From positions 12,682,155 through 12,746,154 of the forward strand of contig NC_069008.1 of NCBI RefSeq assembly GCF_001194135.2: a stretch of 64,000 nucleotides of DNA. Direction: 5' to 3'. Positions within the stretch are counted from its first letter, which is position 1, and each line of letters starts with the position of its first letter. Shown here one piece after another: positions 1 to 64,000 of this stretch. The translations under genes were made by a program, and so were the position numbers. This DNA is from Octopus bimaculoides. Lineage: Eukaryota. The notes beneath the pieces are model-generated. The model worked only from the letters and a program-made list of their open reading frames with translations, did no database searches and was not told the origin of the DNA.

Positions 1-539
1 TGCAAGTAATTTTTCAAGATCATTGAAATAAATATATAAGAAATATTTTTGTCATAAAATGAATTGGCTGATACACGTTTCCCCATCACTATCACCAGTG
101 TGTGTATATACATTTATATATATATTTATATAATAATAACAATAATTCTAGGATGGAGTTTATAAATATTTGATACATTGCTACACATGTTTCCACAAAT
201 CACATGACTTTAACATCAGAGTCTGTATCCTTGGGATGAATACAGCATAGTCCATATATGGACATGTGGTTGATCATCATCATTGATTCATATCAGGTGA
301 TACTGCATTAGTGGGATGTTTATCCCGTCTTGTCAGTATGAAGGCCAATCTAGCTATATTTATTTTACATATATCAGTATAACCATGATGCAGCCCTGAA
401 AACTTGACTCGCTAGTCAGTATCATTAAACGGTGGCCAGTTTAGTAAAATAAGAGCTTTATTTGCATACCCTTAATGTTAACATAAACGAATTTAAAAGA
501 TATATTTATATATGCATGAATTTGCAGTTAGTGATTCTG

Positions 540-1650
540 CAAAGAAGGAGGCTTGGAATTGCCACTATGAAAGGCTACTAAATGGGAGAAGGAGAACCTG
601 CCTAATGTGGACCCAACAGAGGGGCCAGCTATCCAAATCAACATTAGCTTAGTGGATAAAGCAATTAAAGGTATGAAGACAAAGAAAGCCTCTGATCTAT
701 TGGGAATCACTGTTGAGACGTTTAAAATATCTGGTAGAGTGGGACATGACCGAGTCACATAATTAATCAGGTTGTACATGAGGGAATCATGCCCAACGAT
801 TGGTGTAGCAGTATAATAGTCAATTGCTATAAAGGCAAAGGTAATGCCTCAGGAATAATTACAGAGGCATTGAATTGCTGAACCAGATGATGAGTGTTAC
901 AAAAAGGGTCATAGCTCAATTTAGAAGAGAGCATAGATGAGATGCAATTTTGATTTGTACCTGGCAGAAACACCGACCAATGCTGATTTCCTGGTGAGGC
1001 AACTGCAGAAGTACTTGGCCCAAAATAAGCCTCTGTTTCTGGCTTTGATTGACATGGAAAACACCTTTGATAGGAATCCCCACTCCCTTATCTGGTGGGC
1101 AATGTGGAAGCTGGGGATAGATGAGGGCTGTAAATGCCATGTACAGAGATGAGGTCAGTAAGGAGAAAACTGGTAATGATAGTTTGAAGGCTTGTACCAC
1201 CAAACAGCTAATCGACTCTGGCTACTGGAAGTGAAACTTGGATGATTCTGGAAGGTAGATCTAGAGAGAGTGTGGGCCAAAACTAAACATCCTTCCCCCT
1301 CCATTGGTCAGTTGATGCTTAGATTGTTTCACGTGACAGTTAGCTGGTACTGGCAGCTGGAGACTACCGGCAAGTATTTAAAGGAAAATTTGGCAGGGTG
1401 GTCGTTGCCCACTGACATTTGTTGATGTTACATTGAAGAAACTAAAGAACAAAAGGCCCCCCAAAAAATGAAAAAAGCACGCTCAACACCAGAGTTGAAG
1501 ACACCTCCAAAAGGTGGGAGACTACCACATCAAAAATGGTAGAGGAGTAGGGGTGAAAACTGGATGTGGTTCCTCCTGATAATGTCCTTAGCCACTGGAT
1601 CCTATGAAAGAGTTGTTGAGGTAGTGAATCCACGAAACAGATGGAATTCC
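540..1650 (+). mobile_element. Degenerate RTE-like LINE reverse-transcriptase fragments
   Basis: Broken frames read WEKENLPNVDPTEGPAIQINISLVDKAIKGMK and LQKYLAQNKPLFLALIDMENTFDRNPHSLIWWAMWKLGIDE, typical of non-LTR RT; a related copy lies at 10250-11420. Confidence 0.75.
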
Positions 1651-3159
1651 TTCTTAACAAGGAATTTAGTGTACAAGTGCTCAAGAACATAGCACACAGC
1701 CTAGTCTGGGAATTAAACTCACAATCTCATGATTGTGAGCCTGACATTCTAACCACTGAGCCATGCACCTTCACATTTAAGAAATACTTGAACTTGTAAG
1801 AAGTTTGTCATAGAGAAATATTCTTGCAGTAGAAAAAAGTTGTAAATACACCACGGTCAGTTCAAAGAGCCCTCTTCCAGATTCACGTGTGCATACATTT
1901 TGGAATGGTTATCTTCTCATCAACATCAGACACTAAAAAGAGAGGCAACTCTAAACTGACAAAGAGACTAAGTTTCTCTAACTGGAATCCAGTCAAAACC
2001 TTTTCACTGGTGGCGCTGTTTGGCTGCCCAGTCATAGCAAAATACAGATTAGAAGCACTAAGCAGTAATTGAGATAAATATAAATTGTTAGCATTTTGGT
2101 TTTTGCGTCAGAGACAAGTACTGCTGATATCAACTCTATAGAAACCAGTAGGGGAAGTATTTAGATAAGAGCAAACTATTGTCCTTAACATTCATTGCCT
2201 TAGGCAGAGTCCCTCATTGTATGAGCTGGTTGACTCAAAGAAAACTAGGGGTACACAAATGGCATGAGAAAGCCACACAAGCTATGTACAAGGGTACTGT
2301 CATTAACTTGACTGTTAACTATGCTTCTGTTACATAATTAACCAAGTAAGCAGTGGAGGAGAATGTTAGAAAAGTATAGTTGTTACAATAAAAACTGGTT
2401 GGAGAAAGTTCAAACACCTTTTGCTGTTTAGTATTGAGGTAGTTGTCTGCAGTTATCCTCTTTCTCTTTGAAATGTCAAGAGTTGAGAGAGAGAAACTAC
2501 TAGTGGGGATGAACATCTACAATGTTTCCCTAGAAATTTACAGATATGCAGATCTGTTAATTTATTTCCCATTATAAAACACGATGACTTGGCCAAGACG
2601 TCTACACTTGATAGAATGACGGAAGGTACAAATGTATAACGTTTAAATGTAATTCTCTGGTAGATCTGGCCTAACAAAACTGTAGTGTTGGTCACAGAGA
2701 AAGGAGACATATTGCAGGTGATAAACGGGGTAGAACTTTACAACTAATTTATACTGCTTTTAAGATGATGGAAGTCATGTTGTTATCATAGCAGCATTAG
2801 AAAGTTTGGTATGACGTTTAAATGTAATTCTCCGGTGGATCTAGATTGCCTTGATTAGAATATAAACAATATCTTTTGTGCTTCCCTAGACTGATGAAGA
2901 TGACCGTAAAGAGGTAGACATTAAAAGTAAGAGTGGGAGATATCCGATTTTCTATTCAATATTTGCAGGGGGTGGGGGAACTACAGCAATGTAGATCTGT
3001 GACTAAAATTTTTTCACTCTCAGATGTTACTGATAGTCAAACTTACAGAATTCCATTATTGTTTGTATTTGAAGCAAAACTTTCGCAATTCCGTTACATT
3101 TAACAGTAACTGTTTATATATTTGAAATAAATTTTTTTAGAATCCATATTTTGTCTAGC

Positions 3160-4500
3160 AGCATATAAACAGAAACAAAGTACATTTCGTCGTTTGTGTT
3201 TCCGAGTCTATTTTTATAATTTCTGTTGTTAAAGTTTACTTCGTGTGAAATTGCTTCTTCGTGCAGACGGTGTTCCAGCTTTATAGGCAGCTGAATTTAG
3301 GAGGGGAACAGAGTCTTGACGATGACCCAGGGTCTGGACGTCCCACAACTACCACCACAGAGGAAAACATTGATCATGTTCACCACTTGCTAATGAATGA
3401 CAAGCGATTGACTATAGATGAAATAGCCAATGCTGTTAGCATATCCCACAAGTTGAGAATATTCTGCACAATGAACTTGGCATGACGAAGGTTTCTGTTC
3501 AGACGTTTGGTGTAATTGAAAATATTTCACTATAAACTATATATGTAGCATAACAGGTAAGATATAATAATACAGTTATTTTAGTAAAGGTAGTTCAGCG
3601 TGAGTAATGTAAAACCTTTTGATGTTGTTTGCCTGATATTAATATTAATTCTATTCTCCACTACTTTAACTAAAATCAATTAAACAGATTTAGGCATAAC
3701 TATGCATGTGTGAAAAGGATATTTTGAAATAAAACGTTCGACAAATACTTTTCAAATTATGTATATTACGATTTTCTCGAATTTGATGTGTGCGCGAAAA
3801 ATAATGGTAGTGTTAATTCTCATACTTCAAACTGTATGAAGAAACAAAATCGAAGTTTGGGAATTATCCATCCACGCCCCTAAATTTTGTTTTCACATCA
3901 AATTCTCACACAATCGTAATCTACACTATTTGAAACAGATTTGTGAAAATTTTAATTTAAAAAAATTATCCAATTTTAACAATTGAATATTTTCTGAGAA
4001 AGCAAATCGAAACTCTTCTACACCCTTCCGAAAACATTTCTCACAACAAATTCCAATGGAATCCCAATCACCATCCAAAATATATCCCTGGAAAATCTCT
4101 GTGCGTAACAAGTATTTTCAGAAAGTTATGAAGAAGCAAATTCGGTGGGGCACACATCTGTAGGTATGCCCAAATTTAATCAATTAAAAAGATAAATCAA
4201 CGATCTAATTCTAGACACTCTCTAAACTACGATCTATGATTTTATAGGAACGTATTGTGAAGTTTCTGCTTATGAACATGTAATAATAGATTGATTGATA
4301 AACACATCCATACCATCACTTTGAAAATAAATTTAATATTTATTTACTTGGATATTTACCGAAAAGGTGTCACCCAAACCCCTTTTCTCTAATCACACAG
4401 ATATTTGACTTTCCGTATGCTAAACTTGTGAGAGTAAAAGTTATTAAGTTTGAAAATATCGTTAAGAAAAATAAATCAAAACTATGATCGATAGAATAAG
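3160..4500 (+). promoter_or_regulatory. Conserved ZNF 5' cassette copy 1: putative promoter, non-coding exon 1 (donor GT at 3557) and start of intron 1
   Basis: Begins TATAAACAGAAACAAAGTACATTTCGTCGTTTGTGTTTCCGAGTC and contains GCATAACAG|GTAAGATATAATAATACAG; homologous blocks at about 12550, 29770, 56490 (+) and 45220 (-). Confidence 0.6.
3265..3500 (+). mobile_element. Mariner transposase HTH-region fragment inside the cassette
   Basis: Reads DDDPGSGRPTTTTTEENIDHVHHLLMNDKRLTIDEIANAVSISH then LGMTKVS; absent from the other cassette copies. Confidence 0.8.
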
Positions 4501-5423
4501 CTTGTTGGTTTTATTTTGTTATTAAATGATTTCAGACCACAATATGGCGGAAAATAGAATTAATATGAATGTTTCACTTGGAACATCAAACGGTTTGAAT
4601 AATCAATGTTCACCATATCTTTTATTTGAGTTATTGAACTGTGACCATGCTGGGGCACCACATCCAAGAGTTTTAGTCAAATCACCCTCAGTATGTAAGT
4701 TTTTTTTGTACATCTGGTACTTATTCTAATGATAACTTATGCTGAACTTTTAAGTTACAGGGACGTAAACAGTCTAACACTGGTTTTCAACTGAGTAAGT
4801 GGGGTATAAACACAAAGACACCCTCCCCTACACTTGTATGTGTATCTATCTATCTATCTATCTATCTATAGGCATTGGTTAGCTTGTCTATTGTAGGAGA
4901 CACTTTGCCAAGGTGCCATGCTGTGGGACTGAACTTGAAACGACATGGTTGCAAGGCAAGCCTGTTAACCACACAGCCATGTCTGTTGCTGTAATTTACT
5001 TTACATCAAATGTAATGGTCAACTCTGGATTTTCAAATATAACACATCAACATTTCAGTTTAGACGTATTATCCTGTACATAAAAGGGTAAGGAAACATC
5101 ATTTTCCAATGTTAAATATTTCCACTTCTATATAATTGCTGTATCTTTGAGAGGCTCACATAATTCTATTATCCAAAGGACATTATTTATGTTTTTGACA
5201 ATTAACTGTTTTCAGTGCTTGATAAATAATATGGCATCAATGATCTCTAATCTAATAGATTAGTATTTTCAAAGGTTTTGTCAACTTCATTTGGTGATAA
5301 ACAACCTGTCTATATTGTAAGGTTTGGTTTGTCTAAGGTGTTACCAATTTTGTTACATGGTAAATGCCTTCTCTTTGCTCTAAGATTTGTGTTTTCAAAG
5401 GTTATCAATATACTCAGTAAATC

Positions 5424-5480
<57 letters not shown>

Positions 5481-6201
5481 NNNNNNNNNNNNNNNNNNNN
5501 NNNNNNNNNNNNNNNNNNNNNNNNNNNNNNNNNNNNNNNNNNNNNNNNNNNNNNNNNNNNNNNNNNNNNNNNNNNNNNNNNNNNNNNNNNNNNNNNNNNN
5601 NNNNNNNNNNNNNNNNNNNNNNNNNNNNNNNNNNNNNNNNNNNNNNNNNNNNNNNNNNNNNNNNNNNNNNNNNNNNNNNNNNNNNNNNNNNNNNNNNNNN
5701 NNNNNNNNNNNNNNNNNNNNNNNNNNNNNNNNNNNNNNNNNNNNNNNNNNNNNNNNNNNNNNNNNNNNNNNNNNNNNNNNNNNNNNNNNNNNNNNNNNNN
5801 NNNNNNNNNNNNNNNNNNNNNNNNNNNNNNNNNNNNNNNNNNNNNNNNNNNNNNNNNNNNNNNNNNNNNNNNNNNNNNNNNNNNNNNNNNNNNNNNNNNN
5901 NNNNNNNNNNNNNNNNNNNNNNNNNNNNNNNNNNNNNNNNNNNNNNNNNNNNNNNNNNNNNNNNNNNNNNNNNNNNNNNNNNNNNNNNNNNNNNNNNNNN
6001 NNNNNNNNNNNNNNNNNNNNNNNNNNNNNNNNNNNNNNNNNNNNNNNNNNNNNNNNNNNNNNNNNNNNNNNNNNNNNNNNNNNNNNNNNNNNNNNNNNNN
6101 NNNNNNNNNNNNNNNNNNNNNNNNNNNNNNNNNNNNNNNNNNNNNNNNNNNNNNNNNNNNNNNNNNNNNNNNNNNNNNNNNNNNNNNNNNNNNNNNNNNN
6201 N

Positions 6202-6385
6202 CGAAATGGTGTCTTTTATGTGCCACCCGCACAAGCCAGTCCAGGGGCACTGGCAACGATCTCGCTCGAAAATCCTACAGGAGCCAGTCAGGCGGTACTG
6301 GCAACGGCCACGCTCAAAATGGTGCATCTCATGTGCCACCCGCACAAGAACCAGTCCAGGGGCACTGGCAACGATCTTACTTGGC
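6202..6385 (-). mobile_element. Fragment of the (GAT)n-tailed SINE/RTE-derived repeat
   Basis: Internal repeat GGCAACGGCCACGCTCAAAATGGTG...CCAGTCCAGGGGCACTGGCAACGATCT shared with copies at 23830, 43760, 60072 and 62030. Confidence 0.75.
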
Positions 6386-6399
6386 TTATATATATTTAT

Positions 6400-6625
6400 G
6401 TGTGTGCGCCTGTGTTTGCCCCTCCACCGTCGCTTGACAACCGATGTTGGCACGTTTACATCCTTGTAACTTAGTGGTTTGGCAAAAGAGATCGATAGAA
6501 TAAGTATCAGGCTTACAAAGAATAAGTCCTAAGGTTGATTTCTTCAACTAAAAAATTCTTTAAGGCAGTGCTCCAGCATGGCCACAATCAAATGACTGAA
6601 ACAAGCAAAAGAAAAGAATAAAAGA
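6400..6625 (+). mobile_element. 3' half of a tRNA-derived SINE
   Basis: CGCTTGACAACCGATG...GATAGAATAAGTA...GTGCTCCAGCATGGCC...AATGACTGAAACAAG matches fuller copies at 44410-44725 and 56105-56465. Confidence 0.75.
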
Positions 6626-6920
6626 ATATATTATGATATGTGTGTGTGTGTATATGCGTGTATGTAAAAGTGAAGTGAGTAGCTTCCTCTTCTCTACTGA
6701 GATTTCATCCGACACATGTTGAACTGGATATTGACTACAGGCTGCCACAAATAAAGACCACTAAAAGAAAGCTTTCATTGATTCCATTGAAAAAAAAAAA
6801 AACTTATTTAACATGAAACATGAAGTCATAGAAAAGTAACCATATTTATTTTCTGAATTATATCTACTATATTATCATTATCCACTGTCCACTTTTTCAT
6901 GCTTGCATGAATCAGACAAA

Positions 6921-7516
6921 GGATCTTTTTTAAAACGGGGGCCACATTTTTCATTAATGATTTACGTAGTGCTTTTGGTACCGAAAGACTTTCAAACTTC
7001 GTATACTTATCTATTTTGTGTTATAGAACAGAAAAATATTTTTGTATTCGAATTTATTTCATGTAAAAAATTGTCTTATTTCGATAATTTCAACCAATCA
7101 CTGACGTCCACTCAGCCGATATACATTAAGTGCCGACTACATAAACAAACGATTCTTCGTTTTATTTGCTTTTTTCATTTTAAATTTGCTTTAACCCTAA
7201 CCCTAAGCCTAAGCCTAACCCTAACTCTAACCCTAGGGTTAGGGTTAGGGTTAGAGTTAGGGTTAGGGTTAGGGTTAATTGTTTCAGAATCGTTTGTTTA
7301 TGTAGTCGGCACTTAATGTATATCGGCTGAATGGACGTCAGTGATTGGTTGAAATTACAGAAATACGACAACTTTAACATGGAATAATTTATGGATTTCT
7401 TTTTTTTTTAAGAAGACTAAGAGAAAAAGATGTTTTATATGACACATTCTACCAGTGTTCCAAGTTTCAAAGTGTTTCGTTAATGAAAAATGTGGCCCCC
7501 GTTTTAAAAAAGATCC
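6921..7516. mobile_element. Foldback (MITE-like) DNA element with 8-bp TSD and central (CCCTAA)n/(TTAGGG)n
   Basis: Termini GGATCTTTTTTAAAACGGGGGCCACATTTTTCATTA and their reverse complement ending 7516; CAGACAAA at 6913-6920 and 7517-7524; inner arms about 7050-7165 and 7280-7390 are near-perfect inverted repeats. Confidence 0.9.
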
Positions 7517-7899
7517 CAGACAAAATTTGTGAAAGTAAATTTTCTTTTGCAGGATGCCTTTTCTGTCACCAACCTTCACCTGTTTCCAGACAAGGCTATA
7601 ATTCCCAAGGCTAGACATAGTTTTCAAAGAAAACTGGAAACAAACATCATTTGTATGATGATGATGCTCGTTTACAGCCATCATATGATGACAAGAACTG
7701 GGTACACTCAAACACACACACACACACACATTTGGTAGAGACTGGGTGTCTACAGAATCCACTCACAAAGTATTGGTCAACACAAGGCTATAGGAGACAG
7801 TTGGCCTTGGTTGCACCTGAGACCACATGATTAGGAAGCAAGCTTCTTAACCACATGAGCAAGCCTGTACAAATACATATATCTATTTATCTACACAAA

Positions 7900-8345
7900 T
7901 ATAAAATACATCTCGAAACAGTTCAGTTCAAGTAAATATTTATTTCTACAGTTTATCTCTATAAGAAATTGAGAAAAAATTTCCACTGTTATGTTTTAAG
8001 TATCCCCTATATCTTATACTGTTGTTTCTCTATTATTTCAGAATAACAAATGACATTGGCATCTAAGAATTGTATACATCATCAATATTTATTATTGTTT
8101 AAAGACTCGAGGAAAATGTGATGCAGGGCAGATGTAACTGTCCTTATATAAAACTATGGCAAAAGACTGGCAAATATATTTTCTGAACTGAGACAGAAAA
8201 CAGAATTGTTTTCTTGACTGTCTGGAATGTGTCCAATCCACCTCAGATATTGACAAAAATCACAGTAGTAGAAACGCGCTTCAGGAAAAAAATATGGACA
8301 CAAAAAGAAGACAAACATCTAAATTGTGGTGAGAAAAGAAAAATA
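7900..8345 (+). promoter_or_regulatory. Splice acceptor (AG at 8040-8041) and 5' UTR of ZNF-A exon 2, with uORF 8050-8121
   Basis: CTGTTGTTTCTCTATTATTTCAG|AATAACAAATGACATTGGCATC, homologous to 25217, 58382 (+) and 43325 (-). Confidence 0.7.
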
Positions 8346-9722
8346 ATGGAAAAAGAATTACGTGTGAATAAGGCAAAATTGAAAACACAGTTTAAAAGTA
8401 TTGATTTTCATAGTGATATGACTAAAGAGAAAGGAGAAACATCATATCCCTGTGATGTCTCTGGTAAATTATCCTCTGAAACTGGTCACTTAACAAAACA
8501 CAAATGTATTCATGTAGGAGAGAGACCATATTGCTGTGATATCTGTGGCATATCATTCTCGCAAAGAAATCACTTAACTGAACACAAACATACTCATACA
8601 GGTGAGAAGCCTTATCACTGTGATATCTGTGGTAAATCATTCTCTCAAAGAGGTAGCTTAACAACACACAGACGTATTCACACAGGAGAGAAACCATATT
8701 GGTGTGATATTTGTGGTAAATCATTCTCTGTAAGTAGTGTCTTAACTACTCACAAATACATTCATACAGGAGAGAAACCATATCAGTGTGATATTTGTGG
8801 TAGATCATTCTCTCGAAATGATTACTTAACTGGACACAGACGTATTCATACAGGAGAGAAACCATTTCAGTGTGATATTTGTGGTAAATCATTCTTTCAA
8901 AAAAACCACTTAAATGAACACAAACGAAGTCATACAGGAGAGAAACCACATTACTGTGATATTTGTGGAAAATCATTCACTCGAAGAAATCACTTGACTG
9001 AACACAAACATATTCACACTGGAAAGAAACCATATCACTGTAGGATTTGTGGAAAATCTTTCTCTCGATGTAGTGATTTAACTAAACACAGACATATTCA
9101 CACAGGAGAAAAACCATATCAGTGTGATATCTGTGATAAATCATTCTCTGAAAGCGATACCTTAACTACACACAAACGTATTCATACAGGAGAGAAGCCA
9201 TATTGCTGTGATATTTGTGGTAAATCATTCTCTCGAAATGATTATTTAATTGGACACAGACGTATTCACACAGGTGAGAAGCCATATCATTGTGATATCT
9301 GTGGTAAATCCTTCTCTCGAAGAAATCACTTAACTGAACACCAACATATTCACACAGGAGAGAAACCATATAACTGTGATATCTGTGGTAAATCGTTCTC
9401 TCGAAATTCTCTCTTAACTGAACACAAACGTATTCATACAGGAGAGAAACCATATCACTGTGATATCTGTGATAAATCATTCTCTAACAGCAGTAATTTA
9501 ACTAAGCACAAATATATTCACACAGGAGAGAAACCATATCACTGTGATATCTGTGGCAAATCATTCTCTGACAAAGATGCCTTAACTATACATAAACGTA
9601 TTCATACAGGAGAGAAACCATATCAATGTGATATCTGTGGTAAATCATTCTCTGTAAAAAGCTCCTTAAGTAGACACAAACCTATTCACAAAAGAGAGAA
9701 ACCTTATTGCTGCAATGTTTGA
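8346..9722 (+). CDS. C2H2 zinc-finger protein A (about 458 aa; 14 intact tandem fingers plus one degenerate N-terminal finger)
   Basis: Repeated CDICGKSFS...H...H with TGEKP linkers. First ATG is 8346 (MEKELRV...), matching the starts of the paralogues; the listed ORF start 8214 is TTG. Confidence 0.9.
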
Positions 9723-9960
9723 AGTGTATAATTTTCTTGAATTGATTAATTATATAAATGTATTCATTATAAGAAAGAAACTGTGATATTTGTGGTAAAA
9801 CATTCTCTGTATATAGTCTCTTATCTACACAAACATAGTCATACTGGTGAGAAACTATATCAGTGTGATATCTGTGACAAATCATTCTCTCTAAGGATTC
9901 ACCTAATGAAATGTAAGTATTCATATACAGCAGAAGCTACATTAATGTCAGAATGTACGT
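9723..9960 (+). pseudogene. Relic fingers downstream of the ZNF-A stop
   Basis: TGTGATATTTGTGGTAAAACATTCTCT and [26 protein letters not shown] out of frame after the stop. Confidence 0.8.
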
Positions 9961-10249
9961 TGTTTCTAATAGTTTCAATAAATGATGAATTTATCTTCTG
10001 CGGTATTTAATATAACTTTATTAGTCTTTCTTGTCCAAATCCATGTTACTACCCATCCTGAATTAATTTTCTTCAGCTCATTTTATTTTTTACACAGTAC
10101 CATAAAACAAAGTAATGGGCTTGGAATGACTGGAAAGATTGAGGCAGCAGGAAGCTATATTAGGTAACCAGAAGGCAACAGGCCTACTTAAGCAAAAGCA
10201 GAAAGGAAGAGGTTTGCCAATGTCTTACAGCATGAAGATAAGAAACATG

Positions 10250-11420
10250 AGGTATTCTGGATTGCTAAACAGTGTATCAGAGAGAATTGAAATGTGGGTG
10301 AGAAGTGTATACAGAGGGTTAATGGCATGTTGCTATGAAAGGTTATTAAATGTTGAGAATACATGGGAGGAAGTGAGCCTTCCTAATGTGAACCCAACAG
10401 AAGGATTAGCTATTTACAGCAATATAATAATTAAGACAATTAACCCTTTAGCATTCAGGTTTCTTTTTCAAATGTATTGCTTATTGATTCACATTATTTT
10501 GAATTAATCATGCATTATTTTGTAGCTTCAAGATTTCAATGGTGTTTTTGTATATTTTTAGAGTGACATTACAGGGTAGGTGTGATAGGTTGGATCTGAT
10601 CAGTTTGAACATAAAGCAGGTATAATATTTGGCTGGATATGTCCAGATTACATGCCAAAGGGTTAAGGATATGCAGACAAGGAACTGCTGCTGAGATGTT
10701 TGAATTATCCTGCAGAGTAGGATATGGTATAATGCATATTTTTAATCAGATTATCCAGAATGGTGTCATCCCCAATGACTGGTGCAGTAGCATTAGTCAA
10801 TTGTTACAAGAGTTAAGGAGATGCCTTATAAAGAAGTCATTCCAGAGGTATCAAACTGCTGGACCAGGTCATGAATGTTACAAGAGAGTTGTATCCCAAA
10901 TATTTAGAATCGTTCAGACTAGATGAAATGCAGTTTGAATTTGTATCAGGGAGAAGTATTGTTGATGCTATCCTAGATAACTGGAAGAAAAATATTTAGC
11001 TAAGAGTAAAATATTGTACTGGGCATTCATTGACCTGGAGAAAGCCTTCTACAGATTCTCTCATTCTGTAATCTGGTGTTCTTTGCAGAAGCTAAGGGTT
11101 GACAAATGGCTTGTGAAAACTATACAAGCCATGTACAGGGGTGCTTTCAGTAAAGAGAGTTAACCATGAGTAGAGTGACAAATTTGGTATACAGGTAGGC
11201 TTTCACCAGGGCTTGGTTCTTAGTTCCTCTCCTATTCCTCATTGTCCTTCATGCCATAGCAGAAAAATTTAAGACCAGCTGCACCTGAGAGCTACTATAT
11301 GCTGATGATCTTGTTCTCATAGAATCTGTAATGGAATTATAAAAGAAATTCCAGTGTTGAAGCAAATCCTAGAATTGAAGGACCTTAAAGGTATCTTAGC
11401 AAAGACCAAATATCTTGTAA
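10250..11420 (+). mobile_element. Degenerate RTE-like LINE RT region, interrupted by a TTAA-type MITE at about 10440-10620
   Basis: WEEVSLPNVNPTEG, QIIQNGVIPNDWCSSI, and CTACTATATGCTGATGATCTTGTTCTC (LLYADDLVL) near 11290-11320. Confidence 0.8.
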
Positions 11421-11429
11421 ACAGGGAAA

Positions 11430-11625
11430 TTGCATCACCAACTTGGTATAGAACTCTGCATTGATGGTGTGACCCTTTTGAAGATGGTCAATACAAAATA
11501 CCTTCCCTGCAGGTGAAGTGACCTTGGTCTTCTTTGAGGCAGTTGAGGAGGGGTATTTCCACTGCATGGATTGTTTCTTTCTCTCTGGCTCAAAGTGATG
11601 AAGCCAACACTCCTACTGGGTTTGG
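11430..11625 (-). mobile_element. Mariner transposase catalytic-domain fragment
   Basis: MQWKYPSSTASKKTKVTSPAGKV...IDHLQKGHTINAEFYTKL resembles the mariner QWKHPSSP.PKK....SAGKV...IDYL.KG.TIN.EYY region. Confidence 0.8.
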
Positions 11626-11823
11626 AAACGTTTAAGGAAACCAAACTTTTAGGCTATGGAGATTCCGATTCTGAAAAAAAATTGGCAGTCATGGTATTAG
11701 CTGTCAGAAATGAAAGTAGAAAAATCCAAACAAGGAATGTTACTGCTGGTTTGAGTCGAAATCTGTTTCTTTGGCTACTGACTGGCCGGAGCTATCTGTC
11801 TGTCTGTCTCTTTCTCTCTCTCT

Positions 11824-11859
<36 letters not shown>

Positions 11860-12549
11860 CTATCTATCACTCGTCCACCTTCGTTTGTTTCCGTAGAATT
11901 TATCAAATTAGAAAATGCATTTCCGTAGAATTTATCAAATTAGAAAATGCGTTTCCGTAGAATTTAAACAAATTAAATTCAGTTTAAACTTTATAAATAA
12001 ATATATTTCATTTCATGTTCAGTTTAAACTTTATAAATAAATNNNNNNNNNNNNNNNNNNNNNNNNNNNNNNNNNNNNNNNNNNNNNNNNNNNNNNNNNN
12101 NNNNNNNNNNNNNNNNNNNNNNNNNNNNNNNNNNNNNNNNNNNNNNNNNNNNNNNNNNNNNNNNNNNNNNNNNNNNNNNNNNNNNNNNNNNNNNNNNNNN
12201 NNNNNNNNNNNNNNNNNNNNNNNNNNNNNNNNNNNNNNNNNNNNNNNNNNNNNNNNNNNNNNNNNNNNNNNNNNNNNNNNNNNNNNNNNNNNNNNNNNNN
12301 NNNNNNNNNNNNNNNNNNNNNNNNNNNNNNNNNNNNNNNNNNNNNNNNNNNNNNNNNNNNNNNNNNNNNNNNNNNNNNNNNNNNNNNNNNNNNNNNNNNN
12401 NNNNNNNNNNNNNNNNNNNNNNNNNNNNNNNNNNNNNNNNNNNNNNNNNNNNNNNNNNNNNNNNNNNNNNNNNNNNNNNNNNNNNNNNNNNNNNNNNNNN
12501 NNNNNNNNNNNNNNNNNNNNNNNNATATATATATATATAAAATCAAAAA

Positions 12550-13453
12550 GCTTGTAAACAGAAACTTAGTACATTTCGCCGTTTGTGTTTCCGAGTCGAT
12601 TTTTAAAAATTTCTATTGTGAAAGTTTACTCCGGATTGAGTGGCGTAATGAAACAGATTTGGTGTAATTAAAGATGTTTCATTATAAACACACATTTATG
12701 TAGCATAACAGGTAAGATATAATAATGCAGGTATTTTAGTAAAAGTAGTTGGACATGGGTAATGTAAAACCATTTGATGTTGCTCGTCAGACACTGATAT
12801 TCATTGTAGTCTTCACCAGTTTAATCAATAAGGCATTAAAACAGAATGATTTTTCCTAGACACAACAAAATGATTAAACAGATTTAGACATAAGTACACA
12901 TGTGTGAAAACTGTATATTTTAAAATAAAACGTTCAAGAAATACTTTTAATATGGTGTACATTATGATTTTATTGAAATTTGACGGGTGGGCAAAAAATA
13001 ATGGCACACTTCATTAAAACGTATGAGGAAACAAAGTCGAGGTTTATGAATTATCCGACTTCCCGCTGAAGTTTGTTTTCACATCAAATTCCCACATAAT
13101 TGTAATTTGAAATGTATTTGAAGAAAATTTTATTTAATATATGTCCTCTTTGCAAAAAGTTATGAGGAAACAAATCAAAACACTTCTACACTCTTCCGAA
13201 AACATTCTTCACCACCAATTTCGATATAACAGTAATCTAGAGTACTCACAATGCATATCTAGAAAATTTAATCAAGAAATATGCATTTTTCAGTAAGTTA
13301 GGCAAAAACAAATTTGGTGAGGCACACATCTATAGATCTGCCATGGTTTAAACAACGATAAATCAACGCGCTTATTCTACACCATTCTCATAACTACTAT
13401 GTATGATTGTATAGAAGTTTGCTGTAAATTTAGATTCTGCTAATGAACGTGTA
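12550..13453 (+). promoter_or_regulatory. Conserved ZNF 5' cassette copy 2 (donor GT at 12712)
   Basis: AGCTTGTAAACAGAAACTTAGTACATTTCGCCGTTTGTGTTTCCGAGTC ... GCATAACAG|GTAAGATATAATAATGCAG; runs into an N gap. Confidence 0.6.
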
Positions 13454-13553
13454 NNNNNNNNNNNNNNNNNNNNNNNNNNNNNNNNNNNNNNNNNNNNNNN
13501 NNNNNNNNNNNNNNNNNNNNNNNNNNNNNNNNNNNNNNNNNNNNNNNNNNNNN

Positions 13554-14150
<597 letters not shown>

Positions 14151-14519
14151 TCATTTTCTCATAAAAGACGCATCCTTTCACACGCAAGTGTAAATGCGTC
14201 AATGTTAAAATTTATTACATGACAAGAATTAAGACTATTTTGTCTGCTAAAACGCAGTGTTTTTTTCCTTCATTAATTTCAGTATTGTCAATGTGAACCT
14301 CAAATTTGTCATCATCTGTAAAAATATTGACTCTGAGGTAACTTGATTACTGAAAATACCTGTGGTTGGATTTTTAGGAATTTTTTTCTAAAGAATACTG
14401 AATAAAAAGTTAAACTGTAACCGTTTTGTGTTTGTTTTGTTAATCGATATCGAGACAGTGTCTCCTCTATGAATTGAATATCTCAACTGGCACATAGTCA
14501 CACTTCTTCAATTCCCAGT

Positions 14520-14820
14520 TTTGGAGGTTATTGTCTTGCCATGAACTTGGTGACTCTGCTAGTGTAGTGGTGAAGACATGTGTAGACTGGAGAGAAATGA
14601 AGGTAGTATGTGCAACATCAGTGTATATGTATGGCAAAGTGCAAATGTATTGAGGGAAAAGTTGGGCATAAGAGGAATCAAATGTAGCATGCAAGAGAGA
14701 AGATTACGCTGGTTTGGATGTGTGGTGTGTATGAATGAGGACAGCTGCATAAAGATGTGCTGATCATTGAAAGTGGATGAAACCTATGAAAGAGGGAGTC
14801 CCAAGAAGACGTGAGAGGAT
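14520..14820 (+). mobile_element. 3' end of an RTE-like LINE ORF
   Basis: LREKLGIRGIKCSMQERRLRWFGCVVCMNEDSCIKMC matches the RLRWFGHV motif of RTE-clade ORF C-termini. Confidence 0.75.
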
Positions 14821-14867
14821 TATGAAATGGAGTAGAGGAGCAGTTATCGTTAAATCAGAGGGGAATT

Positions 14868-15238
14868 GTTGGCACTCTGTCGCTTACGACGCTGAGGGTT
14901 CCAGTTGATCCTATCAACGGAACAGCCTGCTCGTGAAATTAACGTGCAAGTGGCTGAGCACTCCAGAGACACGTGTACCCTTAATGTAGTTCTTGGGGAG
15001 ATCCAGTGTGACAAGGCTGGCCCTTTGAATTACAGGCACAACAGAAACAGGAAGAAAGAGTGAGAGAAAGTTGTGGTGGAAGAATACAACAGGATTCGCC
15101 ACCATCCTCTGCCGGAGCCTTGTGAAGCTTTTAGGTGTTTTCGCTCAATAAACACTCACAACGTCCGGTCTGGGAATCGAAATCGCGATCCTATAACTGC
15201 GAGTCCGCTGCCCTAACCACTGGGCCATTGCGCCTCCA
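14868..15238 (-). mobile_element. tRNA-headed SINE (GTGGAGGCGCAATGGCCCAGTGG family)
   Basis: Minus-strand head with A-box TGGCCCAGTGG and B-box-like TTTCGATTCC; closely similar to 15954-16311 and 20077-20440. Confidence 0.85.
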
Positions 15239-15279
15239 CCAGAGTGGAGTATAGAGGAAGGAAAATGACCGGAAAGGAG

Positions 15280-15596
15280 AGAGTGACGTCAGGAATGGAC
15301 AGGAAGAACCACGAAAGGATGTCACGTCAGCAACGCGGTTAATTCGTCTGCTAGAAGCGGTCGTAGAAAAGGAATAATGTTAAGTAGACTTTGTTAAAAC
15401 AATCATATGAAAATTTGAAATGGGACAAAGAAAATAACTGGAACGAAACGAACAAGTCAGTAGCGCCATTTATCGGAGAATTGAATAAACGAATTACATC
15501 AAGGGAAATAACTTATACAACACTGCAATTAAATTACTAATTAGTGTGATTTATAACCGATCACTGAAGCGTTGTTTATATCGGAATACGGTAAGT
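15280..15596 (+). promoter_or_regulatory. Candidate distinct promoter and exon 1 for ZNF-B
   Basis: TGACGTCA at 15284-15291, locally CpG-rich, strong donor ACG|GTAAGT at 15591; acceptor TTCCTTTTTCAG at 17451-17452. Confidence 0.4.
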
Positions 15597-15953
15597 TGAC
15601 AAAGATTTACTTTAAGGCTGTTATGGTGTTGATAATGATAATAATGTAAATAATAGAATTATGTCAGCCTCTCGATGTTACAGTAATTATTTCGAAGCGA
15701 TAACAACATTTGGAAAATATATTTCCTCGTCTTAACCCATAAAGCGCTGAGATTTGCACTTAGACAGCAAGGACTGCCGAGCACATTTTATGAAAATGAG
15801 ACTACCATGTACACATAAAAAAACAAAAAATAGCTAAAATGTCTTCTTAGTATATTATGATGGCAAGTTTTACATCATCCGAAAAGCCATTAGCTGAACT
15901 ATTAGTCTTCTTGCATTCGTCTGGTGGGGCTATCGGAGTGTTTGAGTGAGATT

Positions 15954-16311
15954 GTTGTTGGCACTCCGTCGAGGGTTTCTGTTGATCCGATCAACGGAAC
16001 AGCCTGCTCGTGAAATTAACGTGCAAGTGGCTGAGCACTCCACAGACACGTGTACCCTTATCGTAGTTCTCGGGGATATTCAGCGTGACACAGTGTGACA
16101 AGGCTGACCCTTTGAATTATAGGCACAACAGAAACAGGAAGTAAGAGTGAGAGAAAGTTGTGGTGGAAGAGTAGAGCAGGGTTTGCCACCATCCCCTGCC
16201 GGAGCCTCGTGGAGCTTTAGGTGTTTTCGCTCAATAAACACTCACAACGCCCGGTTTGGGAATCGAAACCGCGAGTCCGCTGCTCTAACCACTGGGCCAT
16301 TGCGCCTCCAC
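15954..16311 (-). mobile_element. tRNA-headed SINE with 12-bp TSD
   Basis: TTGAGTGAGATT (15942-15953) and TTGAGTGACATT (16312-16323) flank the copy. Confidence 0.85.
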
Positions 16312-17602
16312 TTGAGTGACATTAGACCCCAACAAACGCTCATAAATTAAATGCAGCTATCTCGGCCACAATCGTGGCTCGTCGTGCTTTATGTGTTAAA
16401 TAATAACTTCTAAACTGAAATGTTGATCTGCTGTTTATGAAAAGCCATGATAGACTGTTACTTGTGATATAGACGAAATTAATTGGTAAAATGAGAGTAA
16501 AGCGGCGTAATTAATTAGAAATATAAGAGGAAACCGATTGAGGAATACCTCATTAATTAATGATGTGCTGTTGTTTATTGTTGTTGTTGGCACTCCGTCG
16601 CTTACGACATCGAGGGTTCCAGTTGATCCGATCAACGGAACAGCCTGCTCGTGAAATTTTTTTTACGGAATTTACCGAACGCTGTACCTTAACAGCTGGT
16701 TGATCAGCTGTTCTAGTTTGGCAGTTCTGCGAGTCATACCGAAGATAGCCAAAATGACAATGATACTAATAATCTTTTCATAAAGATAATAATCTAACCT
16801 ACTTTTGACCCGAAATTTGGCAGGAGGGCATAAGTCGATTACAAGAACCCCTCTGCTTTGTTGCTTCTTTTTTTTCTACCTGGAATTTATGAAAGTCGAC
16901 CTGGGTGGAATTTGAACTTTGAGAGTAAAGACGTGTAGGGCACAGCCCATGGATTCATAGTAGACGAAATGAAGAGAGGGACTTTCACTGCAGACTAGCT
17001 AGCAAGCTGGTCCACAGAGAAGGGACTTCAGTTTGGGCAGGAGAGGCGCCTGGAGACTTAAATGGCTGATCGTACTCGCCCTGAAAGTGTGTCACCGATT
17101 GAAGCAAAATAAACAACACACCGACAAGCTGAATGATATACTGTTAAGCATTTTGTCCAGCATGCTAATGATTCTGCCTGTACATAATAGAACCCTTCGA
17201 AGTTACAGTAATCACATAGAAAGATTGAGAAAATATGTTCCCTCGTCTTAGATATATGAAACATTGATTGTTTTTGAAAGGTATGAAGAAACAAATTTAG
17301 GGTGTAGGTATGCCAGTTTTTCAATGCCTCAATGAACTCCGACCCTTGCAGACATTGACATTAAGCGGATGACAGTGTTGATGCTGTAAAATGTTGAATT
17401 ACTATGTCGTTTAATTATCCTCCTAATCTTAATGTTTCGTTTCCTTTTTCAGAATATCACATCAAGTTGTCATAAAAGAAATTTCTTCAATCAAATGTGC
17501 CTTTGATATTTTTATCAACTTTCATCAAACTAAAGAAAGCCGATATATTTATAAGAAGCCTTCATCAATACATCAACCTCTTTATATAAATATTCTCTCA
17601 TA

Positions 17603-19266
<1,664 letters not shown>

Positions 19267-20076
19267 NNNNNNNNNNNNNNNNNNNNNNNNNNNNNNNNNN
19301 NNNNNNNNNNNNNNNNNNNNNNNNNNNNNNNNNNNNNNNNNNNNNNNNNNNNNNNNNNNNNNNNNNNNNNNNNNNNNNNNNNNNNNNNNNNNNNNNNNNN
19401 NNNNNNNNNNNNNNNNNNNNNNNNNNNNNNNNNNNNNNNNNNNNNNNNNNNNNNNNNNNNNNNNNNNNNNNNNNNNNNNNNNNNNNNNNNNNNNNNNNNN
19501 NNNNNNNNNNNNNNNNNNNNNNNNNNNNNNNNNNNNNNNNNNNNNNNNNNNNNNNNNNNNNNNNNNNNNNNNNNNNNNNNNNNNNNNNNNNNNNNNNNNN
19601 NNNNNNNNNNNNNNNNNNNNNNNNNNNNNNNNNNNNNNNNNNNNNNNNNNNNNNNNNNNNNNNNNNNNNNNNNNNNNNNNNNNNNNNNNNNNNNNNNNNN
19701 NNNNNNNNNNNNNNNNNNNNNNNNNNNNNNNNNNNNNNNNNNNNNNNNNNNNNNNNNNNNNNNNNNNNNNNNNNNNNNNNNNNNNNNNNNNNNNNNNNNN
19801 NNNNNNNNNNNNNNNNNNNNNNNNNNNNNNNNNNNNNNNNNNNNNNNNNNNNNNNNNNNNNNNNNNNNNNNNNNNNNNNNNNNNNNNNNNNNNNNNNNNN
19901 NNNNNNNNNNNNNNNNNNNNNNNNNNNNNNNNNNNNNNNNNNNNNNNNNNNNNNNNNNNNNNNNNNNNNNNNNNNNNNNATCCCCGTATTATCCTACGTA
20001 GATTGATGAAAAAAAAAATTCGGAAAAAGTTTTTTAAAAGTTTTAAAAAGTACCCTACTTTAATTTCACATGAATT

Positions 20077-20440
20077 GTTGTTGTTGTTGTTGTAGGCACT
20101 CCGTCGCTTACGACGTCGAGGGTTCACAGCCTGCTCGTGAAATTAACGTGCAAGTGGCTGAGCACTCCACAGACATATGTACCCTTAACACAGTTCTCGG
20201 GGATATTCAGCGTGACACAGTGTGACAAGGCTGACCCTTTGAATTACAGGCACAACAGAAACAGGAAGTAAGAGTGAGAGAACGTTGTGGTGGAAGAGTG
20301 CCACCATCCCCTGCCGGAGCCTCGTGGAGTTATAGGTGTATTCGCTCAATAAACACTCACAACGCCCAGTCTGGGAATCGAAACCGCGATCCTATGACTG
20401 CGAGTCCGCTGCCCTAACCACTGGGTCATTGCGCCTCCAC
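20077..20440 (-). mobile_element. tRNA-headed SINE with perfect 12-bp TSD
   Basis: TTCACATGAATT at 20065-20076 and 20441-20452; (TTG)n tail on +. Confidence 0.9.
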
Positions 20441-22060
20441 TTCACATGAATTACTTTGTCATATTAACTGCAGGAAATTACTCTGAAAGATATCTTTGCA
20501 GAAAGGTGAGTAGATTAATTACATTATGTTATCGCAGTTTTGTGAGATTTAGCTGTTATTTCTAGCATGTAAATAGCCTGCTTGGTGAGGGGGCGGAATT
20601 GAAATTTTTCAATTGGGATTCCGTAAAAAAAATAAAAAATAAGGGGGGGAAGGTTCAGATTACATATAAGTACCAGTGAAACACTGGAGTTGATGTTATC
20701 AACTAGCCCCCTCCCCTAAAATGGTTGCCCTTGTTGCAAAATTTGAAACCATTATTTACACAACATTCTTGCAGTGTTAGATAAATCTTTCTCAATTTAC
20801 TGTTTCACATAATNNNNNNNNNNNNNNNNNNNNNNNNNNNNNNNNNNNNNNNNNNNNNNNNNNNNNNNNNNNNNNNNNNNNNNNNNNNNNNNNNNNNNNN
20901 NNNNNNNNNNNNNNNNNNNNNNNNNNNNNNNNNNNNNNNNNNNNNNNNNNNNNNNNNNNNNNNNNNNNNNNNNNNNNNNNNNNNNNNNNNNNNNNNNNNN
21001 NNNNNNNNNNNNNNNNNNNNNNNNNNNNNNNNNNNNNNNNNNNNNNNNNNNNNNNNNNNNNNNNNNNNNNNNNNNNNNNNNNNNNNNNNNNNNNNNNNNN
21101 NNNNNNNNNNNNNNNNNNNNNNNNNNNNNNNNNNNNNNNNNNNNNNNNNNNNNNNNNNNNNNNNNNNNNNNNNNNNNNNNNNNNNNNNNNNNNTATTTAT
21201 AAAAAAAAAATCGTGTGCATGTTATTTTTAACGTAAGTTTTCTTATGATGGCTTCTCTTTTCTGCGTATTACTTCATAAATCTACGGATGCACATACGCA
21301 CATACTAGAGAAAAATGCGTGGACATTGGAATTAGACACTGAGGGAAAATGGCTGTAACTTTTTTATTTTTTAATTTTGACGATTTTCGTTTTCGATAAT
21401 GTGTTCTATATGTCACGGTCATGCGATTCCCCCTAAAAAAAAATTTGGACCCCCCCTTCCCTCCCACACACACCTAACTCTAACCCTAACCAGATTTGGC
21501 TGTTATTTCTAGCATGTAAATAGCCTGCTTGGTGAGGGGGCGGAATTGAAATTTTTCAATTGGGATTCCGTAAAAAAAATAAAAAATAAGGGGGGGAAGG
21601 TTCAGATTACATATAAGTACCAGTGAAACACTGGAGTTGATGTTATCAACTAGCCCCCTCCCCTAAAATGGTTGCCCTTGTTGCAAAATTTGAAACCATT
21701 ATTTACACAACATTCTTGCAGTGTTAGATAAATCTTTCTCAATTTACTGTTTCACATAATTCAATTATTTACACAACATGATTGTAGCCTTAAAAATGTG
21801 CTGAATCATCATTACTGTGTCAGACAAAATACCGCTCAGCATTTTGTCCTGTCTTAACATTCTGAGTTCAAATTCCATTGTTTGAGTTAGCTTTTCATCC
21901 TTTCAGTGTCAGTAAATAACTACCAGAGTAGCACTAGGGTTGATGTAATCAACTAGCCCCATCCCACCAAATTTCAGGTTTTGTGCCTATATTCTTTTCT
22001 ACTCTAAGTACAAGGCCCGAAATTTGTTGATTAGATCTATCATGGTGTTTGAGTGGTTTT

Positions 22061-22372
22061 TTAAACCTGACACTGTTTTGAAAAGACACACCATAGATTG
22101 CATATCTGAGTTGGACCACCAAGAGCTGCAGTTAAGTTCTGATTTTTGTGGATCTGAAAATGTCTTTTGAGGCCTCCCTTAGATTTGAAGACTTCATGGC
22201 ATACACAGCATTGACAGGTGTGCACAGATATATAGGCAGAGTAGTTAGTGGAGGTTCGTTTTTCATGGGTCTGCAAATGAGATTTGAGTCCAGCAAAAGA
22301 AAGGCATGATCTGTCACAAATTGTGCACACAAAATGGTTGCTAAGATTCACCTTTGCAACACCTTTTAACAT
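22061..22372 (-). mobile_element. Two non-TGEKP C2H2 fingers, probably from a LINE ORF C-terminus
   Basis: FVCTICDRSCLSFAGLKSHLQTH and CQCCVCHEVFKSKGGLKRHFQIH; no TGEKP linker and a finger style unlike the cluster genes. Confidence 0.5.
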
Positions 22373-22817
22373 CCATTTCCCATGCTGGCATGGGTTGGAC
22401 GGTTTGACCAGAGCTGCACTGGTTTGGTCATGTGATGTGGATGGATGTCAACAGCTCCTTATGGAGAAGTGCCGATCTCTCAAAGTGGATAGAACTTGTG
22501 GAAGAGGTAGATCCAGAAAGACATGGGACAAAGTACTAAAGGACAACCTCAAGACGGCGAACCTTTCAGACAAGATGACAAAGGACCGAGATACCTGATG
22601 CCTTGCTGTACTCAAGAGGACCAGTCCTCCACAGCAGAAGTGTTATGGCCACATCCCCTGGTGAAGAGGAATGGCCTACAAGAGTCCTGTGCTGGTACCA
22701 CATAAAAAGTTCTTATTCCAGTGTCACATAAAGGCACTCATGCTGGTGCCATTTTAAAAGCACCCAGCACACACTGTAAAGTGATTAATTTTAGGAAGGG
22801 CATCCAGCCATAGAAAA

Positions 22818-23000
22818 TTAATAATTAAAAGCACAATAAATAAGTATCCATTTAATTCTAGTAATAAAATCCTGAAGTTTCAAAATATATTCCTTTCTAG
22901 ATGGGATGAGGATATCCTTCAAAGAGGAATTCCAAAACAGTGGCTCTATCCTACCTGTAAATTCCATAATCAACGAAAATTGGAAGTTAAATACAAACAA
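22818..23000 (-). mobile_element. Penelope-like element ORF N-terminal relic
   Basis: LFWNSSLKDILIPSRKEYILKLQDFITRIKW resembles the FNYSLKNIPIPS..Y.LKL...I.RMRW start of Penelope-like ORFs (from recall, not a search). Confidence 0.5.
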
Positions 23001-23225
23001 TAAACGTTAATTATAAATTGGAAAAAATAATAATATTAGGGATAAAATCCAAAATTACATGTAAAAACTCAATTAAAATCAATTTATTAAAAATTAAAAT
23101 TAAATTAAGTTTAGAATTAAATGGATTATATCATACTTATTTATTGTGCTTTTAATTATTAATATTTCTATATGTGACAATGGATTTTCATCGATGAGTT
23201 CATGAACCTTGGTTCTTTTCCCTAA

Positions 23226-23280
<55 letters not shown>

Positions 23281-23829
23281 CACACTCACACACACATGTA
23301 TATGTCTGTACCTGCGAGTGTCTTTGTGTATTTGTGCATGGCCCTTGTGTTGAAATTATGTGATGGTTGTAAACGAGTGTCATTGTCTTACAAGCAGTGT
23401 TGTTTGTTTCCAGTCTTCCATGATAAACATGTCTGGTTGTGAGAAAATAGAACTGTGCCTGGAAACAGGTGAAGTTTGGTGACAGGAAAGCTTTCCAGCC
23501 GTAGAAAATCTGCTACAGCACATTGCACATTAACCAATGCAAGCATTGTAAAGTGGACATTAAAGGTTGACGATGGTGGCAGTGACAGCTCAGGAGCGAC
23601 TGATCAAAATAAGCCAATTCCAATCATTTACTTTACAAAACTATAATATTGTAATGATGGTCCAATTGGGAATCTTACAGTACATAGAATTTTTATATTT
23701 TCCCTTCCTGACGCTTCTAAATTTGTTAGAATTAATATAGGACTCCATATTACAATCAATTTACTCAATTAGTAAATCTGTGTCCTTAGCATTATCACCA
23801 TAACAATGTACTTATATATTATGATATAT

Positions 23830-24165
23830 GTGCGTGGCCGTTGCCAGTACCGCCTGAGTGGCCTTAGTAGGATTTTCGAGCGAGATCGTTGCCAGTGCCC
23901 CTGGACTGGCTCTTGTGCGGGTGGCACATAAAATGCACCATTTTGAGCGTGGCCGTTGCCAGTACCGCCTGACTGGCCTTCATGCGAGTGACACGTAAAA
24001 GCACCCACTAGACTCTCTGAGTGGTTGGCGTTAGGAATGTCATCCAGTTGTAGAAACTCTGCCAAATCAGATTGGAGCCTGGTGTAGCCATCTGGTTTCA
24101 CCAGTTCTCAGTCAAATCGTCCAACCCATGCTAGCATGGAAAGCGGACGTTAAACGATGATGATG
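23830..24165 (+). mobile_element. (GAT)n-tailed SINE/RTE-derived repeat
   Basis: GAGTGGTTGGCGTTAGGAA...CTCAGTCAAATCGTCCAACCCATGCTAGCATGGAAAGCGGACGTTAAACGATGATGATG. Confidence 0.85.
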
Positions 24166-25109
24166 GTGTCAGCATCTATGTGTATGTGAAAGTGAAGTGA
24201 GTAGCTTCTTCTTTTCTGTTGATATTTCATCATACACAAAACTGGATATTGACTGCAGACTGCCATTGATAAAGACCGACATAAAGCTTTCATTGAATCC
24301 ATTGAAGCATGAAGTCATAGAAAAATAATATTTATCTTCTGTATTTAAGCATATATAAATTTTAGTCAGTTAACTGCGACCATGCTGAAACACTGCCTTG
24401 TGCGGTTTTAATTGAGCAAATTGACCCCAGGTTTTATTTTTTAAGCCTAGTACTTATTCTATCAATCTCTTGCTGAACTGCTAAGTTACAGGAACATAAA
24501 CACATCAACACCTGTTGTCAAGCAGTAATGGAAGGGTAAGGACAGACACAGAGGCACACACGAACGTGCATATATATATATATACGACAGGCTTCTGACA
24601 GTTCCTGTCAACCAAATCCATTCACAAGGCTTTGTTTGGCCAGAGGCTATAGCAGGAGACTCTTACCCAAGGTGCCACGCAGTGGGACTGAACCCAGAAC
24701 CATGTGGTTGCAAAGCAAGCTTCCTACCACACAGCTACGGTTGTCATCATATAATACCCTCTTCTATGTCCTCAGGGGTCAGACATGATTTGCTGAGGCA
24801 GATTTTATACAGTCTGACACCCTTCCTGCCCCTAGCCTTCACCTGTTTCCAAGTAAAGTAATATTTTCCATGAAGAGTCATTTTTCACAGAAGACTAGAA
24901 ACAAACAATGTAGCTTGGATGTTGGTGAAGTTCATTGACTCACATGATGTCAAGACAAGGCTACATTCAAGCATTAGCATACATATACAAAGGCTTTTCC
25001 CAAGGTGCCACGAGACTACATGGTAAGGTAACCATAGCCATGCCTGTTCTATGTATTTATTTATCAACACTGCACACCTTGAAAGCTGAGTGAAGCAGTT
25101 CTATTGTCC

Positions 25110-25550
25110 AGGTAAATGTTTATTTCTACAGCTTATCTCTATAAATATACTAAAATTTATTCTGTTGTATTTTATGTATCTCCTGTATCTTACACTGTTG
25201 TTTCTCTACTATTTCAGAATAACAAATGACACTGGCATCAAAGAATTATATACATCATTTAAATCGGATATATTAGGGAGAAAGTTATATGGAACTCATG
25301 TAAGCCTCCTTATATAAATTTATTGTAAATTGCAGGCAAATATTTTTCCTGAACTGAGATTGATAACCATGATCATTTTCTTGGCTATCTGGAATGTGTA
25401 CAAGGATGATTTTGCTTTTGAATTAAACTTGGATAGATTTAAACCAGTTTCCATATTGACAGTGATCACAGTAGAAGAAATAATTACTGAGAATATATGT
25501 ATATGAAAAGAAGATAAACATCTCTGAATTGTAATGAGAGAAGAAAATTA
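25110..25550 (+). promoter_or_regulatory. Splice acceptor (AG at 25216-25217) and 5' UTR of ZNF-C, with uORF 25226-25276
   Basis: CTGTTGTTTCTCTACTATTTCAG|AATAACAAATGACACTGGCATC; uORF MTLASKNYIHHLNRIY*. Confidence 0.7.
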
Positions 25551-26561
25551 ATGTCGAACAAGAATAAGTTTGAATCAGAACCACAGTTTAAAAGTATTGA
25601 TTTACATTGTGATATGAATAAAGAGAAAGGGAAAACATCAGACCACTGTGATATCTGTGGGAAATCATTCTCTGAAAGTTGTAACTTAATAACACACAAA
25701 TACATTCATACAGATTTGAAATCATATCATTGTGATGTTTATGGTAAATCATTCTCTCAAAGCAGTCGCTTAACTGAACAAATACAAAGTCACAAAACAG
25801 AGAAACCATATCAGTGTGACATCTGTGGTAAATCATTCTCTTATAGAAATAACATAGCTGCCCACAAGCGTATTCATACAGGTGAGAAACCATATTGTTG
25901 TGATGTCTGTGGTAAATCATTTTCTCGAAATGGTCAATTAACTAGACACAAACAAAATCATACAGGGGAGAAATTATATCGCTGTGATGTCTGTGGTAAA
26001 TCATTCTCTCAAAGTGGTGACTTAACTGGACACAAACGAAGTCATACAGGAGAGAGACCATATCAGTGTGATATCTGTGGTAAATCGTTCTTTCAAAATT
26101 ATAAATTAACTACCCACAAACGGAGTCATACAGGAGAAAAACCGTATCTCTGTGATATCTGTGGTAGGTCATTCACTCAAAACGGTACTTTAACTGAACA
26201 CAAACAAATCCATACAGGAAAGAAACTATATCACTGTGGTGTCTGTGGTAAATCATTCTCTGTACATAAAGTCTTAACTAATCATATGCGTATTCATACA
26301 GGTGAGAAACCATATAAGTGTGATATCTGTGGTAAATCATTCTCTGTAAATAGTGTCTTAACCACACATAAACGTACTCATACAGGAGAGAAGCCATATC
26401 AGTGTGATATCTGTGCGAAATCATTCTCTCAAAGTGTTCATTTAACTAAGCACAAACGTATTCACACAGGAGAAAAACCTTATTGCTGTGATATTTGTGG
26501 TAAATCATTCTCTCAAAGGATTCACTTAACAAGACATGTAGCTATTCATGTAGGACAATAG
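25551..26561 (+). CDS. C2H2 zinc-finger protein C (336 aa; 10 intact fingers plus one degenerate)
   Basis: ATG start, leader with [13 protein letters not shown]-linked fingers, AATAAA at 26602-26607. Confidence 0.9.
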
Positions 26562-27340
26562 CTACATCAGTGTCATTATTGAGGCTGTCAAGGATAGTTT
26601 CAATAAATCTTGAATTGATCTTGTCTAATTTTTAATACAACTTTATTAGCCTTTATTCCCTAAATTCATGCTAATGCCCTCTGTATCTTATCTTTCTTGG
26701 TTCCCCCTTTTTTGTTTACCATAAATTATCATCATCATTTACATCCATTTTTCATAACAGCATGGGCTGAATGGTTCCACAAGATCCAGTGAGCTGTAAG
26801 GCAACATCAAGCTCCAGTGCCAGGCGTGGCATGGTTTCTATGCTATTCCTATCACCAACGACTTAACTATGTGTGATGGGTGCCTTTTAAGTGGCACTGG
26901 CACTAGAGAAGAAAGGAACAAGGAGGAAGGAAAGGGGGAAGGAAGATAAAAAAGAAGGAAGCTTCATCCTTGACTATAAGTGGGGAGGAGCGATAGATCT
27001 ATGGCAGCTGTTGAAAGGCTAGAAGTACAAGTCAAGATGTCTACCTATCTACATTATATATATATATATATATATAAGGTTATGAAGGGTATTGGATTCA
27101 ACCAAACCCAAAGATACAGGTAATACCGAGTAAGTGCTGAATACCGGCTAGTTTTGCCCCTTTCATTGTATAAACATGAGTGGGGAATATAACATAGGTC
27201 GTGTATTAGTGTGTATGTATAAAGAGAGAAAAGGATAAAGAGAACAATGGCAAAGTTAGAAATATATTTTATGGATAAAGTCTTACAGCTGTTTCAGGGA
27301 AAATCCANNNNNNNNNNTAGAAATATATTTTATGGATAAA

Positions 27341-27389
27341 GTCTTACAGCTGTTTCAGGGAAAATCCAATGTATCCCTTCATCAGAGAC
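27341..27389 (-). ncRNA. Minimal type I hammerhead ribozyme motif (canonical core)
   Basis: Minus strand: GUCU CUGAUGA AGGGA-loop-UCCCU GAAA C AGCU G UA / AGAC; stems I-III all pair. Confidence 0.8.
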
Positions 27390-27467
27390 GGTAATAGTAG
27401 AGGAATGGATTATTATAACTATAAGAGGAGAGTTGTAGTAGGAAGTGAGAGTGATGCTACTATTACC

Positions 27468-27516
27468 GTCTCCGATGAAGGGATACATTGGATTTTCCCC
27501 GAAACAGCTGTAAGAC
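27468..27516 (+). ncRNA. Minimal type I hammerhead motif (U4C core variant)
   Basis: GUCU CCGAUGA AGGGA-loop-UCCCC GAAA C AGCU G UA / AGAC; predicted cut after 27512. Confidence 0.65.
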
Positions 27517-27553
27517 TTTATCCATAAAATATATTTCTAACTTTTCTCTCTTT

Positions 27554-27587
<34 letters not shown>

Positions 27588-27614
27588 NNNNNNNNNNCTA
27601 ACTTTTCTCTCTTT

Positions 27615-27651
<37 letters not shown>

Positions 27652-27659
27652 CATACATG

Positions 27660-27785
27660 CAGGGTGTCCACAAAGTCTGGGTACATGGGGATTAACACAT
27701 GGGGTTTAAGAAATTATTTCTTATATTTAATTGTTTATGCTATGATTTTATTTACTCCATGTACCCAGACTTTGTGGACACCCTG
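27660..27785. mobile_element. Tc1/mariner-type MITE
   Basis: 29-bp perfect TIRs CAGGGTGTCCACAAAGTCTGGGTACATGG (27660-27688, 27757-27785); TA on the right flank. Confidence 0.9.
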
Positions 27786-28469
27786 TATGTATGCAGCTAC
27801 CTATCATATTAAATGATGATGATGATATATACACAAAGACTATATGTACACATCTGGTTTCACCAGTCCTCAGTCAAATCGTCCAACCCATGCTAGCATG
27901 GAAAGCGGACGTTAAACGATGATGATGATGATATATCATCTTCATGGCTGTCCCTCAAGGTCAAGGATGATGGGGTCTTCATGCATAATTATTTCCTTTC
28001 TTTGTGAATTACCCCCTTATCTATCGAATAAAAGGCAGAAGGGAGGATGATAAAAGATGCTCCAGTGCGGGCAACGCTGAAGAAGACAGTGAAAGCGGTA
28101 TTTTAATCTGCCTTTCGGATGATGATTTTTCCCTCCTCTCACCACCACTATTGTTCCTACACTGGAGAAGGAGGAAGAGAGGAATGAAAATATAAAGCAG
28201 AAAAACATTTGCACTGACACCACCACCACCACCAACAGCACCACCACAAACACTAACAACAATGGCAACAAACCAGACAGTAACGGGTTCACCTCCATGG
28301 CAAAACAAACAAAAGAAGAACTCAATTTAACAATTGATGACATTAAAACTGTAAAGGATTTGTTAATGAAGGAGGGAAACAATGTCTTCTTTAACACCCC
28401 ACAAAGAAATAATAAATGAAACAAACAGAAAAACAGTAATATTCAATTCTATATTTAAGAGATGCAGAA

Positions 28470-28726
28470 TTATGTACATTATTTACATTTGACCGAAATT
28501 TGTCCTCATCTTGTTTGTTGTTAACATAACGTTTCGGCTGATATACCCTCCAGCCTTCATCAGGTGTCTTGGGGAAATTTCGAACCTGGGTTCCCATTCC
28601 TAAGGTATTTTTCGATGTTATTATTATTAGTATTATTATTATTGTTCAGGTCACTGCTTGGAATTGAACTTGGAATCTTGGGGTTAGTAGCCCGCACTCT
28701 TAACCACTATGCCAAATGCCCGTGGG
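28470..28726 (-). mobile_element. tRNA-headed SINE whose 3' part carries a hammerhead-like motif
   Basis: Head CCCACGGGCATTTGGCATAGTGGTTAAGAG...AGTTCAATTCC (A and B boxes), (AAT)n linker, then GACACCTGATGAAGGCTG...CAGCCGAAACGTT. Confidence 0.75.
28523..28568 (-). ncRNA. Ultra-minimal hammerhead-like motif with palindromic AACGUU stem III
   Basis: GACAC CUGAUGA A GGCUG-loop-CAGCC GAAA CG UU / AUGUU; stem I has one C-A mismatch next to the core and one G-U pair. Confidence 0.55.
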
Positions 28727-29769
28727 CAATTATGGAGTGAATTTTAGGGTTCAGAGTCTGGTTTGGTCTGGACCTCCAAGTGGAGAAATACTGAGATGAG
28801 GTGATGAACAGGGTGGCCAGTCTCACCTTGAAATTTACTGAGGAAGCTGTCCCTGAAAGTTCGAGCTAAGGTGGTGAATGCGTACATTGCATCTGTCATC
28901 TATTACTGCTTGACCATCATCTCTTGCCCACGCAAAATATTCGACTTTCTGTTTTTTTCTTAATGAAACGCATGCAGTTGTACTTCTGAAAATTTACCAA
29001 AAAATACAAATCCAAAACCGGGAGAAAAAAGAGGAAGAAAGAAAGAAAAAAACAACACATCAATTCAACAATCAGTTATTACTTTCTCACTGCTGGTTAA
29101 AATAGTTATTTGTATTTCTCCATAAATTTATTTGTTTACCATCCTCCAATCTATGTTTATTGTGACTAAACTTATTTCTTAGTGCCATTCACAGCAAAAC
29201 TTAAAACACCAATGTATGTGTATGGGGAAACGACACGTACTAAATCATCTTCACAGTCACCTGGGTAAACGCACTCTCCATCTGAGTAATTACTTTTGAG
29301 AAACATTTAAATTAAAAATGACACTTCAAAGCGAGACTTATACCTCCTCCTTTAAAAACGTATTCAGAATGATGGTACCAAATGATATTGTACCATCCGT
29401 CACAATACTAAGTTTATCCGATATTGAGATATATACGGAATTCCCCTGATTTTGTGTCTTAAGTAATTTTTTTTTTATAATTCCACTACATTTAAAAAGT
29501 CGATGTTTGTGAATTATCCGATTTCACCCCATATTTTTTTATCACTTTATTTTAAGTAAAATATTTTGATATACCGCATTTTAACGTGTATAAGGAACCC
29601 ACTTAAATTTGGAAAAAAGGTTTTGTAAGGGACTATAATACTATCTATGTATAAAAAACGCCCATATTTTAAAACCTAATTTTTGATTAAAAAAAAGAAA
29701 AGAAAAGGAAAAAGGATTCCTTATGCCCGTTAAAATACCGTAATACATATATTTTCTTTTGGAAGCTTA

Positions 29770-30776
29770 TAAAGAGAAACTAAGTACATTTCGCCGTTTG
29801 TATTTCCGAGTCGGTTTTTATAATTTCTATTGTGAAAGTTAATTTCGTGTTGAATGGCGCCTTGAAACATACATTTGATGTAATTCAAGATATTTCATTA
29901 GAAACACAGATTTATGCTGCATAACAGGTAAGATATAATAATACAAATATTTTCGTAAAAGTAGTTGGACATGGGTTAGGTAAAACCTTGTTGCTTGGCA
30001 GACATTGATAGTAATTCTATTCTCCATCCTTTGTCTCATGATTAGACATGAGTACACGTGTGTCAAAAATAAATATTTTAAAATAAGACGTTTAACAAAT
30101 GCCCTGTAGATTGTGTACATTACGATTTTATCGGAACTTGATGTTTGACAAGAAAATTCACAAATTTTGTAAGACGTATGAGGAAACAAAGTCGTGGTTT
30201 GTGAATTGTCCGATTTCACCCCATATTTTGTTTTCACATTAGATTCCCACATAATCATAATCTACACTACCGGAAACTGATTTGTGGAAAAAAAAATTAT
30301 CAAATAATTACCTAGTTTTTACGAAGTTAAAAAGTCGAAACTCCTCTACACCCTTCCGAAAAATGTTTCACAAATTCTGTTATAGCCCCAATTTGCATCC
30401 TCTAAAATATATCTGGGAATTTTCGGTAAGAGATAAGTATTTTGCTGAAAGTAATGAAGAAACATAATTAGTGCGGCACACATCTGTAGTTATGCCCAGA
30501 TTTAATCAATAACAAGATCGAGTATATTCTGGACGATTCTCTCAACTACGATGTGTGATTGTATAGAAATATAATGTCAAGATAATTTCTGTTAATGAAC
30601 GCGTAATAATGGATTGGTAAGCATTTCTATTCCTTCACTCTGAAAATATATTAAATATTTTTCTTTTTGCATATTCATATTGTCATTCAAATCTCTGTTC
30701 TCTCATAACACAAAAATCTTTGACATTCCATATACCGACCACGTATGATTCATAAGTTACTATATATGAAAATATC
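29770..30776 (+). promoter_or_regulatory. Conserved ZNF 5' cassette copy 3 (donor GT at 29928), no adjacent coding exon
   Basis: AAGCTTATAAAGAGAAACTAAGTACATTTCGCCGTTTGTATTTCCGAGTC ... GCATAACAG|GTAAGA; ends abruptly at an LTR-like repeat. Confidence 0.6.
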
Positions 30777-31439
30777 TGTAACGGTTATAGGATGTTGTGT
30801 GTTGAGTAGTCGATGTGTCACCCATTGTAACGATAAGTATTATTTACCAATTGTACTGGTTAGAAGATGAACGATGAAGATGATCAACATTTTTACAGAA
30901 ATGTTTATTTACCGTTACTTTATATGTTGCCATACCACGACGGGTAGGCCAGTGTAATAGTATAACAGTTTGTACGTAAAACATACAAGGTTAACAATTT
31001 CGGCCTGTATCTGTATGTACACTTTTTCATAGTAGTAATTATATATAGAGAGAGATGGTAGGGTTATAGAGAAAAGGGTGCGAGCTCGTATTAGTTATAA
31101 TGTGTGCGCCATTGTCTCACAGTGGTTGACAGTAAACTTTCTCCCTCTGCCAAGGTTGTAGCTGGTCAGCCAGGCTTCGTTCTCCATGAGTCGTCAAGTG
31201 ACCACTGGTGACTAAAAAATTTGAAAGAGGAAGTTTGCTTGGAGGTCTCCTGTTTTTATAGCTATGAAGCAGGGTAGTGAGTGCAAAGGATTTAGCTGGC
31301 GGCCTTGTTTATCTCTATTCTAGATGGAGTAGAAGAGGTCAGAAAGGGGTCAAGTGGTGGAGACACCGCTTCAGCCTAGCTATTCAAATTTGGGTATAGT
31401 GGATCGAATCCACTTCACGCCTGCCAGATTCCTATATCA
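30777..31439 (-). repeat. LTR-like repeat
   Basis: Minus strand TG...ACA termini, TATAAAAA near 31255, AATAAA near 30905, purine run GAGGAAAG immediately 5'; homologous to 40863-41709. Confidence 0.65.
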
Positions 31440-32209
31440 CTTTCCTCGACAGTAAGCTTCGTGGGAGGGAAGCGAACGAACAAACGAGACAAAGAAATGC
31501 ATGATAAATGCCCTGGAATGGTTGAGGAGAAATTTGGCCAGCCGGTGCATGAGGTACTATAAGCCTCGATCGTGCAGGAATAAAAGTGTGGCATGCTGGC
31601 GCGTTGTAAGAGACAGACAACTTTCTCTATGTATGCGTGACCAGCCTCGGGTCTTACAGAGATGAGTTGTGTCTACAAGGGCGCATTGAGCATGTGAAAA
31701 CAGGCGACGTAGGCATGTGTGGTGCATGAATGTGACAGAGTTAGCATTTGTGTATATATGAACCATGTGTGCAGATGCGTGTGCCAGGCCAGGCACTAAG
31801 GAAAAGGTGCATGCGGGTGTGTATGCAACAATACATTTTCAAAGTGAACGAGAAAAAAAAAAAGGGTACATGCAAAATATGAATCAAATTGAGAAGGCAT
31901 GCAGACAAAAAAATTCAGGTTATGAGTAAAGGCGGTGCTCCAGCATGGCTGCAGTCAAATGACTGAAACAAGTAAAAGGGTAAACGTTCTGTTCATGAAT
32001 AAAATGTTCAGTTCATGAATAAAATGTTCAGTTCATTTGAGTCTGATTGAATAAGCAGATTAATTTTGATTTAATATGAGAAACAGAAAATTGAATTAAT
32101 GTGATATAAGTGTTACAGGTATGGTCCTTGTGAAGTTCAGTTGAAAGAAAAAATATAATTAAATTTTGTAGCTGTTCGTGTGGAAATTAAAGCATTGGTG
32201 CCTGTAAAT

Positions 32210-33943
32210 CACTCACCTGGGATCTTTTTGAAATAGCAAACTTGTATGTATTTTGCTGGCCAGCGAACTCTTCGCCCGCTTCTTGTTCGAGGGTGCTGTG
32301 AAGACGTTGAAGTACTTGCGGGAGGTGTTGACGAAACTGTGTCGGTTTGGTTCAGAGTGGACGATGATGCGAAGAATTCAGGTTCGACGATAGCTTTCTT
32401 AAGTCGATTGATACTAATAGTATTTGGCTTGCCATTTCTGTCAACGAGGAAGTATTTTTCCTTTCTCTGTAGTACTCTGTAGGGTCCAGAATACGGTGGA
32501 TGGATTTGCGATGGTATTCCATCGTTCCGGATAAAAACGAGCGTCCATTGGTTAATGTCCGAGGGAACATATAAGTGTCGGTTTTCTGCAAACGGGGTGC
32601 ATTAGGTGAGAGATGGGACATATGTACTCGGAGACGATGTACATAAAATGTGGGATCAGGAATATCCCTTGGAGGAACTGGAGCAATCATTTGCCCAGGC
32701 AGGGCCAGAGTGGTGCCGTAAACTAACTCAGCCGAGGAGTGACCAATGTCGTCCTTAACGGATATACGGATACCGAGCAGAATAAGAGGAAGGAATTCCA
32801 TCCATTTGTTTATATCTGGGCATGCACGTATGGCTGCTTTTAATTGCCTGTGAAATCTCTCTGTCATGCCGTTTGCCGCTGGGTGATACGCTGTTGTACG
32901 GCAGTGCTTGGAACCGATCAGGCACGTGAGTTCACTAAAAAGGCGCAAATCGAATTGCCGTGATGGTCGCGGGGGACACCAAAGCGCGATACCCATTGAT
33001 TAATGTCGAGGCATAAAGAAATCTGACCGAATGTGGCTATGGGAGATGAGTCAATAGCGTGCAGAATAATAGAAGAGTGTTTTGGCTTGTCTGTAGTGAG
33101 ACGAAGAGGCCAAATGCTACAAGAACCAGTGTGAACCATGAACAATTTTTTCGACACCAGATCTTTCACAAAGAATGCAGGATAAGTAGAAAGGGAAGAG
33201 GAGGAAGTTGACGTGCCCAACTCCTCTGAAGCTAGTTTAACTGTTTGAAACTACAAGGCTGGATGCACTTGTGCGCTTTATCTGCAAGTTTGGAGTGGTA
33301 CCAACACAGCCCGGAGTGTGACCGAGAGGCAGAATGACCGCGACTACGCAAACGGGAAAAGCGCTTACTACTGCGGCACAACGCGTCCATCCTTTTAGTA
33401 AGAGCGTCCAGCTTGGCAGAAAGGTCATCATATGATGAAAGAGAAGATTTAGCTGAGGCTGCTGAAGGGGCCTCAGAGCAGATGCAAGCCCCACGCGACG
33501 ATGGCTGTGCAGAGAATCCAAGTATCTTATCCACCATAGTAGCGATTTGGTCCACAGTGTTGGACTCAAGGGCTGTGGCCAGAATAATTTGAAGGTTGGA
33601 AGGCAACCTTGAAAAGAAAATCTTCCTAAGAAGAGGCGTGTCAGCGGCTCAAAAATTGTGACTGGGTTTTGTCTCCTAACTGTTCGTCTGCCATTAACTC
33701 ATTAAATCTACTTTGCTCAGACCTGGTGTTGCAGCGCAGAATCTCCGCTTTGATAGACGCACAGGTGGTGTCTGGGCTAGGATCTGTAATGGGATCTCTA
33801 GACGTGGTGAGTCGAGGAGGCATGCTACAATAGAGGAGTTGTAGTTGTTGGATTGCTGAAAGGCCGTGAGCTGAAAAATGTGCTTCTAATTGTGCAAACC
33901 ACTGTGTCACATCTGTAAATACAGGTAACAATGGGAGAGACAT
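32210..33943 (-). mobile_element. Ty3/Gypsy internal region (gag, protease relic, integrase C-half); RT/RNase H absent
   Basis: Gag WFAQLEAHF...SEQSRFNELMADEQLGDK and CWYHSKLADKAHKCIQPC; protease-like FFVKDLVSKKLFMVHTGS; integrase WVSRFGVP and TTAYHPAANGMTERFHRQLKAA. Confidence 0.9.
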
Positions 33944-35189
33944 GATAAAGTCTGTTTAATCATAATTTGTGAAGGAGTTCTTCACAGGTTAGCCAACGTC
34001 GTACGACTGACTCCTTCAGAACTCCAGCTACACAGACTTGGTCAATTTGTGAACGTCTCAGGTCAGCAGCAGAGGCGAAGAGAGCTGCTGAGGACATGTC
34101 TGCATAGTTCAGCTGTTAGCGTCTCAAATCAGATATACAAGAGAACTCTGCTGCTGCTAGTTTTCTGTGCATGCATGCTGAAGACCCTCAAGATGATGTC
34201 ACTACACCCTCACCAGTCATTTTGTGGGAGACAAAATAGACAATAAAGGGAAGATATTTCTGTAGTGAAGAGGTAAAATTAGAAAGAACGGTTGGTCATT
34301 AAAGTAAAATGAAAGCTGGCACTGAGGTATGGAAAGGAATGTGTGTTCTAAGTCAGGTGAGCCATTTTAACAATGATAGAAGTGTAGGAAATGGGGTTGG
34401 CCCTGGGTGGGTGCCTCATGATTTCTTACATAGTTCGTGGAAGGAAATTAGCAGGAACAAGATCTCCGAACAAATAACAATAAAGATTTAAAAAATAAAA
34501 ATTAACAAACAAAAAGGAAATAAAAATTAACAAACAAAAAGGAAAAAAAAACAAAGTTCACAGTTAAATGTCTGTCCTCTGGCGTATTTGAACTCCTGAC
34601 CAGTCCTGTGTACTCCAATATAGGTAATCCAATAATGGTTCACAATTGGTGGTGCTCGTAGTATAATCCAGTTGTCGCAATTTTCAAATTTTTCCTTTTT
34701 TCAAAAATTGAATTTACAACACCGCTAAATTTGCCGTGTTCGAATTAAATGTCTTTTGGCCTATTCGAAATCCTGGCAATCCCAGGTAATCCAATATAGG
34801 TACTTCATAATGACTTTAGGCATAAAACAGATGTTCGCCGCGAACTTTGCAGCAAGCAACAAATAACCGTTTACAAAAAGTCTTCAGAAAAATCAAAAGA
34901 TAGAAAGAATTCTTGCAGCGAGGTAACGCCCTACTAAAACAAACGCAACTAAAGGAGAAAAAAAATGCTTCGAGGCCAGTGAAGATACCTTATTTGTAAA
35001 AATTAACAATAAAATAACGTAGCTCCACTGTACCCCAAAAACAAATTTCTCCTACCTTTTAGCTGCCTTACTAATTTCTTTCATGAACTCAGTCGACTTC
35101 AAAGTTCCATTTTGGATGGAGTTAAAAAACACCCTTCCACTCTGATCCTCGGGTCTACAGGAAGTAGCCAACGCGCAAGACAGGAAGTC

Positions 35190-36340
35190 AAGGGTAAGCG
35201 AGCTACTTGCCTCACTTCAAGCAGCATCACTTGCTTCCTTTTATCTTTTAAATTCTGTGTTTTTTAAAATATCAATTCCATATTCCTTGGTGTATGTTGT
35301 CAGGTATCATTTTTAAATCACAAATCACCCTCCAACAGTTATAACCATCCTTGTATTTCAATATTTCGTCTTTTTGACTGTCGGACACTAGAACACATGA
35401 ATGCCATCCTTCACTATTTGTCCCTCCTTTGACATGAACAAATCTTGCAGTCTTCCATTTCGATGTCTTATTGAGCAGTTTCCTTGTCCACACCTTCAGC
35501 CATCATACAAGCATAAGAATTTTCAGTGTGTTTGTGTTGGAGGGGAATGGGTGGGCTTGGTGTCTGTGGAGGAGGGTGGGACTGAGAAGGTATGGATGGG
35601 GTGGGTATGGTTTGGGGTTCTAATTCAATCTGTCCTTTCTTCCTCTTTTTCTTCCTTCAGCTACTTTCCACTGGTCTTCTTCATTCCTCTTTTCTTGCAC
35701 CTTATCCTGCTCCTTTCTAACTTCCTCCTGACTTCTCGTTTTCTGCAGAGGGCAGTATCCTCTAATGTAGCCTCTGTGTCCACATTTAAAGCAACAATGA
35801 GTTCTGCCCTCTACTCACACTCTCAACACTACATCTCCAATGGTCACTGTTTCAACTATATTTTCCAGAGTTTCTGTAGTGCTCTGTATGATCAAGTCCA
35901 ATGTTTGGCCCTTCCATACTGTATTTTCTGTTTCTGTGACTTGGAAGACTGCTATCTCTTCTTCATTTCCCAGAAGTACAGCCGCCGCAACTCAAGCCAC
36001 ATCTATTTCCGGTGGGATTTCCTCCACCCCGATCCTGGAAGTCCTTCCATGATATGTGCATAGTAGGACCACTTTATCTGACTTTACTGTGGTTACAGCA
36101 TATTCTTTTGCTTTTCCTGCTGTCTTGAAATGAACCACAATTATTCCATATCTGCTTCCTCTGGCAAGATATGTTATGTCTTGCCAGATGGAGCACAACA
36201 CCTTCTCTATTATTTCTACCTCAACATTTTCAATTTTCCTTTCTTCCAGGTGTAGAAATGGCTGGAAGAGTTTAACAACTTTACTAAAGTGGTTAGTATG
36301 CTGCCAAGGTAATCTGAGTTGTGGTGCACAAAGTAAATGT
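35190..36340 (-). mobile_element. Degenerate gag/ORF1-like retroelement copy (5'-truncated)
   Basis: YGIIVVHFKT...VVLLCTYHGRTSRIGVEEIP, TIGDVVLRV*VEGRTHCCFKCGHRGYIRGYC (knuckle-like); 3' region matches 54480-54730. Confidence 0.7.
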
Positions 36341-36584
36341 CAGCATGTCATTACGTGTGATAATAATCATTGGCCTGCTTGACAAACTCATGTTAACACG
36401 TTGACATCTCCACAGCAACTCTATCGGACGCTTGGAAAGACCGTGTTTTACTGTTGGGCGGAAGTTGCCACATGTATCCTTCTACAAACAGTAGTAAATG
36501 GATGAAACGGGCAAGTACGACTGTGCTATGTCGCCACACAGAATAGTGCCAACATATCTCACTACATACTCATATTATAAGCAG

Positions 36585-36800
36585 TGAGCTGGCAGAAGAG
36601 TTAGCACACTGGGAAAAATGCTTAATGGCATTTCATCCGTCTTTACATTCTGAGTTCAAATTCTGCCAGGGTTGACTTTACTTTTCATCCTTTCAGGGTT
36701 GATAAAATAAGTACTAGTTGAGCACTGAGGTTGATGTAATCGACTTAGTCCCTCCCACCAAATTGCTGGCTTTGTGCCGCCAAAATTTGAAACCAATAGA
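36585..36800 (+). mobile_element. tRNA-derived SINE (GAGCTGGCAGAA...GTTAGCAC family)
   Basis: GAGCTGGCAGAAGAGTTAGCACAC...TTCTGAGTTCAAATTCTGCC...GATAAAATAAGTAC; relatives at 50075-50290, 57975-58190 and 58712-58875. Confidence 0.8.
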
Positions 36801-36802
36801 CA

Positions 36803-36837
<35 letters not shown>

Positions 36838-36999
36838 ACAATATATATATATATGATGGACTCTTCATTGTATTCAACACATGAGCGCCAAGGAATTTTA
36901 CTTTCCTTTTTCTTAATCCACATTTTGGTCTTTGTGCCTTCTGTGAGACATTAGACGTAGACCTACTTTATTTTTACAAGCCAGACTGCATCCTTTATA

Positions 37000-37305
37000 C
37001 ACAAAACATTGAAAGGAAACTGCATTCTTTTGACCTTACAACTAAATTAATAAGACACTTCTTAAATGTTTCTGCAGTCATTGTTATTATTTTGTCAGAA
37101 ATAAAGCACTTTGTGACTTTGTTTGCTTTGCAGTTGATATTCTACCAACTGATGTTGAAGTATTTGGTTTTGCTTCTTGTCCTCTTGGACCTTTTGCACT
37201 TGTTTTATCCTTTTCAATCACTTTTTCTAAGACTTTTCGATGGAAGCACTCTAAATGTCTTTTCAAATTTCTTGCTCTTGAAGTAGTGTTTTTATTAGAA
37301 CCACT
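37000..37305 (-). mobile_element. BED-finger-like fragment of a second, unrelated transposon
   Basis: NTTSRARNLKRHLECFHRKVLEKVIEKD follows directly after the Buster YFPAED. Confidence 0.45.
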
Positions 37306-39403
37306 ATCTTCTGCTGGAAAGTAAAACTGAAACCGGTCTGCCAGATTCATCACATGTTCTCTGATGACATTTCGTAGAGATCTAATAATGTCTTTGCCTG
37401 CATCGGCAATGATTGTTGCTAATTGATGAAACATGTCATAACAATCTCTTAGCATTAAACTCTTCCATGCTTCTAGCTTTCATTTCTGTTCATCGATCTT
37501 GTCTGCCATTGTAAAACACGAAGCCATCATGCCCTGCATGGAGGTGTTGAGATCATTAAAGATGACAAAGATATCAGCCAAATCGGCCAGCTTGGTTAAC
37601 CAATCTACATCTCTGAACAATTGCGACCAATTTGGATTTTTGTCCTGAAGAAACTCTGCAAACTCATTTCGTATTTCAAACACTCTTGACAGAACTTTCT
37701 CCCTCAATAACCAACGTACATCAGTATGCAATAGGAGCTGTTTATGATTAGCTCCCGTATTATCACATAATGCAGTGAATAGTCTCAAATTTAAAGCATT
37801 CACTTTTACATGGTTCACAATTTTTACAACATCACTGAGCACACTGCTTAGTTTTTTTGCAAGACCTTCTTGGTGAAGGAAGCAGAGCGTCGACTTGCAT
37901 TCTGGGGCAAGTGCCTTAATCTGGGTAACCACTCGTGAATACTGTCTTGCCATTGCGGCAGCTCCATCCAAACATGCACCTACGCAAAACTTGAAATCCA
38001 ACCCACATTTGTAAAGATGTAGTCATTCACAATCTTGATCACTTCAGAACTAGTTGTTTTTGTCGATAGTGAAGCAGAAAAAAACAAACTCTTCCTTCAA
38101 ATTACCTTCATGTTCAAAGCGCACATATACCATCAGAATTGCCTGATTAGCAAAGCCTGTACATTCATCAAGCTGCAAAGAAAAGTTAATTTAATCTGTC
38201 CTATGAACTGTATCTTTTATAGCTGGAAGAACTAAAGTCTCCCCAATTGTGTGTGGCTTACCAGTTTTTGCGATTCTCAAACTGATCAAGTAAGACACAC
38301 ACAAAGATTTTTCATTTACTTTGGTGTAACGTTGCATAACGCTCTGTCCTATCTTTAACTTGGTTAACATTTGCTCAAAAAAAATCAAGAGGCTTGTCTT
38401 TTAACTCGGAATGCTTAGTCTCAATATGGCGATGCAATTTGTTTGGACGCATGCTCTCGTTTGCAAGTTGTTCATAACAAATGATGGATCGTGGTCGTGG
38501 ATCTTCTTCAACACCACTCCATGTAAATCCCATTTTTAAGTACTCGTAATCATACTTTCTCAATACTTTTCTTCGCTTTGACTGGCTCAGTTTTGATTGA
38601 CTGGACCTTTCTTCGTTTCGATTCACTGAAGACTTGTCGTCATCAACTTCAACTGACTTTTTTAACCATTTATCCATAATATGAAGAACTGAGTAAATAC
38701 AAACAATTCTAATTTAGAAAAATAGACAATTTCAACTTAACGATAGATCTGACAGAATTAAAATACAACACTTGAGATCATGTGTCATTTTGTAATTAAT
38801 AATAAGCGTTGTTTCAATCGATGCACTGCTATTCAAACTGTTTATCAGATAGACTCTATTGATCCATCTACCGCCTAGCTGCTGTCTATTCCAATCATTT
38901 CATTGGCTAATTAATAGCCTCCTGGTGATCACTCCTATACATTTTTGAATAATTTATAAACTTATTAGTGAAATCCATACTGTCTTATTTATTAAAATTT
39001 TTTACTATTTATATTAAATGTGAAACAAAACGTTTTATAACTGTTTCAACGTCTCCATACCCTATGGGCAGGTATTAACTCTAATACAAAACCTTGAAGC
39101 AGTAACTGTTATCGGCTCGATCAGTGTTGTACTGCGCCTAGTTAAAGTTCTCTATAAATAGGTAAAAACAGACTTTTCCTTTTTACGATTACGTACGAAT
39201 AAATAACTCGAGAAAATGACCACCTCTGATTTGTTAAGTTCGTGAAAAAAGCCTACTGCTTGATAAAACAACCAGTCTGGTATTAAACACATGAGTTTTG
39301 AACTATCTCGATAGACAGCAGTTAATCAAAGCTAATGTGTAATTTTATAACTTTTTGCGACCCACTAGGATTCCGGTTGTGACTCACAGTTTGGGAGCCG
39401 CTG
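37306..39403 (-). mobile_element. hAT Buster/Charlie-type transposon, frameshifted, 3' end lost
   Basis: 5' TIR-like CAGCGGCTCCCAAACT at 39403, flanked by CTGTAGAC (NNNTANNN); ORF pieces RKYDYEYLKMGF...LANESMRPNKLHRH, RIAKTGKPHTIGETLV, DGAAAM, LLHTDVRWL. Confidence 0.9.
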
Positions 39404-39985
39404 GTCTACAGTGTCTGAACTTAGATATTCCCGACTTTCTCCTGGGAAGCTCCTGATCATATGTTCGTTTATGCTGTTGATATCATCATTGGTTGAAGCA
39501 ATAACAGCTTGTGAATATAACCATGACAGATTCGTATGCTCTTTGCCTAAACCATCAAAGACAAATTTGCACATTTCAGAAATAGAAGTTTCTTGGACAA
39601 ACTCAGGCTGGATTTGAATTGTTTTTGTTTTTTTTATGGGGTTCAATATACATACAGTTTCCAGCTCCAATGTCGCTTAGATAGGAAGCGAATGTCGCAT
39701 CAGAGGAATTGCGAATTCTCATGTTTATTGATAGTTTCAATTCTGTGATAGACTTCCAGATGTATGATGTCTTCAAGGTTGCGTTGAATATCTGAGGTCG
39801 ACTTCCATGCTTGACACCTGGAAGAATTTGCTTCCAGCTGCCAACAAACAGGACGCATATTCCTCCAAACAGATCGTTACACCTCCTGATGTTGTGAAAG
39901 GAATGATCCAAGCATTCAAATAGAAGTTTATCACCTTGGCTGACTTCTTTGACTATCAACAGGTCAGTCATCCTGAAGAGTTTTG
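39404..39985 (-). mobile_element. Helitron-type PIF1 helicase fragment
   Basis: AKLFRMTDLLIVKEVSQ...FGGICVLFVGSWKQILP...LSINMR and AVIASTNDDINSINEHMIRSFPGESREYLSSDTV, decayed PIF1 motifs. Confidence 0.85.
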
Positions 39986-40520
39986 CACTTGCATCCTGTT
40001 CAGATATTTGGGAAGTATGCCTCCCCATGTAGGTTGGCAGAAGTACTACTTCTTTAGTTTTCAGGGGGCTCACAGAGTACCCGCGGGCCATCTCCTCTAT
40101 GGCAAAATGCACCTCCACGGCACCATATGTCTTGCCCCTTGCAATATAAGTTATGTCTTTCCATATTGGGGCAAAACATTTTTCAATTTTTCCTTTTGAA
40201 AGTGCTTGAAGTGCTTGTTTTCTGTACAGTAGGTTTTAAACAAAATTGTTTTTCTCTCCGTATCTACAGTGTTGGAGGAAGGTGATATTTTCACATCACT
40301 GTCCTCCTCTTTCATTCTTTTGAAATATTCCTGTAGCATTCCTACAGAAATATCAATATTTTCTTTTGCCACTGTGGCAACTGCCAAAAATTTCTTCACA
40401 GTGTTGGCACTACTGCCAACATCAATATTACTCTTTTCAAGAGCACATATTTCTCTGATAATTTCAACCGACATACTCGGCCAAATTAATAACCAAAGAA
40501 CTAGAGAAAACACAAGAATG
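39986..40520 (-). mobile_element. Divergent member of the gag/ORF1-like family
   Basis: YGAVEVHFAIEEMARGYSVSPLKTKEVVLLPTYMGR parallels YG.IVVHFKT....K.DKVVLLPTYLGR of the 35 and 53 kb copies. Confidence 0.65.
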
Positions 40521-40814
40521 AAATAATTTAAATTCTCCTCAAGAACAGTTTAAAACAGTTCAAAAACCATTTCAATTCCTGCCCCTGCTGGGGGCAGAGC
40601 ACACAAATAAGTCTGCAAAGACTTTAAAACAGTTTGATTTTTTTTTAACAAAAAATATATACAATGCCACAATGTTACCATTATANNNNNNNNNNNNNNN
40701 NNNNNNNNNNNNNNNNNNNNNNNNNNNNNNNNNNNNNNNNNNNNNNNNNNNNNNNNNNNNNNNNNNNNNNNNNNNNNNNNNNNNNNNNNNNNNNNNNNNN
40801 NNNNNNNNNNNNNN

Positions 40815-40862
<48 letters not shown>

Positions 40863-41704
40863 TGTAACGGTTGAAAGATGTTAAAGTCAGAGGGTCACCA
40901 ATTGTAACGGTATCGAAATGTTAAAGTCGGAGATTACCAATTGTAATGATTAATTGTTAGTGTGTAGCGATGTGCTGCAGGATGCACAAGATGAACAATT
41001 CATGAAGTTTTTAAGAAATATTTTATTTTTGCTGTTACTTTAATAAATGCCATACCACGACGAGTAGGCCAGTGTAATCGTATAACACAGTTCTTAAAAC
41101 ATGCAAGGCAAAGAAAGTTAATTTTGGCCTGTATAGGTGTGTACACATTCTTGTAGTAGTCAACAGATAAAAAGATAGAGTAAGATTACCGAGAAAAGAG
41201 ATGAGAGCTAGTGATAGTTATAGCGTCGAGGGAAGTTGTGTCTCGTAGTTGGCTGGTTGTAAACTTCTTTCTCCCTCTGGTCATTTGTCTTTTAGGGGTT
41301 GCCTGCTTGTGACCATGGCTCTAGATGTCCAGTCGTCACCGACTGGTGACTAAGCTGTTGAGTCATCACCGACTGGTGACTAAGCTGTTGAGTCATCACC
41401 AACTGGTGACTAAACTAAATTTTGCTTGGGGGTCTCCTGTTTTTATAGCTATCTAGAAGGATACTGAGAACAAAGGATTTAGCTGGCGGTCTTGTTATCT
41501 CTATTCTAGCTTTTGGTGGAGTAGAAGAGGTCGGAAAGGGTCAAGTGTTGGAGACATTGTTTCGGCCTAGCTAAAGGCGTCTGGGAAATATCTAACTGCT
41601 GTCAGATCAAAACCATTGTTCTACCATGGGAAAAGTTCTGACGCAGTGTTAATTCAAATTTGGGTATAGTGGATTGAATTCACTTCATGCACGTAAAATC
41701 CCTA

Positions 41705-41709
<5 letters not shown>
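40863..41709 (-). repeat. LTR-like repeat flanked by (TA)n
   Basis: Shares TGTAACGGTT, GCCATACCACGACG.GTAGGCCAGTGTAAT, CTCCTGTTTTTATAGCTA and AATTTGGGTATAGTGGAT with 30777-31439; carries a 30-bp unit in about three copies at 41335-41410. Confidence 0.65.
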
Positions 41710-41753
<44 letters not shown>

Positions 41754-41899
41754 AAAACAAGGAGATAAGTAAAACTAACTCAGAATGGATAGTAGCAAGT
41801 ATTTGGACAATGAAGACTAATAAAGTTCTGTTGAATACAAGATAAATTCGTGATTTATTAAAACTATCTTTAACACTCAGAATTTTGAAATTGATACAG

Positions 41900-43330
<1,431 letters not shown>

Positions 43331-43407
43331 TAATAAAGAAACAACTGTATGAAATATAAGGGCTACTCAAAATACAAGAGTGAAAATTTTACTATATTTC
43401 TTTTGAG

Positions 43408-43625
43408 ATGAATGTGTCGGTGAACCTTTGCTTTTTGGCACACGACACAGCTCCTAGCCTATTCACAAGTGTCCTTGTTGATGTTGGGCCACACAGAATG
43501 GCTTGTTATCAGCCTCTGTGTGATGCGGACACCAGGATGTGCTAGGGAATGCAATGCAAAGAAAATGTGTCGATGTTTTCACGACACATAAGGATGTTCA
43601 TGGCCGGTGGAGGTGTTGTACCAAA
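43408..43625 (-). mobile_element. Gypsy integrase H2C2 zinc-binding fragment
   Basis: IFFALHSLAHPGVRITQRLITSHSVWPNINKDTCE*ARSCVVCQKAKVHRH. Confidence 0.85.
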
Positions 43626-43759
43626 TATAGCCTGTAGCAGAGGGTAACAGGAATTGCAGAAATTCCAGAGATAACAAATTTCGAAATTTTAATAGTCTTG
43701 CGTTATCTTGTTGATCATCTGCAATCCACTGGTGAATTCCAACACATGTATATATTCTA

Positions 43760-44082
43760 GCACTTGTGCTGGTGGCACGTTAGAAAATCATTCGAGCGAG
43801 GTCATTGCCAGTGCTGCTGGACTGGCTCCTGTGCAGGTGGCACGTAAAAAACTCCTTTTTGAGTGTGGCTGTTGCCAGTACCGTGTGACTGGCCCTCGTG
43901 CCGGTGGCACGTAAAAGCACCCACTACACTCTCGAGTGGTTGGCATTAGGAAGGGCATCCAGCTGTAGAAACTCTGCCAGATCAGATTGGAGCCTGGTGC
44001 AGCCTTCTGGCTTGCCAGTCCTCAGTCAAATCGTCCAACCCATGCTAGCATGGAAAGCGGACGTTAAACAATGATGATGATG
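43760..44082 (+). mobile_element. (GAT)n-tailed SINE/RTE-derived repeat
   Basis: Same body and GGACGTTAAACAATGATGATGATG tail as 23830-24165. Confidence 0.85.
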
Positions 44083-44129
44083 AACGAACAATATCTTGTG
44101 ACTGAAGTGTTTACCAATCTATTATTACA

Positions 44130-45220
44130 CATCCATTGGCAGAAAATAACTTTACATTACATTTCTATAAAATCATAGATCATAGTTTAGAGAATGGTGT
44201 ACAGTAAGTTCGTTGATTTATCTTGTTATTGATTAAACCTGAGTGTAGTTACAGATGTGTGTATTCCAAAAAAATTTCTTTCTTCATAACTTTATGAAAA
44301 ACACTTATTTCTTACTGAAATTTTCCAAGAATACATTGTAGATGGTACAGATTATAGTTATATCAGAATTTGTTGTGAAAACTTCTTCTGAAAGAGTTTC
44401 GTTCATTCCCACTGCGTGGCACTTTGGGCTGAGCAAAGCCTTGTGAGTGGATTTGGTAGACGGAAACTGAAAGAAGCCCGTTGTATATATATATATGTAT
44501 GTATGTATGTGTGTGTACATGTTTGTGTGTCTGTGTTTGTTCCCCCAACATCGCTTGACAACCGATGGTGGTGTGTTTACGTCCCCGTAACTTAGCGGTT
44601 CGGCATAAGAGACCGATAAAATAAGTACTAGGCTTACAAAGAATATGTCCTGGGGTCGATTTGCTTGACTAAAAAGGCGATGCTCCAGCATGGCTGCAGT
44701 CAAATGACTGAAACAAGTAAAAGAGTATTTGTTTGCTATTAACTTTCTGGTTTCACTCAATTATGTGGGAATTTGATGTGAAAACAAAATTTGGGGGTGG
44801 GGTCGGATAATTCACAAACCTCAACCAGGTTTCTACATACAGTTTGATGAAATGTGTGAATTATCACCACTCTTCTGTTTTCTCTGCACACATGAAATTC
44901 CAATGTACACCACCTGAAAGGTATTTGTTGAAAATTTTATTTAAAAATATATATTTTGCACACACGTGTAATTAATATCAACGTCTAACTAGTAATATCA
45001 AAACGTTTTACATTACTCATGTCCATCTAGTTTTACTAAAATATCTGTATTATTATATCTTAACTGTTATGCTGCATAAAAATGTGTTTATAGTAAAATA
45101 GCTTTAATTACAAATGTTTGTTCTGTGGTGCCATCCAACCCAAACTTTTGCAACAGAAATTATAAAAACTCAGCAACACAAGCAATGAAATGAAATTCGT
45201 ATCAGTTTATAAGCTCCTAC
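44130..45220 (-). promoter_or_regulatory. Conserved ZNF 5' cassette copy 4 (donor mutated to TT at 45063), interrupted by a SINE at about 44410-44725
   Basis: Minus strand AGCTTATAAAC...TTTTATAATTTCTGTTG...GCATAACAG|TTAAGATATAATAATACAG. Confidence 0.6.
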
Positions 45221-48200
45221 AAAAATAAATGTATATTATTTCTTAGAATATGCAAGAAGTTACTGTGAAATGTACTGGAATTATGAAAACTTTATTTAAA
45301 ACACAAAAATTACAAAAACAATGGAATTCTGTAAATCTCTGCACCTACAACATCTGGTTGACTTAGTACTGTTATGGAAGGTGCAATAATTTGGTGCCAA
45401 CATTCTGAATGCATTTCTGAAGAAGAAGAACAACAAAGTATCGACCTTGCTTTAAATGAGTTCAACGAACAAGAAGAGGTATCATTCTCACTGTAAACGT
45501 ATTTCTCAAAAGTAATTATACAGACGAAGAATGAGAAAGATGTCAATGTCCACAGGTTTTAGTATGTTTCTTTTGTTCTGTATTGATGCTTTAAATTTTG
45601 CTGTGAAAGTTTAATTCCAATTGAATGACACCATGAAATATATAGTTTAGCCACAATAAACATAAGTTGAGGATGGGAAACACAAACAATAAATTTGTGG
45701 AGAAATATCCTTTATTCTTTACTTCTTTCAGTCATTAGACTGTGGCCATGCTGGGGCACCGCTTTTACTATATTATAAATATTTTAGCTAGCAGTGGCTT
45801 GGTAATAATTTATTTCATTGTATAATGCAACTAGTATTTTATTGTATAATGCAACTAGTATTAAAATATCTAGCTTTCATTATATTTAGTGAAGTTTATT
45901 GGTGCATGAAGGTGTAAATCAATATAGAAAATTGTACATTTATTGAAGTGGGAAAACACAGATTGCTGAAATATTAAACTGTTCATATAAAATAGTTCAC
46001 ACATCATCTCTATGAAAAACAACATGTATGCTATTGTTAACATATATAATGAGTGAAAGATTTAAAAGCTAATAAAAAAAATACATATTACAATCAGAAA
46101 AAATATTAAACAAAGAGCAATATTGCTCCATTTTTATCTTAATGTTAAGTCTTACTTTTAATATCTGCCTCAATCTAGGGAAAGATGAAGAGTTTCGTTT
46201 ATTTTGATAAATTCAATTTTTCTTATCATACCAACCTCTCTAATACTGTTATAATAACAGCATGACTGCCATCATCTGATAAGTAATGGAAAAAATTATA
46301 AACATCTATCTCATTTACATCCTGCAATGCACCTCCTTCCTCTGTCGTCATATTACAGTTTGGTTGGAACAGATGTATCAGAATTACACTTAAACTTCAC
46401 ACACTGCTTTTCCTCCTATCATTCTCTCAAGTCTGGACTGAGAAATTCTTGGTTAAGGTTTTGTGTTTCATAATGGGAAATAAGTTAACAGATCTGCATG
46501 TGTAGAAATTTCTATGGAGACACATTTCCCATTAAGTGTATGTTTAAACAGCTTAGTGATTTATTTCATTCATGATAACATAAGAACAAATGTTAGTTGT
46601 ATTTCAACATTGCAAAATAACATATCTCCTCTTAAAAGTGAAAGTAAATTGCTCTGGAATTGATGATAGTGAAATTCTAGAATTTTATTAGACACAGATA
46701 CCTAGTTATATAGTTTCTTCTGGCATGAGCATTTCTGAAATAGCAGCTGAGGTAATATACTCATCAACAAACTGCTTTGAAAATTCATGCAGACACATCT
46801 CATATCCAATGGATGACCTTCCTGTGTTAATTTAGGTTAAATGTATAGTAGTGAAGTTGTGACCCACTCTTTGAATTCTTTTGATCTAATGATGAGAGCA
46901 TCCATATAGAAGGATGGTGGATGCTCATCAAGAAGAAATTCAAGTGACAATGCTAAATGAGAATTTTTTAATTTATATTGTATTTGTATGAACATAGGTG
47001 AAAAAGCTACATTCTATGCTCCTTGAACATGTTATATAAATGTGATGAAATTAGGAATTCTGTCGTCCCTTCTGGTATCGATCACAATTTACTTTCACTT
47101 TTTTACTACACTAAACCACATATTAACCTATACTTTAGTTATGGACAAAAGGGACATTGATGTTAGACAACATTACACACAGGTTTTCCAGATTCACCAG
47201 TTCAAAATTTTGAAAGCCCTAATTCAATAGCTGAAGGGCACTAAATAAAAATGAAAAGTACCAAAAAGAAAGCACCTCAGCAAAAAAAAAAAAAAAAAAA
47301 ACTTTATAAATGGGTGTAAATATTAAAAGATTTATATTTAAAATTTCAATTTTAATTAAATTAAAGTGAAATTAACATCATTACTTTTATTTTTACTCCA
47401 TAATATTTTCAAACATTTCCTGATCAATTTGTCTTTGGTGTTCAAGTTTCAGTTCGACATGATTTGTAAGCTTGTGTAGCAATACTCAACATTTGAAACC
47501 TTGTCATTTCATTAACGGGCAGAAACCACAACATATTAACTTTTCATATTTGGCAGTGGCTATTCTTATTAGTGACTTTGGCGCATACTTCAGCTAATCA
47601 TTCTTCTTGTGCATTTGTGTAGTATAAAGAAAATCCCATGTAGTCTCACACCAAATCATGGCTATAATTTGAAATGTGTAAAAGATACAATCACAGTGAT
47701 TGCAAGGAGAGCTCAGAAGCTCTGCAGAGGTTTTCTTAGTTATCTGGCAGCTTTGCTGTTCTGACCTTGTGTTAAAAGATCAACTCTTGTTAAGCACACA
47801 GTCTTGCTTCACACCGGGCACAAACAGATAACATTCTTACTTCTGTTATTGAAATCTAAATATGATTTGGTTCAACCCGTGAGCATTTAATCCAGATATA
47901 TCAGGTCAAAATATTCCACCTGTTTTGTGGCCAGATCCAGTCTCTCAAACCGATCCTACAATGTCAGTCTAAACAATCAACATCATTGAAATATCAAAGC
48001 TACAAGATAATGCATGATTAATTCAAAACAATGTGAATGAATAATCATTACATTATGCTGAATAATCTGAATGCTAAAGGGTTAATATAGGAGCAACACA
48101 CAAGCAGACTGTATTATCCAGTGCCCAGCTTACCAAGTCCACACTGGTGAACAATCCAAAACCTGCAAAACCATACTGGCGACTACGACTGCAGCTAAAC

Positions 48201-49114
48201 CACCACCACCACAAGCTGATGATCGAACACCACCACTCTGGTAACATCTGACAGTCAACACAAAATTGGTATTCTCTGCACATCTGTAAATTTGTTACCA
48301 GATCACTATCAATGGCAGCTAATACGGAGACCGATGTTTTTTGTCCATAATAATACAGTAGAGCATCCTTTGAAAACCACAAATTCTGAACCATACCATG
48401 GTTTACAAGCAACATCCAGAAACATGATCTTTGACATTGAAAGAAAATGAGAGACAGCATCGATAGGCTTAAGAAAGCCTTTATGGAATCATTACCTGCT
48501 TACAAACAGTTATTTCCACCATTAAACAACTACACAACCAGAATATAAACACTGCTCTTTTTGTCATAAAACTTCCATTACTACAGAAATGGCTGTAAAG
48601 TAGAATGGCCAGACCAATATGCACAAATATACTATATAATTCCCTTTGAACTTTCAGAGACATTACATGAACTTATTATCTTTCTTCACATTTCTGCACC
48701 GATTTTGCATTCATGAACTCTTTGAATATGGACAATTCATTTTATTTACCTTCTTCAGTTGCATGCTTTATTGCTCTTGTATTTTCTATTTTAATTCTTT
48801 GCCTTGTTTACTGTATTGCCAAATAATCCAGTTCCCTGCTAACCAAGTCCGTACATCCATGGATCCAATTTCCTTTAACAGTTTGCTAGCTATTCTCAAC
48901 CATAACAACATTTACCACTTTGTTTTTATGTCTGTATTTGATGATCAAAATTGCTCTTAGTGCTTCTACGCTTAGAGGGTTATCCTCATTTGAGTTCATA
49001 AAATTCATGTGGCTAAATACACTCCTCATATCAACATTTGTATGTCATAAAATAGGAAGTTTTATTCTTTCCAATACGAATCAATTTTTGTCAGAATCTC
49101 TGAATCTTTATTAA

Positions 49115-49334
49115 CTCTTTAACATTTAAACGGGCCATATCTACCCCAATATATTCTACCTATTTTATGCTCAAACTGACCAGATCCAGCCTATCACACC
49201 TATCCTAAAATGTCATTCAAAAAATAAGCAATCATATTACCAAAATCTCGAAGCTGCAAGATAATGGATGATGAATTCAAAATGATGTGAATAAATAAGC
49301 ATTAATTTAACAGAGCAATCTGAATGCTAAAGGG
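49115..49334. mobile_element. piggyBac-type MITE
   Basis: Flanked by TTAA (49111-49114, 49335-49338); ends CTCTTTAACATT and AATGCTAAAGGG; related copies at about 10440 and 47885-48085. Confidence 0.7.
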
Positions 49335-51440
49335 TTAAAAATGCAAAGCATCTTAACGATTCAGGTTCTGTTGGTTTGAGACATTCTGTTACACTAAATT
49401 GATTATGAAAGACAAAAATTATCTGTTTGGTTTGTTCCCAAATTTCCACTGCAAATTTTATGCGTTGTCCTCTTGTCTAATTTTCTTGTTGCTCAATAAA
49501 TTTACACTCTGAGATTCTATTCACAAATTGATAACCAAAAAATGGTTTTAGGTCTTTCCTGGCATTATAATTAACAAACTGAGTAAATTAATGAGATGCT
49601 GAAGATTATTCAATAATTTAGTGGGTTTTTGTGTTTCTGCTTAAAATTTTTTGTCAACTCTTTGAACTTCAGAAATGATTTGCTTTAAAAAGAGGTGAAA
49701 AACATAGTTTGTCAGACTACATTAAATATATGACTTCAGCTGCATAGTAATGTTCTTCGCTTCTTGCAATTTCCAAATGAGTTTTTCAATTCATCCTACT
49801 GCTGCAAACATTGTTACCACTGCAGGTTCAATTAACATCTATGTTGTCCCACTAGGTTGATTTCTTTAATTTATTGTGACAAAAAAAGTTCATATTTTGC
49901 TTGCCGTACTGATGAATATGAAAACCAGATGTATGTTTCTTTTTATCGTGAAATCCAAATTTCTTGACAAATATTCAGCTGCAGCACACATGACACAGCA
50001 AGATGGAGAGAATGACAAACACTTAGGTATCGGATGAGGAATTTCTCTTGTTGATATAGCATACACATTTAAGGCAGCAAGCTGCCAGAAACGTCAGCAC
50101 ACCAAGCGAAATGCTTAGCGACATTTCATCTGTCTTTATGCTCTGAGTTCAAATACCGCCAAGGTCAACTTTGCCTTTCATCGTTTTGGGATGAATAAAA
50201 TAAGTACCAGTTGAACACTGGGGTTGATGTAATCGACTTAGCTCGTCCCCTGAAATTGCTGGCCTTGTGCAAAAAAAAAATTTGAAACCAATATAATATA
50301 TACATAATTGTTTGCACTGGTCGTGACTGAAGCCTTGACAGCAACTAAAGTAATCGCGTTTGCCAAACAAGGTTGTTGTTTTATTTATAACATTCTTTTA
50401 ATCTGTAGCTTATTGCATTCTTCTAAATCAACTAAATCAATATCATCATCATCATTATCATTTAACATCCGCTTTCCATGCTAGCATGGGTTGGACGATT
50501 TGACTGGGGACTGGCGAACCGGATGGCTACACCAGACTCCAATCCGATCTATGTTACAGTAATCTAACTTCTAAATAATATCTCATAACAATTCCCTATA
50601 GTTTGGTAACAGAAATATTTGTTGATTCATCATTAATTCAACTGTACTGTCTATCTGTTTACAGGTATTAAAAATACTTGTATGGAAGCCATGCTATGCC
50701 ACTGCAATAAAAAGTGGATCTTGTTTATCTTGATTAATCTCTGTTTAACTTTGGGACCCACCTAGAATGATGACATTTTTGACAGGCCAAACTATTCTGG
50801 GTTCAAAATCTAAAAACTGTGGACGTAAGTATGGGGATAAATGATTTGATTCTTGGTCATGAATCCATATGATAGCTCATTTATCACTGGGGTGAACCTT
50901 TAAGTTACAAGGAGGAGTATATAAGGGGTGGGTGAGTGAGAAGGTAATTTTGCCTGAGACTGAGAGGAGAGGAATGTAATGAGTGGTGAAGATGGAGAAA
51001 GAGATGGTGTTAGGAAGATGAGTGGTGGGGGAAAGATTTATCAGAGGCATACACATAAATGACATGCTTTTGGGGCTTCAATTTTTCTTAGATGGAAAGG
51101 TCTTCTCAAGCTCAGCAAACTGCTGTCTTGGTCCTTTGTCATCCCCCACCCCTTCAGTATTGAATGAGCATGGGTTTCCATCTAGAAAGTTCCCCTCCAA
51201 GGCACAACACTGGGCAAGATGGTTTATGGAAGACCAGCTATCACCCATGCATACCAGCTTCCCCCACTCTATGTCACAAGTTATGTCGATTTGATGGAAG
51301 GAGCGAGCTAATTTACAGCATAAACATTTGATCACATCACTATAAAAACAAATCATTTGTGCAGGTTGTTCGGCAAGATTATTGCATATTCATCATTGTT
51401 GACTATGACAAGAGAAATCTGTGTGTGTGTGTATGTTTGT

Positions 51441-51800
51441 ACAGGGTGTCCCAAAAAGATGTACTCACTCTTTGACAGACGATTACTAATGTATTGTTTT
51501 TTGTGATGTACGGGCTTACCTCGATGCAACAAATCCAAACAAATGGATTGGGAGGAGAGGTAGCGTTGAATTTCCAGCACATTCCCCAGACCTCACGCCA
51601 ATGGATTTTTTTTTATGGGGACATTTCAACGATAAGGTTTACGCTGCAAAACCAGTGACAATTGATGATATGAAAAATGAAATTTGAATACAATGTCTTG
51701 CAGTTCCAAATGAATTGTTTGGCAATGTTATTGAATCCATTGTTGGACATTATCAGCTTTGTTTGGAAAATGAAGGAAGGCAGTTTGAACATTTGTGAAC
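51441..51800 (+). mobile_element. Internally deleted IS630/Tc1/mariner element
   Basis: TA-CAGGGTGTCCC terminus, then WIGRRG.VEFPAHSPDLTPMDFFLWG...VYAAKPVTIDDMKNEI. Confidence 0.8.
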
Positions 51801-53179
51801 ACACAGGAATGAGAGCAAACATCAAATAATTCTAAATGACAATAAATAATCGTTTCTGCAACAATTTATTTTCCTGAATTTAAAAATCAAATTTTTTTTT
51901 TAAAGTATTACAAGTTTTATTAAATTGTTTTTGATTTGGTAATTTGTTCTTTTAAATGAAAACTTTTTTTTAAATAAAATCTTTTTAACATAGCTATTTA
52001 CCACTTGTTTTTCTATTACTCTCCTCCTCATTATCATATCTGGATGTGGCAACAGCAGCAAAGCACCGGACAAATGCTTGTATCTGTATGCGTGAAATCA
52101 ATTGAAGAATCATTTGTCTTGTCCATTGAAAATGAAAATTTAAATGTTCGTATATTGTGTTTATGATATCACAATATCGGGAATGTATCACTGGAGATTT
52201 GCTTTCAAAAGCCTTCAGCCTCTTTCAACCTTTTGCGATGATTGGAGGCTAGTGTATGCGTGCCCCATGAGGCATACCAAACATCTTAACCAGAACCTTC
52301 AGGAGAGGAAACCTGGGGATTCCAATTAGAGACAGATACCTCGCTGTCAATAAGCTCACACAGTATGTGTCTTTAAAGAGAACATGACATCAAATTATAA
52401 AGATGATGAACAGAACTGCTTCTTCTACATATAGTCATATGTGTATCATGAGAATATAGATATATATATTGTGAATTTTATTAAATAAATTTTCATGATG
52501 TTTCTGTGATCATGGCCACATGTACCTTTGGGTGCAAGTGTGTATGTGTGTGGGCCTGTGTCTATATGTTTCTGTATGTGGTGTGTATCTGTTCATCTCC
52601 TTCACATATTTTCTCTCTTGTTTCTTCTCTGTCTATCTCATTTTGTCTCTCTCTAGCATTGTGCAGTGCATATTCTAGTTCTTTCTTTCTGTGTGTGCGC
52701 TCACGCATGCAAATCTTGTGCATCTGCATAGAATCCATAAGAATCCAGGAGGGCACATCTTTATTTTAGCTAAACATTTGAGGAATGTAACATTAAATAT
52801 TGTAATGATGAAGCCACAGTTGATAAATTACCTGGGAATCTGCATTCATCACTCTGTACAAATTACTAAAATAGCCAGAATGTGTAGGTGAATGGCTGGT
52901 CAGATTCATTCTGAACAAGAAAAAGGAAATATATGTTGCTTTTTTGGAGAACATTTATTCTCAGTCACCTGGAATACTGTTCCCAGTTAGGGTAACCACA
53001 AAGTGTTTAACTAACAGTGGAGTTTAAAGTAATCCAATGTCACTATTCCAAGGCTTCCTCTGCGCAACACGAGCTACAGGGAGAGGCTAAAAAAGTTGAA
53101 GCCTGGCTGGAGGAGGGGAGACAGAGCAATCCATCATGGTGACACTTTTATAGGGCTGTAGTGAGGCACAAAGAAGCCA

Positions 53180-54730
53180 ACGCCATTTTGAAACAGCAAG
53201 ATCTTGCCTACAACCATTTCCATACACAGGACAAAAACAAGATCTTGCCTGCAACCATTATTTAAGGAAAAGGCAACAACATTTTCCCTCTCACTCTTCT
53301 CACGCTTTTCATTGTGTTCGTATTGATTTGGTGTATTTGCTGATTGTGTGAAGAATCGTTGGCTGTTTTGTGCTGCTTTGCAGTGGTTTTCTGGTTGTGC
53401 TTCCTCTCTGTCTTGAGGAGGGTCAGCAATGCCAACAGTAAGTAATATGTTCCATTCGGGTCCGAGTTGTTCTCTTCGGAGGAGGAGCTCGTTCGAGCTG
53501 TTAATAGGATGGACAAACGCTTAAGGAAGAAAAGCTTTGCGGAAGTGACAGAAGTCACAAAAAAGGAGGTGGACCTGACAAACATAGAAAAATATGAGGA
53601 GTTGGCATGTAGGGTAGGTGGTAACTTTAAGTTGTCATCACCCCAGAAAGTATTGGAAGAGATGGATAAGAAAACTATAGTATACAAAGTGTATTCTGTG
53701 GAAGAAAAGAAGATAGAAAATGTGGAAGCAGAAATAATAGAAAAGGGGTTGCGCTCCGTCTGGCAAGACAACATATCTTGCCCAAGGAAGTAAATATGGA
53801 ACAATTGTGGTCCATTTCAAGACAGAAGGAATAGAAAAAGAACACACTGTAACCACAGTAAAGTTGGATAAAGTGGTCCTTCTACCCACTTATCTTGGAA
53901 GATCTTCCAAGATTAGGGTGGAGGGAATCCCACTGGAAATAGATGTGGCTTGGGTTGCGGTGGCTGTTCTTCTAGGAAGCAAAGAAGAAATAGCCATCCT
54001 CCAAAACAGAAAATTCGGTATGGAAAGGCCAAACACTGGACCTGATCATACAGGGTACTGCAGAAACACTGGAAAATATGGTGGAAAGGGGTGACCATTG
54101 GAGATGTAGTGTTGAGAGTGTAGGTGGAGAGCAGAACCCCTTGTTGCTTTAAATGTGGTTAAAAAGAAGCAGAGAAGTCAGGAGTTAGTTGGAAAGGAGC
54201 CAGAGAAGGTGCAACAGGAAAAAAAGAGAAACGAAGAACAGTTGATGGTAGCTGAAGGAAGAAGAAAGGACAGAGTGAAGTAGAACCCCAAACCATACCC
54301 TCTCAGACCCACCTTCCCCCACAGACACCAAACCCACCCATTCCCCTCCTACACAAAGCAAGAGACAAAAAGAAATACAAACACACAAGGATCAACATAC
54401 TCCCCCCTCCCACTGAAAATTGTTTCGCGTGTATGATGGCTGAAGGTGTGGACAAGGAACTGCTCAATAGGATGACAAAATGGAAGACTGCAAGATTTGT
54501 CCATGTCAAAGGATGGACAAACATTGATGGATGGCACTCGTGTTCTGGTGTACGAAAGCCAAAAAGACGAAATATTGAAATTCATGAGAGGTTATAAGTG
54601 TTGGAAGGTGAATTGTGATTTAAAGACGATACCAGACAATATAAAGTACGAGAAGCTGACTGAGAAATATGGTATCGACATTTTAAAGGACTTGGAATTT
54701 AAAAGATAAAAGGAAGCAAATGATGCTGCT
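53180..54730 (+). mobile_element. Near full-length gag/ORF1-like retroelement copy, frameshifted
   Basis: MFSSEEELVRAV...SPQKVLEEMDKKTIVYK, VVHFKTEG...VVLLPTYLGRSSKIRVEGIP, GDVVLRV*VESRTPCCFKCG, ends KYGIDILKDLEFKR* at 54709; CGCCATTTT at 53181-53189. Confidence 0.7.
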
Positions 54731-55696
54731 TGAGGTGGGGCAAGTAGTATGTTATCATTGTATCATTCTACTCTTTTACTTGTTTCAGTCATTTGACTGC
54801 GGCCATGCTGGAGCACCGCCTTTAGTTGAGAAAATTGACCCCAGGACATTCTTTGTAAGCCTCGTACTTAATCTATCGGTTCTTAACTAGAGCTTGNNNN
54901 NNNNNNNNNNNNNNNNNNNNNNNNNNNNNNNNNNNNNNNNNNNNNNNNNNNNNNNNNNNNNNNNNNNNNNNNNNNNNNNNNNNNNNNNNNNNNNNNNNNN
55001 NNNNNNNNNNNNNNNNNNNNNNNNNNNNNNNNNNNNNNNNNNNNNNNNNNNNNNNNNNNNNNNNNNNNNNNNNNNNNNNNNNNNNNNNNNNNNNNNNNNN
55101 NNNNNNNNNNNNNNNNNNNNNNNNNNNNNNNNNNNNNNNNNNNNNNNNNNNNNNNNNNNNNNNNNNNNNNNNNNNNNNNNNNNNNNNNNNNNNNNNNNNN
55201 NNNNNNNNNNNNNNNNNNNNNNNNNNNNNNNNNNNNNNNNNNNNNNNNNNNNNNNNNNNNNNNNNNNNNNNNNNNNNNNNNNNNNNNNNNNNNNNNNNNN
55301 NNNNNNNNNNNNNNNNNNNNNNNNNNNNNNNNNNNNNNNNNNNNNNNNNNNNNNNNNNNNNNNNNNNNNNNNNNNNNNNNNNNNNNNNNNNNNNNNNNNN
55401 NNNNNNNNNNNNNNNNNNNNNNNNNNNNNNNNNNNNNNNNNNNNNNNNNNNNNNNNNNNNNNNNNNNNNNNNNNNNNNNNNNNNNNNNNNNNNNNNNNNN
55501 NNNNNNNNNNNNNNNNNNNNNNNNNNNNNNNNNNNNNNNNNNNNNNNNNNNNNNNNNNNNNNNNNNNNNNNNNNNNNNNNNNNNNNNNNNNNNNNNNNNN
55601 NNNNNNNNNNNNNNNNNNNNNNNNNNNNNNNNNNNNNNNNNNNNNNNNNNNNNNNNNNNNNNNNNNNNNNNNNNNNNNNNNNNNNNNNNNNNNNNA

Positions 55697-56104
55697 GGAG
55701 CACTTGCACTATGAGTACGGGCTGGAAAGATACATTTCGGCCTGCGAAAGCAGTTTCAGGTGGCCGCAGCGGTAATAACCAGTAGCACCCGTGCAGGGGT
55801 GGCGGCCGCCTGTAGTAGCCTCGCGTATATGTGCTTCGATACTGAGGCCGAGTTAAATATGGAAAATTGCCTGTGGGCGGCGGAAAGCCTGCTTACAAGG
55901 CATATGAACTAAATTGTTTTGATTATTGTGATTTATAAATGTTTATTTATTTTGAACAAAGGTATTTGAGGGGTTGCTGATCTGTGGGCGTTGGCACCCC
56001 TCTCATTTTTCATTTGTATCATCCTTTCGTTCTACATTTGTCTTTGTCCAGCCCTAGCTACCGCTGTTCTATGTAAAGCCTATATGGCTAATTTATGAAA
56101 TAAA
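55697..56104 (+). mobile_element. Probable 3' end of a LINE-like element
   Basis: GC-rich block after the gap followed by a U-rich 3'-UTR-like tract ending AAATAAAG; family not identified. Confidence 0.35.
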
Positions 56105-56465
56105 GTAGCTTGCTTACCAACCACATGGTTCCGGGTTCAGTCCCACTGCGTGGCACTTTGAGCAAGTGTCTTCTACTATAACCTCGGGCCGACCAAAGCC
56201 TTGTGAGTGGATTTGGTAAATGGAAACTGAAAGAAGCCCTTCGTATTTATGTATATATGTATATGTTTGTGCGTCTGTGTTTGTTCCCCCACCATCGCTT
56301 GACAACCGATGGTGGTGTGTTTACGTCCCCGTAACTTAGCGGTTCAGCAAAAAGAAGCCGATAGAATAAGTACTAGGCTTACAAAGAATAAGTCCTGGGG
56401 TCGATTTTCTCGACTAAAGGCGGTGCTCCAGCATGGCCGCAGTCAAATGACTGAAACAAGAGAAA
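56105..56465 (+). mobile_element. tRNA-derived SINE, near full length
   Basis: GGTTCCGGGTTCAGTCCCACTGCGTGGCAC...GAGTGGATTTGGTA...GGCGGTGCTCCAGCATGGCCGCAGTCAAATGACTGAAACAAG. Confidence 0.85.
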
Positions 56466-56489
56466 GAGAAAGATGTTTTTTTCTCCTGA

Positions 56490-56850
56490 ACAAAAATTAA
56501 GTAAATTTTGACGTTTGTGTTTCCGAGTCGGTTTTTATAATTTCTGTTACGAAAGCTTGAATGGCGCCTGGACACTCATTTTTTGTGGTGGAAGATATTT
56601 CGCTGTAAATACAGATTTACGCAGCATAGCCGGTAAGATATAATACAGATATTTTAGTAAAACTAATTTGACATGAGGGTGGAGGTAAAGAATACGGACA
56701 CCACTCGTTTTCAGCGAAACAAAACCCTAAACACCCGGCGTACGTATTTTCTCGGAATTTGATGAGTTCACGAAAAATAAGGTTTGCGTTCTTGAAAACG
56801 TTTGAACGAACAAAATTTAGATTTGTGAATCAACGGGAATTTATACGACT
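56490..56850 (+). promoter_or_regulatory. Conserved ZNF 5' cassette copy 5 (donor GT at 56633), upstream of ZNF-E
   Basis: CGTTTGTGTTTCCGAGTCGGTTTTTATAATTTCTG ... GCAGCATAGCCG|GTAAGATATAATACAGATATTTTAGTAAA. Confidence 0.6.
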
Positions 56851-58259
56851 ATGAAAAAAAGTTTTTTTTTTAATGTTTATAATTAAAATTAAGAAAAAAA
56901 ATTTTTGTCAAATGTGTGATTGTCTGCCTCTTTCGGTTTATGTGCCTGTATATGCAGGGTGAGGTGAATAAATTGTCTAAATTATGCAAAAATGAAAGTA
57001 ACTGATATCTCATTTTAACATGTACCAAAATTACATGAAAATATTTTGAAATACTAAAGAGTAATTTTATTCAATAAAATTGCTATTGGCTTCAACCACA
57101 TCATCCAGATGACATCGGAATCTCCTGCAACTCTTCTGGATGGTCTACTTGTTTAAGTTGGCGAATGCTGCCATAATCCTTGCCTTCTGTTCATCTTTAG
57201 TGTTACAAAGAGTTTAGTTCGTCTGTCGCTCTACTGCGCCCCACACATAATCAAGAGGGTTGCAGTATATGTATGTACATATAATTGTAGTGATGGTCGA
57301 TGCTGCTGTGGCATGTAAAAAGCACCCATTATACTCTTGGAGTGGTTGGCATTAGGAAGGGCATCAAGCTGTAGAAACCATGCCAAATCAGACTGGAATC
57401 TGGTGCAGCTCTCTGGCTTACCAGTTCCAGTCAAACCATCTAACCCATGGCATCATGGAAAGCGGATGCTAAATGACAATGATGTTGATGATGTGTGTAC
57501 ATATGTATGTATGTATGTAACTAACTGCTAAGTTACAGGAACTTAAGCCATCATTGGTTTGCAAACAAAGACACACACACACACACACACACACANNNNN
57601 NNNNNNNNNNNNNNNCACATCATGCCTCCACACAGTTTCCACCTTCCCAAATCCTCTCACAAGGCTTTGGTCGACCCAGTGTTATAGTAGAGGACAATTC
57701 CTGGCCTTCATGCCTGTGGCACGTAAAAGCACCCACTACACTCTCGGAGTGGTTGGCGTTAGGAAGGGCATCCAGCTGTAGAAACTCTGCCAGATCAGAT
57801 TGGAGTCTGGTGTAGCCATCTGTCTCACCAGTCCTCAGTCAAATCGTCCAACCCATGCTAGCATGGAAAGCGGACATTAAACGACGATACGATATATATA
57901 TAATTCCTCAATGTGCCTGACAGTGAGATAGAATCCAGAACCACATAATTTGGAAGCAAGTTTCTTATTTCTTTATTGCCCACAAGGGGCTAAACATAGA
58001 GGGGACAAACAAGGACGGACAAAGGGATTAAGTCGATTACATCGAACCCAGTGCGTAACTGGTACTTAATTTATCGACCCCGAAAGGATGAAAGGTTAAG
58101 TCAACCTTGGCGGAATTTGAACTCAGAACATAACGGCAGATGAAATACCGCTAAGCATTTCGCCCGGTGTGCTAATGTTTCTAACGTTTGGAAGCAAGTT
58201 TCTAAGTCACACACCCATGCCTTTACACATATATTTCTTTATCTACATTGTTAAAATAT

Positions 58260-58891
58260 ACGTCTTGAAACTGTTCACTTGTTTAGGTAAATGTTTATTT
58301 CTATAAGAAATATACTAAAATTTATACTGTTATATCTTAAGTATCCCCTATATCTTATACTGTTGTTTCTCTACTATTTCAGAATAACAAATGACATTGG
58401 CATCAAAGAATTATATAGATCATCAATATTTATTTTCATTCAAAGACTCAAGAAAAATGTTACACAGAACAGACATAACTCTCATTATATAAATCTTCAG
58501 CAAATTAGATGCAAATATTTTCTCTGAACTCATATTGATGACAGTAGTTCTTTTTTTTTTTTTTTTTGACTGTGTAGAATATAAACAAGATGTTTTGCAC
58601 CTTTGTAGATTTAGACAAAAATCACATTCAGAGAAATATCTATTAGGAATGGAAGGTAAAACTATACAGAAAATAAGCATCTCTGTGTTGGGGTGGGAAA
58701 AGAAAAATAATCCTTTCTACAATAGATACAAGGTCTGAAATTTACTGGGAGGGGATTAGTTGATATATCAATCCCAATGGTTCACTGGTACTTAATGGAA
58801 GGCAAAGTTGACCTCAGCAGAATTTGAACTAAGCATTTTACCCAGCGTGCTAACGATTCTGCCAGCTTGCCAACTTGGGAAAAGAAAAATA
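58260..58891 (+). promoter_or_regulatory. Splice acceptor (AG at 58381-58382) and 5' UTR of ZNF-E, with uORF 58391-58492
   Basis: CTGTTGTTTCTCTACTATTTCAG|AATAACAAATGACATTGGCATC; uORF MTLASKNYIDHQYLFSFKDSRKMLHRTDITLII*. Confidence 0.7.
58712..58875 (-). mobile_element. SINE inserted at the ZNF-E start codon, 18-bp TSD
   Basis: TGGGAAAAGAAAAATAAT at 58694-58711 and 58876-58893; insert matches the GCTGGCAGAA..GTTAGCACGC family. Confidence 0.85.
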
Positions 58892-60112
58892 ATGGAAAAT
58901 GAATTACGCGAGGAAGAGGTTAAATTCAAACCACAGTTTAAAAGTACCAATTTTCCTAGTCATTTAAACAAAAAGAAAGGAAAACCATTGCACCGATGTA
59001 ATATTTGTGGTAAATTGTTCTCTAAATCTTATCTCTTAACTAATCACAAATGTATTCATACAGGAGAGCAGCCATATCGCTGTGGTATCTGTGGTAAATC
59101 ATACTCTGGATCTAGCATGTTAGCAATACACAAACGTATTCACACAGGAGAGAAACCATATCATTGTGATATCTGTGGTAAAGCATTCTCTCAAAGTGGT
59201 CAAGTAACAACACACAAACGTAGTCATACAGGTGAGAAACCATATTGTTGTGATATTTGTGGTAAGTCATTCTCTCGAAGTGGTGCTTTAACTGGACACA
59301 AACGAAGTCATACAGGAGAGAAACCTTATCATTGTGATATCTGCAGTATGTCATTCTCTGAAAGAGGTACCTTAACAAAACACAAACATATCCATACAGG
59401 AAAGAAACCCTATCAGTGTAATATCTGTGGTAAATCTTTCTCTTCAAAGGGTAACTTAACTGAACACAAAAGAAGTCACACAGGAGAGAAATTACATCAC
59501 TGTGATATCTGTGGTAAATTATTCTCTTCAAAGAGTAGCTTAACTGAACACAACCGTAGTCACACAGGCGAGAAACCACATCACTGTGATATCTGTGGTA
59601 AATTATTCTCTCGTAGCAACTGCCTAGCTAAGCACAAACGAAGTCATACTGGAGAGAAACCACATCACTGTGATATCTGTGGTAAATCATTCTCTAGAAG
59701 TGATTACTTATCAGTGCACAGACGTATTCATATAGATGGGAAACTATATCAGTGTGATATCTGTGGTAAATCATTTCCTCGAAATAATCAATTAACTGTG
59801 CACAAACAAATTCATACAGGTGAGATGCCATATCGCTGCAATATCTGTGGTAAATCATTCTCTAGAAGTGATTACTTAACAGTGCACAAACGTATTCATA
59901 CTGGTGAGAAACCATGTCGTTGTGATATCTGTGGTAAATCATTCTCTCGAAATGATCAATTAACTGTGCACAAACGAGTTCATACAGGTGAGAAGCCATA
60001 TCGTTGTGATGTCTGTGGTAAATCATTCTCTGTAAGAAGTCACTTACCGAGACACAAGCGTATTCATACAGTGTCATCATCATCATCATTTAACGTCCGC
60101 TTTCCATGCTAG
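58892..60112 (+). CDS. C2H2 zinc-finger protein E (about 406 aa; 13 fingers; repeat-derived C-terminus)
   Basis: ATG at 58892 ([18 protein letters not shown]...); TGEKP-linked fingers; ends [19 protein letters not shown]. Confidence 0.88.
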
Positions 60113-60350
60113 CATGGGTTGGACGATTTGACTGAGGACTGGTGAAACCGGATGGCAACACCAGGCTCCAATCTAATTTGGCAGAGTTTCTACAGCTGGA
60201 TGCCCTTCCTAACGCCAACCACTCAGAGAGTGTAGTGGGTGCTTTTACGTGTCACCCGCACGAAGGCCAGTCAGGCGGTACTGGCAACGGCCACGCTCGA
60301 AATGGTGTCTTTTATGTGCCACCCGCACAAAAGCTAGTCCAGGGGCACTT
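60072..60350 (-). mobile_element. (GAT)n-tailed repeat inserted antisense into the end of ZNF-E
   Basis: TCATCATCATCATCATTTAACGTCCGCTTTCCATGCTAGCATGGGTTGGACG; nearly identical to 63819-64000. Confidence 0.9.
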
Positions 60351-60354
60351 GCAA

Positions 60355-60396
<42 letters not shown>

Positions 60397-60850
60397 TAAT
60401 NNNNNNNNNNNNNNNNNNNNNNNNNNNNNNNNNNNNNNNNNNNNNNNNNNNNNNNNNNNNNNNNNNNNNNNNNNNNNNNNNNNNNNNNNNNNNNNNNNNN
60501 NNNNNNNNNNNNNNNNNNNNNNNNNNNNNNNNNNNNNNNNNNNNNNNNNNNNNNNNNNNNNNNNNNNNNNNNNNNNNNNNNNNNNNNNNNNNNNNNNNNN
60601 NNNNNNNNNNNNNNNNNNNNNNNNNNNNNNNNNNNNNNNNNNNNNNNNNNNNNNNNNNNNNNNNNNNNNNNNNNNNNNNNNNNNNNNNNNNNNNNNNNNN
60701 NNNNNNNNNNNNNNNNNNNNNNNNNNNNNNNNNNNNNNNNNNNNNNNNNNNNNNNNNNNNNNNNNNNNNNNNNNNNNNNNNNNNNNNNNNNNNNNNNNNN
60801 NNNNNNNNNNNNNNNNNNNNNNNNNNNNNNNGACAGACACAGAAATACAA

Positions 60851-60884
<34 letters not shown>

Positions 60885-62029
60885 GACGGGCTTCTTTCAG
60901 TTTCCATCTACCAAATCCACTCACAAGGCTTTGGTTGGCCCGAGGCTATAGTAGAAGACACTTGCCCAATGTGCTACGCAGTGGGACTGAACCCAGAACC
61001 ATGTGGTGGGTAAGCAAGCTACTTGCCACACAGCCACTCCTGCGCCTATGTATAAATATATAATATATATAATATTAATGATGATATATATTATATATAA
61101 TATATATAATATATATCAACATCATCATCATCGTTCCAGTGTATCATGAAAAGTGAGGCACAAAAACCACATGGTTGCAAAGCAAGCTTGTTAACTACAT
61201 AGCCATGCCTGTGTTTGTAATTTCTTTTACATCAAATGTTGCAGTTCTCCCTGGGTTTTCAAAAATATAACAGATCAGTGTTTCAGTTTAGAAGTATTAT
61301 CCCGTACTTAACAGTCACGATGAGGAAATGTCATTTCCAGTCTTCTTCATCATCATCTTCGTTTAACATTTGCTTTCCATGCTGACACGTGTTGGAGATT
61401 TTGACCAGAGTTGGCAAGCTGCATCAGGTTCCAGTCTGCTTTGGCTTGGTTTTTATGGCTGGATGCTCTTCCAAATGCCAATCACTTTACAGTGTGTGTT
61501 GGGGGCTTTTAATATGTCACCTGCCCGAGCACTTTTACATGGCACCAACATGAGCACTTTTATGTGGCATTTGCACGAGTGCTTTTTATGTGGTACAGAC
61601 ACAGGATTCTTGCAGGCCAATTCTCTTCATCAGGAGATGCGGCCTTAACACTTCTGTGAAGGATGGGTCTTGGGTTACAGTAAGGTCTCAGTCATTTGTC
61701 ATTGTGTTTGAAAGGTTCAACATTCTGTGGTCATCCTCCAGTACTTCATCCCATGTCTGGTCATCCTTCAGTACTTCATCATATATGTTATCCACCATTG
61801 GACACTAAACTCTGCTTGCAAAGACTTGTTGAGGCAAGTGAAATCAAATCAAATTCGACAACTGTGACAACCTTTCCTTCATTGGACATTAAACTCTGCT
61901 TGCAAAGACCTGTTTAGGCAAGTGAAATCGAAATTGAACCAAATTCGATGACTGGTGCCAGTGGATCTCTAACAGCACCATTGGAGCATGATCATTGCCA
62001 GAGCAGCTGTCTGGCTTCCATGCCGGTGG

Positions 62030-62400
62030 CACATGAAAATCACCATTTGAGCATGGTCATTACTAGTGATGCCTTATTTTTCACTTGTGCTGGTGGCACG
62101 TGAAAAAACATTCGAGCGAGGTCGTTGCCAGTGCCACTGCACTGGCTCCTGTGCAGGTGGCATGTATAAAACACCATTTGAGTGTGGCCATTGCCAGTAC
62201 CGCCTGACTGACCCTCGTGCCGGCGGCGTGTAAATCCACCCACTACACTTTCAGAGTGGTTGGCGTTTGGAAGGGCATCCGGCTGTAGAAACTCTGTCAG
62301 ATCAGATTGGAGCCTGGTGCAGCCATCTGGTTCGCCAGTCCTCAGTCAAATCGTCCAACCCATGCCAGCATGGAAAGCAGACGTTAAACAATGATGATGA
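62030..62400 (+). mobile_element. (GAT)n-tailed SINE/RTE-derived repeat
   Basis: Same body, ending GACGTTAAACAATGATGATGA. Confidence 0.85.
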
Positions 62401-62404
62401 TATA

Positions 62405-62439
<35 letters not shown>

Positions 62440-63652
62440 TTGAGTATGGCAACTTGGGCAAGTGTATTCTGGATTTGATAGAAGGAAACTGAAAGAAGCG
62501 CATCTTATGCATATATATATATATATATATATATATGCATGAGTGTCCCACCATTTTTGCTTGACAACTGATGTTGGTGTGTTTCTCTCTGTAACTTAAC
62601 GGTTCACCAAAACAGAGCAATAGAATAAGTACCTGGCTTACAAAAAATAAGTCTGGGGTTGATTTCTTAGACTAAAAACCCTTAAAGGTAGTGCTCCAGC
62701 ATGGCTACGGTCTAATGACTGAAACAAGTAAAAGAAGAGAAGAATAATAGTAAAAAGAAATTAGTTTTATATATTGACAAAAAAGGGACCTGAGATGGAG
62801 AAAGATGCCAGTAAATCCGCTGTAGATAAATGAAATGATGCCAGTAAATCTGAGTTGAGCAACTTGAGGTAGAAGTGGTCTGATCTCATTCATGTTCTTG
62901 AGATACCTTTTGAGCACAGCACAAATCTCTTTCTAGATGAAACCCAAGATGTGCTCAACAACAGAATGACAAACCAAGCATCAGGTGGCCAACTTGGTGG
63001 TGATGAACCTTGGTTGTCTTCCTTACCACATCCAGACACGATGATCAGAAGGAGAAGCATAGAAAAACAAACATTGATTAGCCATGTTAAAAAAGTTTTT
63101 TCACAAATAACAAATTACCAAAACAAAAAAAAAACAGTTTCATAAATTTACTCTTTTACTTTTTTATTTGTTTCAGTCATTTGTAATGTTTTTTTTTTCA
63201 AAATAATCTTTTGCAATTTTTCTTTGTTCAAATGTAAATAGTCATTTTTAAAATCAATGAACTGTTGTGAATCTTGGTGTCTTGCCTGTCATATTCAGTG
63301 GTGATGGTCAGGAGGAGAAAGATAGAAAAACCAAGCAGTAAATAGCTATGTTAAATGATCTTTCATAAATTGTAAATCAAAAACAAGTTAATAAAATTTG
63401 TAATTTTTAAACAAAATTCAAAGTTTGTTGTTTTCCCATTGGTAATCAGATGCAAATGATGTGTGTGTGTATATATCAGGTTATTAAGAATGAAATAAGG
63501 TAGACAAAGCCAAAATTTTAAATTTGTGTGGGAAAGGGGTGAAATTTGAAAAGCTGTTTTTCTTTTCGCATATTCGTCTTCTCCGGCATCTAAAACGTAA
63601 AAATCTGAAAAATACACTTTTCAAGGAGGTGCGATATTTAAAAAAATGTCCA

Positions 63653-63818
63653 GGCGCAGGAGTGGCTGTGTGGTAAGTAGCTTGCTTTATCAATCACATG
63701 GTTCCGGGTTCAGTCCCACTGCATGGCACCTTGGGCAAGTGTCTTCTACTATAGCCTTGGGCCGACCAAAGCCTTGTGTGTGGATTTGGTAGACGGAAAC
63801 TGAAAGAAACCCGTCGTA
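63653..63818 (+). mobile_element. tRNA-derived SINE 5' half
   Basis: GGCGCAGGAGTGGCTGTGTGGTAAG...GGTTCCGGGTTCAGTCCCACTG...CTTGGGCAAGTGTCTTC...ACGGAAACTGAAAGAA. Confidence 0.85.
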
Positions 63819-64000
63819 TCATCATCATCATCATCATCATCATCATCGTTTAACGTCCGCTTTCCATGCTAGCATGGGTTGGACGATTTGACTGAGGACT
63901 GGTGAAACCGGATGGCAACACCAGGCTCCAGTCTGATTTGGCAGAGTTTCTACAGCTGGATGCCCTTCCTAACGCCAACCACTCAGAGAGTGTAGTGGGT
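63819..64000 (-). mobile_element. (GAT)n-tailed repeat nested in the preceding SINE
   Basis: (TCA)n then GTTTAACGTCCGCTTTCCATGCTAGC, starting where the host SINE normally has its (TA)n tract. Confidence 0.85.

What the first reader, a model, noticed from the sequence alone, without database searches (positions are those of the whole stretch)
3160..3560. A portable non-coding exon 1/promoter cassette that travels with the ZNF genes
Seen: five homologous blocks (3160+, 12550+, 29770+, 56490+, 45220-) share a TATA-like AGCTTATAAACAGAAAC (degenerate in the 56490 copy), GTACATTTCGCCGTTTGTGTTTCCGAGTC and GCATAACAG|GTAAGA. Four lie upstream of a ZNF array in the same orientation, including the inverted one. 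The GT donor is intact in four copies and mutated only in the pseudogene copy. Inference: the duplication unit is promoter + non-coding exon + intron + one coding exon, giving the cluster a common regulatory program. The cassette may itself be transposon-derived.
Basis: partly seen in the sequence, partly recalled or inferred. Interest (0 to 1): 0.7.

Follow-up and report, generated by a model that had tools for sequence, protein, structure and literature searches.

The report
Shared first exon of duplicated ZNF genes
The five repeated blocks are copies of the promoter-proximal region and short non-coding first exon of a locally duplicated family of zinc-finger genes, copied along with the whole gene and not moving on their own, which is the ordinary outcome of tandem gene duplication.

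Summary
Five homologous blocks lie at 3160-3556 (split by a 262-bp transposon fragment), 12549-12711, 29764-29927, 56489-56632 (+) and 45215-45064 (-). Each ends in CAG|GTAAGA; the GT is TT only in the decayed inverted copy.

The gene-structure reading is supported:
- A conserved branch point, pyrimidine tract and AG acceptor (8041|8042, 25216|25217, 58382|58383, 43325 on -) sits 0.3-0.5 kb upstream of each ZNF start codon.
- In 256 kb around the window, 13 of 15 blocks have a co-oriented acceptor and ZNF exon within 11 kb downstream. Random placement gives a mean of 5.8, and none has an opposite-strand acceptor.
- Four copies on another chromosome (C29) show the same layout.
- One intronless copy on chromosome C5 joins block to exon 2 exactly at the predicted sites, a DNA record of that splice.

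"Portable" and "transposon-derived" are not supported:
- There are only about 50 copies in 2.3 Gb, nearly all in C28 and C29 ZNF regions. The true transposon fragment inside copy 1 gives 2349 candidates on all chromosomes.
- Homology runs on into the intron (+375) and upstream (to -640 or further) with no fixed edges.

The start site and TATA assignment stay untested, as does a common regulatory programme. This is ordinary, whole-gene duplication.

The parts
3160..3243 (+). Copy 1, 5' half of the first-exon block (TATA-like 17-mer at 3160-3176, conserved 29-mer at 3180-3208).
   Evidence: profile positions 5-160.
3244..3505 (+). Dispersed-repeat fragment inserted into copy 1. Its open frame gives a weak, sub-threshold match to a Tc1/mariner-type HTH domain. 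It is not part of the family block.
   Evidence: Present in copy 1 only. 2349 first-look candidates on all chromosomes at about 83-85% identity. HTH_32 E=3.4e-5, below the Pfam cut-off.
3506..3556 (+). Copy 1, 3' half of the first exon, ending ...GCATAACAG. The donor GT is at 3557-3558.
   Evidence: profile positions 156-280.
3557..8041 (+). Intron of gene 1 (4.5 kb). The first ~0.4-0.9 kb and the last ~0.15 kb are homologous to the paralogues' introns.
8042..9722 (+). Gene 1 exon 2. 5'UTR 8042-8345 and CDS 8346-9722 (458 aa, 14 C2H2 fingers). The 3' end of the exon was not determined.
   Evidence: Acceptor ...ctattatttcag|AATAACAAATGAC. ORF. Pfam zf-C2H2, 14 stretches.
12549..12711 (+). Copy 2 of the first-exon block. 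Donor GT at 12712-12713. The sequence upstream is an assembly gap (12043-12524).
13554..13803 (+). Two-finger ZNF end directly behind a 100-N gap (13454-13553). It is the probable remainder of copy 2's exon 2, with the acceptor hidden in the gap.
   Evidence: The pairing is inferred.
25122..26558 (+). Acceptor block (AG at 25215-25216, exon 2 from 25217) and 10-finger ORF (ATG at 25551) of a further family gene. No first-exon block was found for it. Assembly gaps at 19267-19979 and 20814-21193 lie upstream.
29764..29927 (+). Copy 3, an orphan first-exon block with an intact donor (GT at 29928-29929). Intron homology runs about 0.85-1 kb, then is lost. No acceptor or ZNF exon follows on this strand before the next unit (acceptor block at 58281).
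45064..45215 (-). Copy 5 (inverted). The first exon ends at 45064 and the donor GT is mutated to TT (45063-45062).
41978..43325 (-). Decayed exon 2 of the inverted unit. The acceptor AG ends at 43325 (acceptor block 43159-43411), and only one recognisable finger is left (41978-42337). This is a pseudogene.
56489..56632 (+). Copy 4 of the first-exon block. The TATA-like part is lost and the 29-mer has 3 mismatches. Donor CCG|GTAAGA, with GT at 56633-56634.
58383..60112 (+). Gene 4 exon 2. 5'UTR 58383-58891, including a roughly 0.3-kb insertion. CDS 58892-60112 (13 fingers).
   Evidence: Acceptor ...ctactatttcag|AATAACAAATGAC. ORF. Acceptor block.

Best explanation
The blocks are paralogous copies of the 5' end of one gene type: about 0.2-0.6 kb of upstream (promoter) sequence, a non-coding first exon of at least 99 nt (probably about 130-160 nt), and its 5' splice site. 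They belong to a lineage-specific subfamily of poly-C2H2 zinc-finger genes.

Each gene has two exons. Exon 1 is entirely 5'UTR. A single intron follows, about 0.6-1 kb in the shortest copies and up to 10.7 kb where transposons have inserted. Exon 2 carries about 300 nt of 5'UTR and the whole finger-array CDS.

The family grew by segmental (tandem and inverted) duplication of whole genes in clusters on two chromosomes, so the 5' module was copied passively with each gene. Within the module, two stretches are kept above the neutral level of the intron: the 29-mer region, and the 50 nt around the donor. This fits constraint on a start-site-proximal element and on the splice site.

Shown: homology, copy number and distribution, linkage and co-orientation with exon 2, conserved splice signals, and one intronless copy carrying the exact exon1-exon2 junction.

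Inferred: that the 29-mer/TATA-like region is the core promoter, where transcription starts, and that the block is the first exon and not an internal one.

The genome looks like Octopus bimaculoides (2.34 Gb, 145,327 sequences, C2H2 clusters). That identification is my inference and was not tested.
For: - Five copies in the window, against 0 expected by shuffling.
- The family profile finds 15 full copies in the 256 kb around the window.
- The donor CAG|GTAAGA is intact in 13 of 15 copies, and the 13 columns TAACAGGTAAGAT are the best-conserved run of the alignment.
- Twenty acceptor blocks with a TACTAAA-like branch point, pyrimidine tract and AG lie 0.15-0.5 kb upstream of ZNF ORFs. The AG is kept even across an 11-bp indel.
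- Thirteen of 15 blocks have a co-oriented acceptor within 11 kb downstream. Random placement gives a mean of 5.8 and a maximum of 12 in 5000 trials. None of the 15 has an opposite-strand acceptor.
- Donor-half remnants with an intact GT lie 3.2-3.3 kb upstream of two further genes, so 17 of 20 acceptors have an upstream block or remnant: 13 clear pairs, copy 2 if it is assigned to the acceptor at 25122, one block at the acceptor-block fragment 235200-235245, and the two remnants.
- Four C29 copies have the acceptor block 0.7-1.0 kb downstream, and CDICGKSFS fingers follow in two of them (L017, L020).
- The spliced-junction 28-mer occurs once in the genome, on C5, and 0 times in the reversed control.
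- A chimeric exon1+exon2 query aligns there as one 293-nt piece across the junction. Every other locus breaks at the junction.
- Conservation peaks at 0.86 at -125..-101 and at -25..+24 relative to the donor. It stays above 0.5 from -325 to +375, over a background of about 0.4.
- CpG observed/expected is 1.0 in the exon and 1.9 at the 29-mer, against 0.49 for the region.
- No conserved ORF or reading phase exists in the block, and there is no Rfam match.
Against: - No transcript, CAGE or chromatin data could be consulted, so the transcription start site is unknown.
- The intronless C5 copy shares detectable homology only from about -99 relative to the donor. The 29-mer and the TATA-like motif are not detectably part of that RNA-derived copy. 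They could therefore be promoter and not exon, or the copy could be 5'-truncated.
- The TATA-like motif is a real TATAAA in only about a third of family members.
- A T-rich tract followed by AG precedes the block in many copies. An internal-exon reading with a further upstream exon is therefore not excluded.
- There is only one intronless copy. Two other junction variants gave nothing.
- Distance matrices of exon 1 and the acceptor block are not correlated (Mantel p about 0.35). The phylogeny is star-like and carries little signal. One pair is 98% identical at the acceptor but 79% at exon 1. Co-duplication is thus shown by synteny, not by congruent trees.
Confidence: 0.85

Rival explanations
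1. The block is, or derives from, a mobile element: a portable promoter/exon cassette that inserts upstream of ZNF arrays independently of gene duplication.
For: Its size is compact. An orphan copy with no exon 2 sits at 29764. An isolated 115-nt fragment lies on chromosome C3. One gene pair is 98% identical at the acceptor but only 79% at exon 1.
Against: DNA searches found only 32-40 candidates and about 50 distinct places, nearly all on C28 and C29 in or near ZNF regions. A real transposon fragment in the same window gives 2349 candidates on every chromosome. There are no fixed termini: homology grades into intron and upstream sequence, and its extent differs between pairs (-54 to -645 upstream, +16 to +1217 downstream). 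A second upstream block is also found only next to these copies. No terminal repeats or target-site duplications were seen. The orphan copy keeps about 0.85-1 kb of intron homology, which is what a truncated gene would leave.
Confidence: 0.04
2. The block is an internal 5'UTR exon. The true promoter and first exon lie further upstream, and the T-rich tract plus AG just before the TATA-like motif is a 3' splice site.
For: Many copies read TTTTTCTAG|G or TTGGAG|C immediately before the block. A second conserved block lies 300-800 nt upstream of 7 of 15 copies. The isolated C3 fragment begins at almost exactly this boundary.
Against: That putative acceptor is only about 0.62-0.72 conserved, whereas the real exon 2 acceptor columns are mostly >=0.75-0.9. 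Conservation falls off gradually upstream, with no step. The flank of the C3 fragment matches nothing in the cluster. The upstream block has no evident donor. The intronless C5 copy shows no extra upstream exon sequence. What precedes its homology matches no part of the family.
Confidence: 0.1
3. The block is a non-transcribed regulatory element (enhancer or insulator) or a small RNA gene, and the GTAAGA is coincidental.
For: Conservation continues about 70-150 nt past the 'donor' at 0.7-0.76. CpG is not depleted.
Against: The intronless C5 copy joins the last ~99 nt of the block to exon 2 precisely at the GT and AG. This is very hard to explain unless the block is transcribed and spliced. Nothing matches in Rfam. 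Conserved acceptors need a donor, and this is the only conserved one upstream.
Confidence: 0.02

Closest known systems
Tandemly duplicated KRAB-ZNF gene clusters of mammals (e.g. human chromosome 19)
   Same: Lineage-specific, locally clustered poly-C2H2 genes amplified by segmental duplication of whole genes. Paralogues share homologous 5'UTR exons and promoters, and the whole finger array sits in one large last exon. This rests on established knowledge. The exon layout is also described in PMC10547256.
   Different: There is no KRAB or other N-terminal effector domain or exon here. The leader before the fingers is about 35 aa with no Pfam domain. Genes have two exons instead of four or five, and the shared upstream exon is entirely non-coding.
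FiNZ-ZNF genes of cyprinid fish (Wells et al. 2023, PMC10547256)
   Same: Hundreds of recently duplicated ZNF genes share a first exon conserved enough that one morpholino targets 447 of 684 genes. The structure is two exons, with the finger array in the second.
   Different: The FiNZ first exon is coding: it holds the start codon and the FiNZ domain. Here exon 1 has no conserved ORF, and translation starts about 300 nt into exon 2.
Cephalopod C2H2 expansions (PMC9068888; PMC12513265)
   Same: The same kind of gene and the same genomic setting: hundreds to thousands of C2H2 genes in chromosomal clusters. The window very probably belongs to one of these clusters.
   Different: PMC12513265 contains no occurrence of the words exon, UTR, promoter or intron. 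In PMC9068888 I read only the C2H2, zinc-finger and scaffold passages. So I found no description of the shared 5' exon/promoter module or of the roughly 50-member subfamily it defines.
Clustered protocadherin variable first exons of vertebrates
   Same: Repeated promoter-plus-first-exon units arranged in tandem, each with its own conserved promoter element.
   Different: In vertebrate protocadherins many first exons splice to shared constant exons. Here each block normally has its own exon 2 immediately downstream. Only the orphan copy at 29764 could in principle behave that way, and this was not tested.

Membership tests
5' non-coding exon of a two-exon C2H2 ZNF gene | A functional 5' splice site at the 3' end of the block. 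| tested here: met
   CAG|GTAAGA is intact in 4 of 5 window copies and 13 of 15 cluster copies, and it is the most conserved run of the alignment. The exact junction is preserved in the intronless copy on C5.
5' non-coding exon of a two-exon C2H2 ZNF gene | A matching downstream acceptor on the same strand, leading into the ZNF ORF. | tested here: met
   A conserved branch point, pyrimidine tract and AG lie 0.15-0.5 kb upstream of the ORFs. Thirteen of 15 blocks pair with one within 11 kb (p<=2e-4), and none has an opposite-strand acceptor. The C29 copies show the same layout.
5' non-coding exon of a two-exon C2H2 ZNF gene | No conserved coding capacity. | tested here: met
   Only short, non-conserved uORFs are present, with no shared ATG or phase into the donor. 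The start codon lies in exon 2 in the context ATAATGG.
5' non-coding exon of a two-exon C2H2 ZNF gene | The block is present in mature transcripts (direct RNA evidence). | not testable with these tools
   No RNA-seq or cDNA data are available, and annotation of the source genome is withheld. The only indirect evidence is the processed copy on C5.
Core promoter (TATA box plus start site) inside the block | A conserved TATA box about 25-35 nt upstream of a mapped transcription start site. | tested here: inconclusive
   The 17-mer is A/T-rich in all copies but reads TATAAA in only about a third of 15 family members, with column identity about 0.72. The start site is unmapped. The RNA-derived C5 copy places it at or upstream of -99. 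CpG non-depletion is consistent with a promoter.
Transposable element or TE-derived mobile cassette | High or dispersed copy number, independent of host gene context. | tested here: not met
   About 50 places, nearly all in C28 and C29 ZNF regions, against 2349 candidates on all chromosomes for the transposon fragment in copy 1.
Transposable element or TE-derived mobile cassette | Defined termini (terminal repeats, target-site duplications, sharp homology edges). | tested here: not met
   The extent of homology differs from pair to pair and decays gradually on both sides. The upstream block at -300..-800 is also co-duplicated.
Structured non-coding RNA gene | A match to a known RNA family. | tested here: not met
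   An Rfam E-value scan of four copies with flanks returned only low-complexity mir-297 noise far below threshold. No fold analysis was run.

The most novel reading that the evidence does not exclude
The 29-mer/donor module is a shared cis-regulatory unit under selection that coordinates the cluster. It could work, for example, through promoter choice among tandem first exons, with orphan units such as 29764 acting as alternative first exons that splice into a downstream paralogue's exon 2. It could instead be a common binding site, perhaps for one of the cluster's own ZNF proteins. The wider acceptor/5'UTR family (at least 385 candidate loci) against only about 50 exon 1 copies would then reflect promoter replacement as the step that founds new ZNF subfamilies.
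Probability: 0.1. Interest if true: 0.6.

Novelty: new member of a known kind. Interest (0 to 1): 0.25.

Why it matters
The finding gives a correct two-exon gene model for a roughly 50-member zinc-finger subfamily. Exon 1 is non-coding, there is one intron, and all coding sequence is in exon 2.

It also gives a short conserved sequence (the 29-mer plus the donor region) that can serve as a handle. That handle could be used to annotate these genes, to design family-wide probes or knock-down reagents, and to ask whether the paralogues are co-regulated.

The result shows that the repetition comes from gene duplication, not from a new mobile element. Biologically this is the expected by-product of tandem duplication, so its value lies mainly in annotation.

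Tried and rejected
- **More genome sequence.** I tried to fetch the whole C28 cluster (12.54-13.11 Mb) and the C29 flanks. The census therefore rests on 256 kb of contiguous sequence, 3-kb loci and coordinates only.
- **Profile search of the whole genome.** A sequence-only model (R1) was built but is not accepted for this genome. I used DNA and pattern searches instead.
- **Annotation lookup.** The window's ZNF protein could not be looked up because records of the source genome are withheld.
- **Protein homology search.** A search with the N-terminal 120 residues, meant to find orthologues in other cephalopods, was swamped by vertebrate poly-ZNF proteins and was useless.
- **Tree congruence.** Distance matrices for exon 1 and the acceptor block showed no signal. 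Divergence is star-like and Mantel p is about 0.35.
- **3' boundary of the unit.** An alignment anchored on stop codons was uninformative, because arrays differ in finger number and decayed fingers follow the stops.
- **Rfam scan.** Nothing was found.
- **Extending the C5 copy upstream.** The 159 nt read by pattern search (-219 to -61 relative to the junction) show no significant homology beyond -99.
- **Other junction variants.** Two further spliced-junction patterns had no genomic match.
- **Coding first exon.** I considered and rejected this reading.

Full report
**1. The observation**

- The 29-mer occurs four times on the + strand at <=3 mismatches (3180, 12569, 29784, 56501), with none in 100 shuffles.
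- The TATA-like 17-mer occurs at 3160, 12549, 29764 and 45215(-), and is missing from the 56490 copy.
- GCATAACAG|GTAAGA occurs in all five copies, and GT is TT only in the minus-strand copy.

A five-way alignment shows real homology. A profile built from 16 family members finds exactly these five copies in the window.

Two corrections are needed. First, the block given at 3160-3560 is long only because a 262-bp insert (3244-3505) splits an otherwise ~165-bp block. Second, homology does not end at the donor. It runs on at about 70% for 0.4-0.9 kb.

**2. What surrounds the blocks**

The window is eukaryotic, AT-rich (GC about 0.22-0.45 across 2-kb windows) and has many assembly gaps. It carries open C2H2 finger arrays at 8187-9719, 17555-18748, 25518-26558 and 58796-60109 (+), and remnants at 13554-13803 (+) and 41978-42337 (-). 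Pfam confirms 14 fingers in the first array.

A second conserved block lies 0.15-0.5 kb upstream of the arrays. It contains a TACTAAA-like branch point, a pyrimidine tract and an AG...CTGTTGTTTCTCTACTATTTCAG|AATAACAAATGACATTGG. The acceptors fall at 8041|8042, 25216|25217, 58382|58383 and, on the minus strand, 43325. The AG is retained even in paralogues with an 11-bp indel at the boundary. The first in-frame ATG with a good context (ATAATGG) lies about 300-500 nt inside this exon.

**3. The wider locus**

The window is C28:12,682,155-12,746,154 of a 2.34-Gb assembly. That stretch holds 15 full first-exon blocks, 20 acceptor blocks and about 20 finger arrays.

- Thirteen of the 15 blocks are followed on the same strand by an acceptor block and ZNF ORF at 0.45-10.7 kb, median about 2.5 kb.
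- Random placement of 15 oriented points gives a mean of 5.8 and never reached 13 in 5000 trials. No block has an opposite-strand acceptor downstream.
- Two of the genes that seemed to lack a block keep a remnant of its donor half with an intact GT, 3.2-3.3 kb upstream.
- Three other acceptors without a detected block have assembly gaps upstream.

In the window:
- Copy 1 pairs with the 14-finger gene.
- Copy 4 pairs with the 13-finger gene.
- Copy 5 pairs with a decayed exon 2.
- Copy 2 is followed, after 741 bp of intron homology and a 100-N gap, by the last two fingers of an array.
- Copy 3 is an orphan. Its intron homology lasts about 0.85-1 kb and then gives way to unrelated and transposon-like sequence.

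**4. Genome-wide distribution**

Two DNA searches and one exact two-anchor pattern found about 50 distinct places. The reversed control pattern gave none.
- On C28 they lie at 11.8-13.1 Mb and 16.3-16.6 Mb.
- On C29 they lie at 0.70-1.43, 4.13-4.16, 10.9 and 12.0 Mb.
- There are also two small unplaced contigs and one 115-nt fragment on C3.

These counts are lower bounds. On C29, four copies for which I held 1.5 kb of flank have the acceptor block 0.7-1.0 kb downstream on the same strand, and CDICGKSFS-type fingers follow in two of them. Further C28 coordinates also pair up: 12864363+ with 12867115+, and 12862440- with 12855357-.

By contrast, the 262-bp insert of copy 1 gives 2349 first-look candidates on every chromosome. 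That is what a dispersed element looks like under the same search. The acceptor/5'UTR block is also much more widespread than exon 1, with 385 candidates on several chromosomes.

**5. Direct sequence evidence for splicing**

I searched the genome for the spliced product itself: the last 14 nt of the block joined to the first 14 nt of exon 2.
- It occurs once, at C5:10002607-10002634(-), as GTGTAGCGTAACAG|AATAACAAATGACA, with 2 mismatches. The reversed control gave 0.
- A 567-nt chimeric query (block of copy 3 plus exon 2 of gene 1) aligns at that C5 locus as a single 293-nt piece covering query 111-403, straight across the junction at 208|209.
- Every other genomic match stops or starts at the junction.

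A precise loss of the intron at GT...AG is the signature of a reverse-transcribed spliced RNA. The block's last ~99 nt are therefore exon, and they are spliced to exon 2 at the predicted sites.

Reading 159 nt further upstream at C5 by pattern search showed no significant similarity to the 29-mer or the TATA-like region. Either transcription starts near -99 or the copy is 5'-truncated. Two other junction variants had no genomic match.

**6. Conservation anatomy**

Mean pairwise identity across 14 paralogues was measured relative to the donor.
- It peaks at 0.86 at -125..-101, the 29-mer.
- It peaks at 0.83-0.86 at -25..+24, the donor.
- It is 0.62-0.72 from -200 to -126, which includes the TATA-like motif.
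- It is 0.5-0.6 out to -325 and to +375.
- Beyond that it sits at about 0.4, the alignment background.

Some pairs remain colinear to -640 or beyond. A further block at about -300..-800 occurs only upstream of these copies, in 7 of 15. There are thus no fixed cassette edges.

Overall identities are 0.78 for exon 1, 0.80 for the acceptor block and 0.71 for the aligned intron, in a star-like pattern. This fits one burst of duplication.

CpG observed/expected is 0.49 for the region, 1.0 in the exon and 1.9 at the 29-mer, which is consistent with a promoter-proximal state. No ORF or reading phase is conserved in the block, and Rfam finds nothing.

**7. Interpretation**

The best-supported model is a two-exon gene whose entire 5' module was copied with it during tandem and inverted segmental duplication. 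The module comprises the upstream region, the non-coding exon 1 and the donor.

The words 'portable' and 'transposon-derived' are not supported by copy number, distribution or boundaries.

Whether the 17-mer is a working TATA box is open. It reads TATAAA in only about a third of the members, and the start site is unmapped.

An internal-exon alternative keeps about 10%. In it, a T-rich tract plus AG precedes the block. That putative acceptor is much less conserved than the real one at exon 2.

A shared regulatory programme is untested. PMC12513265 reports that paralogues from one cephalopod C2H2 expansion often sit in different co-expression modules.

The donor-mutation/pseudogene link does not generalise. 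A second GT->TT copy precedes an open 17-finger ORF.

**8. Comparison and novelty**

The closest known situations are mammalian KRAB-ZNF clusters and cyprinid FiNZ-ZNF genes. In the latter, the first exon is conserved across hundreds of paralogues (PMC10547256). Here the shared exon is non-coding and there is no effector-domain exon.

The genome is probably Octopus bimaculoides. This rests on its size, its number of sequences, and its C2H2 clusters as described in PMC9068888. It is my inference and was not tested. PMC12513265, a paper on cephalopod C2H2 expansions, does not mention exons, UTRs or promoters.

This is a new, modest member of a well-known kind. Its main use is for annotation and as a handle on this subfamily, and its interest is low.

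Noticed in passing
window 3244-3505 (+): A 262-bp fragment of a very abundant dispersed repeat sits inside the first exon of an otherwise intact 14-finger gene. It gives 2349 candidates on all chromosomes at about 83-85% identity, and its open frame shows a weak Tc1/mariner-type HTH_32 match. If the exon is still used, the 5'UTR carries transposon sequence.
   Followed up: partly
G000:C5:10002426-10002839 (-), outside the window: An intronless copy of a family transcript, with exon 1 joined to exon 2 at the exact splice sites (78% identity over 293 nt). Homology to exon 1 begins about 99 nt before the junction. Whether it has a poly(A) tail, target-site duplications or a finger array could not be read.
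   Followed up: partly
window 29764-30780 (+): An orphan promoter/first-exon unit with an intact donor and about 0.85-1 kb of intron homology, but no exon 2 of its own. It is followed by retroelement-like ORFs (31.4-34.2 kb, minus strand) and other insertions. It could be a truncated gene or an alternative first exon for a downstream paralogue.
   Followed up: partly
window 35203-36248 vs 54747-53699: A 1.1-kb inverted repeat pair (75% identity) brackets the segment that holds the inverted pseudogene unit (41.9-45.3 kb). It may be two opposite copies of a transposon, or the substrate of the inversion.
   Followed up: no
window 39606-40235 (-): An ORF with a PIF1-like helicase domain (E=3.4e-25), suggesting a Helitron-type element fragment between the ZNF units.
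   Followed up: no
C28:12605086-12607012 vs 12620827-12618909 (outside the window): Two neighbouring genes in opposite orientation are 98% identical across the acceptor block and 86% across exon 2, but only about 70-79% at exon 1. Either a recent partial duplication or gene conversion covered exon 2 and not the 5' module.
   Followed up: partly
C28:12665159-12665398 (-), outside the window: A second family copy has the same GT->TT donor change as the window's pseudogene copy, yet lies upstream of an open 957-codon frame with 17 fingers. Donor loss does not always accompany ORF decay.
   Followed up: partly
genome-wide: The exon 2 acceptor/5'UTR block has at least 385 candidate loci on several chromosomes (C28 at 2.1, 5.7 and 14.5-15.7 Mb; C5, C10, C21). 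The first-exon block has only about 50. Many related ZNF genes therefore appear to use a different or unrecognisably diverged first exon.
   Followed up: no
window 17555-19139 (+): A 12-finger array plus further finger fragments with neither the family acceptor block nor a first-exon block upstream, and with no assembly gap in the 3.7 kb before it. It may be a truncated or differently structured ZNF gene.
   Followed up: no
window 23772-24107, 57234-57838, 60136-60393, 62043-62345: Many copies of a short interspersed repeat whose translation reads ...LQSDLAEFLQLDALPNANHSESVVGAFTCH..., together with abundant (TA)n and (TG)n tracts next to assembly gaps.
   Followed up: no
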